From Bacilli bacterium (lineage in GTDB: Bacteria > Bacillota_I > Bacilli_A > RF39 > UBA660): 64,000 nucleotides of DNA. Both the position numbers and the translations under genes were made by a program. The DNA lies in NCBI GenBank assembly GCA_016295795.1, contig JAEDKN010000003.1, positions 1,680 to 65,679 on the forward strand, given 5' to 3'. The stretch's first letter is position 1; each line of letters opens with the position of its first letter. The notes beneath the pieces are model-generated. The model made no database searches and was not told the origin of the DNA. It saw only the letters and a list, made by a program, of their open reading frames with translations. Below are positions 1 to 64,000 of the stretch, one piece after another.

Positions 1-208
1 CGCACAATTCATTATGTTGTAATAATCTAGGACTATAATAATGTTCACATTCACAATCATCACAATTACAATCTTCATCACAGCAACATTCTGAATTTTG
101 AACTAATTTTTGTTCTTCCTCTGTAAATTCAAATGGATCTCTACCCATAACATCACTTAATGTTTTATTTTTAATTTCTTCAAATAATTCTTTAGTATTA
201 ATTTCCAT
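1..208 (-). CDS. Hypothetical Cys/Asp-rich protein, N-terminal part only (ORF runs off the left edge)
   Basis: ATG at 208 with GAAGGTGA SD (rc of 213-220). Translates MEINTKELFEEIKNKTLSDVMGRDPFEFTEEEQKLVQNSECCCDEDCNCDDCECEHYYSPRLLQHNELC... No family recognised. Confidence 0.4.
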   Translation of the reverse strand, partial: MEINTKELFEEIKNKTLSDVMGRDPFEFTEEEQKLVQNSECCCDEDCNCDDCECEHYYSPRLLQHNELC

Positions 209-237
209 TGTATCACCTTCTTTTTCTCATATTATAT

Positions 238-1638
238 TTATTCATTATTACTTTTATGTTGATTACAATATCTATGAGCTATTTGAGCATTTTCTAAAAC
301 AGTTAAACCACCTTTTGAATATGGAAGAATATGATCAACATGAGCATCATCATAATTTAATATTCTTTGTCCACATAATTTACATGTTGGATCTTCATTA
401 TATAATTGTGATTTTATTGAATCTGGAAAACATCTTGGATTATCTGTTTCAATATCTTGTTTCATTATGTCTTCCATTATATCAAGCCACATTCTAAATC
501 TTCTATTTACCATATCTGTATTACTTGTTTTAAATTCAATTGCATTTATAAAATCAGGATTATTAATCATTAGATCATACATTCTATCTCTAATTTCATC
601 TGCATGTCTAATTAATTGTTCTTTATCATATCTAGAAAAACTATACATTTGAATATCATATAAAGCCATATTAATTCTAGTTTTAGCCCAAATATAATTA
701 TTAGTTCCTTCTTCTTTCATCATTCTTCTAAAAGCATTTTCTCCAAATACAGAATAAATAGATGAAATTGTATCTTTAAAGATTTGTCTATATTCTGCAA
801 TTTGTTCATCATCCATATTTCTGAATCTTTTAATATGTTTATTACAGAATTGCTTCATACTAGGCTTATAGTTTAAATATGTTTTTTCATAGAAAGCAAA
901 GAATCTTAAAATCATTCCTTTATATAACATTCTGTTCTTAAAGTTTGGTTTATTAACAATTTTATCAAATAATTCATTACTCTCTAATTCCTTTAAAAGA
1001 TTCATATATTTACCACGATACACGGTGTTACGTATTTCGTCTTCATTTAGTGGAGTAGATCCAGTATTTAATCTTTCAAATATTTCAAATTTTATATCAT
1101 CATTTGATTCTTTCTTTATTACAAATGATCTAATGGCTGTATTTAATATTTTTTCTTGTTGTTCATTTGACAAGTCACTAAATGATTTTCTATTTAATTC
1201 TGTCATAACATTTAAGCTAGTTAATTTAAATGGTTTATCATCATAAAGATTTTTTCCTTGAACGAATGAAATAATTGATGTTAATCTTTGTTGTCCATCA
1301 ATAACACTCCAGCTGCCATCTTCTTCTTCTGCAAAATAAACAATTGGTAATGGTATATCTAATAAAATAGATTCAATTAGTCTACTTGCAACTTGAGACT
1401 TCATAACATATTTTCTTTGATAATCAGGTTGCAAAATTAATTTTTGTCTTGTAAATTTCATATATAATGATTCGATAGTTGGATCAACTTTATCAATAAC
1501 TAACTTACGATCAAATTGTTCTCCTACTTCATCTGAATCATCTAATGCCTCAATGTCATCACTTAAAATTGTATTGTTTTTGATTTCTTCAATTAATTCA
1601 TTTTCTGTAATTAAATTATTTTCTTCCATACTTTCCAC
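238..1638 (-). CDS. DUF262 (ParB-like/GmrSD N-terminal) + C-terminal HNH nuclease; type IV restriction-like enzyme
   Basis: N-terminal DYQRKYV and IDGQQRLTS (DGQQR hallmark of DUF262). C-terminal CKLCGQ...HVDHILPYSKGG...N...H HNH motif. Confidence 0.75.
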   Translation of the reverse strand: MESMEENNLITENELIEEIKNNTILSDDIEALDDSDEVGEQFDRKLVIDKVDPTIESLYMKFTRQKLILQPDYQRKYVMKSQVASRLIESILLDIPLPIVYFAEEEDGSWSVIDGQQRLTSIISFVQGKNLYDDKPFKLTSLNVMTELNRKSFSDLSNEQQEKILNTAIRSFVIKKESNDDIKFEIFERLNTGSTPLNEDEIRNTVYRGKYMNLLKELESNELFDKIVNKPNFKNRMLYKGMILRFFAFYEKTYLNYKPSMKQFCNKHIKRFRNMDDEQIAEYRQIFKDTISSIYSVFGENAFRRMMKEEGTNNYIWAKTRINMALYDIQMYSFSRYDKEQLIRHADEIRDRMYDLMINNPDFINAIEFKTSNTDMVNRRFRMWLDIMEDIMKQDIETDNPRCFPDSIKSQLYNEDPTCKLCGQRILNYDDAHVDHILPYSKGGLTVLENAQIAHRYCNQHKSNNE

Positions 1639-1719
1639 ATCCTCATTTTAATTATACCACAACATTCAATATTTCCTTATACTTTAGGGCAAAAAAAAGA
1701 AGGTTAAGTGTTTTTACAC

Positions 1720-3687
1720 CTAACCTTCTTTTGAAACTGTTTTTTCATATGACTGAAAATGAACATCAATAAATTGTTTATTCTCTTTAGATTTAAAATA
1801 TAAATGATACTTTTCTTTCCAATCAGCAGTTAATTTTAATATTTGTTGTTGATTCAAAATTTTATCACATTCTATTTTTAATACTACCCTACTATTTACA
1901 ATTTTAAATTTAGTTTTAAAATTAACATCAACATATATTCTCTGAATCGAAGTTAGTATATCATTAAATAATTTCTTTTGTTTCTTATATTCATCATCTA
2001 ACATTTTATTTGATTCTTGAGACTGATTTGAATCATAATGAATATCTTCAACAGTAAAATATGTATAATTTAAATTTTCTAAATTATTTATATTTCTATT
2101 AATAGTTCCTGATTTATATATTTTAAAATCTTTATAAATAATTGTATCTCTAAAAATAGGATATCCTACTGTTGGAAATATAATCATTTTATAATGTAAT
2201 TGTTTTATTTCATCTGCAGTTAACAATTCTCTTGCCATCAGAGAAGTTGATTTATTGCCATCGTAGCGACTTAAACTCATAGATTGACTAATTGAATTAG
2301 ATTCAATTGTTTTCTTCCCTAATCGCTTAGAAATAGCCTCTGCTGTATCTTGTGTATTAGTCTTTAAATATACTAATCCACAGTTATCTAAAATAATCTG
2401 TGCTACATCTTTTCCATATACATTATCAAGTTGTGCAAAAGATTGAATAAAAAAATGAAATCTCATTCCTCTTGATCTTGCAACTGATACCATTGCTTCA
2501 ATATCAGTTAATGGTGGACAGTTAGCAAATTCATCCAATATCCAATCGACTTTTACTGGCAAACATTTTTCTTTCTGCTTATTTGCTACTTTAACTAATT
2601 CTTTATAAAGTAAACCTACAATTATGGAAACTAAAGTAAAATAAGTTTTATCTTCATCTGGAACAATAACATATAAAACTGTTGGCTTTGTTCCCAAATT
2701 ATCAAATCTAGAATCATAACTTGATGTAACATTAGCTACATTAATATCATCAAAAATATTCATTTTATTACCAAATACAGATGTTATTGATTTATAAGTA
2801 TTTTCACTTGCAGTTATAACTGATGTTAAACTGTCTTTTGATTTACTTCCATATTCTCTAGTTTCTAAATATTGTTTAAATGTTTTTGCATTCTTATCTT
2901 CTAACATACTATTTTGAAACTTTCTAATACTAGTCATTGTTATTTGTTCTCTCTTAATATTACCAAGTTTATATTCCTCCAAAAAGAATCCTATTAAACC
3001 TTCTAATAATTGTCTTGCACTGTTATTCCAAAATGGATCTTTAGCCTCAACTTTATCCGCTGTTATCATATCTGATAAAGACGTAATTAATCTATTTGTT
3101 TCAGCAAAGTGACTCATAGCTTCATTGTTACATTTCATTTTTATTTCATCTGTTGGAGATACTTCCATCATTTCTATACAATCTATATATTCTTGCCACT
3201 CTTTTATAATCGGTTCCAATATATTAAATTTATTAGATTGTTCTGGATTTCTAAAATCTATCGTTAATACTTCATATCCTCTATCTTTAAACATCTTACT
3301 TGTTTTTTGAAATATTTCACCTTTTGGATCTGTTATAAATGCACTTCTCTTTTCATTAGCTACAGAAAGAAAACTACAAAATGGAATTACTTGTGTTACA
3401 GATTTACCACTACCTGTTGCTCCCAAATAAACCCAATGTGGTGTTTCTTTATCCATATAAACATAATCCAATTTCTTTTCAAAATATATAGGAAAGCCTA
3501 CCTCTTTTATTCTTTTTAATTCTTCTTTTTTAAAATTCCTTTTTATCTCATCCAATCGTGCAAATCTTGCACTTCCATATTCATTACTATTCTTTATTTT
3601 ATGTTTTGCTAGTAATGGTTCGATATACATAAAAACAATAATGAATATTCCAATTAAAACAAGTATTATGATATAAGTTAAACTCAT
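1720..3687 (-). CDS. Type IV coupling protein (VirD4/TraG family)
   Basis: N-terminal TM segment, Walker A GATGSGKS, LDEFANCPP box typical of TraG/VirD4. Start moved to the ATG at 3687 (SD AAGGTGG; TAATG overlap with the relaxase stop) instead of the GTG at 3696. Confidence 0.85.
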   Translation of the reverse strand: MSLTYIIILVLIGIFIIVFMYIEPLLAKHKIKNSNEYGSARFARLDEIKRNFKKEELKRIKEVGFPIYFEKKLDYVYMDKETPHWVYLGATGSGKSVTQVIPFCSFLSVANEKRSAFITDPKGEIFQKTSKMFKDRGYEVLTIDFRNPEQSNKFNILEPIIKEWQEYIDCIEMMEVSPTDEIKMKCNNEAMSHFAETNRLITSLSDMITADKVEAKDPFWNNSARQLLEGLIGFFLEEYKLGNIKREQITMTSIRKFQNSMLEDKNAKTFKQYLETREYGSKSKDSLTSVITASENTYKSITSVFGNKMNIFDDINVANVTSSYDSRFDNLGTKPTVLYVIVPDEDKTYFTLVSIIVGLLYKELVKVANKQKEKCLPVKVDWILDEFANCPPLTDIEAMVSVARSRGMRFHFFIQSFAQLDNVYGKDVAQIILDNCGLVYLKTNTQDTAEAISKRLGKKTIESNSISQSMSLSRYDGNKSTSLMARELLTADEIKQLHYKMIIFPTVGYPIFRDTIIYKDFKIYKSGTINRNINNLENLNYTYFTVEDIHYDSNQSQESNKMLDDEYKKQKKLFNDILTSIQRIYVDVNFKTKFKIVNSRVVLKIECDKILNQQQILKLTADWKEKYHLYFKSKENKQFIDVHFQSYEKTVSKEG

Positions 3688-4988
3688 TAATACCACCTTA
3701 CTTTTTCTTTTTTAGTTTGTTTCATAATTCTTTCATATTCTTCAGAAGCTTGATTTAATTCTCTGTCTATATTTCTTATTGCATTATATATTTGTTGTTG
3801 AAATTTATATTTACTCATTCCAACATTAGATAAACTATTTTTAACTATATCCTTTTTATCATATTCTTCATCTTTCTCATATTCAGTTAAAATAATAGAT
3901 TGAATAATATCATCTTTATCAATAACTTTATTCTCAAAATTAGAATATTTATATCTTGCATGATTAACAATAGAATTCAATATTAAATTATCTAAATATT
4001 TTTCTTTTCCTTTGGTATAAGTTAAATCAACATCTTCTACTGAAATATGATTCCTTTTATTTAATCCTTCAAAATAACTGTTCATGTTCTTTATAGAATT
4101 ATTAAAATTTGATTTTGATATTTTTAATTTTTTATTTAATCTAAATAAGTCATCACGAACTTCTTTTGTTAAATCTTTAATTTCTTGATCTTTGATAGAA
4201 TTAAATTTAATTTTGCTATTATATGAAACATTTCTCTCATTCAATAATTTACCCAACTTCAATATTTTTTCTTCTAAAAATATATTATCTCTATCATATA
4301 AAACAAAATTTTTAGTACCTGGATCAAATAAGTTTCTAATATCTTCAATATCTTTATTTATATTTGTTGCTAAAGGTCTAAACATATTTTCTCTTTCTGC
4401 AACTTTAATAACTTCTCTCTTTAAAACATTTATAGACTTTTTAGGAATCTTACCAAATCTTCTATACGCTATTTTATTATTACGTTCATAAGTATTCGGT
4501 TCTTTTTCCATAAACGAAATATGAAAATGTGGATGCTTGGTATTAGTGTGAAGTGAAAATTCATAACACATTTTCTTAGCATCTACAAATCCCATACTTT
4601 TAAAAAAAGTTGGTAATATTTCAGTTGCTAACTTTTTTTCTAAATCATCCCATGAAATATTTTTATCAATAAATTTCTTATCTATAGATAAAACCATTTG
4701 CCAAACATTAGAATTATTAAATTGTTTATTAATATACTTTTTTCGATTAACAATATCTTTTTCAGAAGCATGACTACCATCTTCTAAAACCAAATTAATA
4801 TCTTCATGTTTGTTAATCTTTCCAGTAAAATAATCGATCATGTTTATAACTCTCTTTTTATCCTCTTTATAATAATCTAAAATTCCATCAACATATTTTT
4901 TATCTCTCGAATTATATAACTCTGATCTATCATGATTGTTAAGTGATAACTTATATCCAGTTCTTACTACAATCTTTGGACTACTCAA
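3687..4988 (-). CDS. Conjugative relaxase (MOBQ/MOBP-like histidine-triad type)
   Basis: LHTNTKHPHFHISF matches the HxxxxxPHxH metal-binding motif of relaxases. Sits directly upstream of the coupling protein and downstream of small RHH-like genes. Confidence 0.7.
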   Translation of the reverse strand: MSSPKIVVRTGYKLSLNNHDRSELYNSRDKKYVDGILDYYKEDKKRVINMIDYFTGKINKHEDINLVLEDGSHASEKDIVNRKKYINKQFNNSNVWQMVLSIDKKFIDKNISWDDLEKKLATEILPTFFKSMGFVDAKKMCYEFSLHTNTKHPHFHISFMEKEPNTYERNNKIAYRRFGKIPKKSINVLKREVIKVAERENMFRPLATNINKDIEDIRNLFDPGTKNFVLYDRDNIFLEEKILKLGKLLNERNVSYNSKIKFNSIKDQEIKDLTKEVRDDLFRLNKKLKISKSNFNNSIKNMNSYFEGLNKRNHISVEDVDLTYTKGKEKYLDNLILNSIVNHARYKYSNFENKVIDKDDIIQSIILTEYEKDEEYDKKDIVKNSLSNVGMSKYKFQQQIYNAIRNIDRELNQASEEYERIMKQTKKEKVRWY

Positions 4989-5301
4989 TTAACTTATCAC
5001 CTTTTAAGTTATCTTTAAATTTTTGTAAAGCTTCACTATTTTTAACATCACTTGGATCAGTAATTATATCCGCATATAATTGTTCTAATAATTTTTTAAT
5101 ATATCTACTATTACTATATTCCTTATTAATCAATTTAAAAATCAAATCAAATTTACTTAGTATATTTTCTATATCCAAACTATAAGAAATTAAATCATTT
5201 ATTTCTTTATTAACTGTAACATTTTTCTTCTTTGCTCTTGATTCTATTTCCTTATACATTTCATACTCTAATCTAGTATGTAATTCTTTATAAACAGACA
5301 T
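4981..5301 (-). CDS. Hypothetical protein, possible relaxosome accessory factor
   Basis: 106-aa ORF overlapping the relaxase start by 8 nt; position only, no motif recognised. Confidence 0.4.
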   Translation of the reverse strand: MSVYKELHTRLEYEMYKEIESRAKKKNVTVNKEINDLISYSLDIENILSKFDLIFKLINKEYSNSRYIKKLLEQLYADIITDPSDVKNSEALQKFKDNLKGDKLIE

Positions 5302-5302
5302 T

Positions 5303-5458
5303 TTATTTTCCTCTTAAAGTCTTTTGTTTTTCTAAATATCCTATTTCAATTAACTCGTTTATTAATGCTGTCATAGACTCATATCCTAAATAATCTTTCA
5401 TTGCTTTTAATAATTGATAATTATAATATGGCATACTTAAATTAAATCTTTTAAACAT
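5303..5458 (-). CDS. Small ribbon-helix-helix-like protein (MobC/CopG-like), not in the ORF track
   Basis: 51-aa ORF MFKRFNLSMPYYNYQLLKAMKDYLGYESMTALINELIEIGYLEKQKTLRGK. SD GGAGGAA upstream. Short beta-strand then two helices, as in RHH proteins. First gene after the oriT-like region. Confidence 0.4.
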   Translation of the reverse strand: MFKRFNLSMPYYNYQLLKAMKDYLGYESMTALINELIEIGYLEKQKTLRGK

Positions 5459-5527
5459 AATTCCTCCTATTTCTAATATCCCAAAATGACATATTTTTAT
5501 ATGTTATTTTTTTATCAGGATAAGACG

Positions 5528-5582
5528 TTTGTGCATTGATACCACTTTTAGCCTTATTTTAAGCCAAAAGTGGATGCACAAA
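5528..5582. repeat. Imperfect inverted repeat, candidate oriT hairpin
   Basis: TTTGTGCAT(5528-5536)...CCACTTTTAGC(5542-5552) pairs with GCCAAAAGTGG(5563-5573)+ATGCACAAA(5574-5582). Lies in the 264-bp gap upstream of the relaxase operon. Flanked by six TATCCCA-type boxes (5477, 5605, 5633, 5660, 5690 rc, 5711). Confidence 0.45.
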
Positions 5583-5722
5583 TCTTATTTTGCACTTGCA
5601 AAATTATCCCAAAATCTTCGATTTTTACTAGCAATCCCTTATTTTATAATGGTTTTTGATATCCCATTTTTAAAAATCAAAGAAAAAAGTGGGATTTTAA
5701 CTTTTAAAAATATCCCACTCTT

Positions 5723-6745
5723 TTAATATGGTAAACTAGCACATTCATCAACAATTACGCCATTAACCGGTCTTCTTATAGTATCATTCCAATGAGCATA
5801 ACAGTCAGCTCTATTAGTATATCCTCCTACATTAGGAATATTATTATTTATTGTTGGTGAACTATATGATTTACCTCCACTAAAATCAACTAAGCTCATT
5901 GCATCAACAACATTTCCATCTCTACTAACTTGAAAATGTAAATGGTTCCCAGTTGAATTTCCTGTTGTTCCAACTCCGGCTAAAATCTGTCCTTGTGTTA
6001 CTATATCTCCTACTTTAACTTTAGAACTATTAGGAAATAAATGAGCATATAAAATTGATAAATCATCTTCGCCTTCACATTGAACTTTTATATGATTACC
6101 TCCTGCACCATCATTTGGATTCGGTGTATTACTAGAATATGGAAAAGATACAGTTACAACTTTACCAGCACAAGCTGACTTAACTTCAGTTTGCGCTCCA
6201 GCTGCAAAATCCCATGCACTATGAACATTTGCTTTTCCATAAATAACACGTTCTTCTTTAAAATAACTTGTTATTGTAAATTTACTACTATCTATTGGTA
6301 ATACTAATGGCTTATTTTGAATAGTATCTATTTGACCAGAATTAGCAATTTCTTTTGCTGAGCAAACATATAATTTTTTATATTTTTCTCTGGAACAAAC
6401 ATCAGTAATTGTTCGTTCTTGTTTTAGTTCTGGATCTAAATTATCTGTATAAATTTCATCAAAAGTTAACTTATCATTAGCTAAATAAAAATATAATATT
6501 CTTGATAACGAAACATAACCTTTACCTTCTTTAACATTCTTTCTAACAACAGAAATATATCTTTCAGCATATTCTGCATTACCTTCTATATATCCATCTG
6601 TTACTGTTGTTCCAAAAAAATTAAATGTAAATAAACATGCTACTAATACAAAAAGACCAACAATGATTAATATTCCTGTTGGTCCTAAAATAAGTATTAT
6701 TTTTTTTATTATTTTTTTCTTTAAATCATCACCTATAAAAATCAC
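5723..6745 (-). CDS. Membrane-anchored M23 (LytM) peptidoglycan hydrolase of the conjugation apparatus
   Basis: N-terminal TM helix; HSAWDF (HxxxD) and HLHFQV (HxH) M23 motifs. Confidence 0.85.
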   Translation of the reverse strand: MIFIGDDLKKKIIKKIILILGPTGILIIVGLFVLVACLFTFNFFGTTVTDGYIEGNAEYAERYISVVRKNVKEGKGYVSLSRILYFYLANDKLTFDEIYTDNLDPELKQERTITDVCSREKYKKLYVCSAKEIANSGQIDTIQNKPLVLPIDSSKFTITSYFKEERVIYGKANVHSAWDFAAGAQTEVKSACAGKVVTVSFPYSSNTPNPNDGAGGNHIKVQCEGEDDLSILYAHLFPNSSKVKVGDIVTQGQILAGVGTTGNSTGNHLHFQVSRDGNVVDAMSLVDFSGGKSYSSPTINNNIPNVGGYTNRADCYAHWNDTIRRPVNGVIVDECASLPY

Positions 6746-6761
6746 CTCACAAAAAAAGATA

Positions 6762-6959
6762 TTAGTTTTCTAACATCTTTTCTAAAGTTAATAATGATTT
6801 ATACCATAAGTCATCATATTTTTTTAATAACTCTTTATATTGTTTTTTATATAAAATACTAAATATATTTTTGCTATAAATCTTTTTCATAAGTTTATTA
6901 CGTTCATCTTCAATTGGTTGAATAATATTCTTACAATAATCATTTATTATATCTTGCAT
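6762..6959 (-). CDS. Hypothetical small protein
   Basis: 65-aa ORF in the operon; no motif recognised. Confidence 0.35.
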   Translation of the reverse strand: MQDIINDYCKNIIQPIEDERNKLMKKIYSKNIFSILYKKQYKELLKKYDDLWYKSLLTLEKMLEN

Positions 6960-7015
6960 TTTATCACCTATAATTATTATACACTATAATTCGACATTTT
7001 CAGCCATCTAAGTGC

Positions 7016-7474
7016 TTAAATTTTGATTTCTTTATCTTTAAACATTGGCATAATATCTGGTGTATCAAATCCTGTAGCTTTATCTAAATACTCTTTATTT
7101 ATTCCATTTTCATTACAGTATTTTATATAATATTTAACCCCATCTACGCAATCAATATCATTAGGCCATAATTCACTAATTGAATTCCATAAACTGTAAT
7201 GTACATCATCTTTCATAAATCCTATTTTATAATCATTATCTAAATAATCATAAATATAATAATCAAAATTATAATCCCATTCTGGCACATAATCATAATC
7301 ATTATTTAAATGAGAAAACTCAATAGCTTCTTCATTATTATCACTAAATAAGATTCTATATTTATTATCATCTGAATATAAAACATATTGTAATTCTTTA
7401 TTTTGATGTTCTGTACTATCTTTGACAAAATTCGACAATTCATTCATTTTATTTTTAATATATTCGTTCATCAA
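7016..7474 (-). CDS. Hypothetical highly acidic Asp/Tyr/Asn-rich protein
   Basis: 152-aa ORF overlapping the virB4-like stop (7471-7474). Strongly acidic (DYDYVPEWDYNFDYYIYDYLDNDY). Confidence 0.5.
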   Translation of the reverse strand: MMNEYIKNKMNELSNFVKDSTEHQNKELQYVLYSDDNKYRILFSDNNEEAIEFSHLNNDYDYVPEWDYNFDYYIYDYLDNDYKIGFMKDDVHYSLWNSISELWPNDIDCVDGVKYYIKYCNENGINKEYLDKATGFDTPDIMPMFKDKEIKI

Positions 7475-9924
7475 TTTTCCCCCATCATTTCTCTTTCAAT
7501 TTCTGTTGCCTCTACCTTTACTCTTAATCTTGTTTTTGAATCTATATTTAATAAAAACTCTCCTCTTTTTGATGTTAATAGAAACGATTTTTGAGTGTCA
7601 GTTAAAGGATTCTGTTTAAATAAATCTAAATATGCTTTTAGATCATCTTCTTTTAACATTCCTATCATTTGATATTGACAGTTATTAAATATAGCTGTTG
7701 AATGTCTTAGTATTTGATTGCTTCCTACAAAGTCTTTTATAGATTGAGTAGCAACTATAAGCGATCCTGAATACTTTCTAATTCTTCTTGCTAATTGACC
7801 AAAGTTTCTTAATACTTCAAAATTATTTTCATCAATAAATAAATGAAATTCATCTGCAACTATTATTACATGTTTTCTATCTTCTAACTTAACTTTATCG
7901 TTATTAATCTTATTAGCAACAATACTATTATTTAAGTAAGTTAATAAGTTTAATGTTTGAGTATTAATTAATCTTTGATTTTCTGAATATAATAATTCTT
8001 GTAAGTTAAAAGCAATTAAATCGTTATCAAGATTAATATTTGTATAACCATCAAATAAATAACTATCAGTACCAGTTAAAAATCTAGATAATAATATATC
8101 TAATTGTTCTATTAACTTTTTCTTTTCATTACTAGTTAACCCTTTAGAATATTCTGGTAAGAAGTTATATAGATCAGTGAATATCGGATAATCTTCCGGT
8201 TTTAAACTTTGTAGTGTATTAATTGAAGTATTTTTATAAATACCTTTCTTGTTATATAACTTTTCAACTACAGCAAGTAACATTACTAATTCTTTTTCAG
8301 TTATATCTTCAAATGCTGATTTAAAGAATGCTTCTAAGAATCCTAAATGTTTTGCTAAAGGGCAATCTGTTTCTTTAGTATCTTGATCATCTTCATCACC
8401 AGCTATAAATCTTATTTGAAGTGGATTTATTATTCCACCTTTTTTTGAATACATATCAATATATTCTCCACCATTTTTATGAACCAACTTTTTATATTCA
8501 TTTTCAGCATCAAATATAAACACTTTAGTTCCTCTAGAAAATTCATTAACAATCATCTTTTTCATGGTAAAAGATTTACCTCCACCAGTTGATGAAATAA
8601 TTGCTAAATTATGACTAGTTCTAGAATTATTTAAAGTAAATGGATCATAAAATATTGGTAATGATGTATGAGTATCAACTCCTAACATATACCCCTGTGA
8701 ATCATTAAAATATGTTTCAGTAAACGGAAAGCCTGCAGCCATAGTCATTGTTGGAAGATATACAGAATAATCTTCTAATGTCTTCGTATTTATATCATAT
8801 GATTGCCATGTTTCTAATTGTCTTAATCTAGGAACATCTAATTTAATTTGATATGGATCTACAAGTTTCTTTAATTCTCTTATTGTTTCTTCTCTTTCTT
8901 TTTTATCACCAGTTACAACAAGTATTAATGAAACTTCTTTTATTTTTTCATCTCCATTTTTTATTTCTTGCATAAGGACTTGGAAGTTTTCTTCCTGTCT
9001 ATCAAGTTCTGTAGCATCACTTAGCTTCTTTGTAGTATTTCTATCAGTTAATAAAAATTGATATTGATTATTAACCCATCTAATTAATTCTTCTTGTGAT
9101 ATTGTATCTTTAATTGAAATACAAGCTCTTACATTTGGTACATTAAATACTTTTTCAAAAAATAATTCATCAATAAATGGTGGAATACTTTTTATAGTAC
9201 ACAACTGAAATTCAGTTTCATCAAATTTAATTAAACTAGGATGTTCTGTTACGTTCATTGGTAAAGATAATTCTGCTAAACTACTCCATACTAATTGATC
9301 TAATGAGTTTTTATTTAAATATAAATTACTAATAAATTTAAATACTTGTAATTTATTTTGAATTATCTCTACATTAATTCTTGGTTGAATATCATTTAAA
9401 ATTTCTTCAACCTCATCAATTATCTTTTCTAATTCTTCTACTGTTTTAGCAATTACTACCCAATAATAAATACTTGATACAGTAAAATCATTTTCTTCTA
9501 AATAATTTATTAAATCTTTATTTGTATTTAATAATTCTTTTCTATATTCATCTTTATCATACTTATTAATTAATTCTTCTAAATGAATCTTATTATTATT
9601 AAGATTTATTTTATCATCCAGTTTATAACATTTAAGATTTAATCCTTTAATCTGATAAAGAGATTTTAAAGTAAAAAAGAAATTACTCTTTTCTTGTTTA
9701 CTAGTGAGTGACAAATCAACTGCACTAATTTCCATTAAAGAAGCAACTTCTCCAGATTTTAAATATATTAATCCATCTTCTCCAACTTCTTTTATATTTG
9801 AAAGTATCTGAGAATTTTTAATCTTTTTCCTCATCTGAGATTTATTAATATATTTCGTTTTATTTTTTTCATGTGCTTTTTCTAAAGACTTTAATATCTT
9901 TTCTTCTTTTGTTAATTTACTCAA
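7471..9924 (-). CDS. VirB4-like conjugative ATPase (TcpF/Orf16/ConE class)
   Basis: 817 aa; Walker A SSTGGGKS; Walker B HVIIVADEFH; size and context typical of Gram-positive VirB4. Confidence 0.85.
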   Translation of the reverse strand: MSKLTKEEKILKSLEKAHEKNKTKYINKSQMRKKIKNSQILSNIKEVGEDGLIYLKSGEVASLMEISAVDLSLTSKQEKSNFFFTLKSLYQIKGLNLKCYKLDDKINLNNNKIHLEELINKYDKDEYRKELLNTNKDLINYLEENDFTVSSIYYWVVIAKTVEELEKIIDEVEEILNDIQPRINVEIIQNKLQVFKFISNLYLNKNSLDQLVWSSLAELSLPMNVTEHPSLIKFDETEFQLCTIKSIPPFIDELFFEKVFNVPNVRACISIKDTISQEELIRWVNNQYQFLLTDRNTTKKLSDATELDRQEENFQVLMQEIKNGDEKIKEVSLILVVTGDKKEREETIRELKKLVDPYQIKLDVPRLRQLETWQSYDINTKTLEDYSVYLPTMTMAAGFPFTETYFNDSQGYMLGVDTHTSLPIFYDPFTLNNSRTSHNLAIISSTGGGKSFTMKKMIVNEFSRGTKVFIFDAENEYKKLVHKNGGEYIDMYSKKGGIINPLQIRFIAGDEDDQDTKETDCPLAKHLGFLEAFFKSAFEDITEKELVMLLAVVEKLYNKKGIYKNTSINTLQSLKPEDYPIFTDLYNFLPEYSKGLTSNEKKKLIEQLDILLSRFLTGTDSYLFDGYTNINLDNDLIAFNLQELLYSENQRLINTQTLNLLTYLNNSIVANKINNDKVKLEDRKHVIIVADEFHLFIDENNFEVLRNFGQLARRIRKYSGSLIVATQSIKDFVGSNQILRHSTAIFNNCQYQMIGMLKEDDLKAYLDLFKQNPLTDTQKSFLLTSKRGEFLLNIDSKTRLRVKVEATEIEREMMGEN

Positions 9925-9980
9925 ATTTATTACACCTTCTTTATATATTTATTACAGTTTTATTACAGTAAAAAAGAAGC

Positions 9981-10274
9981 TTATTTAGCCTCTTTAATAA
10001 TACTTAATACATCAATTATGATTCTAAAGCCATGTTTACTTTCTATATGACCATTAAATGCTAATGGTATACCAACCTTACCTCTAAACATATTTAAATC
10101 ATTTGTATATAAATATGCATTAATATAATTTGGATTTAATTCATAGTTTTCATCATTAGGAACAGCTAAACATAACTTTAATGCTTTTTGATTGTTGATT
10201 TGTGTTTTATATGCCGGTCTACATAATCTACCAATCATAGTAACATCATTATGACATTGAACTTGATAAGCCAT
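9981..10274 (-). CDS. Hypothetical protein, possibly a divergent OB-fold/SSB-like protein
   Basis: 97 aa. N-terminal VTMIGRLCRPAYK resembles the SSB N-terminal V.L.GRL..DP strand. Weak. Confidence 0.35.
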   Translation of the reverse strand: MAYQVQCHNDVTMIGRLCRPAYKTQINNQKALKLCLAVPNDENYELNPNYINAYLYTNDLNMFRGKVGIPLAFNGHIESKHGFRIIIDVLSIIKEAK

Positions 10275-10459
10275 TATATTTCCTCCTTTCGAGTGAGTAA
10301 TATAATGTATATTAAAAATATAATCAAATGACCAATTTTTAATTTTCGTTATAAAAACTTAGTCAAAAATTAGATTTCTGATTACTTTTTATGTTAAAAC
10401 ATATCAAATTTTAAATTTTTAACGATTTTCAACAATCAAAAAACAAAATTTAGTATTTT

Positions 10460-10726
10460 TTAATTTTTTTTATAAATATATTCTTTTCCTTTAAAAATAT
10501 ATTTAAATACTAAGAACATTACCTTATACATTCTGTTCTTTTTAGATAAATTAATAGGTACTAATAAAAATATCATTACTGCTAAGAACATTAATGACAT
10601 CATTCTGGTTGGTGGTATAGAAAATAATACTATAAATAATATTAAACTTGGTAAACCAATATATAAGTCTGTTAATTCTATATATTTACCTAAAGTCTTT
10701 TTTAAACTTTTAACTGTTATATACAT
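10460..10726 (-). CDS. Small two-TM membrane protein (VirB3/TcpE-like position)
   Basis: 88 aa with two hydrophobic helices, immediately downstream of the VirB6-like gene (2-nt gap). Confidence 0.45.
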   Translation of the reverse strand: MYITVKSLKKTLGKYIELTDLYIGLPSLILFIVLFSIPPTRMMSLMFLAVMIFLLVPINLSKKNRMYKVMFLVFKYIFKGKEYIYKKN

Positions 10727-10728
10727 AT

Positions 10729-12096
10729 TTATAATCTCCTTTGTCCATTATATCTTCTTCTATAAATATTTTTAGTTGGATCCATCGTACTTAATGCATC
10801 GGCAACATTTCTATATCCAGATGTTCTTAAAGACTTACCAAAACTTGATGGTGTCTTAGTTTGCATTCTATTACCAAATTTGGAAATTGTATTACCAACT
10901 CTATTTCTTCCACTTCCTGCTGGACTTGAACTAGCAACATTTTTACCAAAGTTTTGAATAGTTTTACCTACACCTTCAACAAATTTGTTTCCACCTAAAT
11001 GACCAGCTGCTGATGAAACAGTACCAGCTCCAATTTTTCCTACTCCTATTGCTCCTACTGCAGCTACTCCACCAGCTGTTTTCATTCCTTGACCAAAATG
11101 CATTAAAGACATAATTTGTTCACGACCACTAGCTGCTGAAAAGCTACCACTAATAAATTTATTTATTGTTTGAGAACCAGTTAATAAGAATGATGCACAA
11201 CCAATATATAAAATTGATTTGATTACCATATCTTTAACAGGAGCACCTTTAAAAAATACTGTTCCTTGTATTGATTTCATAAGTATTGCAGTTAAACCAA
11301 TTATCAACATTATTACTGCAGCTTGTAAAATTAAAGAAACAAGAGTTTCTATTACAGCTCCTCTTCTTTGCTTATTACCAACACTTGAGGCAAATATAAT
11401 TGGTGATACTACAAACATAAATAAAAACTCTATTTGTCTTCTTGCGAGCATCATACCACTAAAGAATAATGCATAGAGGAAAAATCCTCCAACTATTATT
11501 GCCATAATCCAATTTATAGAATATTTATAATCTTCTTGATCTGGTAATATCCATCTATGATTTGTAGTAAATTTATCATTATACATTTTCTTATTTGTAA
11601 AATTATCATTTGCTACTGCCTTAGTGTAATCCTCATTTACAAACTCATCAGATACTTTGTATTGAGGCGTAAATGAAATATATTGAACTAACATATTATC
11701 TCCCAATGACATATCGTTAGAAGTAAATGCTGTTGCTGTATATCCACTCATCCTAATTGATAAATTTGCACTTTGAGCAAACATAAAGGTGGACATTAAT
11801 ACCAGTATTCCACATTTAATTATTTCTTTTACTATATCCTGTGCAGAATGTTCATCTTCCGTATCTATTATTTTCTTAACAAAATTCCATACTGCAAACA
11901 ATCCTAATACCGTTATAGCTATTGCCATAATACCAGTATAAAGTGTTCTAAACATTGATTCATCAGATACAGAATTTACTATATCTAATGCATTTATTTC
12001 TTTTAAAATATCAAATAGACTATCTATTAAAGAATAAATAAAATTAACTACTCCCCATCCCAAAGTCCTAAGTAAATCTAGTGCTTTGTTTAACAC
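10729..12096 (-). CDS. Polytopic membrane protein, VirB6/TrbL-like channel component
   Basis: 455 aa, about 6 or more hydrophobic helices, then a Gly/Ser/Arg-rich hydrophilic tail. Context in the T4SS operon. Confidence 0.55.
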   Translation of the reverse strand: MLNKALDLLRTLGWGVVNFIYSLIDSLFDILKEINALDIVNSVSDESMFRTLYTGIMAIAITVLGLFAVWNFVKKIIDTEDEHSAQDIVKEIIKCGILVLMSTFMFAQSANLSIRMSGYTATAFTSNDMSLGDNMLVQYISFTPQYKVSDEFVNEDYTKAVANDNFTNKKMYNDKFTTNHRWILPDQEDYKYSINWIMAIIVGGFFLYALFFSGMMLARRQIEFLFMFVVSPIIFASSVGNKQRRGAVIETLVSLILQAAVIMLIIGLTAILMKSIQGTVFFKGAPVKDMVIKSILYIGCASFLLTGSQTINKFISGSFSAASGREQIMSLMHFGQGMKTAGGVAAVGAIGVGKIGAGTVSSAAGHLGGNKFVEGVGKTIQNFGKNVASSSPAGSGRNRVGNTISKFGNRMQTKTPSSFGKSLRTSGYRNVADALSTMDPTKNIYRRRYNGQRRL

Positions 12097-12112
12097 TTAA
12101 CTTCACCTCTCT

Positions 12113-12388
12113 TTAAAATAAATCTATGATTAAGTTTACTAATGATATTGCTAGAATAATTCCAGCTATACCTAACAGTGTTTGAATTATTCTTTGTTTA
12201 ACTTGCGCTTTTCTATCTACATCAGAAACAGCATACATAATAAATCCAACCACTAATGAAACACCAGCTGCTGCTATACCTATTGATAAAGCCCAGTTAG
12301 TTATTGTTTTAATTGCATTCAATACTGAATTAACATCATATCCTCCACCTTCTAGATGAGATATTTTTAAAAATTGAATTGCATTCAT
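12113..12388 (-). CDS. Small membrane protein (VirB2/Maff2-like)
   Basis: 91 aa with two TM helices, directly upstream of the VirB6-like gene. Confidence 0.45.
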   Translation of the reverse strand: MNAIQFLKISHLEGGGYDVNSVLNAIKTITNWALSIGIAAAGVSLVVGFIMYAVSDVDRKAQVKQRIIQTLLGIAGIILAISLVNLIIDLF

Positions 12389-12407
12389 TATTTAATCCCT
12401 CCATTTA

Positions 12408-12677
12408 TTACTCACATGTTGTGAATAATTCTATAAGTTCTTCATTTGTTAAATTTTTATTTAAAAATATACTGAAACTAACTTGTAATGCTTTTGATAT
12501 GTTTAAAAGCATATTAAAATTCATCATGCAAACATAACCTTTTTCAATATATTCAATTGTTTCAGGATCAGTATAAGCAAGACGAGCTAACTTCTTTCTG
12601 GACATTCCCCAAGCTTTTCTCTCAAACTTAATTCTTTCTCCTGCATCATCTCTGATTAAGTTATAAAATAAATTCAT
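12408..12677 (-). CDS. XRE-family helix-turn-helix transcriptional regulator
   Basis: RIKFERKAWGMSRKKLARLAYTDPETIEYIEKG is an HTH_3-type motif. Start trimmed to the ATG at 12677 (SD AGGAGGA); the track extension overlaps the ssb terminator. Confidence 0.7.
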   Translation of the reverse strand: MNLFYNLIRDDAGERIKFERKAWGMSRKKLARLAYTDPETIEYIEKGYVCMMNFNMLLNISKALQVSFSIFLNKNLTNEELIELFTTCE

Positions 12678-12695
12678 AATAATCCTCCTAATAAT

Positions 12696-12721
12696 TAAAA
12701 GAGAGAAAAAGCAAAGAGAGC
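12696..12721 (-). terminator. Intrinsic terminator after ssb
   Basis: Minus strand GCAAAGA-tgagctc-TCTTTGC followed by TTTTT. Confidence 0.55.
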
Positions 12722-12752
12722 TCATCTTTGCTTTTACCTACCTTTTTATTTT

Positions 12753-13130
12753 TTACATATCGATGTCTTTGTCTTCTGTTTTTTCATCTTCTGTATCTTT
12801 AGCTTTGCTAGATAAGAAAGTTACCTTTTCAGCTACAACAGACATACGTTTACGAGATTCACCATCGACTTCATAAGTATCAGTTTGTACTCTACCTTTT
12901 ACACCGATAATGTCTCCTTTCTTACAATACTCTGCAGTATTTGTTGCAATACCTTTCCAAAGAGTACAATCAATAAAATCACAATCGTATTCTCCGTTTT
13001 CATTTTTGTAAGATCTTTGAACGGCTAAAGTTATATTTGAAACTTCTTTTCCGTCTTCTAATGTTTTTACCTCAGGATCTTTAACTAGTCTCCCTACTAA
13101 AACTGTTTGATTAAGCATATATATAAACAA
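12753..13130 (-). CDS. ssb: Single-stranded DNA-binding protein
   Basis: MLNQTVLVGRLVKDPEVK... canonical SSB OB-fold N-terminus; acidic C-terminal tail (DTEDEKTEDKDIDM). Confidence 0.85.
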   Translation of the reverse strand: MFIYMLNQTVLVGRLVKDPEVKTLEDGKEVSNITLAVQRSYKNENGEYDCDFIDCTLWKGIATNTAEYCKKGDIIGVKGRVQTDTYEVDGESRKRMSVVAEKVTFLSSKAKDTEDEKTEDKDIDM

Positions 13131-13139
13131 CCCCTTTTC

Positions 13140-13547
13140 TTATAATTCATAATCATTTTTATTTTTTAAAACATGTTTAAGCAGTATCATCTCTGTCTTT
13201 TCTATAGATTTTTCATTAAATCTATTTTTGTACTTTTCTATTTGCTCATCAGTTAAAGATCTGTCTTCACCAATATCAGGATTATCTCCAACAATAAAGA
13301 AAGTACCAGCAATCACATCATCGTTACCTATTTCACGATTCCATTCTAATCCAAGGATTTTTCCTTCTTCATTACAAATTAATAAACTATCTTCATCACC
13401 ATCAACTCGCGTATACTCAATTAAACCGCCTACTAAATTTTGTTTATCTTGTAGTCTGTTAGGAATTACCTTTTCATAAGGAAGCTTATTAGGTTCGACA
13501 ACCAACACCCTTATATTTCTTTGCAAATAAGCATCACCCCCTTTCAT
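13140..13547 (-). CDS. DUF3846-like protein common in conjugative elements
   Basis: IRVLVVEPNKLPYEKVIPNRLQDKQNLVGGLIEY resembles the DUF3846 N-terminus. True start may be an internal TTG near 13526. Confidence 0.45.
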   Translation of the reverse strand: MKGGDAYLQRNIRVLVVEPNKLPYEKVIPNRLQDKQNLVGGLIEYTRVDGDEDSLLICNEEGKILGLEWNREIGNDDVIAGTFFIVGDNPDIGEDRSLTDEQIEKYKNRFNEKSIEKTEMILLKHVLKNKNDYEL

Positions 13548-13566
13548 GTCATATAAAAAAGATGTA

Positions 13567-13833
13567 TTACATTTCTACATCTTTTCCTTCATTCTCATAA
13601 ATCGCATCGAATCGATCATCATCAAAATATCTTTCTACTTGAGGGAAATGTAATATTCCATCTAAGTCACCAGTAAAATATTTTTCATCATAATCATCAG
13701 TGTTTTCACCTATTCGTGCATAACAATATGAATATTCACAATCTCTTAAATGATTTAAACCATTCATTATGGTATCCACTTCTTTAAAATCAGAATATTC
13801 ATACCACTTAATTGCATTCCAACCAAAATACAT
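13567..13833 (-). CDS. Hypothetical acidic protein
   Basis: 88-aa ORF. Its ATG abuts the TAA of the upstream 48-codon ORF (TAAATG). Confidence 0.45.
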   Translation of the reverse strand: MYFGWNAIKWYEYSDFKEVDTIMNGLNHLRDCEYSYCYARIGENTDDYDEKYFTGDLDGILHFPQVERYFDDDRFDAIYENEGKDVEM

Positions 13834-13980
13834 TTAATCTTCATTCCACATATCAACATCTTTTGAATTTAATAAATTATAATCTCGACTATCTTTAGGT
13901 AAATTATCTTTTACATATTTTTCTAATTCTTTATAACCTTTTTTAGAAGTTACTATTCTTACATCAGATCTATATGACAT
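13834..13980 (-). CDS. Hypothetical small ORF (48 aa), not in the ORF track
   Basis: MSYRSDVRIVTSKKGYKELEKYVKDNLPKDSRDYNLLNSKDVDMWNED. Start overlaps the stop of 13970..14371 and the stop abuts the next ATG, which suggests translational coupling or a split gene. Confidence 0.3.
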   Translation of the reverse strand: MSYRSDVRIVTSKKGYKELEKYVKDNLPKDSRDYNLLNSKDVDMWNED

Positions 13981-14371
13981 TATCCATCTCTCTATCATCA
14001 CCTTCATTTAGCCAATCATAATCAAATATTTCATCAGATATATATTTTTCTCTATTTAAACTTCTTCCGTTTGTTCCTATTAAAGAATAATTAATTTTAT
14101 TTTCTTCATCTTTAAAAATATTTATTTTTCCCAAAATATGAACATATTGTCCTACATTCAAAATAGATTCAAATTCTTTAAATTTATTTTCATAAATTTT
14201 TATATCAAAAAAGAGAGCTTCATCTTTTTGCTCTCCGGATTTAGTTTTATATTTATTATTTTGTGCAATAGTAAAATATCTAAATTTATTACCATTACTC
14301 ATTTCTTTGATTTCATTTACTTTAGCAATATTACCTACTAACGAAAATGAATTAATAATATCTTTGTTCAT
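13970..14371 (-). CDS. SSB-like OB-fold protein (divergent paralog)
   Basis: FSLVGNIAKVNEIKEMSNGNKFRYFTIAQNNKYKTKSGEQKDEALFFDIKIY follows the SSB beta-strand pattern. Acidic C-terminus. Confidence 0.5.
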   Translation of the reverse strand: MNKDIINSFSLVGNIAKVNEIKEMSNGNKFRYFTIAQNNKYKTKSGEQKDEALFFDIKIYENKFKEFESILNVGQYVHILGKINIFKDEENKINYSLIGTNGRSLNREKYISDEIFDYDWLNEGDDREMDNVI

Positions 14372-14507
14372 TCATCCTCCTATAAATAAAATTATTAAAT
14401 ATAAATAAACTGTTATAAATATAAATAAAATTGTTTCTAATAAATAAAATGCATTTATATTCTTTTTATATCTTCTATTTATATATTCTATTAATATATG
14501 TTTGCAC

Positions 14508-14599
14508 GTTTGTGATATACGGTCTAGCTCATTTGTGATATACAGTCTAGTATATTTGTCATACACCGTATTGCACATTTGTGATATACCGGTTATTTA
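14508..14599. repeat. Four tandem 23-bp iteron-like direct repeats
   Basis: (G/A)TTTGTGATATAC(G/A)GTCTAG at 14508 and 14531, degenerate copies ATTTGTCATACACCGTATTG at 14554 and ATTTGTGATATACCGGTTAT at 14577. Period 23 bp. Directly 3' of the wHTH gene 14597..14956. Confidence 0.7.
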
Positions 14600-14956
14600 T
14601 AATACTAAACCATTATCATTATCCGATTCTTTTGTATCATTGTTATGATAATCTTCTTCATATTCATATAATAATTCCATATTAACAAATATATATCTAC
14701 GATCACTATTTGCTTTTGTTGAATCAAAAGTATAGTAAATATATCCACAATCTCTTAATCTAGCTAAAGCATGACTAACACAACTTTCTGATTCATTATT
14801 TATTTCTGCTAAATACTTATTACTCGCATAACAGCAATTTCTATCATTATGAGATAAACCGTATATAGTACCAAACAGTGTTTTATCTCCTTTTCTAAGT
14901 CTTTGATCTCTAAAGACCATAGCTGGAATATTAACACAGGTTATAGGTTTTCTCAT
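14597..14956 (-). CDS. Winged-helix DNA-binding protein (DnaD/Rep-like HTH)
   Basis: LFGTIYGLSHNDRNCCYASNKYLAEINNESESCVSHALARLRDCGYIY fits the wHTH pattern of plasmid/phage replication or DnaD-like proteins. Adjacent iterons. Confidence 0.5.
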   Translation of the reverse strand: MRKPITCVNIPAMVFRDQRLRKGDKTLFGTIYGLSHNDRNCCYASNKYLAEINNESESCVSHALARLRDCGYIYYTFDSTKANSDRRYIFVNMELLYEYEEDYHNNDTKESDNDNGLVL

Positions 14957-14965
14957 GTTATCCCC

Positions 14966-15589
14966 TTAATAATTAGTTTTACTATTTAAATATCCAATAT
15001 ATACAACTTGTTTATCTTTCGTATTCTTTTTGCAAGTAATTAATGTAATTGTATCTTTAGATAAATTTCTTCTTATACTTGCTTTACCAGTCTTTTCTAT
15101 ATCATACATATTGTTTAATTTATATTCATATTTAATACCGTTATAGTAAAGATATATACTATCTCCTATATTCATTCTATCTAATTTATTGAAATAAGAA
15201 ATACTACTACTTCCATTATGAGCTGCTAACATAACGTTCCCTTTTTCTTTATCTGGATAATCTGATTTATCTAACATCATAATGTTTTTAGAAACCGTAT
15301 TGCTCATATGTCCTATACCGTAAAATCCTTTTTTAAGGCCTATACGTGGTATTTCTAAAACCATAGTATAAATTATTTCTTTTTCTTCTTTTGTTTCTTG
15401 TTCTTGCTCTTTAACGGTAATTTCAGGAACATACTCCTCTTCTTTTTCAAAAAATTCTTCAATCTTATTTTCCTCTTTCTGATTCTCTTGTGTTTGAATA
15501 CCTATATGATAAACAGCAATAAAAGCAAAGATTGAAAAAAGGAAAAGACCTATGATCATACATAAGTCTTTAATTTTTCTTTTTTCCAT
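14966..15589 (-). CDS. Sortase (transpeptidase)
   Basis: N-terminal TM anchor, LAAHNG catalytic His region and TLITC catalytic Cys motif. Overlaps the adhesin gene end. Confidence 0.8.
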   Translation of the reverse strand: MEKRKIKDLCMIIGLFLFSIFAFIAVYHIGIQTQENQKEENKIEEFFEKEEEYVPEITVKEQEQETKEEKEIIYTMVLEIPRIGLKKGFYGIGHMSNTVSKNIMMLDKSDYPDKEKGNVMLAAHNGSSSISYFNKLDRMNIGDSIYLYYNGIKYEYKLNNMYDIEKTGKASIRRNLSKDTITLITCKKNTKDKQVVYIGYLNSKTNY

Positions 15590-18308
15590 ATATTATTAAT
15601 CCTAAACCTAGTAAAGAACAAGCTATTGAAATTGGTATAATTGGTAATTCATTTTTATTTGTATTTGGAACATCAACTTCTACAGGAATTGCTTCATCTT
15701 TCATTGTTGATTTTACAATTATTCCATCTTCTAATATTTCAAAATACATTTTTTCTTCATTTAATAAATATCCTTCTGGAGCCTCTTTTTCCAAAATATA
15801 ATATTTACCATATTCTAATTTTTCAATGATTATTTTTCCATTTTCATCTGTTCTTCCAGAGAATACTAATTCATCATTTTCATTGTATATTTCTATTAAA
15901 GTATTTGGTAATGGTTCATCAGTTGAAAAATCAACTTTAGTAAATTCTAATGAACCAGTAATTTTTTCGTTTGTCATATTTGCTTTAATAACTTCACCAT
16001 TATCTTTAATTTCAAAATATACCTTTTCATCACTTAATTTATATCCAGTAGATGCTTCTGTTTCTACTATATAGAATTTTCCAGTAAATAAATCTGTTAT
16101 TGTTATTTTACCTTCTTCATTTGTTTCACCAGAATAAATTAATTTATCATCTTCTGTATATATTTTAACTTTAGTATTTGGAATTACTTTTCCAGTAGTT
16201 AAGTCTGTTTTAGTAAATTCTAAATTACCTTTCTTTAAATAATTATCAATTGTAATATTATACTTAATAGCTTCAGTATATTGATCTTTATACTTTAATT
16301 CAAATTCATATTTTTTATTGTCTAAAACATGATTTTCTTCAGTTTCAATTTCTTGTAAATAATATTTACCTAAATATAATTTTGAAATTTTTGCTTTTCC
16401 ATTTTCATCAGTTGTAACTTCTTTAATTTTAGTTCCAGCTTTATATATAACTTTACCATTTAATGTTATATCCTCTTTAGCATATAATCCTAATTTAACA
16501 TTTGAAAGATTTATTTTAGAGTATTCATATCCATCATCAGTGAATTTAACTTCTTCACCTTTCTTTTGGATATTAACTTCTCCTTCAACTCTTTTGTTTT
16601 CAAATTTAACTTCAAATAATACACCATATTCGCTATCTTCTATAAATTCAGAATTTTCACCAATTGTAAATTCTACTGATTGTTTATTCCATAAGTATCC
16701 ATCAATTACTTGATCAACTTCTTCTAAATAATAAGTTCCACTATTTAATGGATATGGAGTAATTAATACGCCATTCTTATCTGTTTCAAAAATTTCTAAA
16801 GTTTTAGCTTCTGGATAAGTAATTGTTTGTTTTACTGATTTACCAGTAGCTTTATCTATTATTTTAAATTTAATACCAGCTCTTGGAATCACTTCTTTTG
16901 TATCAGCATCTATTTTATATACTTTTAATTTAGATGTAATTTCTGCATTTGATAAAACATAATATTTAGTTCCATTCATTTCTGAAACATTTATTTTAAA
17001 ATCTTTTACTTTAAAAGTATCTTTAGAAGTAGTTAATTGTTTAACAGTATAATTTCCATATACTAAATTAACCAATAACTTACCGTTTTTATCAGTTGTA
17101 GCTTTCTTATATAATTCTCCTTTATAATCATAAAAACCAAATTCTACATTTGGCTCTGGAGTCATTATTTTAGATTCATCAGTAGCATATACTTTTGTAA
17201 TATCAATATCAGTGTTAATAACTTTTTCTCTTACTACTATTTTATTATCAATATTTTCTAGTGAACTTGTGAATCTATATTTTGTATTATCTAATTGATA
17301 TCCTTTACTTTGAGTTATTTCTTGTAAATAGAATTCTCCAAAGTATGGTAATTGACTAATTTTAGCATAGCCATTTTTGTCTGTAGTTCCCTTTAATAAT
17401 AATGCATCAGTATTTGCATCATAAACACCATATACAGCACCTTCTAAAGTTGCTTCACCTTGTGGATTTGAATTGTTGTTATCTTTATCATATTTATTAA
17501 ATTCAATATCTCCACCTTTTGATTTTATATTAACAACAGTTAAAGCAGGATCTACTGCTCCAGATGAAATCATATTTTGTGCTCCACCTGCTGTATAAAT
17601 TAAATACTCTGTTGAAGTATATAATTTTTTCTTAAAACTTAATTTAATATCACCAATTTGTTTAGGTGTAATTTTTAATGTATTTCCTTCAATTCTTACA
17701 TCAGCTCCATTACTAGCACTAACTTCAAAATTGTTTAAAACATTATTGTTATCAACAATAGAAATTTCTTCTCCAACTTTGCCAGTAAATGTTTGACCAT
17801 TAAACGATGGTCTAGTGTAATGTTGTCTTACTAATCTTTCTATTTCATTTCTTTCACTATCAACATTATAAATAGTTCCACTTGCCCATCTTTGAGATGA
17901 ATAAGTAACTCTTGAAGTTCCTACTGTTTCCCATAACATTGCCTGAGTAGCTGCTCTATATTTTAATGATTGATGTCCTGGATATTCATAACCGTAGTAT
18001 GCAATTAAAAGCATTCTTTCTTTTTGTTCATTAGTGAATCCACTAATTGAATTAAAATTACCAGTTTGATAAGTTGTACCTTCTGGAACACCAGGTTCAA
18101 TACAATATGCAACTCTACCATTAAAATCATATAATGTTAGATTCCAACTATGCAAAGTATTATCTAGATTAGTTCTTTGCCAATACCAACCAGAATCTGT
18201 CATATTTAAATTAACAGAAGCCGCTTGAACTGTTTGAACTCCAGATGCTATACCAAGTGCAGTTAATCCTAAAGCAAGTAAACTAAACAGTTTATTTTTT
18301 AGTTTCAT
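15570..18308 (-). CDS. Cell-wall-anchored adhesin with a thioester domain and repeated Cna-B/SpaA-type domains (TIE-protein-like)
   Basis: Signal peptide. AYCIEPG (thioester Cys) with TQAMLWE (Gln). About 6 or more repeats of T(D/N)(K/E)(N/E)GK...G.YY(L/I)(Q/V)E. C-terminal VPNTN + hydrophobic helix + KKKN sorting signal. Confidence 0.8.
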   Translation of the reverse strand: MKLKNKLFSLLALGLTALGIASGVQTVQAASVNLNMTDSGWYWQRTNLDNTLHSWNLTLYDFNGRVAYCIEPGVPEGTTYQTGNFNSISGFTNEQKERMLLIAYYGYEYPGHQSLKYRAATQAMLWETVGTSRVTYSSQRWASGTIYNVDSERNEIERLVRQHYTRPSFNGQTFTGKVGEEISIVDNNNVLNNFEVSASNGADVRIEGNTLKITPKQIGDIKLSFKKKLYTSTEYLIYTAGGAQNMISSGAVDPALTVVNIKSKGGDIEFNKYDKDNNNSNPQGEATLEGAVYGVYDANTDALLLKGTTDKNGYAKISQLPYFGEFYLQEITQSKGYQLDNTKYRFTSSLENIDNKIVVREKVINTDIDITKVYATDESKIMTPEPNVEFGFYDYKGELYKKATTDKNGKLLVNLVYGNYTVKQLTTSKDTFKVKDFKINVSEMNGTKYYVLSNAEITSKLKVYKIDADTKEVIPRAGIKFKIIDKATGKSVKQTITYPEAKTLEIFETDKNGVLITPYPLNSGTYYLEEVDQVIDGYLWNKQSVEFTIGENSEFIEDSEYGVLFEVKFENKRVEGEVNIQKKGEEVKFTDDGYEYSKINLSNVKLGLYAKEDITLNGKVIYKAGTKIKEVTTDENGKAKISKLYLGKYYLQEIETEENHVLDNKKYEFELKYKDQYTEAIKYNITIDNYLKKGNLEFTKTDLTTGKVIPNTKVKIYTEDDKLIYSGETNEEGKITITDLFTGKFYIVETEASTGYKLSDEKVYFEIKDNGEVIKANMTNEKITGSLEFTKVDFSTDEPLPNTLIEIYNENDELVFSGRTDENGKIIIEKLEYGKYYILEKEAPEGYLLNEEKMYFEILEDGIIVKSTMKDEAIPVEVDVPNTNKNELPIIPISIACSLLGLGLIIYGKKKN

Positions 18309-18434
18309 TTTTTTCTTCCTCCCTAGATATATGACTTGATACTCTTAATGAACAATATATAAATAACAACATAAATAAAACAAATAATCCTATAATAATT
18401 TTCATAAAAACCTCCATTAAAAAAAGAGTTATTT

Positions 18435-19094
18435 CTAACCCTTATATTTGTCACAATTTCCAGAATAGCATTTTAAATATAAATATGCTCCTAAAACTGT
18501 TCCATTATCATCTTGTACTTCCATACACCAACCACCATAAATATCTTCTGGATCTTTTTCCATAATTCTAAAACTATCAGACTCGCATGTATTCAAATTT
18601 GAATATTCAATCTTACCATGATGAAAAGAATAATAATATGAACTTGGACTTGGAACACCAATATACTTTTTAGGTTCTTGTTTAGGTTCCTCCTTAGGTT
18701 CTTCTTTTATTATTTCTTTCTTTTCTTCTTTTAGAACATTATTAGAACTTGATGTTGGATCAGATTTTATTGTAGTTGATTGGATATTATCTTTCTTGAC
18801 TTCGGTTTTTATTTCTTCCTTTTTAGATTCTGTTTTATTATTAGAAATAATTTGTTTAGATTCTTCTTTTTTATCTTCTTTTACTTCATCTACTTTACTG
18901 TCTGTTTCTTTTTTTATAGAATCTTCACTTTCTGAATCATCAACAATTTCTTCTTTATCATTAACTTTACTCTCAATCTGATCAACATTATAAGATTTTT
19001 CTTCATTATGTTTGTTAGTATTTATTATATAAACAATAAAAGTACCTATTACTAAAATTATAGTAATTAATAATATTAAAAATTTCTTTTTCAT
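18435..19094 (-). CDS. Membrane-anchored Lys/Glu-rich protein with a Cys-containing C-terminal domain
   Basis: N-terminal TM helix, long low-complexity KE-rich linker, ~80-aa C-terminal globular part. No family recognised. Confidence 0.5.
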   Translation of the reverse strand: MKKKFLILLITIILVIGTFIVYIINTNKHNEEKSYNVDQIESKVNDKEEIVDDSESEDSIKKETDSKVDEVKEDKKEESKQIISNNKTESKKEEIKTEVKKDNIQSTTIKSDPTSSSNNVLKEEKKEIIKEEPKEEPKQEPKKYIGVPSPSSYYYSFHHGKIEYSNLNTCESDSFRIMEKDPEDIYGGWCMEVQDDNGTVLGAYLYLKCYSGNCDKYKG

Positions 19095-19194
19095 AGCTAA
19101 TCACCTCTTATTAGAACTAATGTAGCACAAAAGTTTCTATTGTCAAAATCATCAACTATTTATTTTACAATCATAAAACCACCTCCTTTAATAC

Positions 19195-19220
19195 AATATA
19201 AAAAGACCATTTCTGGTCTT
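19195..19220 (-). terminator. Intrinsic terminator after the ArpU-like gene
   Basis: Minus strand AAGACCA-gaaa-TGGTCTT followed by TTTATATT. Confidence 0.5.
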
Positions 19221-19221
19221 A

Positions 19222-19686
19222 TTATTTCAATACATCTATATTAAAGTACATGGCAACTTTTAAAATCGCACTTTTCTTATATCTTTTTAAAGCGCTTCTA
19301 TCACTATAATGTAATTTTTCACATATATCGGCATCTGTTTCATAATTTAAATATCCATTAAAGAATACATATTCTTCCAAAGTAAATCTTTGAAATACTT
19401 CTGTAAGTTTTGTATAAAACTCAGAAGCTTCAAAATCAACTTTTCTAATAGCTTTATTTCCAACTGGATCACTATTTCTAAAATTGTTCTTATCAAAAAC
19501 AATATTACCTTTATTATCTTGTCCAGGTGGAAGAACTCCAGCAGCTATATATAAGTATTCTTCATACGCATCTCTAACTACTGAATCAACATTCTTTTTA
19601 GATGCCTCGTAATTTCTTTTTTCAACTAACCCCTTACCCAATACATTATTCTTTAGCAACTCCTCTTGTTTAACCATGATACTCAT
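19222..19686 (-). CDS. ArpU/sigma-70 region-4-like transcriptional regulator
   Basis: 154 aa. C-terminal ETDADICEKLHYSDRSALKRYKKSAILKVA resembles the sigma region 4 / ArpU HTH found in Tn916-type elements (Orf7-like). Confidence 0.55.
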   Translation of the reverse strand: MSIMVKQEELLKNNVLGKGLVEKRNYEASKKNVDSVVRDAYEEYLYIAAGVLPPGQDNKGNIVFDKNNFRNSDPVGNKAIRKVDFEASEFYTKLTEVFQRFTLEEYVFFNGYLNYETDADICEKLHYSDRSALKRYKKSAILKVAMYFNIDVLK

Positions 19687-19700
19687 AAACTATACCCTCC

Positions 19701-19738
19701 AACGAAAAAGAGAGCAACCGATAGCGATTGACTCTCTC
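19701..19738 (-). terminator. Intrinsic terminator/attenuator between the leader ORF and the ArpU-like gene
   Basis: Minus strand GAGAGAG-T-CAATCG-ctat-CGGTTG-CTCTCTT followed by TTTCGTT. The 5' arm overlaps the TGA stop (19737-19739) of the 37-codon ORF. Confidence 0.6.
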
Positions 19739-19850
19739 AACTCTTATTAGATCCAGCTTCCTTAGGGGCAAAAGATGGTAAAGTAACAACAGTATTTACT
19801 GTCGAGTTAGTATTATAAGATTTGAACTCACTATTCCAACTCATTAACAT
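19737..19850 (-). CDS. 37-aa leader ORF, not in the ORF track
   Basis: AGGAG SD 4 nt upstream of the ATG at 19850. MLMSWNSEFKSYNTNSTVNTVVTLPSFAPKEAGSNKS. Its stop lies inside the terminator stem. Confidence 0.4.
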   Translation of the reverse strand: MLMSWNSEFKSYNTNSTVNTVVTLPSFAPKEAGSNKS

Positions 19851-19974
19851 CAGCTCCTAATTTTGCGGATATTATTCACAAATATTGACTTATATTATAT
19901 TCTTATAAATAAAAAAATCAATATAAAAATCGAAATAATCATCATTTCTTTGACTTTTATCTCGATTTTACTAT

Positions 19975-20060
19975 ATTTTATCATTTCTGCAGTATTATAC
20001 AAGGTTCACTTTTGAGTAATAGCATGTGTACTAAAATGGGTACATAAATGAGTACTACTG
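19975..20060 (-). promoter_or_regulatory. Promoter/operator module L1 (leftward, toward leader ORF, regulator and transfer genes)
   Basis: Minus strand TTGTAT (rc 19997-20002) -16 nt- TAAAAT (rc 19975-19980). Upstream GTGAACC and GTACTAAAATGGGTAC / GTAC boxes (20026-20060). Inverted homolog of 25648-25714. Confidence 0.45.
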
Positions 20061-20079
20061 AATTAAAAAAGATAGATAA

Positions 20080-20397
20080 TTACTTGTTATCTATCATTTC
20101 TACTAATGAATCAAATTCTTTGTTTTCGATATAATTTGATAATTTTTCAAAATATTCAATTGAACTTTTTTCATCATCAAATACTTTAGTTCCTACATTT
20201 GAAATAATCTTGTCTTTTGTTTTACCAGCAAACATATATACTTCATATTTATTTAAATCTAATACATAATTAACAATACATCCTATATCATATTCATTAA
20301 TAGGATTATATACTCTAATTACTTTTTTCTCTAATGTAGAATCTGTTAGTTCTCGTGAAGCGGATTCTATGATGTTAATAAATTCATATATATTCAT
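20080..20397 (-). CDS. Hypothetical protein
   Basis: 105-aa ORF with SD GAGGTGA, after the helicase terminator. No motif recognised. Confidence 0.5.
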   Translation of the reverse strand: MNIYEFINIIESASRELTDSTLEKKVIRVYNPINEYDIGCIVNYVLDLNKYEVYMFAGKTKDKIISNVGTKVFDDEKSSIEYFEKLSNYIENKEFDSLVEMIDNK

Positions 20398-20502
20398 AGT
20401 AGCTGTTCACCTCTGTTATATATATTATACATTGCATGTGCTATTTAATATACATTTATTTTATTTTTTTATCAATATATAAAAGAAAAAAGTAGAAAAT
20501 AT

Positions 20503-23379
20503 CTACTTTCTAATTTCTAAATGACCTTCTATAAAGGCATTAGGGTAAAGAAATTGCTTTTCGCCAGATTTAAAATTAACTTTAATATGAGTTCTTTTCA
20601 AATCTATCCATGAAACACTACCAATACCAAATGATTTATGTTCTACAAAAGATCCAATATCCAATTCATCTAAATCAGCTAATATTTGATTTTTTTCTTC
20701 TTCAGATATTTTAGGAATTTCTTTCTTCGGTTCTTTACGCACATCAAATATCATATTTGTAACCTTTTCATGTTCTTCTTGTAATTCTTCAATTTCTTGA
20801 TCAGGTTCTATTTCATAATTCATAGAACTTTGTTGATTTACAAATAAACGTTCAAATTCTTCTTTTTTAATAATAGTATCCCATCCACCAATTTCATCAT
20901 CAGATGAATGTTTATTAATACCAGAATAAGATAAACTTGAATCTTCATATCTTTTAAATTTAAAGATAGCTTCATTCATTAAGCTTGAATTAAATACTCC
21001 AATACTACAAAGTATTTCAAAATCCTTTGTTGTTAAACCAGTAACTTTCTTAAATAATTCTGGTTCTAATTGTGTAATTACATCTTGAAGAGATCTTTCA
21101 CGATAGTCTGTTAAGTACATAAATACAGGAATTCTCGTTGCAAATTTAATTAATTTTTCTTGTATTTGTTTTCTCAATGATTTATTTTTCTTTTCTTCTT
21201 CATCAATCTCTTTCTTCTCTTTTTCTGTCAATTTTTCAACTTCAGCTTTGGCTTTCTTTATTTTTTCAGATTTATTAATAATCGTTTCAACTACGTTATT
21301 TCCTAAAGATCTAAAACCTTCAATATGCATTATTGCATCTAAAGCTTCTTTATTATCTATTAATCTTCTTAAAGTATCATTATCTACATTAACTAATAAA
21401 GCAGACTCCCATCTTCTAGCTAAAAGAGTTGCAGAAGTTCCAGACATAGCAATATCCAAAACATCTTGAGCACTAATTTGTCTCATTGAAGAACCATCGT
21501 AAGCTAATACCGGTAAGAAATTAATAAAGTTAGCTACACTTTTTTCAGGATTTGATTCATGTATATCTAATTGACAACTATAATCAGCTATTTCTTTTAA
21601 TGCACGATCTAACGAAAAATCAAATACATAACATTCTTGTTTCATTATTTCTTTTTCATTCTTATCATTTGTAATTTCCCATGGTGATTGACATCTAAAT
21701 GCTGTTTGAAAATATGTTTCTGGGCTTTTTAAATTTCTTAGCATAAATACAGCAGACCAAGGTCTAACAGTTACTCCAGTAGTTAATTTTCCACATGATA
21801 AAGTTATTGTTTTTGTCTTTAATGGATCATCCATTGCAGATTGAACTGGGTTCAACGCATCTAGACCAATTCCAGCTTTTGTTCCAGAACAATTTATTAT
21901 TTTATAATCATGGTAGAATGTATTTTGCTTTTGTTTTAACAATTCTTCCATTGCATCACATGAAGCAACATTTGGCATAAACCATAATGTATGTTGCAAA
22001 GCAGCCAATAATCTTGCATCAGAAAATGGCATTGGAGGTCTCTTATCTTGTCCTAATTTCAAATCATCTATACTTGATGGCAAATATGAACCTCTTATTA
22101 AATCCAACCATTTTTGAACTTCATTTTCATATTTAAATTTTGCAACACCATCAACTTTTTCAGCAGAAAAGAAAACGTTCAAGTCAAACTCATTAAATTC
22201 TCCTTGCATCGCAATTTGTCTTATGCTATCAGGAATTTTATACGTTAACATAACCATTCTAGGCAATGATAAATATGGATTATTTGAACCAATCCATTCT
22301 TGCTTAGCTGTTTGTTCATCAGAATAAGTCCAACTAAATATTTGCTCCTCAATAAACTCACCAGAGTTTATAGCTCTAAAAGGAGTACCAGATAAAAATA
22401 AATAATACTTCGTTGTTATTGGTAAAAAACTTTCATTAAATGCATTATCTGCCTCTTCTTTTTTATACTTTTCAACATCAAATTCTAATTCTGATTCTTC
22501 ATTTGTTACCTCAAATAATTTAGAAGCTTTTTCTCTCCAAGCACCATAATGATATTCATCAAAAATTACTAAATCCCAATTTTCGTTATGAATAAATTCA
22601 TTTTTTGCTTTAATTCCTCCATTATCATTAGTACCTAATAAATCTTGAAATGAACCGAATACAACAATAGGATTTGATTTATCAGCATTTTCATACATCT
22701 TATCTATACTTATTTGATTAAATTGTGCGTCTTTGTTGGAAATAAATTGCCAATTATCAAAATCTATATGAGTTAATAAATCTTCGGCCCACGCAGATTC
22801 AACAGCTGGTTTAAATGTTAAAATTAATATTCTTTTCAAATCCATTTTTTTAGCTAATTGATATGATGCAAAAGTCTTTCCAAATCTCATTTTTGCGTTC
22901 CATAAAAATTTTGGAGCAGAAACTGGATCATCAATTAAAGCTTCATTATAATACTCAATAGTTCTATTAACAGCTCTTACTTGCTCTGGTCTCATTTTAA
23001 AAGTATTAACTCTATCTTTTGAATATTTGACACCTGTTTTTAATTCTAAAATAGCATTTTTTACTTCATTTAAATCACACTTAAACCATTCATTTTTATC
23101 TATGTCAGAATTTAATTGTAATATTCCATTTCTTTTTAAAATCTTATGAACATCTTTATCAGTAAATACTGTTCCGTCACATCTTATTGATGATTCTGAA
23201 TATATAATTTTGTATGGTACAGCGCTAGTATGAAGTTGTTCTTGAATTCTCTCTTCAACAGCTCTTTCGGTATATCCTACTTTTATATAACCTTTATGTG
23301 ATTCAACACCAATCAATTCATAAACATATATAGTAGGATTAACATTTGGTCTGGAAGGAAAAAAATCAATTTGTTCCAT
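20503..23379 (-). CDS. T5orf172/GIY-YIG-like domain + SF2 (type III Res-like) helicase + C-terminal UvrD/PcrA-type Tudor-like domain
   Basis: N-terminal IYVYELIG...GYIKVGYTERAVEERIQEQ...NEWF (T5orf172-like). RFGKTF Walker A-like and FDEYHYGAW (DExH). C-terminal GSFVEHKSFGIGSVSWI...VNFKSGEKQFLYPNAF like the PcrA/UvrD C-terminal domain. Start set to the ATG at 23379 (TAATG overlap, SD GGAGGGG). Confidence 0.7.
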   Translation of the reverse strand: MEQIDFFPSRPNVNPTIYVYELIGVESHKGYIKVGYTERAVEERIQEQLHTSAVPYKIIYSESSIRCDGTVFTDKDVHKILKRNGILQLNSDIDKNEWFKCDLNEVKNAILELKTGVKYSKDRVNTFKMRPEQVRAVNRTIEYYNEALIDDPVSAPKFLWNAKMRFGKTFASYQLAKKMDLKRILILTFKPAVESAWAEDLLTHIDFDNWQFISNKDAQFNQISIDKMYENADKSNPIVVFGSFQDLLGTNDNGGIKAKNEFIHNENWDLVIFDEYHYGAWREKASKLFEVTNEESELEFDVEKYKKEEADNAFNESFLPITTKYYLFLSGTPFRAINSGEFIEEQIFSWTYSDEQTAKQEWIGSNNPYLSLPRMVMLTYKIPDSIRQIAMQGEFNEFDLNVFFSAEKVDGVAKFKYENEVQKWLDLIRGSYLPSSIDDLKLGQDKRPPMPFSDARLLAALQHTLWFMPNVASCDAMEELLKQKQNTFYHDYKIINCSGTKAGIGLDALNPVQSAMDDPLKTKTITLSCGKLTTGVTVRPWSAVFMLRNLKSPETYFQTAFRCQSPWEITNDKNEKEIMKQECYVFDFSLDRALKEIADYSCQLDIHESNPEKSVANFINFLPVLAYDGSSMRQISAQDVLDIAMSGTSATLLARRWESALLVNVDNDTLRRLIDNKEALDAIMHIEGFRSLGNNVVETIINKSEKIKKAKAEVEKLTEKEKKEIDEEEKKNKSLRKQIQEKLIKFATRIPVFMYLTDYRERSLQDVITQLEPELFKKVTGLTTKDFEILCSIGVFNSSLMNEAIFKFKRYEDSSLSYSGINKHSSDDEIGGWDTIIKKEEFERLFVNQQSSMNYEIEPDQEIEELQEEHEKVTNMIFDVRKEPKKEIPKISEEEKNQILADLDELDIGSFVEHKSFGIGSVSWIDLKRTHIKVNFKSGEKQFLYPNAFIEGHLEIRK

Positions 23380-24902
23380 TATTCTTCCCCTCCATCCCAT
23401 GGTTTAATCATCGATTCAATAAAAGTAATTTCCTCATCATTTAAAGAAAATTTTTCATATAACTTTTTATCATTCCATTCTTCTTTAAAGTCCAATAATG
23501 GAACAAAGCAAAATTTATCTCTTGTAATATTCATTGATGTTAAAGCTTGCAATAATAAGAATCTAGCAAATTTTGTATGAAGATAATTCTCCAAATTTTG
23601 TGCTTCAATAATATTGTCATATTCTCCAACACATAAGTAAGATTCTGTACAAACATATTTAGGTTCTAAAAGAGCTACTTTAGCCAAAACCTTTACTTGA
23701 CCGTTTTCATCTGTTTCTCCAATATGTCCAGATAAAGCTTTACCTATAATAACCTTATATTTGTCTATTAAATTTTTTCCAGTAGTAACTTTTTCTTCTT
23801 CAATATATGAATTACCTTTACTAGATACTAAGAATAAATCATTATCTTGAAATTCTTCATGACCTCTTTCAAAAGAATCTAATCCAAATGGCTTTCTTGA
23901 TGTAATTATTTCAGATAACATCTTATATCCACTATCATTGATTTTATGAATAATCGATAAAGCATCATTATATCGTATAAATAATTCAAATTCATTTAAT
24001 TTACGATTTTGAACTATTCTATCTTTTCCTATAACATTAGTAAATTCACAATCACCATTATATTGTTTATCCCATAAGAAATACATTACACCACCACTTA
24101 TATTATTAGATGGGAAGCAATCTTTAGCATTAGGATAATCAACTATTTTAGAAAATCTTCTGTCATTTAAAGTTTCTTCTCTAAAAGCATCTAAACCTTT
24201 TCCTCCGGCAAACCATCGTGAAGGAATAATCATCGATAAGTATCGAGGTTGTAATTTAATAGCTTGGCTTATAAATAATTGATATATAGGTTTTGCACTA
24301 GATCCATTTCCACCATCTGATAATTGATATGGTGGATTTCCAATAATAACGTCAAATTTCATATTAAATATCTCCTCAACTTTCTTAGTGTGTATAAATT
24401 CATATGCGTGAGTTTCTAAATCTTCTGTTCTATTATATTGAAGTTTAGATGCACCGCAATAATAACATTTGTCACCAACCCATGAGTGATTAACTTTTTT
24501 AAATCTAATATTTCCCTCAGAATTGTCGAATTTTGCAATTGAATATTCGCCATTTGGCCATTTAGAACAATAAACACTTCTTCTAGATACCAAACTTGTT
24601 AATTCAGTTATTGATATTCCATATAATTGTTTTTTAAAGATATGTTCAATTCTTTCATCTAAATCAGGAATTTGATTTTCAAGACCAACAATTAATCTTT
24701 TAGCAATTTCTCTTAGGAAAACGCCGGTTTTACATGCAGGATCTAAAAAAGTAGTATCTGGATTTTTAAATAATTCTTGAGGTAACAAATCTAACATAGC
24801 ATTTACCACATCAGGTGTAGTAAAAACCTCATCATTCGATAAATTTGCTAAACAAGATAACACATCTGGATTATATAAATTTTCTAATAAACCATTATTC
24901 AT
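23379..24902 (-). CDS. N6-adenine DNA methyltransferase (Eco57I/TaqI-like gamma class) with C-terminal specificity region
   Basis: Motif X TTPDVVNAMLDL, motif I FLDPACKTGVFL, motif IV VIIGNPPYQ; ~250-aa C-terminal TRD-like part. Confidence 0.8.
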   Translation of the reverse strand: MNNGLLENLYNPDVLSCLANLSNDEVFTTPDVVNAMLDLLPQELFKNPDTTFLDPACKTGVFLREIAKRLIVGLENQIPDLDERIEHIFKKQLYGISITELTSLVSRRSVYCSKWPNGEYSIAKFDNSEGNIRFKKVNHSWVGDKCYYCGASKLQYNRTEDLETHAYEFIHTKKVEEIFNMKFDVIIGNPPYQLSDGGNGSSAKPIYQLFISQAIKLQPRYLSMIIPSRWFAGGKGLDAFREETLNDRRFSKIVDYPNAKDCFPSNNISGGVMYFLWDKQYNGDCEFTNVIGKDRIVQNRKLNEFELFIRYNDALSIIHKINDSGYKMLSEIITSRKPFGLDSFERGHEEFQDNDLFLVSSKGNSYIEEEKVTTGKNLIDKYKVIIGKALSGHIGETDENGQVKVLAKVALLEPKYVCTESYLCVGEYDNIIEAQNLENYLHTKFARFLLLQALTSMNITRDKFCFVPLLDFKEEWNDKKLYEKFSLNDEEITFIESMIKPWDGGEE

Positions 24903-24903
24903 A

Positions 24904-25554
24904 TTAATTAATTCCTCCTAAATTTCTATAATGAGCTATATATTGCTTTAAAAATTTTCCGTTTTTTTCATTATCGGAAAGTAAAGATAATTGTGATTCA
25001 TCCTTGTTTACTAGTTCATCAAAAGTATAATCTTTTCTTTGCATTCTTGCATCATTAAATGGGAAAGTCCACTCCGAAAAAACTATAGGATCACTTATAT
25101 CATTTCCATTCTCGTCAACTTTTAACAATGTTAGTGCATTTCCACAAACTATATTTTTACTTAATATATATTTTGCTGAATTAACTGTTTGTTCATTATA
25201 ATCTTTTTTACAATTTTTTTTATATGTCCTATCCCACAAATCGAAAAGTCTATCTCTACATGTTATTACATTATCATTCAAAAGTTCTACACCATATAAA
25301 CTCCCAATAGCTAACAATGAAAATCTTTCAAAATCATAACTACTTTTTTTATACTTTTTCTCAACAATAGTCAATTTTCGTTTTAATATTTCAATTAAAA
25401 AATTTCCATCACCACATGCAGGCTCCAAAAACCTAGAATCAATTCTTTCAGTTTCTTGCAATACAAGATCACACATAGCATTTACTTCTCTTTCATTTGT
25501 AAATACTTCTCCGTGGTCTGCTACTCTTTCTTTAGACTTAACTTGTTTTCCCAT
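24904..25554 (-). CDS. Methyltransferase-like protein with the SAM-binding half only (no NPPY motif)
   Basis: GEVFTNEREVNAMCDL (motif X), FLEPACGDGNFL (motif I), NIVCGNAL. Ends before any (D/N)PP(Y/F). Start trimmed to the ATG at 25554 (SD GGGGTGAG). Confidence 0.55.
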   Translation of the reverse strand: MGKQVKSKERVADHGEVFTNEREVNAMCDLVLQETERIDSRFLEPACGDGNFLIEILKRKLTIVEKKYKKSSYDFERFSLLAIGSLYGVELLNDNVITCRDRLFDLWDRTYKKNCKKDYNEQTVNSAKYILSKNIVCGNALTLLKVDENGNDISDPIVFSEWTFPFNDARMQRKDYTFDELVNKDESQLSLLSDNEKNGKFLKQYIAHYRNLGGIN

Positions 25555-25647
25555 AAACTCACCCCAATTCAAGTTTTATATCACGTGTTTATTATAACAC
25601 ATAAATACAATTTTCCCTATAACTTTAAGGAAATTACACAATTATAA

Positions 25648-25714
25648 TCCCACATTTGTACCCCTTTTAGTACCCATAAATGAACCTTGCATAAAACTAC
25701 TAAAATGATACAAT
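25648..25714 (+). promoter_or_regulatory. Promoter/operator module R1 (rightward, toward xis-int)
   Basis: TTGCAT (25687-25692) -16 nt- TACAAT (25709-25714). Upstream GTACCCCTTTTAGTACCC and ATGAACC. Inverted homolog of 19975-20060. Confidence 0.45.
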
Positions 25715-25742
25715 ATTATAAACTAGAGAAAATTGTATATAA

Positions 25743-25768
25743 GAAAGGAATTACTCCTTTCTTTTTTT
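25743..25768 (+). terminator. Intrinsic terminator in the xis-int leader
   Basis: GAAAGGA-attac-TCCTTTC followed by TTTTTTT. Lies between the R1 promoter and the xis SD. Confidence 0.6.
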
Positions 25769-25784
25769 GTTGGGAGGAATGAAT

Positions 25785-26015
25785 ATGTCTATTGAGGAAA
25801 CAATTAATCTATTAAAAAAACAATGGTGTTCTATCGAAGATCTAATGAAATTAGCACAAGTTAGTAGAACTAAGGCTTATAACATTAAAAATGATATTAG
25901 TGAAAATTTAGAAGAACAAGGATTTAAATTACCATTAGGTTTATTACCTATGATAGAAGTCGTTAAATATCTAAGAATTGATTTAGATTACTTGGAAAGA
26001 ATGTCAAAACTATAA
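25785..26015 (+). CDS. Excisionase-like small HTH protein
   Basis: 76 aa immediately upstream of the integrase. WCSIEDLMKLAQVSRTKAYNIKNDI is HTH-like. Start at the ATG 6 nt after GGGAGGA. Confidence 0.55.
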   Translation: MSIEETINLLKKQWCSIEDLMKLAQVSRTKAYNIKNDISENLEEQGFKLPLGLLPMIEVVKYLRIDLDYLERMSKL

Positions 26016-26136
26016 TTTGCCTATTGCATGAGATGAGAGGCAAAATGATTTTGAAATTTTAATATTTTGTGCTATGGTGGAGTTGTCAAAAGATTGGCTA
26101 ACAAAACTTTAAGCAGAAAATCAAGGAGGATGAAAT

Positions 26137-27270
26137 ATGTCTGTTAAACAAGTAAAAAAAGAGTTAGCCACTAAAGACGGTAGACGTTGGATATTTTATA
26201 TTAGAGCCGAAGATAATATGGGAATAAAGAAAAAGTATAATTCAAAGAAATATATGACTAGAAAAGAAGCCGAAGAAGCTGAAAAAGAGTTTAAAATTAA
26301 GATGGCTAAAAAAGAATTAAATCTATCTGACATGACTTTTAAAGATCTTTGGGAAGAATTTTATGATTATAAAATGGATAAGGTTAAGAAAAATACATTA
26401 TATGGTTACAGAAAAAATATATGTAGATTAGAATACTTTATGAAAATTAAAATCAAAGACCTATCAATACAAGATTATCTTTTTTGGAGAAGTACAATAG
26501 TTAAATTACCATTAGCGGTTAAAACAAAAAATGGATATTATAAACTATTAAAAGCTATTTTAAACTATGGAGTTAAATGGCACGATTTCAATTTTACGAG
26601 TATATATAATAAAATGGAAAAGTTCACTGATCCTAATGGTATGGTAAAAGAAATGAAATTCTATACACCAGAAGAATTTAAAAAATTTATTTCTTGTGAA
26701 GATGAACTTCAATTCATTACTTTCTTTAAGACATTATATTTTTGTGGATTAAGAATTGGAGAAATATCTGCTCTAACTTGGGAAGATATAGATTTAGATA
26801 AACATACTATAACTATAAATAAAAGTTTATCTTATATTGAAGGAGAATATTATACTTCTAGACCTAAAACTAAAAACAGTATAAGAACATTACCAATGCC
26901 TAACTCTTTATATGAAGATTATGTTAAATTTTATGAAGAATCAAAAAAATATTATAATTTCAAAAATTCATGGTACGTATTTGGTCAAACAAAACCTTTC
27001 AGTGGTGAGTATTTAAGAAAAAGAAAAAGAAGAATAGCTGATGAAGCTGGAGTTAAACAAATAAGAATACATGATTTTAGGCATAGTTGTGCTTCATTAC
27101 TCATTAATAATGGTGCTAATGTTATGGTTGTAGCAAAATATCTTGGCCATGCTAAAATTGATGTAACATTAAATACCTACTCTCATCTATTCAATAATAA
27201 GATGGAAGATATAGTTAACTTAGTTGATAAAGTGTACACAGAAGAACAAACTGAGACTGATATGAACTAA
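26137..27270 (+). CDS. int: Tyrosine site-specific integrase
   Basis: GLRIGEISALTWEDID (Arg I), IRIHDFRHSCASLL (HxxR), LGHAKIDVTLNTYSHL (His/Tyr). N-terminal SAM-like domain. Confidence 0.9.
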   Translation: MSVKQVKKELATKDGRRWIFYIRAEDNMGIKKKYNSKKYMTRKEAEEAEKEFKIKMAKKELNLSDMTFKDLWEEFYDYKMDKVKKNTLYGYRKNICRLEYFMKIKIKDLSIQDYLFWRSTIVKLPLAVKTKNGYYKLLKAILNYGVKWHDFNFTSIYNKMEKFTDPNGMVKEMKFYTPEEFKKFISCEDELQFITFFKTLYFCGLRIGEISALTWEDIDLDKHTITINKSLSYIEGEYYTSRPKTKNSIRTLPMPNSLYEDYVKFYEESKKYYNFKNSWYVFGQTKPFSGEYLRKRKRRIADEAGVKQIRIHDFRHSCASLLINNGANVMVVAKYLGHAKIDVTLNTYSHLFNNKMEDIVNLVDKVYTEEQTETDMN

Positions 27271-27388
27271 TATGAATTACCACGAAAAACAACATTAAAA
27301 AAATACCATTTTTTTAACAAATTTTCCGTTTTGTCATCTAAAATGGTATCTAAAATTTTAAGAAATCGCTAAAAACCCCGTAAATACA

Positions 27389-27422
27389 ACAAAAATGCCG
27401 GCACAGGGCCGGCTTCAGGGGG
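27389..27422. repeat. Left copy of an imperfect direct repeat (candidate att / terminator-like module)
   Basis: ACAAAAATG + GCCGGC-acagg-GCCGGC hairpin + (C)TTCAGGGGG (the hairpin's last C is the first base of CTTCAGGGGG). The same flanks with a different GC hairpin recur at 37730-37764. Confidence 0.5.
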
Positions 27423-27480
27423 CGCTTTTAAAATCATACTTCTGCCTTTCTCTGATTGGTAAAACATGGTTCTACAATTC

Positions 27481-27552
27481 CCCTCAGTTCCCTGAATTTT
27501 CCCTCGTTTTCCCTCATTTTCCCTATTTTAGTGGTTGAGTGGGTGGTTGAAA
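27481..27552 (+). promoter_or_regulatory. Module A: degenerate copy of the ICE promoter/operator module upstream of the xis pseudogene
   Basis: Four TTCCCT boxes, CCCTATTTTAGTGG (27521-27534), GGGTGGTTGAAA (-35-like TTGAAA at 27547-27552). No convincing -10 at 16-17 nt. Confidence 0.4.
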
Positions 27553-27616
27553 TGAAAAATTGTTACCTAAACCTAGATTTTGGTTACCTAAATTTTATAG
27601 AAAGGAGAAAAACAAA

Positions 27617-27837
27617 ATGAAAGAAATAATAACTTATGAAGAATTAAGAAAGATAACTTCTCAAGCTTGGTTATCAGTAAATGATATAATGAAAATCACT
27701 TCAACAAGTAAACGTGCAGCATATAAAATTAAAAACTCTATTAAAGAAGATTTACTAAAAAAGGTTATTACATACCTAATGCACTATTACCTACAAGAGA
27801 AGTATTAGAATATTTAAAAATTAAAGACTCAAAATAA
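27617..27837 (+). pseudogene. Frameshifted homolog of the ICE xis-like gene
   Basis: From the ATG at 27617 (SD AAAGGAG): MKEIITYEELRKITSQAWLSVNDIMKITSTSKRAAYKIKNSIKEDLLKK parallels 25785..26015. After the A6 run (~27759-27764) homology continues in another frame (GYYIPNALLPTREVLEYLKIKDSK vs GFKLPLGLLPMIEVVKYLRID). Confidence 0.6.
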
Positions 27838-27853
27838 ATTGAATCTTTCTTAT

Positions 27854-29731
27854 TTAATTATTAATTCTTTTTAGATAATCTTGCATTCCTTTATCTACAC
27901 AGTAAACATAACAACCTTTCATACCTCTAGTCATTAATGTTCTATAGGTATTTTTTATTATGTTATCAGCAATTTTATTAGCTACTTCTTCGCCTTGTTC
28001 ATTAGCAATCTTCTTAATACCATTTAATGACGTATCTGTTTTAGCACGCTTAGTATAATCTGTTACTATATGACCATCTTCATATCTTAAATCATCACCA
28101 ATTATAACACCAACATAATCAAATTCTAATCCTTGACATGTATGAATGCAACCAACTTCATTAACTGATTCAGCATCAATTGCCCATGTAGTTGAATTTC
28201 CTAAATTCCAACTCATTCCAAAATTAAACTCAGGTATTTCTATATCATGAATTTCAGTATTATTTTTACCTTCACTAATCCAGTTCCAACAATAACCTGC
28301 TACTATTCTTGATTTATTATTTTCTTTGTTTTTTTCTTCAATTAATCTTCGAACTTCATTAGGATCATCTAATACTCTAAAGTCATAATCAAATCCATCT
28401 ATATCAAAATTAGCAGTATCTTTAATATCTAATACTCTATCTAACCATGCAATATACCCATCTGATCCATTACATCTAAATTGACTATCTAAATCAAATG
28501 TATAAATACCTGCTCCTGCTTCATTAGCAAACTTTTTAATTAAATCTTCACTACCAATATCTTTTAAAGTAACTTTTTGATTTTCATCTATAAAGAATAC
28601 AGAAAACTTAGCAGCATTTATAATTTCTTTAATTTGATTTTCACCTTTATTTTGAAACATACCAGATTTAGCATTTAATCTATGAGCTTCATCAACAACT
28701 AAACAATCTAGTTTATTTCTTTCTTCATCTATAAAACTTCCTGAACCTTGGAATAAGTGATTAATATATGTTTGAGTAAAATCTCCTCTTAATTTAGAAG
28801 AATATACACTTCTAGGTGCTGCATTTTTAGTAACATAAAAACAAGTCATATTTCTATTATTTAATTCAACTAATAAATTAACTGCAAGTACTGATTTTCC
28901 TGTACCAGGTCCACCTCTTACTATCATTACATTTTTTTCATTTCTAGATACTGTATCAATAGCATTTCTTAAAGCATATTCATAGACAATTTTTTGATTA
29001 TCAATCATATAGAATTCTCTATTACCTTTTAACATATTTCTTAAAGAATCTTGCAACATTTTAGATGGTCTAATTCTTCCATGATCTATCTCATATAGGA
29101 TATTACCATCATCACCAGTTTCAATATATTTTTTAATAAAATTTCTTAAATTAACAACATCATTATGTCCAAATAATGGCGCTTTATCAGTATATTCTTT
29201 ATATGTATTACTTTTTAATGTATCATCTTCTTCAAAATAATAATTATGAAGATATGCACATGGCACGACATTGATATCTTTTAATTGTACAGCTTCATTA
29301 TAATCTTTAATTAAATTAGCATAAGTCATAGCTTGATATGAAGGATGATTAACATCTCTCATTCCACCACCAGTATAAGTATTTACCTTATAAATACCAT
29401 CCATTTCTCCTACTTCAGTAGCTTTATCCCATTGTTTTAATTCTATTATAACAACATTTGATTTATCTTTATTGTAACCAGACATCATAAAATCGATTCT
29501 ACAACCAGTTGGAGGTATATTATATTCAATAGCTATACCAGTATTATTAGGTATTTCAGAATCACTTAAAACACCTCTCATATATTGCATAGAATTTTTC
29601 CACGAATTAAACTCTGGTACACTAGGTCTTTTCTTTACTACTTCAATATATTTATTTCTTATTTTATCAGCAATTATTCCTAAATCTACATCATCAATAA
29701 ATCCTGATTTAATTCCTTCATATACTAACAT
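27854..29731 (-). CDS. PD-(D/E)xK-like nuclease domain + DUF2075 P-loop ATPase/helicase-like protein
   Basis: N-terminal CRIDFMMSG...VVIIELKQW (D...ExK). GGPGTGKS Walker A, VVDEAHRL Walker B. C-terminal GVIIGDDL...YRTLMTRGMKGCYVY typical of DUF2075. Start at the ATG at 29731 (SD GAGGAG). Confidence 0.75.
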   Translation of the reverse strand: MLVYEGIKSGFIDDVDLGIIADKIRNKYIEVVKKRPSVPEFNSWKNSMQYMRGVLSDSEIPNNTGIAIEYNIPPTGCRIDFMMSGYNKDKSNVVIIELKQWDKATEVGEMDGIYKVNTYTGGGMRDVNHPSYQAMTYANLIKDYNEAVQLKDINVVPCAYLHNYYFEEDDTLKSNTYKEYTDKAPLFGHNDVVNLRNFIKKYIETGDDGNILYEIDHGRIRPSKMLQDSLRNMLKGNREFYMIDNQKIVYEYALRNAIDTVSRNEKNVMIVRGGPGTGKSVLAVNLLVELNNRNMTCFYVTKNAAPRSVYSSKLRGDFTQTYINHLFQGSGSFIDEERNKLDCLVVDEAHRLNAKSGMFQNKGENQIKEIINAAKFSVFFIDENQKVTLKDIGSEDLIKKFANEAGAGIYTFDLDSQFRCNGSDGYIAWLDRVLDIKDTANFDIDGFDYDFRVLDDPNEVRRLIEEKNKENNKSRIVAGYCWNWISEGKNNTEIHDIEIPEFNFGMSWNLGNSTTWAIDAESVNEVGCIHTCQGLEFDYVGVIIGDDLRYEDGHIVTDYTKRAKTDTSLNGIKKIANEQGEEVANKIADNIIKNTYRTLMTRGMKGCYVYCVDKGMQDYLKRINN

Positions 29732-29735
29732 AAAT

Positions 29736-30335
29736 TTACTCCTCACTTAAATACAAATTAGCTTGATATTGCATAGCATATATAACATTTATTATTATTT
29801 CTAAAAAATTAATAATTTGCTTAGCATCAGTTTCATTAAAAATAACTATTTCATGTGTTGCCTCATTACCTTTGTTTCTAATTATATCAACCCAACTTTT
29901 ACAATTTTTAGGAATATAATTATTTTTATCTAAAAAATCTACATATTCAATAAACTTTTTACCTTCTTCCGCTCCACAATCCACTGCAATATGCATCAAT
30001 AATTTACGAGCAGATAAAACACATGACGAAAATGCTGAAGCTTTATAGCAATTTCTAACTTCATCATATAAATGAAAAGTCTTTTCATCAGGAAATATCT
30101 TTTCAGAAAAACTTTTTCCATATTTATACATTGGAACTTGATTGTTCCAATCGATATAAGTTGGATAGTTACAATTATGGCATATATAAATATATCCTCG
30201 TTTATTTGGTTTACCAGAACTACTCCAATCTGTTAAGTAGTAACCTACATTAGAACTTATTTTTTCGCCGCAATATCCACATATAAAACTTTTACTGTCT
30301 AACTCAGAAGTATTTTTCCAATAAATTCCATTCAT
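29736..30335 (-). CDS. Zn-ribbon + DUF4145 domain protein
   Basis: CGYCGEK...CHNCNYP (CxxC...CxxC). C-terminal SARKLLMHIA...WVDIIRNKGNEATHE matches the DUF4145 R..GN...H signature. Start at the ATG at 30335 (SD AGGTGA). Confidence 0.65.
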   Translation of the reverse strand: MNGIYWKNTSELDSKSFICGYCGEKISSNVGYYLTDWSSSGKPNKRGYIYICHNCNYPTYIDWNNQVPMYKYGKSFSEKIFPDEKTFHLYDEVRNCYKASAFSSCVLSARKLLMHIAVDCGAEEGKKFIEYVDFLDKNNYIPKNCKSWVDIIRNKGNEATHEIVIFNETDAKQIINFLEIIINVIYAMQYQANLYLSEE

Positions 30336-30344
30336 ATATATCAC

Positions 30345-30659
30345 CTACAATTTATTATATTTTGTGCTATTACCTTTCGCTTTTTCTATTTCATATTTTT
30401 TAGCATTCTTTTTATATTTATCTAAAACTATTTGTTCTAAATCAACATCAAGTTTTTCAGCTAACATAATACAATAAGCTTGAACATCTGCTAATTCTTC
30501 AACTAATTCTTGTTTATCAAATTCATTATTCCATTGAAAACATTCTAATAATTCTCCTGCTTCAATAGAAATAGATTTAGCAAGATTTTCTGGAGTATGA
30601 AATTGACTCCAATCTCTTTCTTTATTAAATTCATCTATTACTCTTTTTGCTTCATTCAT
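30345..30659 (-). CDS. MazG-like nucleoside-triphosphate pyrophosphohydrolase (small all-alpha dCTPase/YpjD type)
   Basis: 104 aa. RDWSQFHTPENLAKSISIEAGELLECFQW and EELADVQAYCIMLA (EExxE/D metal-binding pairs). Confidence 0.8.
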   Translation of the reverse strand: MNEAKRVIDEFNKERDWSQFHTPENLAKSISIEAGELLECFQWNNEFDKQELVEELADVQAYCIMLAEKLDVDLEQIVLDKYKKNAKKYEIEKAKGNSTKYNKL

Positions 30660-30686
30660 AAGTAACACCTCTATATATATTTTAAC

Positions 30687-30710
30687 ATAAAAAAGCTAAT
30701 TTCTTAGCTT
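30687..30710 (-). terminator. Weak hairpin + U-tract overlapping the NUDIX stop (possible partial terminator)
   Basis: Minus strand AAGCTAA-gaaa-TTAGCTT followed by TTTTAT. Followed by TGtTAAAAT (rc 30679-30687), an extended -10-like sequence. Confidence 0.35.
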
Positions 30711-31090
30711 TCATTAGTAATTTTTTCTACAAAATATATATCTGCAGGAGCAAATTCATAATTTTCAAATTCTTCTTTTGTAATCCATGCAATTTGTTCA
30801 TGTTCTAAGACATCATAAGATTCTCCTATCATAGAACATTTAAGAACAATTAAATTTATTGTTTTATCTGGATATTCATATATTTTTTTATCAAAATATC
30901 CATCACAAATAATATTCATATTTAGTTCTTCTTTTATTTCTCTCACAATAGCATCTTCTTTACTTTCATTTTTTTCTATTTTACCTCCAGGAAATTCCCA
31001 TAAACCTCCTTGAGATTTTTTTAGACTTCTTTGTGCAATTAATATTTTCCCTTCTTTATTTGTTATTATTGCTGCTACTACATCTATCAT
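30704..31090 (-). CDS. NUDIX hydrolase (MutT/NudG-like (d)NTP pyrophosphohydrolase)
   Basis: NUDIX box GGKIEKNESKEDAIVREIKEELN. ATG overlaps the helicase stop (TAATG). Confidence 0.85.
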   Translation of the reverse strand: MIDVVAAIITNKEGKILIAQRSLKKSQGGLWEFPGGKIEKNESKEDAIVREIKEELNMNIICDGYFDKKIYEYPDKTINLIVLKCSMIGESYDVLEHEQIAWITKEEFENYEFAPADIYFVEKITNES

Positions 31091-33840
31091 TAATCTTTCA
31101 CCTTTTCTGGTATTTCAAAATCTAAATGATATTCTTCTGGTACTTCATTATCCAAAATAATATCAAATAATAAAGTTTGATGCTTAACTCCATTTTCTTC
31201 AGTAAATGAACTTCTTTCATTAGTAAATGTTCCTAATCCAAAATAAGTATAAGGAAGTGTTACTGAATCTTCACTTTCCATTTTTCTAATAAATAAGTGA
31301 ACTTTTTTTGAATTTCTTAAATGTTCTTTTTCACTTTCAGATATATTAGCTATACTTTCCCATTGGAATGTAGAATCATTTATAAATTTATCTTTATAAT
31401 TTAATTTACCTTCTTGATCTTTTTTTATTCCTGCAAATATATATGCTATATCATCTTTATAATAAGTACCTTTTTGAAGAATACCATTTTTTAACATAAT
31501 TCGAGATGCTTGTTCCTTATAATAGTTTCTATATAATTTAAACAAACCTTCATATTCTCCAAATTCTCTATTATATCTTGTTATACCATAATTTAATACA
31601 TCTTCTAAATATCTAATAAATTCTTTATTAGATTTATTAAAATACCATTCTCCATTTTCATTAACGATATTTAAAGACACTAAATTATCATATGCGTTTT
31701 TCAATGTTAAGTTAGTAATATGACTATTGATACCTTCTAATCTTTTTAAATCTATTTTATCTTCTTTTAACATTTGATTAATAATTAAATACTCATCTAA
31801 TCTGGCAATTGGTAATAAATCTTCTATTTTATTAATAATATCTATTTCTATGTCATTAAACATAGGAATGTTTTCTTCTCCTATTTTCAATAAAAAATTG
31901 TAATAAGATTTATTCTTAGAATTATTTAGTGATGATTTTATTATTCTTATTAAATCAGGTGCAACATCTGAATTTAAGAAATCCATATGTGTTGGATATG
32001 TTCCGCTATTTATATAAGATTTAAAATTTTGATAATCTTTTTCTAAAAAAACTTTAGAATTAAAATTAGTCTTATCTATATAATTCAATATTTCTTCTTT
32101 TGATAATTCATCAATATCAATAACAACATTAGGTATATCTAATGATTTAAAATCACTTCTAATCATTTGTTTTAAATATGCTTTTTCCATATAAGTTGTT
32201 TTTCCTAATGTTCCTAATGCTAATGCAATTTGAACTGCTCTATCATAATTATTTCCGATAAAATCTAATACAGTAACATATTCTTTACCTGGATATTTTC
32301 TTAAACCTCTACCTAATTGTTGAATAAATATTGTTTGAGATTCAGTTGGTCTTAAGAATAAAACCATATTAACTTGTGGTATATCAACACCTTCATTAAG
32401 AATATCTACAGTACAAATAATTTCTAACGGATTATTATCATCTTGTAAATCTCTAAATGCTTTCATTCTTATTCCAGTATCATTAATTCCTGTTAATGAT
32501 ATTGTTTGATATCCTTCTTCAAATAGTTCTTCAGCCATTAATTTAGAACTTTGAATATTGGTACAAAACGCTATACATTTTAATTTTTCATTTGGTTTTC
32601 TATGTTTTTCAATTTGTTCTTTAATAAATTCAATATTCTCTTGATTTGCTATTTGATTAGCAATTACCATTTTATCCTTTGAATTATAATCAACTAGTTG
32701 ATCTCTTATTCCATAATAATGAAATGGAACAACTAAATCATTGCTAATAGCATCTCTTAATCTTAATTCAAACGGAACATTTTGATCAAATAATCCAAAT
32801 ATATCTTGATTATCCATTCTCTCAGGAGTAGCTGTTAATCCTAACATAAATTCAGGTTTAAAGAATTCAAATATCTTCTTACCTGTATTTGCAACTATAT
32901 GATGTACTTCATCATATATAATATAGTCAAATTCTTCAGGACTAAATTCTTCAATATGTTTAGCTAACATTGTATTAGTTGCAAAAACAAAATCAGCATC
33001 CAAACTTTTTTCATTTCCAGTAAAGAATCCATAAGTTCTCTCAGCACCAAATACTGTTATAAATGAATCTCTAGCATCTTTCAAAATTGTTTCTCTATGA
33101 ACAATATATAGTAATCTTTTAGCACCAAAATTTCTTACATCAAAAGCTGCTAGATATGTTTTTCCGGAACCAGTAGCACTTATAATAAGCGATCTTTTAA
33201 TTCCCATATTTCTATATCTTCTTAATTCCCTTAAAGCTTTTCTTTGCATAGAATTTGGATTAATTGTTGTATCAGATATATTTATATAATCCATATCCCA
33301 TCTTTCAATAGCGTAATCCAATTGTAATTTATATTTTTCAATAAGACTATTTTCTAAAGGTAAAGTTTCTTTCCATAAATAAACAAAATCTTCCATAGCT
33401 TGATTATATGATTCCATTTTTTCTTTTGAATAAAGTGATACATTCCACTCTACATTTTTTAATAAAGCAAATCTTGTTATATTTGTCGAACCTACAATAA
33501 ATTCATAAGAATCCTCATATTCAAACAAATAACCTTTCGAATGAAATCCATTATCTCCAAAACATTCATAATCTAAATGACATTCAAAATGAGGATATTT
33601 ACTTTGTAAATTCATAAAGTATTCCAAAGAAGCAATATCTGTAAAATTTTGATATGTAGAAGTAATTAATTTTCCCTTCACTCCTCTTTCTAAAGCTTCT
33701 TCTAATTCCCTTTCAAATAGAATTAATCCTGCTTTTTTTATAAAACTAACAGAAAAAGAAAATGAATCACATTTTTTTAAACTATCAATTATTTTGTTCA
33801 AAAACATTTGGTCTTTATTTGTTAAAAATAAATCTTTCAT
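31090..33840 (-). CDS. PLD(HKD)-family nuclease domain + SF2 helicase + DUF3427-type C-terminal domain
   Basis: HSKGYLF...IVGSTNIT (HxK...GSxN). SATGSGKT Walker A, YDEVHH (DExH), helicase C motifs (QQLGRGLR). ~300-aa C-terminal region as in DUF3427 proteins. Confidence 0.8.
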   Translation of the reverse strand: MKDLFLTNKDQMFLNKIIDSLKKCDSFSFSVSFIKKAGLILFERELEEALERGVKGKLITSTYQNFTDIASLEYFMNLQSKYPHFECHLDYECFGDNGFHSKGYLFEYEDSYEFIVGSTNITRFALLKNVEWNVSLYSKEKMESYNQAMEDFVYLWKETLPLENSLIEKYKLQLDYAIERWDMDYINISDTTINPNSMQRKALRELRRYRNMGIKRSLIISATGSGKTYLAAFDVRNFGAKRLLYIVHRETILKDARDSFITVFGAERTYGFFTGNEKSLDADFVFATNTMLAKHIEEFSPEEFDYIIYDEVHHIVANTGKKIFEFFKPEFMLGLTATPERMDNQDIFGLFDQNVPFELRLRDAISNDLVVPFHYYGIRDQLVDYNSKDKMVIANQIANQENIEFIKEQIEKHRKPNEKLKCIAFCTNIQSSKLMAEELFEEGYQTISLTGINDTGIRMKAFRDLQDDNNPLEIICTVDILNEGVDIPQVNMVLFLRPTESQTIFIQQLGRGLRKYPGKEYVTVLDFIGNNYDRAVQIALALGTLGKTTYMEKAYLKQMIRSDFKSLDIPNVVIDIDELSKEEILNYIDKTNFNSKVFLEKDYQNFKSYINSGTYPTHMDFLNSDVAPDLIRIIKSSLNNSKNKSYYNFLLKIGEENIPMFNDIEIDIINKIEDLLPIARLDEYLIINQMLKEDKIDLKRLEGINSHITNLTLKNAYDNLVSLNIVNENGEWYFNKSNKEFIRYLEDVLNYGITRYNREFGEYEGLFKLYRNYYKEQASRIMLKNGILQKGTYYKDDIAYIFAGIKKDQEGKLNYKDKFINDSTFQWESIANISESEKEHLRNSKKVHLFIRKMESEDSVTLPYTYFGLGTFTNERSSFTEENGVKHQTLLFDIILDNEVPEEYHLDFEIPEKVKD

Positions 33841-34008
33841 ATAATCATCTCACTCAATTAAATTATACCAGAATGTATACTTTTAAACTAGATCTCTAAG
33901 GAATTTTTAATATTTAATTTTAACCTATCTAATGAAAAGAAAAAGAATTATTGATTATAGTTATATATATTGTAAAAAAGAATCTAAAAACAAAGATGCC
34001 TTATTCCG

Positions 34009-35418
34009 TTAAAGACCTAGAGCATCTATTTTTCGTTTACTTGCACTTTCTTTTTTTCTACCATCCACTTCAATTAATTCAATTTTAGTGTTCTTATATT
34101 TTTGCATAGCATTTTTAAAATTAGTTACTCTTTGATCGTGGTCACCTAAATCTATAAATAAATATATTCCTTTTTCTATTTCTTCTTGAGCCATATATAC
34201 TGGAATTTGCACCTCATAACAATGTGATAATTGATTATTAGAAGATTTTTTTATTTCAACTATAGTTTTATTTTTATAGCCAGAGCTAATTTTAAAATCT
34301 ACAGGACCGCTACCATTATTATTTTCTCTACTAATATCTATATCATTTGCTTTACAATATGAATCTGCTATTCCAAAAAAAAGATTTTGACTATGCGATT
34401 CACTTAATACTAAACCATTATCATCATATAATGATTTCCATAGCCCCTTTTCCTCAATTAAATATTTAAATTGATTACAAATTTTTTTAGTCAATTCATA
34501 AACATCTATATTTTTATCGATATTTAAAGGATTTTCTCTTACATAATCTTTAGATATATAATACCATTTTATTTCACCATTTTTATCTACCGAAAAATCA
34601 TATGATTCAATTTCATCTTCTCTATATTTTTCCAGAAAAGATTCAAAAAATTTTTCGTTACCCATAAACAATCTTTTAAATTCCTTCTTTGTATATTTTT
34701 TTCTTTTATTAGATGTGTTTAAATAACTAGAAAACTCTCTTCTTATTTTTTCATTAAAAGAAGAAACATAATCAATATCACTAAAATCTTCAGCAATTGG
34801 TAAATCTAGCAATAATTCTCTATCTATTACAAGTATTGGCTGATTATTATACTCATTTTTTGGTAGTTTATACACTTTATCTTTATATTTATAATCTTCT
34901 TTTTTTACTTCAAAATTAGAAAAAATATATTCTGAATACAGATAGATATTTTCCTTAATACTATTTAATATAATATCGCTTATCCTGTCACTTCCTATGC
35001 CTTTTTCAAATACACACATCACTTCAAAAATTTCCGGAAAATCTTTTTCTATATCTACAAATTCTTTTACAACTAGAATAATTTTTTCTGCTATTTCTTC
35101 CGATATACCTGAGCCTCTATCACTTTTCCTAGCATAACCTAATGATAAACCTTTTTCTTCTTTAGAAACTAATCTTTTAACCGCTTCATTCCAGTATCTA
35201 TCATTTTTGCTTTTCGAAGTTTTTAATAGTCTTAAAATTATACTAAACTGTTCCAAAATATTGTCATAACATCTCTTAAAATACTCATTTGTTGTCCTTT
35301 TTAATAACATAGGTGAAACAAATAATTTTGAATTTATATCCAAGAAGCTATCAAACGCACCTAATCCATCATATTTTTTCTTATCTATTTCTAAATAATC
35401 TGTAATAGTTATAGCCAT
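34009..35418 (-). CDS. Hypothetical protein with a C-terminal PD-(D/E)xK nuclease-like motif
   Basis: SESHSQNLF...GPVDFKIS...TIVEIKKS (E...D...ExK spacing). ~340-aa N-terminal region with no motif recognised. Start trimmed to the ATG at 35418 (the track extension runs through the upstream terminator). Confidence 0.55.
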   Translation of the reverse strand: MAITITDYLEIDKKKYDGLGAFDSFLDINSKLFVSPMLLKRTTNEYFKRCYDNILEQFSIILRLLKTSKSKNDRYWNEAVKRLVSKEEKGLSLGYARKSDRGSGISEEIAEKIILVVKEFVDIEKDFPEIFEVMCVFEKGIGSDRISDIILNSIKENIYLYSEYIFSNFEVKKEDYKYKDKVYKLPKNEYNNQPILVIDRELLLDLPIAEDFSDIDYVSSFNEKIRREFSSYLNTSNKRKKYTKKEFKRLFMGNEKFFESFLEKYREDEIESYDFSVDKNGEIKWYYISKDYVRENPLNIDKNIDVYELTKKICNQFKYLIEEKGLWKSLYDDNGLVLSESHSQNLFFGIADSYCKANDIDISRENNNGSGPVDFKISSGYKNKTIVEIKKSSNNQLSHCYEVQIPVYMAQEEIEKGIYLFIDLGDHDQRVTNFKNAMQKYKNTKIELIEVDGRKKESASKRKIDALGL

Positions 35419-35440
35419 ATTTACACACCCTTTCCTACTA

Positions 35441-35483
35441 AAAAACACCAATACAACACTTGTTAATCAAGTTTGTACTGGTG
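35441..35483 (-). terminator. Intrinsic terminator after the ATPase-RloB operon
   Basis: Minus strand CACCAGTACAAACTTG-attaa-CAAGTGTTGTATTGGTG followed by TTTTT. Confidence 0.6.
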
Positions 35484-35518
35484 CCTTATTACTTCTTAAC
35501 TTATTTAGAGAATTATCA

Positions 35519-36130
35519 TTAATTATTTAGATTATTAAATTCATCAATTGCATCTAATATTTTATATATACTAGTATGTGGATTTGAACTTAATAAAACT
35601 TCTTTATTCTTAATAATTTGTTGTTCAAAAGACTGGGCAGTACTCCTTGCATTATCTGTTGAATCTTTAATTATTTTATACATATCCATACTTTCTGTAT
35701 ATGTACCATTTAAATTTTGTAATTCCCTTTTTACATCTTTACTTGTTTGAAACTTTAATTTATTGTTTCGATAATGCATTACATACCATATTTCAAAAGT
35801 TGGAGCTGATGTAACTATTTCTATATTATTTTCAATGCATTCTTGTTCTATTTCTTTTATTTCACTTATTCGTCTTTCATCTAAATCTGTATCTAGTACT
35901 AAGAAAATTCTACAATTATCTTCTGAAGCAATATCTTCATTACGAATATATTTTAGTAAATCTTCTAACATTCCTTTAGGATCAGTACTATTTCCTGTAG
36001 AGAACTGAATTCTTAAATTTCTATTAGAATGATTTCTAAAATAATAATATTCTGAAGATTTTTTACCACCCTCTGAACAAATAACAATTAAGGGCTTTTT
36101 CTTGCTTTGTCTTAATTGTCTTCTAGCCAT
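35519..36130 (-). CDS. RloB-like (TOPRIM-related) protein
   Basis: PLIVICSEGGKKSSEYYYF resembles the RloB N-terminal EG..TE..YF motif. Overlaps the ATPase gene end by 19 nt. Confidence 0.6.
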   Translation of the reverse strand: MARRQLRQSKKKPLIVICSEGGKKSSEYYYFRNHSNRNLRIQFSTGNSTDPKGMLEDLLKYIRNEDIASEDNCRIFLVLDTDLDERRISEIKEIEQECIENNIEIVTSAPTFEIWYVMHYRNNKLKFQTSKDVKRELQNLNGTYTESMDMYKIIKDSTDNARSTAQSFEQQIIKNKEVLLSSNPHTSIYKILDAIDEFNNLNN

Positions 36131-37380
36131 AAATCAATATCTCTTATAAATGGAATTGCTCCGTATCTGCCATTTATATAACCTTTTTGTATATTTTCAT
36201 CTTTTCTAACTGAGAACGAATCAAGTGGATATAAATCTGATGCAGCTGTTTTTGAATCTTTTTCTGTAAACCATATTTGATCCCTTCTAAACAACTCTAA
36301 GCTTAATAAATTTATAGCATGAGTAGTAAATATTAACTGACTATTAGATTTATTAATTTTTTTATTATTAAACATTTTAATTATATATTCTACTATAGCA
36401 GGATGCAAACTTTTTTCTAATTCATCTATTACTATAACTTTATTATTCTCAAACGCATACTTTAAGAATGGAGCTAGAAAGAACAAAATTCGAGTTCCTT
36501 CTGATTCTGATTCAAGTCCCATGCCTATATTAAATGTATTATTATTTTCATCAACAACTTCATGTATTAATTCAATTTTTACATTAGATACCATAGGTGT
36601 TCCTACTGTTTTAGCTGCAGGTGGAATAAACATGTTAACCATATTAGTATCCATTTCTTTTTCCTCATAACTAACATTCAAATCTTTAATAAAGATATCA
36701 AATTCTTTCAACATATTTAATGTAAATGTTTTAAGTTCACCATTATTACTATAATCAATTAAAACTTCTTTTGAAATACTATCAAACGAATTATATGTAT
36801 CAATGTAATTTACAAACCATAAATAAGCATCTTTTGTTTTTTCATAATTCCAATTTGTAGCAGTTGCTAAAAACAATTTGTTTTCAGTATTTTTAGATTC
36901 AATAGATTTTAGTTTAGATTCTTCTGTTTTTGGAAAAGTATATTCATTTGTATTTGTTCTTGTGAATATATTAGTAGGTTTTTGAGTATAGTAAGCATCT
37001 AATGATTCTGTATAAACTTTAGTAGCATCAGCACTAAATGCATATTTATACCTAATATTATTAGATATAAAATCGAATTCGAACTCACTAGGACTACCCA
37101 TAGTAAACGCATCGAACATAAACGAATTAATTATCGGCAATCTCATTCCTACAGTATTATTGTTAGAATTTCTAACAAATAAAATTGCAAATGTAAAAGC
37201 TTTTATTAAATTAGATTTACCTGAAGCATTTGCTCCATATATAGCAGCAGTTTTAAGTAAATCAACATTGTTAGTAGATATTATATTATCTAAATTTTCA
37301 TCACCATTACCTTTTTCCATAGATAATGTTACTTTATTTTTAAAAGATAAAAAGTTCTTAACACTAAATTCTATAAGCAT
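36112..37380 (-). CDS. AAA/ABC-type ATPase (AAA_15/AAA_21-like), partner of the RloB-like protein
   Basis: MLIEFSVKNFLSFK..., Walker A GANASGKSNL, Walker B VIVIDELEKSLHP, FTTHAINLL. Start at the ATG at 37380 (SD AGGAGGAG). Confidence 0.8.
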   Translation of the reverse strand: MLIEFSVKNFLSFKNKVTLSMEKGNGDENLDNIISTNNVDLLKTAAIYGANASGKSNLIKAFTFAILFVRNSNNNTVGMRLPIINSFMFDAFTMGSPSEFEFDFISNNIRYKYAFSADATKVYTESLDAYYTQKPTNIFTRTNTNEYTFPKTEESKLKSIESKNTENKLFLATATNWNYEKTKDAYLWFVNYIDTYNSFDSISKEVLIDYSNNGELKTFTLNMLKEFDIFIKDLNVSYEEKEMDTNMVNMFIPPAAKTVGTPMVSNVKIELIHEVVDENNNTFNIGMGLESESEGTRILFFLAPFLKYAFENNKVIVIDELEKSLHPAIVEYIIKMFNNKKINKSNSQLIFTTHAINLLSLELFRRDQIWFTEKDSKTAASDLYPLDSFSVRKDENIQKGYINGRYGAIPFIRDIDLWLEDN

Positions 37381-47352: not shown

Positions 47353-47940
47353 TTATTTTATATAAAATATAGATACTACTTTTGAAAATTGATACAAAAT
47401 AACATTGCTTTTATTTATTGCAAAACTTTTTCCAAATGCTTTACCACCTATAGTTAAAGCTGCAACAAATCCAGTAATTAATAATGTTATTAGAAGTAAA
47501 TTAATCGACAATTTACTAGCTAACGCTAAAGAAATAGAAGATGATAAAGCACCACTTATAATACCACAAATATCACCTATTACATCATTACAAAAACTAG
47601 AAAGCTTTTCAGCATTTTTTATAAACCTAACGGCAAGTGTTGCTCCTTTAACTCTTTTAGATGCCATTGAATTAAAAGTATTTATATCCGCTACAGTAAC
47701 ACTTATTCCTATCATGTCAAATAAAACACCAATCACTATTACTAAAAGCAAAAGAATTATACTTAATACAATGCCAACGTTCGAAATAGCTACTTCTGAT
47801 AGAAAAGAAAAACAAATAGATATCAGAAAAGCACTAAGAGTAATCGTGAAGATCCATCTAAAGTCTATTAGTTTTTTATTAACAACTTTTTTCTTATTAA
47901 CCTTTTTTGAATATTTTTCTTTATATTTTTTATTTTCCAT
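47353..47940 (-). CDS. Four-TM membrane protein with a Lys-rich N-terminus; OapA-like by position (OLE-associated protein)
   Basis: Start at the ATG at 47940 (SD GAGGG). MENKKYKEKYSKKVNKKKVVNKK then four hydrophobic helices with conserved-looking Asp (LFDMIG, CNDVIGDICG). Immediately 3' of the large structured RNA. Confidence 0.5.
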   Translation of the reverse strand: MENKKYKEKYSKKVNKKKVVNKKLIDFRWIFTITLSAFLISICFSFLSEVAISNVGIVLSIILLLLVIVIGVLFDMIGISVTVADINTFNSMASKRVKGATLAVRFIKNAEKLSSFCNDVIGDICGIISGALSSSISLALASKLSINLLLITLLITGFVAALTIGGKAFGKSFAINKSNVILYQFSKVVSIFYIK

Positions 47941-47954
47941 AATAACCCTCAAAT

Positions 47955-48535
47955 ATAAATGAAATGGCAACTAACATGATAAACTCTGTACCTTAGGTCA
48001 AGTTGGATTTCCCTTATTCTTACTTACCGTTACCAGTAAAGCAGTTCCCTTTTAAAAGAATAAATAGTAAGTCACCTTATCTATGACTTGATTGCCACTT
48101 AGTGCACACTGCAATCCCATGTTAGTCTACATTCTAGAGGTTTTCCCCAACAATACCCCCTATTACTAGTACTTTTTTGCAATAATAGTTTCAAGTAGCG
48201 ATACTAAAATAATGGTGTACGCCATATTTTAGCTGTCTCTATTCCCTATTACCACTCAAGTCAAGCTACTCTATCCGTAGCTTTCACTACATGATAGGTT
48301 TAATCCTAAGTCGTAAGAAGTATCAAAAGACCCTCCCACAAGCGTAGGTCTCTACGAACAAATGGGTCGGTTGCCGTATGCCGTTACGATCGCCCATAGG
48401 TTCTTCAAATCCAGCACCCACCCCATGTTGGGCACACAAAGCAAGCACCAGACGCTTCACAGATATGCTCTTTAACGATATTTTACCCTCGTCTTCGTAA
48501 TAATGTATTGACTAGAATAATGCGCCATTTCAATC
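47955..48535 (-). ncRNA. Large (~580 nt) GC-enriched structured RNA, candidate OLE (ornate large extremophilic) RNA
   Basis: No ORF in a 720-bp gap. Visibly higher G+C than the flanks. Extended -10 TGaTATAAT (rc 48539-48547) after the upstream gene terminator. 8-bp closing helix GAAAUGGC (rc 48524-48531) / GCCAUUUC (rc 47961-47968). Internal hairpins, e.g. GUAGU-GAAA-GCUAC and AGACC...GGUCU. Runs directly into the 4-TM gene. Confidence 0.55.
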
Positions 48536-48556
48536 AAGATTATATCATAAATAATT

Positions 48557-48581
48557 AAAAAAGAAAAGGAGTAACCTTTTC
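48557..48581 (-). terminator. Intrinsic terminator of the Ig-repeat surface protein gene
   Basis: Minus strand GAAAAGG-ttact-CCTTTTC followed by TTTTTT. Confidence 0.55.
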
Positions 48582-48693
48582 TTATAAATGACAATTCAAA
48601 TTCAAAACCAAATTGAGATTTAGAATATACCTGACGATTTAGTAATCACAGAATTTTATTAAAAGGCACATATTTCTTCTCACTTTAAATATT

Positions 48694-51195
48694 CTACCAT
48701 CCAGAAAATATCCATTCAAGTGCCTTCCTTGCAGCTTCTTTATCATTATTACTATAATTTGTTGCCATCACAGTAAATGATGGACTAACATTACCAGCTT
48801 TGTCATAACATCGCTTAGTATATAATACTATTTTATCTGCGTTCATATTGGCTTTTCTCTCACCAAACCATTTAATTGAATTATAGTCACCTTTTCTTAC
48901 TATTTTCATATTTTCATCTGGAACCCACGAGAATCCATTATAGTCCCCATATGGCGAACCACCTGAATAAGGTTTCCAAACGATTTCACAGTAATTTATT
49001 CCGGAACCATTATTATTATCTTTTGTATTTATTCCCAAGTTAAGATTTTCGCCTGGATATACACTAACAAGGCAATAAACATGTTTTGAATTTGTTAAAT
49101 AACTAAGCCCAACACTATCTTCAAAATTGCCACCTTCAAAGTTACATCCGCTTCCCGATTTATCAATCTTATACATTTTATTGCTATCAATATATGGTGT
49201 ATAAGGCGCCGTTTTATCTATCTTTATATATTTTTTTTCTTTTGTCTCATTTCCCGCTTTATCAGTAACTGTCACAGTAAAAGTATATGACCCGTCACTA
49301 TCGTAATGCGTTCTTGCAGTAGCAGTCTGTCCATTTATATTTTTTTCTAAACTCTTTTCGGAAGTTATACTTGCTATTCCGGATTCATCATAAGCACTTA
49401 CTTTAATATATACAGACTTATTGGTCCAAGAATTACCAGTATATGAGCTTCCATCATAACCCCCAAGAGTAGCTAATATTGTAACATTTGGAGTAACAGT
49501 ATCTATATTTACCTTATATGAACTTGATGTTATTTCGCCAGAAGAAGTTGTAGCTACAACCTTATATGTACCTGATACACTTGCGGAATAAGTATTAGAT
49601 GTCCCAGACGAAATCTGAGAAGTACCACGATACCATACATATTTAGTTGCCGTTCCATTATTAACTTTAGCAGTTAATGTCACTGATTTATTAGTCCAAG
49701 TACCACTTCCAACACTTCCGGTTAAAGTAATAGTTGGTTTTACTGCAGGTACAATACTAACCGTCTTAGAAACAACCGTATTTCCAGCACCAGTTGTAAC
49801 TTTTACTTTATAAGTTCCTGTAGAAGTAGGAGTATATGTATTCTTAGTAGCTCCACTTATTGCAGTATCTGATTTATACCATTGATATTTATATCCACTT
49901 GCTGTAGTTGATGGAGTTACAACTACTTTCAGCGTACTACCTAATGTAGTATTACCTTCAATTGATGCTTTTGGAACAGTTTTGTCAATTTTAAAAATAT
50001 TAAAACTATAGGCTGTTTTGTTCCCTTTTTTATCCCTTACAATTATTGTTCCTTTTTGATTAGAAGAAAATTCTTTACTATTAGATTTCTGATAAGTTTT
50101 TCCTCCATCAAATGAATATGCAGTATCATGCAATCCATTAACCGCTGTTGCGTTTACTTTCAAAGTCACGTTTTTATTTGTCCAAGAAGTTGGATTACCT
50201 GTAACACTTTTTATTACTGGTGCTACTTTGCTATTATTTGTACTACTTCCACTACTAGACTTCTTAATATTTACTTTATAAACCCCAGAAGTAACACTAT
50301 TTCCACTACCTGTTGTAACAACGACCTTATAGTCTCCAGTAGTTGTTGCTGAATACGTACTCTTAGTAGCCCCATTTATTTTTGTACTTCCACGATACCA
50401 TTGATACTTATATCCACTAACAGTAGTATCAGGAGTAACAATAGCAGTTAAAGTTACATTTGAGGTTGTAGAAACTCCACTTTCTACACTTCCCTCAATT
50501 ATAACTGCTGGTTTCGTTGAATCTATATTAGTTATTTCCTTAGTAAAGATTGCACTTTCATTATTTTTTTCATCTCTTACCCTTATTTGAAGAGTTGTAT
50601 TATCTGTAACAATATAAGTGTTTGATTCTTGATAGTTTTCTCCACCATCAAACGAATATGCTGTTTGATTTAATGGATTAACACTTTCAACAACCACTTC
50701 TACTTTAACTTGTGAATTTGTATATCCTGTAGGAGTCACCTTGACATCTTTTATTACAGGTGCATCTTTGGATTGTTTACATATATTTAATGTATATTTT
50801 CTTACATCTTTACTCTGTGCAGTAACGGTTATAACATGTTCAACACATTCATCTTGTAAATAAATTCTCTTATCACACCCATTAGTTGTAGCTTTAGAGC
50901 TTTCACTACTACACTTTATAGTAACAATGTCTTCACTAGCAGATACTGTATAATTTAAAACTTCTTTGTTATATTCTGGCTCTAATTCTCCATTAGTTAC
51001 CGAAATACTGGTAAGATAATTGTTAGTACTTTTCTTATTTAATTTAGAAAAAGCAAAAACGCAAAGTAATATTATAAGTAACACCGCAACAATCGATATT
51101 ATTATTATTACCATTTTGGGTTTTTTATCTTCACCATCAGTATATAGACTATTGTCTATTGTTTTTTCTTCTTCTTTTTCATTATAATTATCCAT
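48694..51195 (-). CDS. Membrane-anchored surface protein with a cadherin-like beta-sandwich domain and repeated Ig-like domains
   Basis: N-terminal TM anchor. LTSISVTNGELEPEYNKEVLNYTV... (cadherin-like). Three repeats of SGYKYQWY(R/K)...ATK.TY...G.YKV.VTT. Repeated IDKT.P linkers. Confidence 0.6.
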   Translation of the reverse strand: MDNYNEKEEEKTIDNSLYTDGEDKKPKMVIIIISIVAVLLIILLCVFAFSKLNKKSTNNYLTSISVTNGELEPEYNKEVLNYTVSASEDIVTIKCSSESSKATTNGCDKRIYLQDECVEHVITVTAQSKDVRKYTLNICKQSKDAPVIKDVKVTPTGYTNSQVKVEVVVESVNPLNQTAYSFDGGENYQESNTYIVTDNTTLQIRVRDEKNNESAIFTKEITNIDSTKPAVIIEGSVESGVSTTSNVTLTAIVTPDTTVSGYKYQWYRGSTKINGATKSTYSATTTGDYKVVVTTGSGNSVTSGVYKVNIKKSSSGSSTNNSKVAPVIKSVTGNPTSWTNKNVTLKVNATAVNGLHDTAYSFDGGKTYQKSNSKEFSSNQKGTIIVRDKKGNKTAYSFNIFKIDKTVPKASIEGNTTLGSTLKVVVTPSTTASGYKYQWYKSDTAISGATKNTYTPTSTGTYKVKVTTGAGNTVVSKTVSIVPAVKPTITLTGSVGSGTWTNKSVTLTAKVNNGTATKYVWYRGTSQISSGTSNTYSASVSGTYKVVATTSSGEITSSSYKVNIDTVTPNVTILATLGGYDGSSYTGNSWTNKSVYIKVSAYDESGIASITSEKSLEKNINGQTATARTHYDSDGSYTFTVTVTDKAGNETKEKKYIKIDKTAPYTPYIDSNKMYKIDKSGSGCNFEGGNFEDSVGLSYLTNSKHVYCLVSVYPGENLNLGINTKDNNNGSGINYCEIVWKPYSGGSPYGDYNGFSWVPDENMKIVRKGDYNSIKWFGERKANMNADKIVLYTKRCYDKAGNVSPSFTVMATNYSNNDKEAARKALEWIFSGW

Positions 51196-51242
51196 ATAAT
51201 CACTCTCACTCTATCATAGTCATTATATCAGCTTTATTAACA

Positions 51243-51268
51243 AAAAAAAAGAGAATTTTTCTCTTTTT
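51243..51268 (-). terminator. Intrinsic terminator after the CotD-like gene
   Basis: Minus strand AGAGAA-aaa-TTCTCT followed by TTTTTTTTT. Confidence 0.45.
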
Positions 51269-51280
51269 TATTAGATTTTT

Positions 51281-51625
51281 TTATCTAAACTGACAACAAG
51301 AACCACATTGAACATTTGATACTGTATCTTGACTGCAACAACTATAACTTGGACGATAAGTATGACGATAAACATGGTTATTAATTACTCTGGTTCTGAT
51401 TGGACATACATGTGGAACTTCGTGCATAATAGTTCTTTGTACCACTCTTTCTTGAACTGGTTCAATAATTGGACATGATACACTTCCAGGCATTTGCATT
51501 CCACTTCCCTGTGCTGCCATAGGCATATTTTCTACATTGATATCAACATCCATGTTTACATCATTATACCCAGCGAAATTAGCATTAAATTCATTTTGTC
51601 TATCACAACATTGTTCTCTAAACAT
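51281..51625 (-). CDS. CotD-like Cys-rich spore coat protein candidate
   Basis: 114 aa. HEVPHVCPIRTRVINNHVYRHTYRP resembles the CotD H.V.P...H.VNHH.Y.H repeat. Cys-rich ends. Confidence 0.45.
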   Translation of the reverse strand: MFREQCCDRQNEFNANFAGYNDVNMDVDINVENMPMAAQGSGMQMPGSVSCPIIEPVQERVVQRTIMHEVPHVCPIRTRVINNHVYRHTYRPSYSCCSQDTVSNVQCGSCCQFR

Positions 51626-51707
51626 TTAAAAATCCTCCTATCTAGTCATATGATATTCATATAAGCGAAAAGTTAATATTTTAAAGGCCTAGAGATTAAA
51701 AAAACAC

Positions 51708-53015
51708 CTAAAAAGGCATTTTTATTTTCCCGTTTGTAAATTGTTTCATCATCTTTTTCATTTGTTCGAATTGAGTTAAAAGTTTATTTACTTCTTGAAC
51801 AGACAACCCACACCCTTTGGCTATTCTAGTTTTTCTACTTGCCTTTATTATATCAGGATTTTTCCTTTCATCTGGTGTCATAGAAAGTATTATCGCCTCT
51901 ATATGAGCCATTTGTTTTGGATCTATTTTTACATTATTCAATCCCATTTTAGAAGCCCCAGGTATTAGTTTTATTAAATTCTCAAGAGGTCCTAATTTTT
52001 TTATTTGTTTCATCTGGCTTAGAAAATCTTCTAAATCAAATTTCCCACTTTGCATTTTCTTAGCGGCTTTTTCGGCTTCTTTTTCATCTATTGCTTCTGT
52101 TGCTTTTTCAACCAAAGATACAATATCTCCCATTCCTAAAATTCTACCAGCCATTCTTTTAGGATCAAAGGAGTCCAATCCATCAAGCTTTTCACTTACA
52201 CCAATAAATTTTATTGGTACATTAGTTAAATGTCGTACAGATAAAGCAACTCCACCTCTAGTATCACCATCCAACTTAGTTAATATTACACCAGTAAGAG
52301 GTAGTTTATCATTAAACCCTGTAATAACATTAATAGAATCTTGTCCCATCATAGAATCTATTACTAATAAAATTTCCTGAGGATTTACTTCTTTTTTTAT
52401 GTTATCCAACTCATTCATCAAATCTTCGTCTATATGAAGTCGTCCAGCAGTATCAATTAACACATAATCATATTTATTTTCCCTAGCATAATCAATTGCA
52501 TGCTTAGCAATTTCTACAGGATTGTTTTTTCCTTCATCATAGACTTCAATTCCAAGTTGTTTACCAATTTGTTTTAACTGATCAATTGCCGCAGGACGAT
52601 AAACGTCACAGGCAACTAAAAGAGGTCTTTTAGAGTGTTTTTTCCTTAAATAATTAGCTAACTTACCAATAGTAGTAGTCTTACCAGAGCCTTGAAGACC
52701 AACTAACATTAATATCGCAGGACTTCCACTCAAATTAAGAGGCTTTTCTTCTCCACCTAAAAGATTTACTAATTCATCATTAATTATTTTTACAAACAAA
52801 TCCCCTGGCTTAATACTTCTTTTTACCTCTTCACCTAAAGCTTTTTCTTTTACAGCTGTAGTAAATTCCTTTACAACTTGATAATTTACATCAGCTTCTA
52901 ATAAAGCAAGTCTAATTTCTCTCATCATTTCACTGATATTATCTTCTGTTATTTTACCGTATCCCTTTATTTTTGATACTACATTCTGTAATCTATCCCC
53001 TAAACTTTCAAACAT
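51708..53015 (-). CDS. ffh: Signal recognition particle protein Ffh
   Basis: MFESLGDRLQ..., GLQGSGKTTT, DTAGR, TKLDGD, Met-rich M domain. Confidence 0.92.
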   Translation of the reverse strand: MFESLGDRLQNVVSKIKGYGKITEDNISEMMREIRLALLEADVNYQVVKEFTTAVKEKALGEEVKRSIKPGDLFVKIINDELVNLLGGEEKPLNLSGSPAILMLVGLQGSGKTTTIGKLANYLRKKHSKRPLLVACDVYRPAAIDQLKQIGKQLGIEVYDEGKNNPVEIAKHAIDYARENKYDYVLIDTAGRLHIDEDLMNELDNIKKEVNPQEILLVIDSMMGQDSINVITGFNDKLPLTGVILTKLDGDTRGGVALSVRHLTNVPIKFIGVSEKLDGLDSFDPKRMAGRILGMGDIVSLVEKATEAIDEKEAEKAAKKMQSGKFDLEDFLSQMKQIKKLGPLENLIKLIPGASKMGLNNVKIDPKQMAHIEAIILSMTPDERKNPDIIKASRKTRIAKGCGLSVQEVNKLLTQFEQMKKMMKQFTNGKIKMPF

Positions 53016-53071
53016 TTATATCACCATATAACATTCTAACACAAATAAAAGGAAAAGTATAACTAAATAGT

Positions 53072-55000
53072 TTATTTACTTTTCCTTGCCTCAATATAAT
53101 CCTGTGCATAAACCTCATCTATTTGTTCTTTTTTATTACGCTTATATTTATCTGTATTAATCAAAACTATATACAATCCAGCTTTTTTTGATATTTCTAC
53201 ATCTTTTTCTGTAACCTCGTCATAACAAACCAAATATGCTGGTTTCAATGGTTTGATGTTTTGATTTACTTCATCATTTTTCCATGAATTGCGACTATTT
53301 ATTACAACTTCGTTATAATCGCAGGTATTTTCCATAAGATTTTTAGGCGTAGCTATTCTATTAATTCTCCTACTAGAGTTTCTATAACGTTCTCTATCAA
53401 AATAAGAATAAGAGTCTTTATTTGACAAATGCACAACATTATCAATATCAAAATCTTCAAAGCCAATTGTTATAAAAATATTAGGATTTTTAAATGTTTC
53501 AATACTTTCAGTTCCAATAAATGAACAAGATATAGAATCAGAATTAACCCCATCTTTCCATTTGAAATTAAGATCTCTTTTTTCCTGACTTGTAGAATGA
53601 ACCAGTCCTAAGAAATCTTGTCCATTAAGCTCATATACATCAACCCCAAACTTATTACTTAACTCTTCGTTCTTAAGATTTTTATCTTTTTCATGCCTAA
53701 TAATTTTTGCTTTAAGCATTTCATAAGATTCGTTCTTGCTTGCTCTCATAATGTCATAAAATTCTTCTGCATAATTCTTAGACTTCATCTCATTATACAA
53801 TTGTATTTTTCTATCATCAGAAAGTTCAGAAATATTATAAATTTCAGTAAGCAATTTTAATTGTTCGTCAGTTATAATTTTTTGTTCATTATTAAATGAA
53901 ATTATCTCTGTTATATTTTTCAAAACATTTACATATATATCCTTAAAATTCCTATCAAAAATAATTTCATTTAAGTCTTGATCAGATAATTTCCTTATAG
54001 ATTGATAAATTTCTTCTGTGGTATTTTTTGAATTTATATTTAAATCGTACATTTTTGAAAAATCACACGGATCATTATCCAAATCGAAAAAATCACTTAA
54101 TATCTTTCTCCTATAAGAAGGAGGAGAGCTTTTAATATCATCATATAATTTCTTATAATGAGGTAACAGACCAGTTTCAAAATCAAAATGTTCTATTAAA
54201 TTATCATAATATTCATCCCGCTTTTCTTCTATATATAATGGGTTATGCTTGTCAGAAAAGTCTTCCATAAAAAATCTATATTTTATAACATCAGCGATAC
54301 CAATTATCTTTTTAATAAACCTAGCATCTTGATATATTGCAGTCGGTATTTCAAAGCCTTTATTTATCAAGTTTTCTATCTCACTTAAATTCATATCAAA
54401 AATCATATTTCCAGCTAATTCATTAGTTTCAACTATATATTGAATTGTCTCTTTATTTAAATATTTAAAATCATTTTTAGATAAACCTCTATGAAAAACA
54501 TCTTCAAAATTTCTAATAATTTCAATTTGAGTTTTCGAAGAAAATCGAGATAATAATTCAACAATATCAATAGTATATTTATCATTTTTATCTACTTCCC
54601 TCAAAAGCGCATAAGCTGTTTTGGGACCAACTACATCTAAAGAAAGATAACTATTCAAGAAATTATAATTTTCTAATAATTTTTTAATCATTTTAGAATT
54701 TGATAATATATTATCAATCTCATGACAAGGCGATGATAACAATCCATTTAATTTTGTCTTAATATCCTGCGAATTGCACAAAAGACTAATGCCTTCTTCA
54801 TCTAAAAGTTCTTGTATCGAGCTATCAGTTATATCTTGAACAACCCAAACAAAAATATATTTATTTTCACAATTGATTATTCTGTTTTTTATTGTTTTAT
54901 CTTTAAAAAGTTCATGTTTGTTTTTACTATTTTTTATATACTCTACAAAGTAATTTTCATCAACATCATATAAAAACGAATAATTAGAATTAAAGGCCAT
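53072..55000 (-). CDS. Hypothetical 642-aa protein inserted between ylxM and ffh
   Basis: Long ORF, start at the ATG at 55000 (SD AGGTGA). Preceded by the ylxM terminator and a TATAAT box. No motif recognised. Confidence 0.5.
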   Translation of the reverse strand: MAFNSNYSFLYDVDENYFVEYIKNSKNKHELFKDKTIKNRIINCENKYIFVWVVQDITDSSIQELLDEEGISLLCNSQDIKTKLNGLLSSPCHEIDNILSNSKMIKKLLENYNFLNSYLSLDVVGPKTAYALLREVDKNDKYTIDIVELLSRFSSKTQIEIIRNFEDVFHRGLSKNDFKYLNKETIQYIVETNELAGNMIFDMNLSEIENLINKGFEIPTAIYQDARFIKKIIGIADVIKYRFFMEDFSDKHNPLYIEEKRDEYYDNLIEHFDFETGLLPHYKKLYDDIKSSPPSYRRKILSDFFDLDNDPCDFSKMYDLNINSKNTTEEIYQSIRKLSDQDLNEIIFDRNFKDIYVNVLKNITEIISFNNEQKIITDEQLKLLTEIYNISELSDDRKIQLYNEMKSKNYAEEFYDIMRASKNESYEMLKAKIIRHEKDKNLKNEELSNKFGVDVYELNGQDFLGLVHSTSQEKRDLNFKWKDGVNSDSISCSFIGTESIETFKNPNIFITIGFEDFDIDNVVHLSNKDSYSYFDRERYRNSSRRINRIATPKNLMENTCDYNEVVINSRNSWKNDEVNQNIKPLKPAYLVCYDEVTEKDVEISKKAGLYIVLINTDKYKRNKKEQIDEVYAQDYIEARKSK

Positions 55001-55025
55001 ATTATCACCTAGTATCATTATATAA

Positions 55026-55049
55026 CAAATAAAAAGATGTTTCCATCTT
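55026..55049 (-). terminator. Intrinsic terminator after ylxM
   Basis: Minus strand AAGATG-gaaa-CATCTT followed by TTTATTTG. Confidence 0.45.
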
Positions 55050-55051
55050 TT

Positions 55052-55345
55052 CTATAATAGATCTTCTATTTTTTCTAAAGTTTCTTCTGATATCTCTTTA
55101 GAAAGAATATCTAAAACTTTTTCTTTCCTCTCAAGCAGCTTCAAAACACTTTCAAGCTCCTCTAATCTTGCCTCTACTATTTTTATTTGATTATGTACCG
55201 CATTACGACTAACATTATTATTTTCAGAAATTTCTGAAAGAGACAAATTATTGTGATAATAGTCTTCGAAATACTCTTGTTGCTTTTCAGTAAAAAGTTC
55301 TTTGTAATAATCATATAAATCATTTAAACGTATTCTCTTGTCCAT
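55052..55345 (-). CDS. ylxM: YlxM/UPF0122 putative DNA-binding protein of the SRP operon
   Basis: RLNDLYDYYKELFTEKQQEYFEDYYHNNLSLSEISENNNVSRNAVHNQIK is a sigma-70 r4-like HTH. Directly after ftsY. Confidence 0.8.
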   Translation of the reverse strand: MDKRIRLNDLYDYYKELFTEKQQEYFEDYYHNNLSLSEISENNNVSRNAVHNQIKIVEARLEELESVLKLLERKEKVLDILSKEISEETLEKIEDLL

Positions 55346-55354
55346 ATTATTACC

Positions 55355-56389
55355 TCACATCATATCCTTAAATAAACCATATATATATTTTTCTATATCA
55401 AATACTTGTAAATCTTCTTTTTTCTCTCCTAGTCCTATATATTTTACAGGAATTCCTACTTTTTCTTTTATTGCAAGAACTATTCCACCTTTGGCAGTAC
55501 CATCTAATTTGGTTAGAACTATACCAGTAATATTAGTTATTTCTTTAAATGAGACAGCTTGACTTATTCCATTTTGTCCCGTTGTTGCATCTATTACTAA
55601 CAATGTTTCATGAGGAGCATTAGGAATAATTTTTCCTATAACTCTGTTTATTTTTTCTAACTCTTTCATCAAATTTGATTTGTTCTGCAGTCTTCCTGCA
55701 GTATCTATTAATACCACATCTACATCTTCTTCTAAGGCTTTCTCTAATCCGTCATATATAACACTAGACGGGTCTACTCCTTCTTCTTTACCAACAAATA
55801 AAGTACCTACTTTATCAGCCCATTCTTTTAACTGCTTAGTTGCACCTGCACGGAATGTATCCCCAGCAATCATCATAACTTTTTTTCCTTCTGATTTTAA
55901 TTTATCAGCCAATTTTGCGATAGTTGTAGTCTTCCCTACGCCGTTAACTCCAACAAATAATATTACAGTAGGAGAATCATTAGAAAAATTGATTTTGCTT
56001 GTTATTACTTCGTCATTTACATATATTATGAATAATTCGTCTACTATAACTTCCTTTAAATAATTGGTATCATCTATTTTTTCTCGTTTAACTCTGTCTT
56101 TTAATCTGTCTACAAAGTTCATTACTGTTTCAACACCAATATCCGCATTTATTAAAATTTCCTCAAGCTCATCAAAGTATTCATCTGTAACTTTTTTATA
56201 TTTATTTGTTAGATTAACTAATCTTGATACAAAATTTTCTCTTGTCTTAGTCAATCCTTTTTCATATATCTTTACATCTTCGACACTTTTTTCTTTTAAT
56301 TTTCCATCATTTTGTTTGTTTTTTTGTTCTATGACATCATTATCCTGATTATGAACAAATTTATTTTTTATTTTGCTAAACAATCCCAT
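55355..56389 (-). CDS. ftsY: Signal recognition particle receptor FtsY
   Basis: GVNGVGKTTT, DTAGR, TKLDGT. Start at the ATG at 56389 (MGLFSKIKNKF). Confidence 0.9.
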   Translation of the reverse strand: MGLFSKIKNKFVHNQDNDVIEQKNKQNDGKLKEKSVEDVKIYEKGLTKTRENFVSRLVNLTNKYKKVTDEYFDELEEILINADIGVETVMNFVDRLKDRVKREKIDDTNYLKEVIVDELFIIYVNDEVITSKINFSNDSPTVILFVGVNGVGKTTTIAKLADKLKSEGKKVMMIAGDTFRAGATKQLKEWADKVGTLFVGKEEGVDPSSVIYDGLEKALEEDVDVVLIDTAGRLQNKSNLMKELEKINRVIGKIIPNAPHETLLVIDATTGQNGISQAVSFKEITNITGIVLTKLDGTAKGGIVLAIKEKVGIPVKYIGLGEKKEDLQVFDIEKYIYGLFKDMM

Positions 56390-56429
56390 ATGTATCACCA
56401 TAGTAATTATAACAAAAAAAAGAGATTAT

Positions 56430-58145
56430 TTATATCTCTTTTTTATAAAAGTCATCTAATTTTTTTCCAAAATTAGCTTCTATAGATTCTATCACCCTTA
56501 TAGATACTTCTAGCGATCTCCTATAGTTACCTTTGTAAAATAAAATTTCTGCTTGATTTAACCCTTGATCTACATTATCGTAACTACTTCTAAATCTATT
56601 GCCATAAACTATAGATATCTCAGACATTTTAGCCAATTTGATAGTTTCATTAGTTGTATTATACAACTTCAAAACTAAATCCCTTGCAGTATCTACCCTA
56701 GTATTCAAAGTTTTTATTACTATAGGTTTTCTCTCTAGTTCTTTTATAATTTCCAATATTGCTTCATTAGCTTCAGATAGTTGAACAAAATAATCATTAG
56801 TAACTATTGGCAATTTGAAACTTCTAATTTTTATCTTTGACTGTTTTAATAATTCCTGAATCTCATCTAATTGCTCACGGGCTCTTCGTTCATCTTCATA
56901 CATATTACCTAAAGATTTAAGCGCAACATCAAGCTCTTCATCAATTGATTTTAACCTATTATTAAATACCTCTAAATCTTTTGTCACTTCCGTATAAGGA
57001 AGGAGTCTCTTCTTTAAATTCTTTATTTCCTTTTTATAATCATTGTTTAAATCAATTAACAAACTATTTACATCATCTATGATTGTTACATCCTCATCCT
57101 TAAGATCATAAAGACTTTTTATCTCATCCAATTGACTATATATATCGCTAACCATTTTATTTAGCTTTTCAAGTTTTCTCTCAAAAAGTGGAGCTTCTTC
57201 TTCAAATTTTTTTCTAGCAATTTTTTCATTTTCAAAATCTACAAATAAAGAATCTAAATATTCTAATATAGTTTTTAATTCAAACATACAATCTTCTAAA
57301 TTCAAGACTTTTATTCTATCTACAATATTATTTATATTTTTTTGAGTTTCCTCTATGTTATATGGGATTTGTAGATAATCTAGAGGATAATCTCTCTTTA
57401 CCATTTCATCATATGTAGAACTAATTTGTTCTATCCTTTTTGGAATCAATTTACTAGTTAGAAGAACCAAATCTGGCACTTCAGATATAACTATTCCCAT
57501 ATGATCAACCATTGAATCTATTGCTTTAACAATATGAACAACTTCATTATATTCATTCTTTTCCATAACTACTTCAAAATCTTGGAAACGCTTTTCAATA
57601 TTTTCAAATTGTAATTCTATTATATCTGCTATATCTGCATATTCACTTTTATGTGCATCAAACGCATTAAATAATTCTCTATACCTTGTTTTAAGCTTTA
57701 TTATAATGCTTCTGTATTTTTCTTCACTAAGTGTTATCTCTTTAATTTCATCTAACAGAGTATCAATTAGCCTTTTTGCTTTCGCAATTTCTATTTCTGC
57801 TTGAGCAATTTTTAAAATATATTCGCTATACTTTCTTTTGCCACCAACGAAATCCAAATCTATCAGCATATCATTTATCTTATCTATATTATCGGTTTTT
57901 ATTGATTCAAATCTTTCTAACCAATTATTATACTTTTCTTCTATTTTATCATTCTTTATAATTGTTTCTAACTTTGCCAACTCTGATGGGATTGGTGCTG
58001 TTTCAATCATATTCTTTTCACGATCCAGTTGCTCTATATGTTCTTTTAAAAGATTATATCTTCTTTTTCTTAAAGTTACTATGATGACGATTAGAATAAT
58101 AATTAGTGATAAAATAACTGTAATCATAATAGTCTTATCGCTCAT
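56430..58145 (-). CDS. ezrA: Septation ring formation regulator EzrA
   Basis: 571 aa. Single N-terminal TM helix then long coiled-coil repeats. Size and synteny with rpsD/tyrS as in Bacilli. Confidence 0.7.
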   Translation of the reverse strand: MSDKTIMITVILSLIIILIVIIVTLRKRRYNLLKEHIEQLDREKNMIETAPIPSELAKLETIIKNDKIEEKYNNWLERFESIKTDNIDKINDMLIDLDFVGGKRKYSEYILKIAQAEIEIAKAKRLIDTLLDEIKEITLSEEKYRSIIIKLKTRYRELFNAFDAHKSEYADIADIIELQFENIEKRFQDFEVVMEKNEYNEVVHIVKAIDSMVDHMGIVISEVPDLVLLTSKLIPKRIEQISSTYDEMVKRDYPLDYLQIPYNIEETQKNINNIVDRIKVLNLEDCMFELKTILEYLDSLFVDFENEKIARKKFEEEAPLFERKLEKLNKMVSDIYSQLDEIKSLYDLKDEDVTIIDDVNSLLIDLNNDYKKEIKNLKKRLLPYTEVTKDLEVFNNRLKSIDEELDVALKSLGNMYEDERRAREQLDEIQELLKQSKIKIRSFKLPIVTNDYFVQLSEANEAILEIIKELERKPIVIKTLNTRVDTARDLVLKLYNTTNETIKLAKMSEISIVYGNRFRSSYDNVDQGLNQAEILFYKGNYRRSLEVSIRVIESIEANFGKKLDDFYKKEI

Positions 58146-58283
58146 ACAACACCTCTATTCTTAATACTATATATAGTTTAACATAAACTTTTATTTTTTG
58201 ATATAATTTTGTAAAATTTTATTTTATTTTGTAATAAAAGTAAGTATATTATGGTATAGTATTTTTATATCAGGAGGAATATA

Positions 58284-58754
58284 ATGAACAAAAAGAAAGA
58301 TTTTTTTATAGGAAAAATAAAAGTTAATGAACAAGACATCATATCAGTAATATACATACCAGAAACCAATATTCACGAAGAAACAGTAATTATTAACTAT
58401 ATTAGATTTATATCAAATATAGGTTCAAAAGAAAGTCCCATACCAATTACTGACAATTATTCATATCAAGCAACTAAAGAAAAAGTTAGATTTACTTGTC
58501 TTAGAGAAAAAGACCGTTCTACAACATCATTAGATCCCGAAATAGATAATACTTTCTTTCAAACAATTTACAATATTCCAAAAGAAAAATCTTTACCCTT
58601 CTATAGTTCTAAAATAAACGACAAAGAAGTAGATATACTAACAGCCAACACAGCTATAAGACCAATATTTGATGAATTGGTTAGTTCAAGAAACGAAGAA
58701 AATGATTTAAAACTTAATAATATTGAAACTATTAACGGCATTAAACACAATTAA
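58284..58754 (+). CDS. Hypothetical protein
   Basis: 156-aa ORF with SD AGGAGGA, divergent from ezrA. No motif recognised. Confidence 0.5.
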   Translation: MNKKKDFFIGKIKVNEQDIISVIYIPETNIHEETVIINYIRFISNIGSKESPIPITDNYSYQATKEKVRFTCLREKDRSTTSLDPEIDNTFFQTIYNIPKEKSLPFYSSKINDKEVDILTANTAIRPIFDELVSSRNEENDLKLNNIETINGIKHN

Positions 58755-58758
58755 ATCC

Positions 58759-58948
58759 TTGACTATTAAAGATATATATATTATAATTATAAACGCATAT
58801 TCAATGAACAGCACTTATTTTAGTAATGTAACGTGTTTATTAAGTTTGGTAGTAGCTTTGCTGTTGGGTGAGGCCATTAAAATAAACTCCCTACAAATAT
58901 TAAAGTAAGACTCTTTGTTTATGTGAATAAATAAAGGAGGAAATATTA
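58759..58948 (+). promoter_or_regulatory. rpsD promoter and ~150-nt leader (possible S4 autoregulatory leader)
   Basis: TTGACT (58759-58764) -17 nt- TATAAT (58782-58787), then a long untranslated leader before the rpsD SD AAAGGAGG. The autoregulatory role is by analogy only. Confidence 0.5.
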
Positions 58949-59551
58949 ATGGCAAGATATACTGGACCTAGTTACAAACAAGCTCGTCGTGTTGGATTTT
59001 CTATTTCAGAAAACGGAAAAGATATCGCTAGACGTCCATATGGACCTGGTCAACATGGAGCTGATAGAAAAGGTAAACTTTCTAACTATGGAGTACAATT
59101 AAAAGAAAAACAAAAAGTTAGATTTATGTATGGTCTTAATGAAAAGCAATTTGAAAAAACTTTCAGAGAAGCTGGTAAAATGCAAGGAATTCATGGTGAA
59201 AATTTCTTAAAGCTTCTTGAATCAAGACTTGATAATTTAGTTTATCGTTTAGGATTCGCATCAACTCGTCGCGGAGCTAGACAACTTGTTAATCACGGTC
59301 ATATCTTAGTTAATGGTAAAAAAGTAGATATTCCATCTTACAGAGTTAAGCCTGGTTCTACAATTTCATTAAAAGATAAAGATAAAGACTTAAAAGTTGT
59401 TAAAGAATCATTAGAAAAAGTAACTAATAGAGTTGAATTCGTTACATTTGATGAATCAAAAATGACTGGTACTTTTGTAAGATTACCTGAAAGAAATGAA
59501 TTGAATCCTGATATTAAAGAGACTCTAATAGTTGAATATTACAACAGATAA
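58949..59551 (+). CDS. rpsD: 30S ribosomal protein S4
   Basis: [16 protein letters not shown]...; S4 RNA-binding domain [39 protein letters not shown]. Confidence 0.95.
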
Positions 59552-59576
59552 AAAAATCGGAAATCCGATTTTTTAT
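59552..59576 (+). terminator. Bidirectional intrinsic terminator after rpsD
   Basis: AAAAAATCGGA-aa-TCCGATTTTTT. Confidence 0.6.
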
Positions 59577-60118
59577 TTTGCCATCATTTTTCTTATTATT
59601 GCAGCAGGTGTTTTCAATACTATCTTTAAATCTAACCAAAAACTTAGATTATCATAATACTTTATATCACATTCTAGCTTTTCTTTGTGCGTTCCACCAT
59701 CTCTTATCTGAAACAATCCAGTTATCCCAGGCTTAAGAAGATATCTTTTTTCGCTTATTTTATCTTTAGGCAAATCATCACCAGGTATAAAAGGACGCGG
59801 TCCAACAAGAGACATATCACCTTTTAAAACATTAAATAATTGAGGAAGCTCATTTAATCTACTATAATCTATAAATCTAGTAACATTAGTAAAAACCTTC
59901 TCTTTAGAATTAGGCTTTTTAGGTAAACTCGTCCTAAATTTATACATGATAAATATTTTATGATATTGTCCTTCTTTTTCTTTTCTATGATTAAAAATAG
60001 GCCACCCTAATTCTATATAGGTAACTATTGCAATAAGAATTATAAGAGGACACAATACAATTAATAATATTACCGAAATAATAACATCTAATAACCGTTT
60101 TATATATCTTCTATACAT
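59573..60118 (-). CDS. Small monotopic phosphoglycosyl (bacterial sugar) transferase, PglC/EpsL-like
   Basis: N-terminal re-entrant hydrophobic helix. LNELPQLFNVLKGDMSLVGPRP signature. Confidence 0.75.
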   Translation of the reverse strand: MYRRYIKRLLDVIISVILLIVLCPLIILIAIVTYIELGWPIFNHRKEKEGQYHKIFIMYKFRTSLPKKPNSKEKVFTNVTRFIDYSRLNELPQLFNVLKGDMSLVGPRPFIPGDDLPKDKISEKRYLLKPGITGLFQIRDGGTHKEKLECDIKYYDNLSFWLDLKIVLKTPAAIIRKMMAK

Positions 60119-60161
60119 AAAAATAGCCTCCTTCTTATTTCTTATGAGGCTATTATAACAT

Positions 60162-61388
60162 TTATTTTAAATTTATTAAATAGTATTTCTTTTTTCCTCT
60201 TCTAATAATTACATACTTATCTTCAATGGAAATTTCTTTACATATAATATAATTTTCATCTTTTATTACATCTCCATTAACCAAAATAGCACCATTATTA
60301 ATAAATTCTCTAGCTTCTCTTTTGCTAGAAGCAATATTTTTATCAACTAGGAGATCTAATAAATTCATACTTTCTTCTATCTGATAAGAAGGAACTCCCT
60401 TAAAGACTTGCTCTATATCAGTTGCAGTAAGTGTTTTTACATTTCCATTAAACAAAACTTCACTAAGTCTTACTGCTTTTTCATACTCTTCTTTGCCATG
60501 AATATCAGTAATAACCTCGCGAGCTAAAGCTTTATGCGCTTCTCTCAAATGCGGATTTTCATTATGACTCTTTTCAATTTCTTCTATTTCTTCTTTTGAT
60601 AAAAAAGTTAGTTTCTTTAAATATTCAATAATCATAGAATCTTCAAGATTTACTAAGTATTGATATAGTTCATAACTTGATGTTTTGTTTTTATCTAGCC
60701 ATAATGCATTACCTTCTGTTTTGCCAAATTTAACCCCATTAGAATCAGTTATTAGTGGCATTACCATTCCATATACTTCTTTATCAAGTTTTTTTCTTAC
60801 AAGCTCTATTCCTGAAGTTATATTTCCCCATTGATCTGAACCAGCTACTTGCAAAATACATCCTCTTGTTTCGTATAAATGCATAAAGTCAAGTGCCTGT
60901 AATATCATATATGAAAATTCAGCATAAGTAATTCCGCTTTCTAATCTTGATTTTACTTTATCCTTAGCAAGCATATAATTAACATTAAAATATTTTCCAT
61001 AATCTCTTAGGAAGTCTATAACATTTATATCTTTTGTCCAATCGTAGTTGTTCACAACCTCAAACCCAAAAATTTCTTCAGCCTGACGTTTTAATCCTTT
61101 GAAATTTTTTTCCACTTCTTCCTTTGAAATCATTGGCCGTTCCGCAGTCGGCTTAGGATCTCCAATAAGCCCTGTAGCTCCACCTACTAAAAGTATTGGA
61201 TGATGCCCAGCTTTAGCCAATCTTTTAGAAATTAGAAATGATGAATAGTGTCCAATATGCATAGAATCTGCAGTTGGATCTGTTCCAATATAAAAAGTAA
61301 TAGAATCATTATTTAGCTTATCAATAAGATCTGGGCTACTTATATCTTGTATTAACCCTCTCCATTTCAATTCTTCATATAAATTCAT
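60162..61388 (-). CDS. tyrS: Tyrosine--tRNA ligase
   Basis: DSMHIGHY (HIGH), KFGKT (KMSKS), C-terminal S4 domain. Start at the ATG at 61388 (SD GAAGGAGGA). Confidence 0.92.
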   Translation of the reverse strand: MNLYEELKWRGLIQDISSPDLIDKLNNDSITFYIGTDPTADSMHIGHYSSFLISKRLAKAGHHPILLVGGATGLIGDPKPTAERPMISKEEVEKNFKGLKRQAEEIFGFEVVNNYDWTKDINVIDFLRDYGKYFNVNYMLAKDKVKSRLESGITYAEFSYMILQALDFMHLYETRGCILQVAGSDQWGNITSGIELVRKKLDKEVYGMVMPLITDSNGVKFGKTEGNALWLDKNKTSSYELYQYLVNLEDSMIIEYLKKLTFLSKEEIEEIEKSHNENPHLREAHKALAREVITDIHGKEEYEKAVRLSEVLFNGNVKTLTATDIEQVFKGVPSYQIEESMNLLDLLVDKNIASSKREAREFINNGAILVNGDVIKDENYIICKEISIEDKYVIIRRGKKKYYLINLK

Positions 61389-61406
61389 ATTTATTTCCTC
61401 CTTCAA

Positions 61407-61645
61407 TTTCTTATTCCTTGAACGCGCAATTCTTTTTAAAACAAAAAGATAGTATATACTAAGGACGAGTCATACCCGTGGTACCACCTTAATTCATAGC
61501 TATACTATCTCATTACTATATGGCGTAACCCAATAAGCTCCAAATTCGTAATTCACATAAATCTAAAGATTAGTTTTCACCACCACTAATTCTCTTTTTT
61601 CTTTATAAATATGTTACTATAATTTTTCATCGCTTAAATATTTAT
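61407..61645 (-). promoter_or_regulatory. T-box riboswitch leader of tyrS
   Basis: Minus strand AAGGTGGTACCACGGG (rc 61475-61490) matches the T-box core GGTGGTACCRCG. Stem-I-like AGAGA...AGTGGTGGTGAAA upstream. Candidate Tyr specifier TAC at rc 61548-61550. Confidence 0.8.
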
Positions 61646-61681
61646 ATTATATAATAACATCAAAAAAGTTTTATTTCAATA

Positions 61682-62107
61682 TTATTTTTCTTTACTCTCA
61701 TTATTTTCTAATTTATTTAAAACTTCTTTTACCACAACAATAGCTTTTTCTCTTACTTCGTTTGCAGCTTTTTCTAAAACCGGAGTACCTTTTTCTATAG
61801 CTAAATTAACTAATTCTTCACTTTTGTCTTTTATTTGAGCTGCTTTTTCTTTCGCAATTTTTAAAACTTTTTCTTTATCTAAATCAGATAATTCCTCTTT
61901 CAATTCAGCAATTTTTTCTTCTATCATCTCTTTTACATCTTCAGAATCAACTTCTTTTAACTTTGATACAAGTTCATCAATTTTGTTTTTTAAATCGCGT
62001 CTAGTTTCACTTCCTTTTTTAGGTGCGAATAAAATTCCTAATCCTGCACCAACTGCTGCTCCCAAAGCAAATTTTCCTAGTCCGCAACATTTTTTTTCTT
62101 TACTCAT
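61682..62107 (-). CDS. YtxH-domain general stress-like protein
   Basis: GLGKFALGAAVGAGLGILFAPKKGSETRRDLKNKIDEL then a coiled-coil. Start set to the ATG at 62107 (ATGAGTAA overlap with the upstream stop). Confidence 0.7.
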   Translation of the reverse strand: MSKEKKCCGLGKFALGAAVGAGLGILFAPKKGSETRRDLKNKIDELVSKLKEVDSEDVKEMIEEKIAELKEELSDLDKEKVLKIAKEKAAQIKDKSEELVNLAIEKGTPVLEKAANEVREKAIVVVKEVLNKLENNESKEK

Positions 62108-62396
62108 AAAAATCATCTTCCTCTTTCTTTCTTTTTTTATTTTTTGAAAACTTTCCAAAAAAGTTAAATATTCCATCAATCAGTCTATCACCGATAGAAG
62201 ATAGTGTTGAAGTTGTCATATCAATCGCATTAAACAATCCATCTAAGGTTTTCACTTTACGATCAACATTATCTAATATTTCATTTGTCTTATCAACCGT
62301 ATAAATTAATTTTATTATTAATACTATTACACAAACTAATAATACAGAACCTAAAATGTACAAAATTATTGGAAAAATCATATTTAATGAATCCAC
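62100..62396 (-). CDS. DUF948-like small membrane protein (YtxG-like)
   Basis: One N-terminal TM helix then a helical region. Position upstream of the ytxH-like gene as in Bacilli. Confidence 0.55.
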   Translation of the reverse strand: MDSLNMIFPIILYILGSVLLVCVIVLIIKLIYTVDKTNEILDNVDRKVKTLDGLFNAIDMTTSTLSSIGDRLIDGIFNFFGKFSKNKKRKKEEDDFYE

Positions 62397-62400
62397 TTTA

Positions 62401-63312
62401 TCACTCCTCTTCTGAATCTTGATACATTGAATCTATTAAATCAAAAAGACTGTCTTCTACACCAGAGCTCTCCTCAGCATCTTCACTTTCCTTATTTTTA
62501 GTACTACGACGACCGGTTGCTTTTTCTTTATTATGATCTTTGTAATCAATATTATACTCAAGACCTAAATCATTAAAATATTCTTCTGCATCTCCTACAG
62601 TAACATTACTAACAACTGGTGAATCAGTATCATTTAAATCATATAACGAAGTATCAATATCTGCATCCTCTTTTTCATTAACCTCGTCCATCATAGAGGC
62701 AGTTATATCACTCGCTAAATCTCCATAAGCTTTCTCTCTTACTGAATCTAAATCCATTTTTTTAGAAGAAGCTGAAGTTAACCTAACTTCTTTTTTCTGG
62801 ACTATTTCTTCCTTTTTGTAATTTTTGTCTAAAATACCATAAATAGGAGAAATTATAGGCGTTGGTCTAAATACCTTTTGCTCTTTTTTATAATCTCCAC
62901 CTTCATATAATCCAGAAGAAGTGAAATCCGTCTTATAGCTTGTATCTTCTCTTTTCCCACCATAGCCAGTATCATATGAATGATGCGGTTTTTCCAGCGT
63001 GTTTTTTTCTTTTCTTGGAGGTTCAGCATCCACAGTAAAATCTTCTTCTTCAAAAGTCATTGGAAACTTAAAACTATTATCTGACTTTCTCAAATCTCTT
63101 TCAGAAACCCCGCGCCTTTCTACACGCTCAACGACTTCTTCTTCAATCTCTCTTTCTCTAGAAGTTTTTTCTTCTTTTATTTTAGGCATCTCTGGCAAAT
63201 CGATTTTTTTTGCAATCGTTGGCTTTTCTTTTTTTGGTTTTTTTATCGGTTCCTCTACTTCGACGTATTCTTCCTCAAAAAAAACATTTTTTAATTTGTC
63301 GAAAACTCCCAT
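62401..63312 (-). CDS. Hypothetical acidic, probably disordered protein
   Basis: 303 aa, Glu/Asp/Lys-rich, N-terminal MGVFDKLKNVFF. No domain recognised. Confidence 0.5.
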   Translation of the reverse strand: MGVFDKLKNVFFEEEYVEVEEPIKKPKKEKPTIAKKIDLPEMPKIKEEKTSREREIEEEVVERVERRGVSERDLRKSDNSFKFPMTFEEEDFTVDAEPPRKEKNTLEKPHHSYDTGYGGKREDTSYKTDFTSSGLYEGGDYKKEQKVFRPTPIISPIYGILDKNYKKEEIVQKKEVRLTSASSKKMDLDSVREKAYGDLASDITASMMDEVNEKEDADIDTSLYDLNDTDSPVVSNVTVGDAEEYFNDLGLEYNIDYKDHNKEKATGRRSTKNKESEDAEESSGVEDSLFDLIDSMYQDSEEE

Positions 63313-63326
63313 GTTTACACCTTCCT

Positions 63327-63989
63327 TTATTCTACTACTTCATAGTCTAAAACATCTTGGTTTTTTTCTTTTTCATCTTCAGTAAATGTATCATATTTTT
63401 CTATCCATTCTAGAAAATTGCTATTTTCTCTTTTAGATTCAAAAATATCATATTTTTCTTCCTGATAATCGAGAACATTTTCTCCTATTAGAGTATCTAT
63501 TACTTTTTCATTATATTGAATACTTGATAAAATATAAGCCATATTAAGAACTGCTTCATTAAGATATTTCTTATCTATATATGCTTCTATCTTAGCATAA
63601 TTGTACATAAATTCTACAAAATATTTGTCTTCAGTTTCCGTAATGTCAATATATCCTAACTTGTCATTAAACCTTAACTCCTTTGATAAGTAATTTGTTG
63701 TACTACTAATAAATGTCTTTTTTGTTTTATAGTAATACGACACAACATCCACATACAGATAAAACGTATCATCTTTAAATAATATTTTAGAATTGTATTT
63801 GTTTTTATCTATAATTTTCAGTCCTCTTGGAACATAAAACTTATATCCTTCAAAAACATTATTATAAAGATTAATATCTTTTTCTATTACAGTATTTATG
63901 ATATCTTCAATACTATCTTTTTCTATATTTACGAAAGTGCATCCTGTCAAAAGGAAAATTGAAAAGAATACAATTAATATCTTTTTCAT
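63327..63989 (-). CDS. Putative lipoprotein
   Basis: Signal peptide with lipobox FLLTGC. Confidence 0.6.
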   Translation of the reverse strand: MKKILIVFFSIFLLTGCTFVNIEKDSIEDIINTVIEKDINLYNNVFEGYKFYVPRGLKIIDKNKYNSKILFKDDTFYLYVDVVSYYYKTKKTFISSTTNYLSKELRFNDKLGYIDITETEDKYFVEFMYNYAKIEAYIDKKYLNEAVLNMAYILSSIQYNEKVIDTLIGENVLDYQEEKYDIFESKRENSNFLEWIEKYDTFTEDEKEKNQDVLDYEVVE

Positions 63990-64000
63990 ATTTCACCTAC

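What the first reader, a model, noticed from the sequence alone, without database searches (positions are those of the whole stretch)
27854..30659. Tightly coupled MazG + Zn-ribbon/DUF4145 + PD-(D/E)xK-DUF2075 ATPase module: candidate undescribed three-gene defence system
Seen: three minus-strand genes separated by only 9 nt and 4 nt, each with its own SD. Gene 1 is a 104-aa MazG-type NTP pyrophosphohydrolase (EAGELLE / EELADV pairs). Gene 2 has a CxxC...CxxC ribbon plus the DUF4145 R..GN..THE signature. Gene 3 has an N-terminal RIDF...IIELKQW nuclease-like motif fused to a GGPGTGKS / VVDEAHRL DUF2075 core. Established: DUF2075 and DUF4145 proteins recur in defence islands, and nucleotide-hydrolysing enzymes are used in nucleotide-depletion immunity. 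Inference: this could be a sensor (DUF4145), a nuclease/motor effector (DUF2075) and a nucleotide hydrolase acting as one unit. I cannot match this three-gene architecture to a named system from memory. It sits in a defence island at a mobile-element junction near the window centre.
Basis: partly seen in the sequence, partly recalled or inferred. Interest (0 to 1): 0.72.

Follow-up and report, generated by a model that had tools for sequence, protein, structure and literature searches.

The report
MazG–helicase-nuclease pair hosting a RAZR gene
The three genes are real, but they are a widely conserved, apparently undescribed two-gene unit (a small nucleotide-cleaning enzyme plus a DNA-cutting helicase) that here has a separate, already known antiviral gene (RAZR) slotted between its two genes.

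Summary
Three minus-strand genes lie 9 and 4 nt apart, each with its own SD, and all quoted motifs are present.

The reading as one three-gene system is only partly supported.
- Gene 1 is a DCTPP1-like MazG.
- Gene 3 has a RecB-like PD-(D/E)xK nuclease head on a DUF2075 SF1B helicase. This is the Nhi/Nhi-like architecture, but it is not an Nhi orthologue.
- The two genes are neighbours across many bacterial phyla: about 51 of 70 informative species genomes and 62 of 67 informative metagenome loci. They are usually directly abutting, in either order.
- Near-identical MazGs also pair with GIY-YIG-headed DUF2075 proteins.
- I found no paper describing this pairing.

Gene 2 is a RAZR (PD-T7-4) homologue, a published single-gene abortive-infection RNase. 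Its relatives elsewhere sit alone or in prophages.

In close relatives of this module the same intergenic position is empty or holds about 16 unrelated genes (AbiU2, AIPR, HNH, Mrr, reverse transcriptase, ABC ATPase and others). DNA homology breaks exactly at the MazG stop and the helicase start.

Best reading: a new MazG-plus-nuclease-helicase defence pair with a variable cargo slot, here carrying RAZR. The role of MazG (sanitising or destroying modified dCTP-type nucleotides) is inferred, not shown.

The parts
30345..30659 (-). MazG-like all-alpha (d)NTP pyrophosphohydrolase, 104 aa, homologue of DCTPP1/RS21-C6. It is the conserved partner of the DUF2075 protein.
   Evidence: Pfam PF12643 1.7e-19. 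PDB dCTP pyrophosphatase 1 (2a3q/6sqw) 1.1e-17 over residues 3-103. E33, E36, E39, E55 and D58 are conserved in at least 93% of 116 partner MazGs. Adjacent to DUF2075 in about 51/70 and 62/67 informative loci.
30336..30344 (-). 9-nt junction between the MazG stop and the gene 2 start. This is the upstream edge of the variable cargo slot.
   Evidence: DNA homology to relatives that carry other middle genes ends within about 15 nt of the MazG stop.
29736..30335 (-). RAZR (PD-T7-4)-like protein, 199 aa. It has an N-terminal Cys4 zinc ribbon and a C-terminal DUF4145 HEPN RNase domain. It is the cargo gene in the slot.
   Evidence: Pfam DUF4145 2e-10. PADLOC PD-T7-4 4.6e-8, residues 10-187 against profile positions 7-179 of 211. 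C19, C52, C55, R153 and H161 are invariant and C22 nearly so in 42 homologues. The AF2 model has pLDDT 90.6, and its best PDB match is RAZR in the RAZR:Gp77 complex, 9y9c (E 0.011, prob 0.90), followed by HEPN toxins.
29732..29735 (-). 4-nt junction between the gene 2 stop and the DUF2075 start. This is the downstream edge of the cargo slot.
   Evidence: DNA homology to relatives resumes 0-18 nt before the DUF2075 start codon.
27854..29731 (-). Nuclease-helicase, 625 aa. It has an N-terminal RecB-like PD-(D/E)xK domain (E69, D80, E97-x-K99, Q133-xxx-Y137) and a DUF2075/SLFN-group-3 SF1B helicase (Walker A GGPGTGKS, Walker B VVDEAH).
   Evidence: Pfam PF09848 4.6e-108. E69, R78, D80, E97, K99, K279, D347 and E348 are invariant in 60 diverse homologues. 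The AF2 model has pLDDT 92.6 and pTM 0.91. Its best PDB matches are SLFN11, RecD2, Dna2, SLFN14, Ighmbp2, Upf1 and Dda. PADLOC Nhi, AbiO and PDC-S41 match only in part, at about 1e-14.
27816..27848 (-). Terminator-like hairpin (10-bp stem) and U-run just after the DUF2075 stop.
   Evidence: strand folding gives dG -10.6 kcal/mol, z -3.1. It was not found by the stricter G+C-rich scan.
30689..30712 (-). Terminator-like hairpin over the NUDIX stop codon, 30-50 nt upstream of the MazG start. It probably separates the NUDIX/SauUSI-like unit from the MazG unit.
   Evidence: strand folding gives dG -8.5 kcal/mol, z -3.1. Module-level DNA homology to relatives begins only about 30 nt upstream of MazG.
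30704..33840 (-). Neighbouring unit, not part of the trio but recurrently linked to it. It comprises a SauUSI-like type IV restriction enzyme (PLD + helicase + DUF3427, 916 aa) and a NudG/MutT-like NUDIX hydrolase (128 aa).
   Evidence: PADLOC mREase_IV 2.9e-117 and PDC-S07 3.9e-47. Pfam and NCBIfam agree. The same pair flanks MazG-DUF2075 in L015, L016, L018, L019, L087, L106, L118 and L128.

Best explanation
The locus is a composite of two things.

(1) A conserved two-gene module. It consists of a DCTPP1-like MazG nucleotide pyrophosphatase and a nuclease-helicase. The nuclease-helicase has a RecB-like PD-(D/E)xK head on a DUF2075/Schlafen-type SF1B helicase, the same architecture as the antiphage proteins Nhi and Nhi-like.

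(2) A RAZR (PD-T7-4) gene sitting in a variable cargo slot exactly between the two module genes and co-transcribed with them.

Shown here:
- MazG and the DUF2075 protein are inherited together across many bacterial phyla. They usually abut, with overlapping or near-overlapping stop and start codons, in either gene order.
- The slot is empty in most lineages.
- In the gut/rumen Bacillota clade nearest the window, the slot holds many unrelated defence-type genes.
- RAZR relatives live alone elsewhere.

Inferred mechanism:
- The nuclease-helicase loads on phage DNA and degrades it with ATP-driven translocation, as reported for Nhi. The substrate would be replication intermediates or DNA with non-canonical bases.
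- MazG acts through the nucleotide pool rather than as a specificity subunit. It would hydrolyse dCTP-type nucleotides with 5-modified bases.
- That hydrolysis could do either of two things. It could keep modified bases released from degraded DNA out of the host chromosome, preventing self-attack. Or it could deny phages their modified precursors.
- RAZR acts independently as a second layer. It assembles on ring-shaped phage proteins and cleaves RNA, giving abortive infection.
For: Anatomy.

MazG
- It is a DCTPP1 homologue.
- Its metal-binding residues are conserved in 116 partner MazGs. The aromatic positions that align with DCTPP1 W47, W73 and Y102 are conserved too.

Nuclease-helicase
- Nuclease and Walker residues are invariant in 60 homologues of 31-55% identity.
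- The confident model matches SF1B helicases including the nuclease-helicase Dna2.
- The architecture equals that described for Nhi (10.1101/776245) and Nhi-like (10.1101/2022.05.11.491447).

Co-conservation of the pair
- Species genomes: 33 directly upstream, 12-13 directly downstream, 4 with an insert, 1 far and 19 without, out of 70 informative loci.
- Metagenome loci: 62 of 67.
- Pairwise identities of the two proteins correlate at r = 0.60 over 96 non-redundant pairs, against a permutation maximum of 0.12.
- No other neighbour family recurs in more than 5 loci.
- MazGs 77-85% identical to the window's pair with GIY-YIG-DUF2075 proteins.
- On B. cereus-group plasmids MazG pairs with a 26%-identical DUF2075.

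Slot
- About 16 unrelated occupant families were found, including HEPN_AbiU2, AIPR, HNH, RVT_1, AAA_21 and Mrr_cat.
- DNA homology breaks at the gene boundaries.
- The slot is empty in close relatives L107, L111, L114, L117 and L121.

RAZR
- Identity: and PMC13017515.
- Homologues occur in other contexts.

Link to modified-DNA restriction
- NUDIX + SauUSI-like or MrcB_N/HNH genes lie next to the pair in at least 10 loci.
- Lutz et al. noted DUF2075 genes next to modification-dependent enzymes (PMC6765204).
- Xu et al. noted at least 60 SauUSI-NUDIX linkages (PMC3141236).

Defence context
- Neighbours include type IV and type II R-M, AbiEi, PD-Lambda-5 and Fic candidates.
Against: - No experiment exists for this family. 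Defence activity, the MazG substrate and the nuclease's target are all inferred from homologues.
- About a quarter of species-level loci lack MazG, including all three archaeal ones (L008, L014, L037). The helicase-nuclease can therefore exist without it.
- Nothing in the nuclease-helicase resembles a known modified-base reader.
- Deleting the NUDIX gene next to SauUSI did not change restriction in S. aureus (PMC3312211). An accessory pyrophosphatase may therefore not be needed for the restriction phenotype itself.
- The tight translational coupling of RAZR (9 and 4 nt) is also what a true subunit would show.
- The structural match to RAZR is weak in absolute terms (TM 0.33-0.36).
Confidence: 0.62

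Rival explanations
1. One reading: a genuine three-component system. The middle protein is the exchangeable sensor or second effector of the MazG/DUF2075 machine. The analogy is the HEPN anticodon nuclease PrrC, which is embedded in and controlled by a type I restriction operon.
For: - The exchange at the slot is exact and keeps very short intergenic distances and SD sites.
- The trio recurs in different genomic contexts (L106, L171-L174).
- Two occupant families are HEPN RNases: RAZR and AbiU2.
- Three more carry an R-x4-H-like motif by eye (L001, L012, L116). This was not tested.
Against: - Most modules have no middle gene.
- The occupants are unrelated in fold and size (57-566 aa). They include complete enzymes, a membrane protein, and pseudogenised or deleted copies (L002, L011, L122).
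- RAZR is experimentally sufficient on its own in E. coli and senses its triggers directly (PMC13017515).
- RAZR homologues sit in prophages and other loci without the pair.
Confidence: 0.13
2. A nucleotide-depletion system. The DUF2075 protein senses infection and MazG is the effector. MazG empties the dCTP/dNTP pool to stop phage replication, as dCTP deaminase and dGTPase defence enzymes do.
For: - MazG is a conserved, catalytically intact partner.
- Depletion immunity is an established strategy (my own knowledge of Tal et al. 2022; not checked here).
Against: - The 104-aa MazG has no regulatory domain.
- Its homologues are constitutive house-cleaning enzymes.
- The nuclease residues of the partner are invariant, so the partner is itself an effector.
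- MazGs appear interchangeable between modules with different nuclease heads. The window's MazG is 85% identical to one paired with GIY-YIG-DUF2075, but only 62-70% identical to those paired with 72-93%-identical PD-(D/E)xK proteins. This argues against a specific activating interface.
Confidence: 0.12
3. Not immunity at all. The pair would be a DNA repair or replication-fork processing helicase-nuclease, with a pool-sanitising enzyme, that merely rides in mobile islands.
For: - The closest folds include Dna2 and RecD2.
- Many orthologues carry a LexA/UmuD-type Peptidase_S24 domain, which points to the DNA-damage response.
- MazG and NUDIX enzymes are classical house-cleaning enzymes.
Against: - The distribution across phyla is patchy and the module occurs on plasmids.
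- Its genomic positions differ between near-identical copies.
- It is embedded among restriction and Abi genes.
- Defence genes are inserted inside it.
- It has the same architecture as two experimentally validated antiphage proteins.
Confidence: 0.08
4. MazG belongs functionally to the neighbouring NUDIX/SauUSI-like type IV enzyme, and its adjacency to DUF2075 in the window is incidental.
For: - In L016 and L118 MazG lies upstream of the SauUSI-like gene rather than next to DUF2075.
- In the Priestia plasmid its start overlaps the stop of an MrcB_N/HNH type IV-like gene.
Against: - More than 100 loci have MazG directly next to DUF2075 with no SauUSI-like gene within 4-6 kb.
- A terminator-like hairpin separates NUDIX from MazG in the window.
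Confidence: 0.03

Closest known systems
RAZR (PD-T7-4), ring-activated zinc-finger RNase (Vassallo et al. 2022; Nature 2026, PMC13017515)
   Same: Gene 2 has the same size and two-domain layout: a Cys4 zinc ribbon followed by a DUF4145 HEPN domain. The catalytic Arg and His are 8 residues apart (R153/H161 against R146/H154). It matches the PADLOC PD-T7-4 profile along nearly its whole length. RAZR is the best structural match in the PDB.
   Different: The relationship is distant: about 16% identity in the structural alignment, and no hit by sequence search of the PDB. The host is a Gram-positive gut bacterium. Here the gene is embedded in another module's operon rather than standing alone. Its triggers and activity are untested.
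Nhi (S. epidermidis SERP2475; Bari et al. 2022) and Nhi-like (Millman et al. 2022)
   Same: Gene 3 has an N-terminal HsdR/RecB-like PD-(D/E)xK nuclease followed by a DUF2075 SF1B helicase in one polypeptide of about 600 aa. It resembles the same structures (Dda, Upf1, Dna2). It lies in a defence island or on a mobile element.
   Different: The PADLOC Nhi profile matches only the P-loop segment (residues 256-421, 7.8e-14). Gene 3 is therefore a separate DUF2075 lineage, not an orthologue. Nhi and Nhi-like were described as single-gene systems, whereas this lineage is usually paired with a MazG. Gene 3 lacks the glyoxalase/bleomycin-resistance-like C-terminal domain reported for Nhi.
DCTPP1 / RS21-C6 (mammalian dCTP pyrophosphatase 1) and house-cleaning MazG enzymes
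   Same: Gene 1 aligns over almost its whole length with DCTPP1 (1.1e-17). It has the same E-x2-E...E-x2-D metal site and aligned aromatic residues. DCTPP1 is known to prefer dCTP and 5-modified dCTP and to keep 5-methyl-dCTP out of DNA (PMC7162842, PMC13291643).
   Different: Gene 1 is bacterial, 104 aa, and encoded as the operon partner of a nuclease-helicase. Its substrate has not been measured.
SauUSI type IV restriction enzyme with its linked NUDIX hydrolase (Xu et al. 2011, PMC3141236; Monk et al. 2012, PMC3312211)
   Same: This is the same design principle: an ATP-dependent nuclease/helicase encoded next to a small (d)NTP pyrophosphohydrolase. A SauUSI-like/NUDIX pair lies immediately upstream in the window and next to MazG-DUF2075 in several other genomes.
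   Different: The protein families differ on both sides (PLD + SF2 + DUF3427 and NUDIX, against PD-(D/E)xK + SF1B and MazG). SauUSI has a known 5mC/5hmC reader domain, and gene 3 has none that I could recognise. The NUDIX function is also still unknown.
PrrC anticodon nuclease embedded in the EcoprrI type I restriction operon, and defence hotspots in P2/P4 and chromosomal islands (my own knowledge; not checked here)
   Same: A defence gene, often a HEPN RNase, is carried inside the operon of a DNA-targeting restriction system. Variable cargo lies between conserved flanks.
   Different: Here the flanks are the two genes of a two-gene module and the slot is a single intergenic junction of a few nucleotides. 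No functional dependence between cargo and host module is shown.

Membership tests
RAZR / PD-T7-4 | N-terminal Cys4 zinc-ribbon domain | tested here: met
   C19-x2-C22 and C52-x2-C55. C19, C52 and C55 are invariant and C22 is at least 90% conserved in 42 homologues. The model shows a beta-strand domain over residues 5-61.
RAZR / PD-T7-4 | C-terminal DUF4145 HEPN domain with the catalytic Arg and His (R146/H154 in RAZR-Ec) | tested here: met
   Pfam DUF4145 2e-10. R153 and H161 are invariant and have the same 8-residue spacing (PMC13017515).
RAZR / PD-T7-4 | Match to the family profile over the full length | tested here: met
   PADLOC PDLC04109 PD-T7-4: E 4.6e-8, residues 10-187 against profile positions 7-179 of 211.
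RAZR / PD-T7-4 | Fold similarity to the solved RAZR structure | tested here: inconclusive
   9y9c_OA is the top PDB hit (E 0.011, prob 0.90, 194 columns), but TM is only 0.33-0.36. HEPN toxins follow.
RAZR / PD-T7-4 | Works as a single gene; activated by ring-shaped phage proteins; cleaves ssRNA; abortive infection | not testable with these tools
   Indirect only. Homologues of 48-60% identity occur without MazG or DUF2075, one of them in a prophage next to the terminase gene.
Nhi / Nhi-like nuclease-helicase | N-terminal PD-(D/E)xK (HsdR/RecB-like) nuclease domain with catalytic residues | tested here: met
   E69, D80, E97 and K99 are invariant. Y137 is invariant, and H129, Q133 (the QxxxY motif) and W101 are invariant or nearly so in 60 sequences. 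The model has strands at 65-71, 78-87 and 90-99 carrying these residues. No domain-level fold search was possible.
Nhi / Nhi-like nuclease-helicase | DUF2075 (PF09848) SF1B helicase core | tested here: met
   PF09848 4.6e-108. Fold matches to SLFN11, RecD2, Dna2, Upf1 and Dda at 1e-11 to 1e-7.
Nhi / Nhi-like nuclease-helicase | Orthology to S. epidermidis Nhi (full-length profile match) | tested here: not met
   The PADLOC Nhi profile matches residues 256-421 only (profile positions 197-331 of 470; 7.8e-14). AbiO and PDC-S41 match similarly in part.
Nhi / Nhi-like nuclease-helicase | Stand-alone, single-gene system | tested here: not met
   This lineage has a MazG gene adjacent in about 73% of informative species loci and 93% of informative metagenome loci.
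MazG / DCTPP1 all-alpha NTP pyrophosphohydrolases | Family profile above the curated cut-off, and the E-x2-E...E-x2-D metal site | tested here: met
   PF12643 scores 70.3 bits against a cut-off of 27. E33, E36, E55 and D58 align with DCTPP1 E63, E66, E95 and D98 and are 97-100% conserved.
MazG / DCTPP1 all-alpha NTP pyrophosphohydrolases | [quoted passage not shown] | not testable with these tools
   Homology only. W17, W43 and Y62 align with DCTPP1 W47, W73 and Y102. My assignment of these residues to the base pocket is from memory.
Nucleotide-depletion defence (dCTP deaminase, dGTPase) | Effector is a dCTP deaminase or HD-type dGTPase that empties a dNTP pool on infection | tested here: not met
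   There is no deaminase or HD domain. The enzyme is a MazG-type pyrophosphatase. Pool depletion itself is not testable here.
Type IV (modification-dependent) restriction | A recognisable modified-base reader domain (SRA, DUF3427, MrcB_N, PUA/EVE and the like) in the nuclease | tested here: not met
   Pfam finds only the helicase and P-loop families in gene 3. Such readers are found only in neighbouring genes: DUF3427 in the 916-aa protein, and MrcB_N in L010.

The most novel reading that the evidence does not exclude
MazG + DUF2075 nuclease-helicase is a widespread, so far unnamed two-gene immune system found in many bacterial phyla, on plasmids and in candidate-phyla-radiation genomes. In it, a dCTPase-like house-cleaning enzyme would be the obligate partner of a DNA-degrading motor. 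It would either act as a built-in safeguard against self-attack or directly destroy phage-specific modified nucleotides. In addition, the few nucleotides between its two genes would serve in gut Bacillota as a dedicated exchange site. Whole immune genes (RAZR, AbiU2, AIPR, reverse transcriptase, HNH, Mrr, ABC ATPase) are swapped in and out there by recombination between the conserved flanks. That would be an operon-embedded defence hotspot.
Probability: 0.4. Interest if true: 0.75.

Novelty: new variant of a known kind. Interest (0 to 1): 0.6.

Why it matters
If the pairing is functional, it links two themes that have been studied apart: nucleic-acid-degrading immunity and control of the nucleotide pool.

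It would also give a testable answer to an old loose end. Small (d)NTP pyrophosphatases sit next to ATP-dependent restriction nucleases, and the reason is unknown. The NUDIX gene beside SauUSI was noted in 2011 and is still unexplained.

The proposed answer is that these enzymes stop modified bases recycled from destroyed DNA from entering the host genome, or take modified precursors away from phages. Mammalian DCTPP1 does the first job for 5-methyl-dCTP.

The variable slot matters in practice. Fifteen or more unrelated small genes occupy it, several with no known domain. This gives a short list of candidate new antiviral genes. It is also a clean natural example of immune genes exchanged as cassettes between conserved flanks.

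For annotation, 'Nhi-like' DUF2075 hits should be checked for a MazG partner. This DUF4145 gene should be called RAZR-like, not a subunit.

Tried and rejected
- Sequence search of the PDB with gene 3 found nothing at E <= 0.01.
- PDB sequence searches with gene 2, as a single sequence and as a 42-sequence profile, found only chance zinc-finger or crystallin hits. RAZR membership had to rest on the PADLOC profile and the fold search.
- The consensus promoter/terminator scan was uninformative in this A+T-rich DNA: 22 promoter-like sites against 30.5 expected, and no G+C-rich terminators. I folded the two candidate hairpins directly instead.
- A viral-contig scan for close relatives of gene 3 found none.
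- Full-text searches for DUF2075+MazG, DUF2075+DUF4145 and MazG+Nhi+defense found no paper. MazG combined with antiphage, helicase and defence-island terms produced no listed paper that contains MazG.
- A Druantia preprint that looked relevant was not.
- I considered that the middle genes might all be HEPN RNases. Only RAZR and AbiU2 are supported by profiles. L001, L012 and L116 have R-x4-H-like motifs by eye but no Pfam or PADLOC hit. Other occupants are clearly not HEPN.
- I looked for a third conserved partner of the pair. Clustering 481 neighbour ORFs gave no family present in more than 5 loci.
- I considered that MazG and DUF2075 co-evolve as a tight complex. The overall correlation is positive (r 0.60). 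Among close relatives, however, MazG is far more divergent than DUF2075, and the window's MazG is closest to ones paired with GIY-YIG proteins. I therefore favour a role through the nucleotide pool.
- The PADLOC scan of 134 flanking proteins reports family counts, not the fraction of proteins with a hit. It supports a defence-rich context only qualitatively.

Full report
**1. The observation**

The window has three consecutive minus-strand genes exactly as described.
- Gene 1: 30659..30345, 104 aa.
- Gene 2: 30335..29736, 199 aa.
- Gene 3: 29731..27854, 625 aa.

The gaps are 9 nt and 4 nt. Each start codon has an SD-like AGGTG or GAGGAG 6-8 nt upstream.

Pfam gives MazG-like (1.7e-19), DUF4145 (2e-10) and SLFN-g3_helicase, the current name of DUF2075 (4.6e-108).

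Two hairpins followed by U-runs bracket the trio. One lies over the stop of the upstream NUDIX gene and one just after gene 3 (dG -8.5 and -10.6 kcal/mol; z about -3.1 each). The three genes are therefore probably one transcript. This is an inference.

**2. The three proteins**

*Gene 1.* It aligns over nearly its whole length with mammalian dCTP pyrophosphatase 1 (DCTPP1/RS21-C6; 1.1e-17).
- Its E-x2-E...E-x2-D metal site aligns with E63, E66, E95 and D98 of DCTPP1.
- These residues, and three aromatic positions that align with W47, W73 and Y102, are conserved in 92-100% of 116 MazGs that sit next to DUF2075 genes.
- DCTPP1 prefers dCTP and 5-modified dCTP and keeps methylated dCTP out of DNA (PMC7162842, PMC13291643).

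*Gene 2.* It matches the PADLOC profile PD-T7-4 nearly end to end (4.6e-8).
- PD-T7-4 has been renamed RAZR. It has a Cys4 zinc ribbon plus a DUF4145 domain that is a divergent HEPN RNase with catalytic R146 and H154.
- RAZR works as a single gene. It assembles on ring-shaped phage proteins and cleaves RNA (PMC13017515).
- In gene 2 and 41 homologues the four cysteines, R153 and H161 are invariant or nearly so, with the same 8-residue spacing.
- A confident model (pLDDT 90.6) has RAZR from the RAZR:Gp77 complex as its best PDB match. The match is weak (E 0.011, prob 0.90, TM about 0.35) and is followed by HEPN toxins.

- In the nuclease domain E69, D80, E97-x-K99 and Y137 are invariant, and H129 and Q133 (a QxxxY motif) nearly so, in 60 homologues of 31-55% identity. 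This is the RecB/HsdR type of PD-(D/E)xK nuclease.
- The Walker A and B residues are invariant in the same alignment.
- The model is confident (pLDDT 92.6, pTM 0.91).
- It resembles SLFN11, RecD2, Dna2, SLFN14, Ighmbp2, Upf1 and Dda, that is, SF1B helicases including a nuclease-helicase.
- This is the architecture reported for the antiphage proteins Nhi (10.1101/776245) and Nhi-like (10.1101/2022.05.11.491447).
- The PADLOC Nhi profile matches only the P-loop segment. Gene 3 therefore belongs to a separate DUF2075 lineage.
- That lineage is large: 745 clusters (at 50% identity) with E <= 1e-30.

**3. Is the trio a unit?**

*First sign.* Near-identical copies of gene 3 (91-93% identity) in other assemblies have MazG upstream but a different middle gene of 369, 128 or 57 aa. 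They also lie in different genomic places.

*Species genomes.* I scanned one genome per species with a profile of the family and searched the 80 loci with the window proteins.
- Of 70 loci with enough flanking DNA, about 51 have MazG in the module.
- It is directly upstream in 33 (gap -4 to +28 nt), directly downstream in 12-13, upstream with an inserted gene in 4, and further away in 1.
- Nineteen have none, including the archaeal loci.
- No RAZR homologue was found in any of the 80.

*Metagenomes.* A metagenome scan for closer relatives gave MazG in 62 of 67 informative loci: 19 directly upstream, 21 upstream with an insert, 21 directly downstream and 1 further away.

*Co-inheritance.* Pairwise identities of the two proteins correlate at r = 0.60 over 96 non-redundant pairs, against a maximum of 0.12 in 200 label permutations. 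No other neighbour family recurs in more than five loci.

*Reverse look-ups.*
- MazGs 85% and 77% identical to the window's lie next to DUF2075 proteins with a GIY-YIG head instead of PD-(D/E)xK.
- A third MazG (71%) has no DUF2075 next to it.
- On B. cereus-group megaplasmids MazG lies next to a DUF2075 protein only about 26% identical to gene 3.

*Conclusion.* MazG plus a DUF2075 nuclease-helicase is the conserved unit. The link is to the helicase core, not to a particular nuclease head.

**4. The middle position**

In relatives with 63-93% identity in gene 3, the space between MazG and DUF2075 is either empty (L107, L111, L114, L117, L121) or occupied by one of about 16 unrelated families.
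- With a profile hit: RAZR (window, L106, L171-L174), HEPN_AbiU2 (9.5e-16), AIPR, HNH, reverse transcriptase, AAA_21/AAA_15 ATPase and Mrr_cat.
- Without one: a 264-aa membrane protein, a zinc-ribbon/coiled-coil protein, and several small proteins.
- The zinc-ribbon/coiled-coil gene is also seen with an internal deletion and as a pseudogene.

Nucleotide homology between the window and these relatives runs through MazG and stops at its stop codon. It resumes at the DUF2075 start codon.

RAZR homologues of 48-60% identity lie elsewhere: behind a Bro-N gene, in a Clostridium baratii prophage next to the terminase gene, and beside an unrelated ATPase. A 78%-identical RAZR is again in the trio, in other contexts.

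The middle position is therefore a cargo slot. RAZR is one cargo and is kept only in a narrow clade.

**5. How it most likely works**

*Shown.* The domain identities, the conservation of catalytic residues, the co-inheritance of MazG and DUF2075, the variability of the slot, and the independence of RAZR.

*Inferred.*
- The nuclease-helicase degrades invading DNA, as Nhi does.
- RAZR is an independent abortive-infection layer that shares the transcript.
- MazG works through the nucleotide pool.

*Two observations guide the MazG inference.*
- First, MazGs look interchangeable between modules. The window's MazG is 62-70% identical to those paired with 72-93%-identical PD-(D/E)xK proteins, but 85% identical to one paired with a GIY-YIG protein. 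This does not fit a highly specific protein interface.
- Second, the pair is repeatedly found with another nuclease-plus-pyrophosphatase pair, a SauUSI-like type IV enzyme and NUDIX (window, L015, L016, L018, L019, L087, L106, L118, L128). It is also found with MrcB_N/HNH or HNH genes plus NUDIX (L010, L183).

*Prior literature on these links.* The SauUSI-NUDIX linkage was noted long ago and is unexplained (PMC3141236). Deleting that NUDIX did not change restriction (PMC3312211). DUF2075 genes next to modification-dependent enzymes were also noted (PMC6765204).

*Favoured reading.* MazG hydrolyses 5-modified dCTP-type nucleotides. It would do this either so that bases recycled from degraded DNA do not enter the host chromosome and mark it for attack, or to starve phages that build modified DNA.

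*Weaknesses.* No modified-base reader is recognisable in gene 3. A quarter of species-level loci lack MazG.

**6. Rivals**
- A true three-part machine with an exchangeable middle subunit (confidence 0.13). The tight coupling and the analogy with PrrC inside a type I operon fit it. The empty slots, the heterogeneity of the cargo and the proven autonomy of RAZR weigh against it.
- MazG as a dNTP-depleting effector (0.12). The lack of any regulatory domain and the invariant nuclease in the partner weigh against it.
- A repair function rather than immunity (0.08). The Dna2/RecD2-like fold and the LexA-type S24 domain fused to many orthologues fit it. The patchy, mobile, island-embedded distribution does not.
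- MazG belonging to the type IV neighbour (0.03). More than 100 loci without that neighbour contradict it.

**7. Novelty and verdict**
- Gene 2 is a new member of a known family (RAZR).
- Gene 3 has a known architecture (Nhi-like) in a distinct lineage.
- I could not find two things described in the searchable literature: the conserved MazG partnership of DUF2075 nuclease-helicases, and the cargo slot between the two genes. That library lacks many subscription papers.
- I file the locus as a new variant of a known kind.

Noticed in passing
P0122, P0123, P0126 etc.; L038, L045, L051, L055, L057, L059, L062, L066, L068 (orthologues of window 27854-29731): Many orthologues of gene 3 are about 790-825 aa and carry a C-terminal Peptidase_S24 (LexA/UmuD-like) domain. 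This holds for 12 of the 17 long members scanned (best E 2.4e-23). It hints that in those lineages the nuclease-helicase is controlled by RecA-stimulated self-cleavage.
   Followed up: partly
L184-L192 (loci encoding MazG P0404 and P0505): MazGs 77-85% identical to the window's are paired with DUF2075 proteins that have a GIY-YIG head instead of PD-(D/E)xK. By contrast, MazGs paired with 72-93%-identical PD-(D/E)xK proteins are only 62-70% identical to the window's. MazG genes appear to be shuffled between module types.
   Followed up: partly
L016 817-7959; L118 116-5959: An extended cluster: MazG, a SauUSI-like enzyme, NUDIX, a second small PRA-PH/MazG-like protein (106 aa), an HNH protein (327 aa), and DUF2075. 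That makes three nucleotide pyrophosphatase-type genes among three nucleases.
   Followed up: partly
L010 2930-6836 (Priestia plasmid NZ_CP083270.1); L183 (B. thuringiensis plasmid NZ_CP083157.1): On Bacillaceae plasmids the order is NUDIX/MutT, then a type IV-like HNH nuclease, then MazG, then DUF2075. In Priestia the HNH nuclease is an MrcB_N + HNH protein. In B. thuringiensis an IS200/IS605 element is inserted before MazG and a zeta toxin lies nearby.
   Followed up: partly
window 37902-39893 and 20503-37422: The whole island lies directly downstream of recG. In relatives L003 and L005-L007 the MazG-X-DUF2075 module also lies just downstream of recG. This may be a recurrent integration hotspot in this lineage.
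   Followed up: no
window 25767-26015 and 27560-27808: Two paralogous small HTH/excisionase-like ORFs (82 aa each) flank the tyrosine integrase gene (26137-27270). The second has a divergent C-terminus. This possibly reflects two integrative elements in tandem, or a remnant of one.
   Followed up: no
window 34009-37422: Three further defence-type genes lie here. There is an AAA_21 ATPase (436 aa) with an RloB-like protein (203 aa). There is also a 480-aa protein with no Pfam domain that weakly matches the PADLOC candidate PDC-M36A (9.4e-10) and, below any sensible threshold (E 0.008), a Cas4 profile in its C-terminal part.
   Followed up: no
window 20503-25572: A 965-aa T5orf172 (GIY-YIG-like) + ResIII helicase protein is followed by an Eco57I-type methylase (507 aa) and a 222-aa MmeI_Mtase-like protein. 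The last could be a split or truncated methylase.
   Followed up: no
L003 7614-8000; L002/L004 7827-8000; L011 5673-6001; L122: The 128-aa coiled-coil + zinc-ribbon slot gene ends in a motif (CSNCNMVTYINY) that resembles the second zinc knuckle of the window's RAZR (CHNCNYPTYIDW). The gene occurs intact, with an in-frame internal deletion (57 aa), and interrupted by a stop or frameshift.
   Followed up: partly
L087 5221-5631: A peptide-deformylase-like ORF (136 aa, with EGCLS- and HEIDH-type motifs) sits between NUDIX and MazG in a SauUSI-like/NUDIX/MazG/DUF2075 cluster.
   Followed up: no
L011 4509-5345, L012 3204-4049, L013 2672-3523, L026, L078: A Fic-domain protein (about 280 aa; PADLOC PDC-S72 2.6e-81, PDC-S04) recurs just upstream of the module in five loci. 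In L011 an AbiEi-like gene lies beside it.
   Followed up: partly

Follow-up and report, generated by a model that had tools for sequence, protein, structure and literature searches.

A NudG-like NUDIX gene coupled to a SauUSI-family type IV restriction gene, and its possible role in sanitising modified dCTP

Gene content of the locus

The window, a 64,000-nucleotide stretch of the genome of an uncultured Bacilli bacterium, contains five co-directional genes between positions 27854 and 33840 (Table 1). The first-pass annotation had placed the 916-aa and 128-aa open reading frames where we find them, and the HKD motif, DExH helicase core and DUF3427 C terminus that it had read in the larger one were recovered by Pfam with their catalytic residues intact. 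Its description of this protein as giant was overstated, as 916 aa is a normal length in a family of about 930-1000 aa.

Table 1. Features of the restriction locus and of the adjoining module (positions are those of the window)
Feature	Position	Strand	Basis
SauUSI-family type IV restriction enzyme gene, 916 aa	31090..33840	-	PADLOC, PDB 7CLG alignment, Pfam
PLD-type nuclease domain, aa 44-150	33391..33711	-	Pfam PLDc_2, 36.9 bits (cut-off 27)
SF2 helicase/translocase core, aa 193-514	32299..33264	-	Pfam ResIII 118.8 bits, Helicase_C 45.7 bits
DUF3427 region (coupler and SRA-like modified-cytosine reader), aa 674-905	31126..31821	-	Pfam, 68.9 bits (cut-off 27.7)
Candidate promoter of the pair, TGGTATAAT, perfect extended -10, ending 21 nt 5' of the SauUSI ATG	33862..33870	-	Sequence only
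NudG-like NUDIX hydrolase gene, 128 aa	30704..31090	-	Pfam NUDIX_4 and NUDIX; PADLOC PDC-S07, E 3.9e-47
NUDIX box GKIEKNESKEDAIVREIKEELNM, aa 36-58	30917..30985	-	Read from translation
Weak hairpin and short U run that take in the stop codon of NUDIX; may mark a leaky terminator or the edge of a module	30689..30711	-	Fold
DCTPP1-like MazG pyrophosphohydrolase gene, first of the neighbouring module, outside the SauUSI pair	30345..30659	-	Pfam MazG-like PF12643, 70.2 bits
Zn-ribbon/DUF4145 gene (PD-T7-4-like), between the MazG-like and DUF2075 genes	29736..30344	-	Pfam DUF4145; PADLOC PD-T7-4, E 5e-8
PD-(D/E)xK-like N terminus and Schlafen-group-3/DUF2075 helicase, partner of the MazG-like protein	27854..29746	-	Pfam SLFN-g3_helicase, E 5e-108

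The 916-aa protein matched the PADLOC model mREase_IV (PDLC03658, E 2.9e-117) and is collinear from end to end with SauUSI (PDB 7CLG; residues 4-902 versus 31-945, E 2.9e-116), the 5mC/5hmC-dependent type IV restriction enzyme of Staphylococcus aureus, whose structure was reported by Tumuluri et al. in 2021 (PMC7913695). Both proteins have the order PLD nuclease, SF2 ATPase, coupler and SRA-like reader, and every catalytic motif is present in the window protein. It is a distant homologue with a gap-rich end-to-end alignment, and its host is uncultured, with a gut-type genome of 1.1 Mb and 27% GC. The nuclease motifs are HSKGYLF, starting at H100, and GSTNIT at 117 (H100-x-K102 and G117-S-T-N120), with H100, K102 and N120 identical in 91/91 aligned homologues; in the 7CLG alignment, H100 corresponds to SauUSI H119, the residue whose change to Ala gives the nuclease-dead mutant (H119A) described in PMC7913695. 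The translocase core, covered by ResIII/DEAD (aa 193-341) and Helicase_C (aa 407-514), contains a Walker A GSGKT at 224 (K227), DEVH at 310 (D310-H313) and a motif VI QQLGRGLR at 507 (Q507, R511, R514), and the residues K227, D310, E311, H313, Q507, R511 and R514 are the same in 90-91 of the 91 homologues.

The DUF3427 copy is divergent, scoring 68.9 bits where other family members score 180-310 bits. Among the reader residues of SauUSI named in PMC7913695, D858, W868 and F841 are kept (D817, W827 and F802), while Y831 and M829, the proposed methyl contact and the filler of the gap left by the flipped base (PMC7913695), are replaced by T792 and K790. These two positions vary within the family (Y 32, L 29, V 17 and T 12 of 91). 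With Thr and Lys there, sequence context and preferred modification may differ from those of SauUSI, and the exact modification read is uncertain because the methyl-contacting Tyr is Thr; the replacements bear on specificity and leave membership of the SauUSI family untouched. Upstream of the gene lies a candidate promoter (Table 1), in DNA of only 25% GC, where a consensus promoter scan is uninformative.

The SauUSI stop codon TAA (31092-31090) and the NUDIX ATG (31090-31088) share one base, at 31090, in GAT TAA TG ATA, the TAATG overlap described by the first-pass annotation, and a GGTGA Shine-Dalgarno-like motif lies directly 5' of the NUDIX start. The NUDIX box, described as canonical, is so in all but one position, where N replaces the penultimate G; E42, R50, E51, E54 and E55 are present, and the deviating position is unconserved across the partner family. 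From these assignments, the pair is almost certainly a SauUSI-family type IV restriction enzyme with a NUDIX hydrolase. It is thus not an uncharacterised system: the gene linkage was published in 2011 by Xu et al. (PMC3141236), the unit is a known one, and the locus, as one more copy, adds little to it.

In the 35-nt spacer between the NUDIX and MazG-like genes, an 8-bp hairpin (AAAGCUAA GAAA UUAGCUUU) is followed by UUU, and a promoter-like TGTTAAAAT lies at 30679-30687. Both had been remarked upon at first pass and both are present, but at chance level, as neither beats shuffled sequence: the fold of the stretch reaches -10 kcal/mol (z = -1.4), 20/200 shuffles fold equally well, and 35 -10-like sites were found against 57 expected from shuffles, i.e., no excess. 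The -10-like hexamer ends only ~6 nt 5' of the MazG Shine-Dalgarno motif. No candidate, the spacer hairpin included, passed the terminator scan; a 10-bp hairpin followed by U5 (z = -2.1) lies past the DUF2075 stop codon.

The MazG-like protein has mouse and human dCTP pyrophosphatase 1 as its best PDB matches (E 1e-17). Aligned to the pocket described in PMC13291643, it keeps 8/10 DCTPP1 residues (F41, W47, F50, H51, W73, D98, Y102 and Y129), with H38 changed to I and I101 to A; the tryptophan sandwich, the His filter and the metal-binding acidic residues are in place. The DUF2075 protein has weak PADLOC matches to PDC-S41, AbiO and Nhi. The MazG-DUF2075 pair was found beside or near SauUSI in seven other loci (L001, L069, L106, L114, L115, L121 and L137), and in L001, L069, L106, L114 and L121 it lacks the DUF4145 gene. 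The MazG-like gene therefore belongs with the DUF2075 nuclease-helicase, in a separate module that recurs beside SauUSI.

Conserved linkage and the NudG-like signature

In an evenly sampled set of 399 genomes, DUF3427 occurs in 69 and this type of NUDIX in 85, with both in 65 (odds ratio 252, p 2e-51); the NUDIX type is absent genome-wide from 4 of the 69 DUF3427 genomes. Seen from the NUDIX side, 58/90 hits adjoin a DUF3427 gene and 21/90 come from genomes without DUF3427, and several unlinked homologues adjoin housekeeping genes such as mfd and those of HD phosphohydrolases. Seen from the restriction gene, a NUDIX neighbour is present at 53/63 intact SauUSI genes, within 300 nt in 51, and 10/63 have no adjacent NUDIX; the adjacency proposed for survey in the first-pass annotation is thus conserved. 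A pattern scan gave a similar picture, with an adjacent NUDIX at 31/38 loci. Four placements relative to SauUSI were observed, namely downstream co-directional, as here with the stop overlap, upstream co-directional, as in S. aureus (PMC3312211), convergent (37 pairs) and divergent. Among co-directional pairs, 41/44 are translationally coupled or abutting, and at one locus, L103, the two are truly fused (PLDc_2-ResIII-Helicase_C-DUF3427-NUDIX_4). Adjacency that is strongly conserved, survives changes of order and strand, and extends to one fusion supports the view that the helicase-nuclease and NUDIX form a functional unit.

The comparison covered SauUSI-like enzymes, and it is with these that the partner was seen. 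SauUSI genes with 77-80% identity to the window copy have their NUDIX upstream and only 40-45% identical to the window NUDIX; the partner has thus been reshuffled or replaced among close SauUSI relatives, yet always kept. Of 16 genomes listed for the family to which the host belongs, none has DUF3427, and a NUDIX hit at E <= 1e-12 was found in one only.

The best PDB matches of the window NUDIX are 5X1X and 2RRK, the latter being E. coli NudG (Orf135), a CTP/dCTP/5-methyl-dCTP pyrophosphohydrolase. NudG resembles it in size, in its NUDIX box and in the signature residues W-E-F, E-H and A-P-A-D-I. On the NCBIfam NudG equivalog model NF007834, however, the window NUDIX scores 111.5 bits, short of the 156-bit cut-off, so it is filed as NudG-like with no claim of orthology, and MutT models match as well (TIGR00586, 90.6 bits, just below the 97.9-bit cut-off). 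At three sites that separate the two families, W31, H97 and A116-D117 agree with NudG where MutT (sequence checked against 1MUT) has L, G and N. Most NUDIX proteins linked to SauUSI share these residues (W31 in 77/83, H97 in 80/83 and A116-D117 in 81-82/83), and none of the five other NUDIX paralogues of the same genome has the NudG-like signature. D118 of NudG and N119 of MutT are specificity determinants. In E. coli, we know of no link of NudG to a type IV enzyme. The best structural relative, 5X1X (annotated "Mutator mutT protein", 130 aa; E 1.7e-25), carries the same signature residues, and its 12 best matches among the collected ORFs are SauUSI-linked NUDIX proteins, with up to 64% identity (L033).

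By its signature, then, the window NUDIX is probably a NudG-type pyrimidine (d)NTP pyrophosphohydrolase. NudG itself prefers 5-methyl-dCTP to CTP by ~28-fold in kcat/Km, and it has a further substrate in 2-OH-dATP and acts as an antimutator (PMC5158307). No enzyme assay of any SauUSI-linked NUDIX was found in the literature searched.

Possible roles of the NUDIX partner

We tentatively propose, and consider the chances to be close to even, that the NUDIX enzyme sanitises modified dCTP and thereby guards the chromosome against the cell's own modification-dependent nuclease. The SRA-like reader in the DUF3427 region would bind a flipped-out modified cytosine of the 5mC or 5hmC class, this reading would activate the SF2 translocase, and cleavage of the modified foreign DNA would fall to the PLD nuclease, acting as a dimer. 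The NUDIX enzyme, the conserved and translationally coupled partner, would meanwhile remove modified dCTP stemming from the salvage of degraded methylated or phage DNA. With these nucleotides gone, the replicative polymerase could not place the mark that the nuclease targets in the chromosome of the host. Acting on the pool in this way, it would be a self-protection arm and no cofactor of cleavage. The proposal joins our family assignments, intact motifs, conserved linkage and NudG-like signature with what has been published on the biochemistry of SauUSI and on the substrates that NudG and DCTPP1 prefer.

Several lines of evidence are consistent with such a role. 5-Methyl-dCTP is incorporated as dCTP is, and its main source is degraded methylated DNA (PMC10742078); two C5 DNA methyltransferases are encoded in the host genome. 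Mammalian DCTPP1 (RS21-C6; PDB 2A3Q, 6SQW and 7MU5) has been described as keeping methylated dCTP out of DNA (PMC13291643), and as a sanitiser of 5-modified dCTP it exemplifies the role proposed for the NUDIX enzyme. It is unrelated to NUDIX and homologous to the MazG-like neighbour, a bacterial protein that partners a DUF2075 nuclease-helicase, and the presence of this DCTPP1-like gene next to the SauUSI-NUDIX pair adds to the plausibility of the sanitising role. In S. aureus, where a small MutT/NudG-like NUDIX gene is likewise attached directly to sauUSI (PMC3141236; PMC3312211), deletion of nudix leaves restriction unaffected, as would be expected of a protective arm (PMC3312211).

Some points weigh against a sanitising role. 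The S. aureus nudix mutant could be obtained, so that losing the partner does not acutely kill a SauUSI-positive cell (PMC3312211). McrBC, Mrr and other 5mC-dependent nucleases should need the same protection. Further points on this side are the sub-cut-off NudG score, the MutT matches, the 2-OH-dATP and antimutator activity of NudG, the SauUSI genes without a NUDIX neighbour, the four DUF3427 genomes without such a NUDIX, and the Thr found here in place of the methyl-contacting Tyr.

A less likely alternative is that the NUDIX enzyme is a second offensive arm, which would destroy phage-made modified dCTP such as the hydroxymethyl-dCTP of T-even-like phages; phage replication would be starved, or unmodified cytosine forced into phage DNA, while SauUSI cuts DNA already modified. 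The NudG-like signature and the conserved pairing fit this as they fit sanitation, and the homologues in DUF3427-free genomes, the position of the window gene in a defence island that also contains AbiL and further systems, and the listing of the family by PADLOC as stand-alone defence candidate PDC-S07 all speak for it. The PDC-S07 model matches the window NUDIX over its full length; it is catalogued as a single gene, whereas here and in 58/90 sampled cases it accompanies a type IV enzyme, so that hitch-hiking with SauUSI largely explains its enrichment in defence islands. Unlinked homologues beside mfd and HD phosphohydrolase genes also argue against an offensive function. Phage dNTP synthesis is channelled, and an enzyme of modest NudG-type efficiency would have to compete with it. 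That efficiency is ~1e6 M-1 s-1 at best (PMC5158307). A phage assay of PDC-S07 was not found in the literature searched, where the family is only listed (PMC11514479).

Improbable, in our view, is that the nuclease-helicase requires the NUDIX protein or is directly regulated by it, through binding or through a nucleotide cofactor or signal, as the first-pass annotation had put it with "needs, or is held in check by". Coupling or abutment of most co-directional pairs and the natural fusion at L103 would fit. Need is contradicted by Monk et al. (2012), in whose S. aureus Newman strain deletion of nudix did not relieve restriction or reproduce the transformability seen on deletion of sauUSI (PMC3312211), and cutting, ATPase stimulation and translocation have been characterised for SauUSI alone (PMC7913695). 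The convergent pairs are separately transcribed, and the divergence of the partners of near-identical SauUSI genes to 40-45% identity disfavours a tight, co-evolving interface. Restraint would survive only indirectly, with the NUDIX enzyme clearing away the nucleotide through which the cell's own DNA might become a substrate.

Equally doubtful is that the five genes are one integrated system, with both pyrophosphohydrolases and both nuclease-helicases interdependent. The genes are co-directional with short gaps, the only strong hairpin follows the last of them, and the MazG-DUF2075 pair recurs near SauUSI. Against this, 59/63 sampled SauUSI loci have no adjacent MazG-like or DUF2075 gene, the order varies in close relatives (NUDIX-SauUSI-MazG-DUF2075 in L001, MazG-SauUSI-NUDIX in L003), the DUF4145 gene is found only at the window locus among the loci compared, and defence systems cluster into islands regardless. 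The back-to-back pyrophosphohydrolases, noted as unusual at first pass, do not form a single odd design and are split between two pairs, NUDIX with SauUSI and MazG-like with DUF2075, that also lie side by side in the seven other loci. Finally, a housekeeping MutT-type antimutator beside the restriction gene by chance, suggested by the near-cut-off TIGR00586 match and the homologues adjoining mfd, is effectively refuted by the linkage survey (odds ratio, adjacency and fusion), by the NudG residues at MutT-discriminating positions, and by the host family, whose genomes show no core-gene pattern for DUF3427 or NUDIX.

Implications for type IV restriction

What makes this locus useful is the adjoining DCTPP1-like gene and the recurrent pairing of both modules. 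It is tempting, if speculative and on balance unlikely, to suppose that modification-dependent nucleases generally rely on a nucleotide-pool arm for self/non-self discrimination, and that this island stacks two such pairs, in which SauUSI is served by a NudG-like NUDIX and the PD-(D/E)xK-DUF2075 nuclease-helicase by a DCTPP1-like MazG. Were this so, the DUF2075 enzyme, too, would restrict DNA in dependence on modified cytosine, and cleaning the nucleotide pool would do for type IV enzymes what the protective methyltransferase does in classical restriction-modification.

In staphylococci, gene transfer is limited to a major extent by SauUSI, whose NUDIX companion, on record since 2011, has had no function assigned to it. 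Should this companion prove to sanitise 5-methyl- and 5-hydroxymethyl-dCTP, this would explain the defence-island enrichment of the "single-gene" PDC-S07 of PADLOC, and also how cells can safely maintain SauUSI, an enzyme that shreds any DNA bearing a mark freely inserted by polymerases from the pool.

SauUSI homologue and its NUDIX partner

The 916-aa protein is assigned unambiguously by Pfam, PADLOC, and PDB sequence comparison to the SauUSI family. It matches PADLOC mREase_IV (PDLC03658) with an E value of 2.9e-117, and its residues 4-902 align with residues 31-945 of 7CLG_A (E 2.9e-116), the crystal structure of SauUSI, an ATP-dependent type IV restriction enzyme of Staphylococcus aureus (PMC7913695) that targets S(5mC)NGS sites with 5mC or 5hmC (PMC3141236; PMC7913695). 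The first-pass annotation had described a "giant" PLD-nuclease/helicase/DUF3427 protein with a coupled NUDIX hydrolase; the ORFs, their one-base overlap, and the Pfam regions bear this out, and the quoted motifs (HSKGYLF, GSTNIT, DEVH, and the NUDIX box) were all found in the ORF translations, while "giant" is an overstatement for 916 aa. The junction of the two genes reads GATTAATGATAG, with one base common to the TAA stop and the ATG, and a GGTGA motif stands directly 5' of this overlap. At 21 nt 5' of the SauUSI start codon there is a perfect TGGTATAAT. The GC content of the window is 25-30%, and most genes are on the minus strand.

Features of the SauUSI-NUDIX locus and its surroundings in the window
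Feature	Position	Strand	Evidence or remark
T5orf172 + ResIII helicase protein (965 aa), Eco57I-type methyltransferase (507 aa), short MmeI_Mtase-like protein (222 aa), then integrase	20503-27270		
Tyrosine integrase gene	26137-27270	plus	
Defence island	27854-37422		
PD-(D/E)xK-like + Schlafen-group-3/DUF2075 helicase gene	27854-29746	minus	Pfam, PADLOC; 3' of DUF4145 gene
Zn-ribbon/DUF4145 gene, PD-T7-4-like	29736-30344	minus	PADLOC PD-T7-4, E 5e-8; between MazG-like and DUF2075 genes
MazG-like gene	30345-30659	minus	start probably ATG 30659, AGAGGTG upstream
NUDIX gene, 128 aa	30704-31090	minus	ORF call; Pfam NUDIX_4 + NUDIX
SauUSI-family gene, 916 aa	31090-33840	minus	ORF call
PLDc_2	aa 44-150 of 916-aa protein		Pfam
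ResIII/DEAD	aa 193-341 of 916-aa protein		Pfam
Helicase_C	aa 407-514 of 916-aa protein		Pfam
DUF3427	aa 674-905 of 916-aa protein		Pfam
480-aa protein gene	34009-35451		alone between AbiL and SauUSI genes
AbiLii (RloB-like, 203 aa) and AbiLi (AAA_21 ATPase, 436 aa) genes, overlapping	35519-37422		directly 5' of 480-aa gene
recG	37902-39893		
Pyruvate:ferredoxin oxidoreductase	40172-43588		recG side of island

When 92 family members were aligned, 90-91 of the 91 homologues had the same nuclease residues (H100, K102, and N120), the same Walker A residue (K227), the same D310, E311, and H313, and the same motif VI residues (Q507, R511, and R514). H100 aligns with SauUSI H119, whose mutation yields a nuclease-dead enzyme (PMC7913695). 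Six residues of a modelled 5mC pocket are named in the structure paper (PMC7913695), and three are retained in the window protein (SauUSI D858, W868, and F841 as D817, W827, and F802); I842 is replaced by A803, the methyl-contacting Y831 by T792, and the intercalating M829 by K790, the last two positions being variable across the family. The protein scores low for DUF3427 (69 bits vs 180-310 for most members). Intact motifs, a partly kept pocket, and the low DUF3427 score together point to a divergent SauUSI homologue that is predicted to be active.

Judged by its sequence signature, the SauUSI partner is a NudG-like NUDIX. The NCBIfam NudG model ("pyrimidine (deoxy)nucleoside triphosphate diphosphatase") is among the top matches of the window NUDIX at 111.5 bits (cut-off, 156), MutT models match too, and in the PDB the protein is closest to 5X1X (labelled MutT) and 2RRK (E. 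coli NudG). When 83 SauUSI-linked NUDIX proteins were aligned with E. coli NudG and MutT (the latter sequence verified against 1MUT), they shared with NudG a W at position 31 (77/83; L in MutT), an H at position 97 (80/83; G in MutT), and A-D at positions 116-117 (81-82/83; A-N in MutT, with N119). In NudG and MutT of E. coli, these positions govern which base is selected. Six NUDIX genes are present in the host genome, and the NudG signature is found in the window's one only. When all collected ORFs were ranked by their match to 5X1X, the first 12 were SauUSI-linked partners, with identities reaching 64%; we found no literature on this structure. NudG itself has a kcat/Km of 1.3e6 M-1 s-1 for 5-methyl-dCTP vs 4.7e4 for CTP (PMC5158307).

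Linkage of NUDIX genes to SauUSI

The pair at this locus is an already known system. A conserved MutT/NUDIX-like gene linked to sauUSI was noted by Xu et al. in 2011, who found a linked pyrophosphohydrolase gene of this kind for at least 60 SauUSI-like genes and left its function for later (PMC3141236). Small genes adjoining SauUSI homologues were labelled MutT homologues in a figure legend of a 2020 comparative study; this legend, the 2011 remarks, and those of Monk et al. in 2012 (PMC3312211) are all that we found on the function of the linked NUDIX, and a search for literature connecting 5-methyl-dCTP, type IV restriction, and Nudix gave nothing further. The window NUDIX also matches the PADLOC single-gene candidate PDC-S07 (E 3.9e-47), which we found in the literature as a listed candidate, with no test of it.

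In a first sample, a pattern scan with one genome per species, a NUDIX homologue adjoined the SauUSI homologue in 31 of the 38 loci returned. A second, less biased sample was taken evenly across the host's phylum and comprised 399 scored genomes. DUF3427 was found in 69 of them and a homologue of the window NUDIX (E <= 1e-12) in 85; 65 genomes had both, 20 had the NUDIX without DUF3427, 4 had DUF3427 without the NUDIX, and 310 had neither (odds ratio 252, Fisher p 1.7e-51), and 58 of 90 NUDIX matches adjoined a DUF3427 gene. Flanks were fetched for 68 DUF3427 matches; the match in the window itself and an additional fragment in one genome were left out. The survey of DUF3427 neighbourhoods called for by the first-pass annotation did find the partner: 63 loci contained a full-length SauUSI ORF, with a NUDIX neighbour in 53 and none in 10. 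Four further loci with DUF3427 and no full SauUSI ORF (L072, L093, L109, and L135) were considered as a different architecture and turned out to be truncated, disrupted, or contig-end copies, which still keep the NUDIX.

The NUDIX gene lies 3' of SauUSI on the same strand in 29 loci (at 536 nt in one), 3' and convergent in 13 (at 391 nt in one), 5' on the same strand in 9, and 5' and divergent in 1. The remaining locus (L103:2602-5904, genome G239) is a natural fusion, a single 1100-aa ORF with PLDc_2, ResIII, Helicase_C, DUF3427, and a C-terminal NUDIX_4 domain at residues 976-1098. Another SauUSI-linked NUDIX (L074:6349-7353, 334 aa) ends in a thioredoxin-like domain fused to its C-terminus. 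Across both samples, co-directional pairs almost always abut or overlap, being at most 20 nt apart in 41 of 44 cases. Chance adjacency of a housekeeping MutT is ruled out by the co-occurrence statistics and the L103 fusion.

The five SauUSI genes closest to the window's (77-80% identity) fall into two groups by NUDIX position: four have it upstream, just 40-45% identical to the window NUDIX, and one (L003) has it downstream, 60% identical. As position and identity of the NUDIX differ beside such similar SauUSI genes, the partner has moved or been replaced while the pairing was kept. DUF3427 was found in none of the 16 genomes listed for the host's own family, which fits horizontal acquisition.

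NUDIX homologues not adjoining DUF3427 (L136-L166) were also inspected. Other type IV enzymes were sought beside those in genomes lacking DUF3427, and SauUSI-like, NOV_C, or mixed and housekeeping neighbours were found instead. In L137, L141, and L153 the neighbours are SauUSI-like proteins (one fragmented) whose C-termini give no DUF3427 match at E <= 1e-10, and two homologues adjoin NOV_C proteins. The other homologues in such genomes are flanked by mixed or housekeeping genes (ABC transporters, HD phosphohydrolases, mfd); thus, the NUDIX subfamily is not exclusive to SauUSI, and the unlinked NudG-like members suggest a housekeeping nucleotide-pool context. Among L136-L166, HD + HD_assoc_2 phosphohydrolase genes adjoin four or five NudG-like NUDIX genes, and mfd adjoins two.

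Adjacent module, operon structure, and island

Among solved structures, the MazG-like protein is closest to mouse and human dCTP pyrophosphatase 1 (DCTPP1; E 1e-17). Pocket residues F41, W47, F50, H51, W73, D98, Y102, and Y129 of DCTPP1 (PMC13291643) are conserved, with H38 changed to I and I101 to A. In six loci of different genera (L001, L069, L106, L114, L121, and L137), a MazG-like gene lies directly 5' of a DUF2075 helicase gene, with no DUF4145 gene between them. Therefore, the MazG-like gene belongs with DUF2075, and the DUF4145 gene of the window seems to be a defence gene that entered another module by insertion. We found no literature on DUF2075 together with MazG. The MazG-DUF2075 pair is next to or near SauUSI in seven other loci (these six and L115), and the two modules tend to co-occur; in L003 a MazG-like gene is directly 5' of SauUSI. 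In L121 (L121:1422-6292), a GIY-YIG nuclease is part of the DUF2075 helicase, and SauUSI lacks a NUDIX neighbour.

The best reading of the five genes is a pair of independent modules, each of two genes, with one further gene inserted. For transcription, the sequence signals are compatible with one operon or two. The spacer between NUDIX and MazG was examined for an internal promoter or terminator, signals to which the first-pass annotation had given too much weight, and neither was supported. The motifs are present, including a TGTTAAAAT that ends ~6 nt before the MazG ribosome-binding site, but the weak hairpin (z = -1.4) is at shuffle level, -10-like motifs in this DNA are no more frequent than chance predicts, with more in shuffles than in the real sequence, and nothing in the spacer passed the terminator scan. 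A better hairpin is located 3' of the last of the five genes.

The island also carries AbiLi/AbiLii and the 480-aa protein. With the integrase gene on one side and recG and pyruvate:ferredoxin oxidoreductase on the other, the defence genes are placed between an integrase and core genes. The 480-aa protein had no Pfam or NCBIfam match; PADLOC gave weak matches to PDC-M36A (N-terminal half) and Cas4 (C-terminal PD-(D/E)xK-like region).

A proposed role for the NUDIX

The conserved linkage and the fusion support the functional unit proposed in the first-pass annotation as a real pair, although one of a known rather than a new system. That the nuclease-helicase needs the NUDIX is contradicted by S. 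aureus Newman, in which a nudix deletion lacked the transformable phenotype of a sauUSI deletion (PMC3312211). We infer instead that the NUDIX protects self DNA by removing 5-substituted dCTP. Enzymes of the SauUSI type recognise a modified cytosine in its flipped state, use ATP to translocate, and cut as a PLD dimer (PMC7913695). The NUDIX would convert 5-substituted dCTP to the monophosphate, and the host chromosome would thereby be kept free of the mark attacked by its own nuclease; mammalian DCTPP1 is described as preventing such misincorporation (PMC13291643).

Protection of self, instead of help in cutting, would explain why the partner is dispensable for restriction and can be swapped for another copy. 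The NUDIX would be needed merely in the same cell, so that any orientation would do. Counting against this reading are the S. aureus nudix deletion mutant, which could be made (PMC3312211), and the 10 SauUSI genes without a NUDIX neighbour. The main rival, also compatible with these data, is an offensive role, in which the NUDIX would deplete modified dCTP made by phage.

What sets the window locus apart is that a NudG-like and a DCTPP1-like gene stand next to each other, each accompanied by a nuclease-helicase of its own; self-protection would also account for the DCTPP1-like enzyme beside the second one. Outside the window, on another host contig (C50:3375-5484), two genes for C5 DNA methyltransferases of 328 and 378 aa lie side by side, and near them we noted by eye a 612-aa protein with a DUF262-like N-terminus and an apparent phage-type integrase; the contig's GC content of 26.7% matches the genome. 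Either the host's own methylated sites must escape the SauUSI homologue, or this contig must derive from a strain variant within the MAG. The two methyltransferases constitute a standing source of 5-methyl-dCMP, and because the genome encodes them, the need for the NUDIX would be greater in this host.

What the first reader, a model, noticed from the sequence alone, without database searches (positions are those of the whole stretch)
47353..48547. ~580-nt GC-enriched structured RNA with its own extended -10 promoter, running into a 4-TM basic membrane protein gene: OLE RNA/OapA-like locus
Seen: a 720-bp ORF-free gap that is clearly richer in G+C than the surrounding AT-rich DNA. The upstream gene's terminator (48557-48581) is followed by TGaTATAAT. 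An 8-bp helix (GAAAUGGC/GCCAUUUC) closes ~570 nt, and there are several internal hairpins including a GAAA tetraloop. The 3' strand of the closing helix ends about 20 nt before the SD of a 195-aa protein with a Lys-rich N-terminus and four TM helices. Established: OLE RNAs (~600 nt, anaerobic or extremophilic Firmicutes) are almost always followed by oapA, which encodes a small 4-TM protein that tethers the RNA to the membrane. Inference: this is an OLE-class ribonucleoprotein locus, or another large ornate RNA, in a different gene neighbourhood (a surface-protein gene upstream rather than the isoprenoid/recN-type operon reported for OLE).
Basis: partly seen in the sequence, partly recalled or inferred. 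Interest (0 to 1): 0.65.

Follow-up and report, generated by a model that had tools for sequence, protein, structure and literature searches.

The report
OLE RNA with its oapA partner gene
This stretch encodes an ordinary, full-length copy of the already described OLE RNA (a ~600-nt bacterial non-coding RNA whose biochemical job is still unknown), followed by oapA, the gene for the membrane protein that anchors it; the host is an uncultured AT-rich gut bacterium.

Summary
Window 47948-48544 (- strand) matches Rfam OLE (RF01071) over the whole model at 379 bits (cut-off 50; E 6e-108). ROOL, GOLLD and raiA do not match. The 8-bp closing helix, the upstream terminator, the TGaTATAAT promoter and the G+C enrichment (39% against 27%) are all present.

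In 44 related loci the Rfam structure plus the closing helix is 87% base-paired, against about 41% in register-shifted controls, and 113 of 159 pairs show changes on both sides.

The 195-aa downstream protein meets every published OapA criterion I could test:
- four hydrophobic helices and a Lys-rich N-terminus;
- an invariant DxxxD motif and no proline;
- a sub-threshold CNNM Pfam match;
- a confident AlphaFold model whose only convincing PDB matches are the archaeal CNNM protein CorB;
- homologues that sit directly downstream of an OLE RNA in 78 of 80 genomes.

The gene neighbourhood (ffh, cotD-like, surface protein, ole, oapA, NAGPA, PFOR) differs from the H. halodurans operon but is shared by a subclade of gut Bacilli MAGs. 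OLE neighbourhoods are known to vary, and OLE has already been catalogued in about 2,800 genomes, gut MAG lineages included. Verdict: a real feature of an already known kind, and of low novelty.

The parts
48561..48583 (-). Intrinsic-terminator-like hairpin of the upstream 833-aa surface-protein gene (AAGAAAAGG-TTACT-CCTTTTCTT, then a T run)
   Evidence: sequence
48539..48567 (-). Predicted ole promoter: weak -35 (TTTTCT, 48567-48562), TG extension (48547-48546), -10 TATAAT (48544-48539). The predicted start is about 7 nt downstream, at the foot of the closing helix.
   Evidence: Sequence. 36 of 45 related loci have TGnTATAAT ending 9-20 nt (mostly 11-15) upstream of the invariant UGG, many with TTGACA. 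Transcription itself was not shown.
47948..48544 (-). OLE RNA gene (extent of the Rfam RF01071 match, model positions 1-616 of 616)
   Evidence: 379.4 bits, E 6.3e-108. 140 of 153 model pairs are canonical in this sequence. Covariation. Only 1 variable site in 597 nt among six strains.
48524..48531 (-). 5' strand of the closing helix (GAAAUGGC)
   Evidence: helix 1: 5 of 8 pairs change on both sides, 81% of cells paired
47961..47968 (-). 3' strand of the closing helix (GCCAUUUC); it ends 10 nt before the oapA SD
48409..48454 (-). Long conserved hairpin with a GCCCA loop (Rfam model 93-139). Its flanks (48454-48464 and 48400-48409) carry the UC-NNN-GAAG and GAAGA elements that correspond to the published OapC k-turn region.
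   Evidence: alignment; helix 3 (91% paired, 9 of 20 pairs with double changes). The k-turn assignment is my inference from PMC9723947 and was not tested.
48064..48084 (-). Hairpin equivalent to P13: GUGA (GNRA) tetraloop with a bulge or internal loop in the stem. This is the published primary OapB site.
   Evidence: alignment (model about 480-500); helix 17 (96% paired, 8 of 8 pairs covary); site definition from PMC7936274
48022..48042 (-). Hairpin equivalent to P14.1 with a GUAA tetraloop (the published weak second OapB site)
   Evidence: alignment; helix 19; PMC7936274
47946..47950 (-). Shine-Dalgarno sequence GAGGG of oapA, 5 nt before the ATG
   Evidence: sequence
47353..47940 (-). oapA: 195-aa (about 21 kDa) four-helix membrane protein with a Lys-rich N-terminus; DxxxD (D119-D123) is encoded at 47572-47586
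47295..47323 (-). Strong promoter-like site (TTGAAA, 17 nt, TG-TATAAT; 11 of 12 matches) for the next gene, just after a T9 run that follows oapA. It suggests that ole-oapA is a self-contained two-gene unit.
   Evidence: inference only

Best explanation
The locus encodes a typical OLE ribonucleoprotein module. A sigma-70-type extended -10 promoter probably drives one transcript that carries the ~570-nt OLE RNA, bounded by an 8-bp closing helix, and the oapA mRNA directly behind it.

By analogy with H. halodurans, the stable OLE RNA would be bound by dimers of the CNNM-like four-helix membrane protein OapA and held at the cell membrane. There the RNP helps the cell cope with stresses: Mg2+ excess, cold, short-chain alcohols and poor carbon sources. 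The leading hypothesis in the literature is that the RNA supplies to OapA, a putative divalent-cation transporter, the regulatory functions that the CBS and CorC domains supply in the all-protein relative MpfA.

Shown here: the identity of the RNA, its fold, the identity and fold of the protein, and the conserved promoter motif. Inferred from the literature and not tested here: transcription, processing, membrane localisation and physiological role.
For: RNA:
- Full-length Rfam OLE match at 379 bits; no other large-RNA family matches.
- 140 of 153 model pairs are canonical in this sequence.
- With 44 relatives, 87.1% of cells are paired against 39-45% in slid controls, 113 of 159 pairs change on both sides, and 0 of 500 shuffles reach the observed values.
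- Among six strains OLE has 1 variable site in 597 nt (0.17%), against 0.51% in oapA and 2.85% in the next gene.

Protein:
- CNNM PF01595 match of 17.9 bits, below the cut-off, which is how OapA is described in PMC11332333.
- D119-x-x-G-D123 is invariant in 47 diverse homologues.
- No proline, four hydrophobic helices, 11 Lys/Arg in the first 25 residues.
- AlphaFold model with pLDDT 89.8. Its top four PDB matches are MtCorB 7M1T and 7M1U at probability 1.00 (TM 0.42-0.53; E 0.005-0.11, none below 0.001), and the next match has probability 0.04. 7M1U is the structure published as the top match for H. halodurans OapA.

Linkage and expression signals:
- Homologues lie downstream of an OLE sequence on the same strand in 78 of 80 genomes. 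Of 13 of these loci scanned with Rfam, 12 have OLE, including cultured Clostridium oceanicum, Alkaliphilus transvaalensis and Acetobacterium paludosum.
- The promoter motif is conserved in 36 of 45 loci.
- No terminator-like site lies between OLE and oapA; only 10 nt separate the closing helix from the SD.
Against: - There are no expression data for this organism.
- The biochemical function of OLE is unknown in any species, so the mechanism is borrowed from H. halodurans.
- OapB and OapC could not be looked for outside the 64-kb window. No KOW or L7Ae protein appeared among the window ORFs I scanned, but not every ORF was scanned. The literature says reduced gut lineages often lack these proteins.
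- The Rfam score of 379 bits is lower than for cultured Clostridia (471-540 bits).
- The small hairpin at model positions 424-435 is missing.
Confidence: 0.95

Rival explanations
1. The structured region is mainly a long cis-acting leader, like a riboswitch or attenuator, that controls translation or transcription of the downstream membrane-protein gene. On this reading it is not a stable trans-acting RNP component.
For: The RNA and the gene are almost certainly co-transcribed: only 10 nt lie between the closing helix and the SD, and no terminator-like site lies between them.
Against: The sequence is a full-length member of the OLE family. In H. halodurans that RNA accumulates as a discrete, abundant ~630-nt species and binds OapA, OapB and OapC (PMC9723947). 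No expression platform, such as an alternative terminator or an SD-sequestering helix, is evident. The structure is conserved over about 570 nt.
Confidence: 0.03
2. The locus is a decaying relic of OLE in a reduced gut genome and no longer functions.
For: The bit score is lower than in cultured Clostridia (379 against 471-540). One small hairpin is lost. Published work describes reduced OLE variants and loss of OapB and OapC in gut MAG clades (PMC11332333).
Against: - 140 of 153 model pairs are intact and compensatory changes are widespread in the clade.
- OLE is the least polymorphic segment of the locus among six strains.
- The oapA reading frame is intact and all family-invariant residues are present.
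- The promoter is conserved.
Confidence: 0.02
3. The RNA belongs to a different large ornate class (ROOL, GOLLD, raiA or a new class) that only resembles OLE superficially.
For: None beyond size and G+C enrichment.
Against: The gathering-threshold scan of the whole window against 4,227 Rfam families returned only OLE and a T-box. The OLE match covers model positions 1-616.
Confidence: 0

Closest known systems
OLE RNA (Rfam RF01071) with OapA, as characterised in Halalkalibacterium (Bacillus) halodurans
   Same: - Length (~570-600 nt), full set of conserved sequence blocks and helices, closing helix, GNRA-capped hairpins of the OapB site and k-turn-region sequences.
- oapA immediately downstream.
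- OapA of about 21 kDa with four TM helices, a DxxxD motif and a CNNM-like fold.
- A dedicated promoter, as also reported for H. halodurans (PMC9723947).
   Different: - The host is an uncultured gut Bacilli lineage with 27% G+C, not an alkaliphile.
- The small hairpin at Rfam positions 424-435 is absent here and throughout the clade.
- Presence of OapB and OapC is unknown.
Reduced OLE 'variant 1' (TANB77) and 'variant 2' (RF39) RNAs of gut MAGs (Fernando & Breaker 2024, PMC11332333)
   Same: A host-associated, uncultured Bacillota host. The bit score falls in the numerical range those authors used for variant 1 (310-390), although their model differs from the Rfam model.
   Different: The window's RNA keeps essentially all Rfam helices and the GUGA tetraloop of the OapB site, which variant 1 often lacks. 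It has none of the large deletions described for variant 2. I could not map the P7-P9 names onto the Rfam model, so the class assignment stays open.
MpfA / CorB (CNNM-family Mg2+ transporters)
   Same: The OapA transmembrane fold matches the CNNM domain of MtCorB, and there is a weak PF01595 sequence match.
   Different: OapA has no CBS or CorC domains, has four rather than three TM helices, carries the DxxxD motif and lacks the conserved CNNM proline. It is paired with an RNA instead.

Membership tests
OLE RNA (RF01071) | Scores above the curated gathering threshold of the family covariance model over its full length | tested here: met
   379.4 bits against 50, E 6.3e-108, model 1-616 of 616, not truncated
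OLE RNA (RF01071) | The conserved secondary structure is formed and is supported by covariation | tested here: met
   140 of 153 pairs canonical.: 87.1% paired against about 41% in slid controls, 113 of 159 pairs with double changes, 0 of 500 shuffles.
OLE RNA (RF01071) | oapA lies immediately downstream on the same strand | tested here: met
   the ATG is 21 nt after the closing helix. The same arrangement holds in most of the 78 related loci with OLE; about 9 have OLE further upstream.
OLE RNA (RF01071) | Host is in Bacillota, typically anaerobic or extremophilic | tested here: met
   Nearest relatives are 'Bacilli bacterium' gut MAGs. The window carries PFOR and EzrA. Exact taxonomy is not resolved.
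OLE RNA (RF01071) | GNRA tetraloop plus stem bulge in P13 (OapB-binding site) | tested here: met
   A GUGA loop at 48069-48078 within the hairpin 48064-48084, with a one-nucleotide asymmetry in the stem; site defined in PMC7936274. Binding was not tested.
OLE RNA (RF01071) | Stable, abundant ~600-nt transcript localised to the membrane | not testable with these tools
   Needs RNA-seq or a Northern blot and cell fractionation
OLE RNP | Partner proteins OapB (KOW, YbzG) and OapC (YbxF, L7Ae-like) are encoded in the genome | not testable with these tools
   Only 64 kb of the genome is available. None was found among the window ORFs scanned; several ORFs in 1-12 kb were not scanned.
OapA | Small (~21 kDa) protein with four transmembrane helices | tested here: met
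   195 aa. Hydrophobic segments at about 27-53, 55-83, 110-144 and 146-176.
OapA | DxxxD motif | tested here: met
   D119-V-I-G-D123; D119, G122 and D123 are invariant in 47 homologues of 33-54% identity
OapA | Distant CNNM relative: a sub-threshold PF01595 match, no conserved CNNM proline, a CorB-like fold | tested here: met
   17.9 bits (cut-off 28.4).: zero prolines.: the top four PDB matches are MtCorB 7M1T and 7M1U, probability 1.00, TM 0.42-0.53, E 0.005-0.11 (none below 0.001).
OapA | Found next to ole genes | tested here: met
   78 of 80 homologue loci have OLE upstream. Rfam confirmed OLE in 12 of 13 loci scanned. The exception is L041, which has no OLE within 5.5 kb.
OapA | Direct sequence comparison with H. 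halodurans OapA | not tested
Homologues next to OLE in cultured Clostridia (L063, L064, L075; 41-43% identity) served as proxies.
ROOL / GOLLD / raiA large RNAs | Match to the respective Rfam models | tested here: not met
   only OLE and a T-box reach threshold in the window

The most novel reading that the evidence does not exclude
In this subclade of gut Bacilli, ole-oapA is a self-contained, separately promoted unit kept between a strain-variable surface protein and envelope genes (NAGPA phosphodiester glycosidase, PGA_cap). That placement could reflect a functional tie between the OLE RNP and the cell envelope. It would fit the recent proposal that OLE domain 2 reaches the outer face of the membrane and the cell wall. 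These small genomes might then be a minimal natural system for dissecting OLE function, possibly one that works without OapB and OapC.
Probability: 0.1. Interest if true: 0.5.

Novelty: already known. Interest (0 to 1): 0.2.

Why it matters
OLE is among the largest and best-conserved bacterial non-coding RNAs whose biochemical function is still unknown, so each correctly annotated locus is useful. This one adds no new kind of element. Its modest value:
- It documents a full-architecture OLE-oapA module in a very AT-rich, uncultured gut Bacilli lineage.
- A canonical TGn-extended -10 promoter, often with TTGACA, abuts the closing helix and is conserved across 36 of 45 related loci.
- The neighbourhood of envelope and surface genes is conserved in a subclade.
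- The RNA is the least polymorphic segment of the locus within the species.

Tried and rejected
- Other large-RNA classes: the Rfam gathering scan of the whole window gave only OLE and a T-box.
- NCBIfam has no model that matches the 195-aa protein.
- A profile of 47 OapA homologues finds no PDB chain by sequence even at E<=1. The CNNM relationship is visible only through the weak Pfam match and the fold comparison.
- The consensus promoter scan did not list the ole promoter because its -35 is weak. The case for the promoter rests on positional conservation of TGnTATAAT in relatives.
- Species identification: the closest GTDB representative (L005, MAG SUG1454) shares only 75% OapA and 87% Ffh identity, so taxonomy stays at 'uncultured gut Bacilli'.
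- Assignment to the published classes (full-length, variant 1, variant 2): those classes were defined by bit scores from a different covariance model, and the figure naming P7-P9 is not available. I left this open.
- The original 2006 OLE paper (PMC1748253) is not held. Operon and promoter statements come from PMC9723947 and PMC12265935.
- I looked for OapB-, OapC- and MpfA-like genes among the window ORFs I scanned and found none. Several ORFs in 1-12 kb were not scanned, and 64 kb says nothing about the rest of the genome.

Full report
**Observation.** On the minus strand, the 833-aa upstream gene stops at 48694 and the next gene starts at 47940. The 753-bp gap holds only three ORFs of 40-45 aa. 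The gap is G+C-rich for this genome: 39% over 47948-48544 and 40% over the helix-bounded core, against 27% for the window. A terminator-like hairpin with a T run lies at 48583-48561. It is followed by TGaTATAAT at 48547-48539. GAAAUGGC (48531-48524) and GCCAUUUC (47968-47961) can pair and enclose 571 nt. Real GNRA loops are GUGA and GUAA, further 3'.

**Identity of the RNA.** I scanned the whole window against all 4,227 Rfam families at gathering thresholds. It gave two hits: OLE (RF01071) at 47948-48544 (-), with 379.4 bits against a cut-off of 50, E 6e-108 and model positions 1-616 of 616; and an unrelated T-box at 61458-61639. ROOL, GOLLD and raiA did not match. Of the 159 model base pairs, 153 have both partners in this sequence and 140 of those are canonical. 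The only element lost is the small hairpin at model positions 424-435.

**Independent support from relatives.**
- I built a profile of the downstream protein and 46 diverse homologues and used it to fetch 80 loci from GTDB species representatives.
- A sequence search with the window's RNA found an OLE-like sequence on the same strand upstream of the protein gene in 78 of them. One exception (L067) is cut by a contig end, and there Rfam still finds the 3' part of OLE. The other (L041) has none within 5.5 kb.
- Rfam confirmed OLE in 12 of 13 loci tested, including the cultured Clostridium oceanicum, Alkaliphilus transvaalensis and Acetobacterium paludosum at 471-540 bits.
- I aligned the window's RNA with the 44 closest relatives and projected the Rfam structure plus the closing helix onto the alignment. 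This gave 87.1% standard pairs, against 39-45% when partners are slid by 1-3 columns. 113 of 159 pairs show changes on both sides, and no shuffle out of 500 reached the observed values.
- Six metagenomic strains carry the identical protein. Among them the RNA has one variable site in 597 nt, against 0.51% for oapA and 2.85% for the next gene.

**Identity of the protein.** The 195-aa product (about 21 kDa) has these features:
- 11 Lys/Arg in its first 25 residues, four hydrophobic helices and no proline.
- A single DxxxD motif (D119-D123). D119, G122 and D123 are invariant across 47 homologues of 33-54% identity.
- A Pfam match to the CNNM transmembrane domain below threshold (17.9 bits).
- A confident AlphaFold model (pLDDT 89.8). 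The only convincing PDB matches are four chains of the archaeal CNNM protein MtCorB (7M1T, 7M1U; probability 1.00, TM 0.42-0.53, E 0.005-0.11, none below 0.001). The next match has probability 0.04.

These are the features published for OapA: four TM helices, a DxxxD motif, no CNNM proline, CNNM as the nearest Pfam family, and 7M1U as the top structural match (PMC11332333). It is a 21-kDa protein whose gene almost always follows ole (PMC9723947). No solved structure matches by sequence alone.

**Expression signals.**
- The -10 box with a TG extension is not an accident of AT-rich DNA. In 36 of 45 aligned loci a TGnTATAAT-like box ends 9-20 nt (mostly 11-15) upstream of the invariant UGG of the closing helix. 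Many loci also have a perfect TTGACA at the right spacing. A start about 7 nt downstream would put the 5' end at the foot of the closing helix.
- No terminator-like site separates the RNA from oapA. A T9 run and a strong new promoter (47323-47295) follow oapA. The simplest reading is a self-contained ole-oapA unit. This is inference, since no transcript data are available.
- H. halodurans ole also has its own promoter although it sits in a large operon (PMC9723947), so this is not a departure from the family.

**Neighbourhood.** Reading along the minus strand, the window carries ezrA, ftsY, ylxM, a 648-aa unknown, ffh, a CotD-like gene, the Ig-like surface protein, ole, oapA, a 466-aa membrane-anchored protein, NAGPA, PGA_cap, PFOR and recG. 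The core order ffh, cotD-like, (variable gene), ole, oapA, (variable gene), NAGPA, PFOR recurs in part in nine related gut Bacilli MAGs. The closest is MAG SUG1454 (L005; OapA 75%, Ffh 87%). This differs from the H. halodurans gene cluster. However, the literature already lists cell-wall and sporulation genes among frequent ole neighbours (PMC12265935).

**Mechanism.**
- What can be said rests on H. halodurans. OLE RNA binds OapA and is thereby localised to the membrane. The RNP, with OapB and OapC, is needed under cold, alcohol, Mg2+ and carbon-source stress (PMC9723947, PMC12265935).
- MpfA, an all-protein CNNM transporter, anticorrelates with OLE and may be its functional replacement (PMC11332333).
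- The window's RNA keeps the GUGA-capped hairpin of the OapB site (defined in PMC7936274). It also keeps sequence elements that line up with the OapC k-turn; that alignment is my inference.
- Whether this organism has OapB, OapC or MpfA cannot be told from 64 kb.

**Verdict.** The feature is real, but it is a standard member of a curated Rfam family already catalogued in about 2,800 genomes, gut MAG lineages included (PMC11332333). Novelty is low, and so is interest, apart from the general importance of OLE.

Noticed in passing
window 61458-61639 (-): A T-box leader (Rfam RF00230, 95.7 bits) lies directly upstream of a tyrosyl-tRNA synthetase gene (60162-61406). This is an ordinary arrangement.
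   Followed up: partly
window ~5700-27300: Probable integrated conjugative element: M23 peptidase (5723-6745), T4SS pilin (12113-12388), two SSB genes, DUF3846, sortase (14966-15589), SpaA/thioester-domain adhesin (15570-18308) and a tyrosine integrase on the opposite strand (26137-27270).
   Followed up: partly
window ~20500-37400: Defence-gene cluster: T5orf172/ResIII protein (20503-23400), Eco57I- and MmeI-type methylase fragments (23379-25572), Schlafen-like helicase (27854-29746), DUF4145, MazG-like, NUDIX, PLD-helicase-DUF3427 protein (31090-33840) and an AAA_21/RloB pair (35519-37422).
   Followed up: partly
window ~48584-49198 (C-terminal part of the 833-aa Ig-like protein and its terminator); L083, L084: In two of six strains with the identical OapA, this segment does not align with the window, and the gene is 806 aa rather than 833 aa in L083 (L084's copy is cut by the contig end). 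ole-oapA next to it is nearly invariant. This looks like a strain-variable surface protein abutting a highly conserved RNA gene.
   Followed up: partly
L041 5510-6070: An OapA homologue (55% identity) has no OLE RNA detectable by nhmmer or Rfam in the 5.5 kb upstream. This is an exception to the ole-oapA tandem rule; ole may lie elsewhere or be lost.
   Followed up: partly
alignment A2 columns 225-270 (e.g. L042, L033, L009, L023): About 25 of 45 gut-Bacilli OLE RNAs carry a conserved apical insert (CCUAUACG ... CUGAYGGAC) in the stem at Rfam positions 198-241. It looks k-turn-like. The window and its nearest relatives lack it.
   Followed up: no
window 51281-51625 (-): A 114-aa Cys/His-rich protein with a weak CotD spore-coat match is conserved (55-86% identity) a few kb upstream of ole in the same subclade. 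Published work reports a correlation between OLE and sporulation genes.
   Followed up: no
window 47405-47962 (+): A 185-aa ORF lies antisense to oapA. It is almost certainly spurious, a mirror of the AT-rich coding strand.
   Followed up: no
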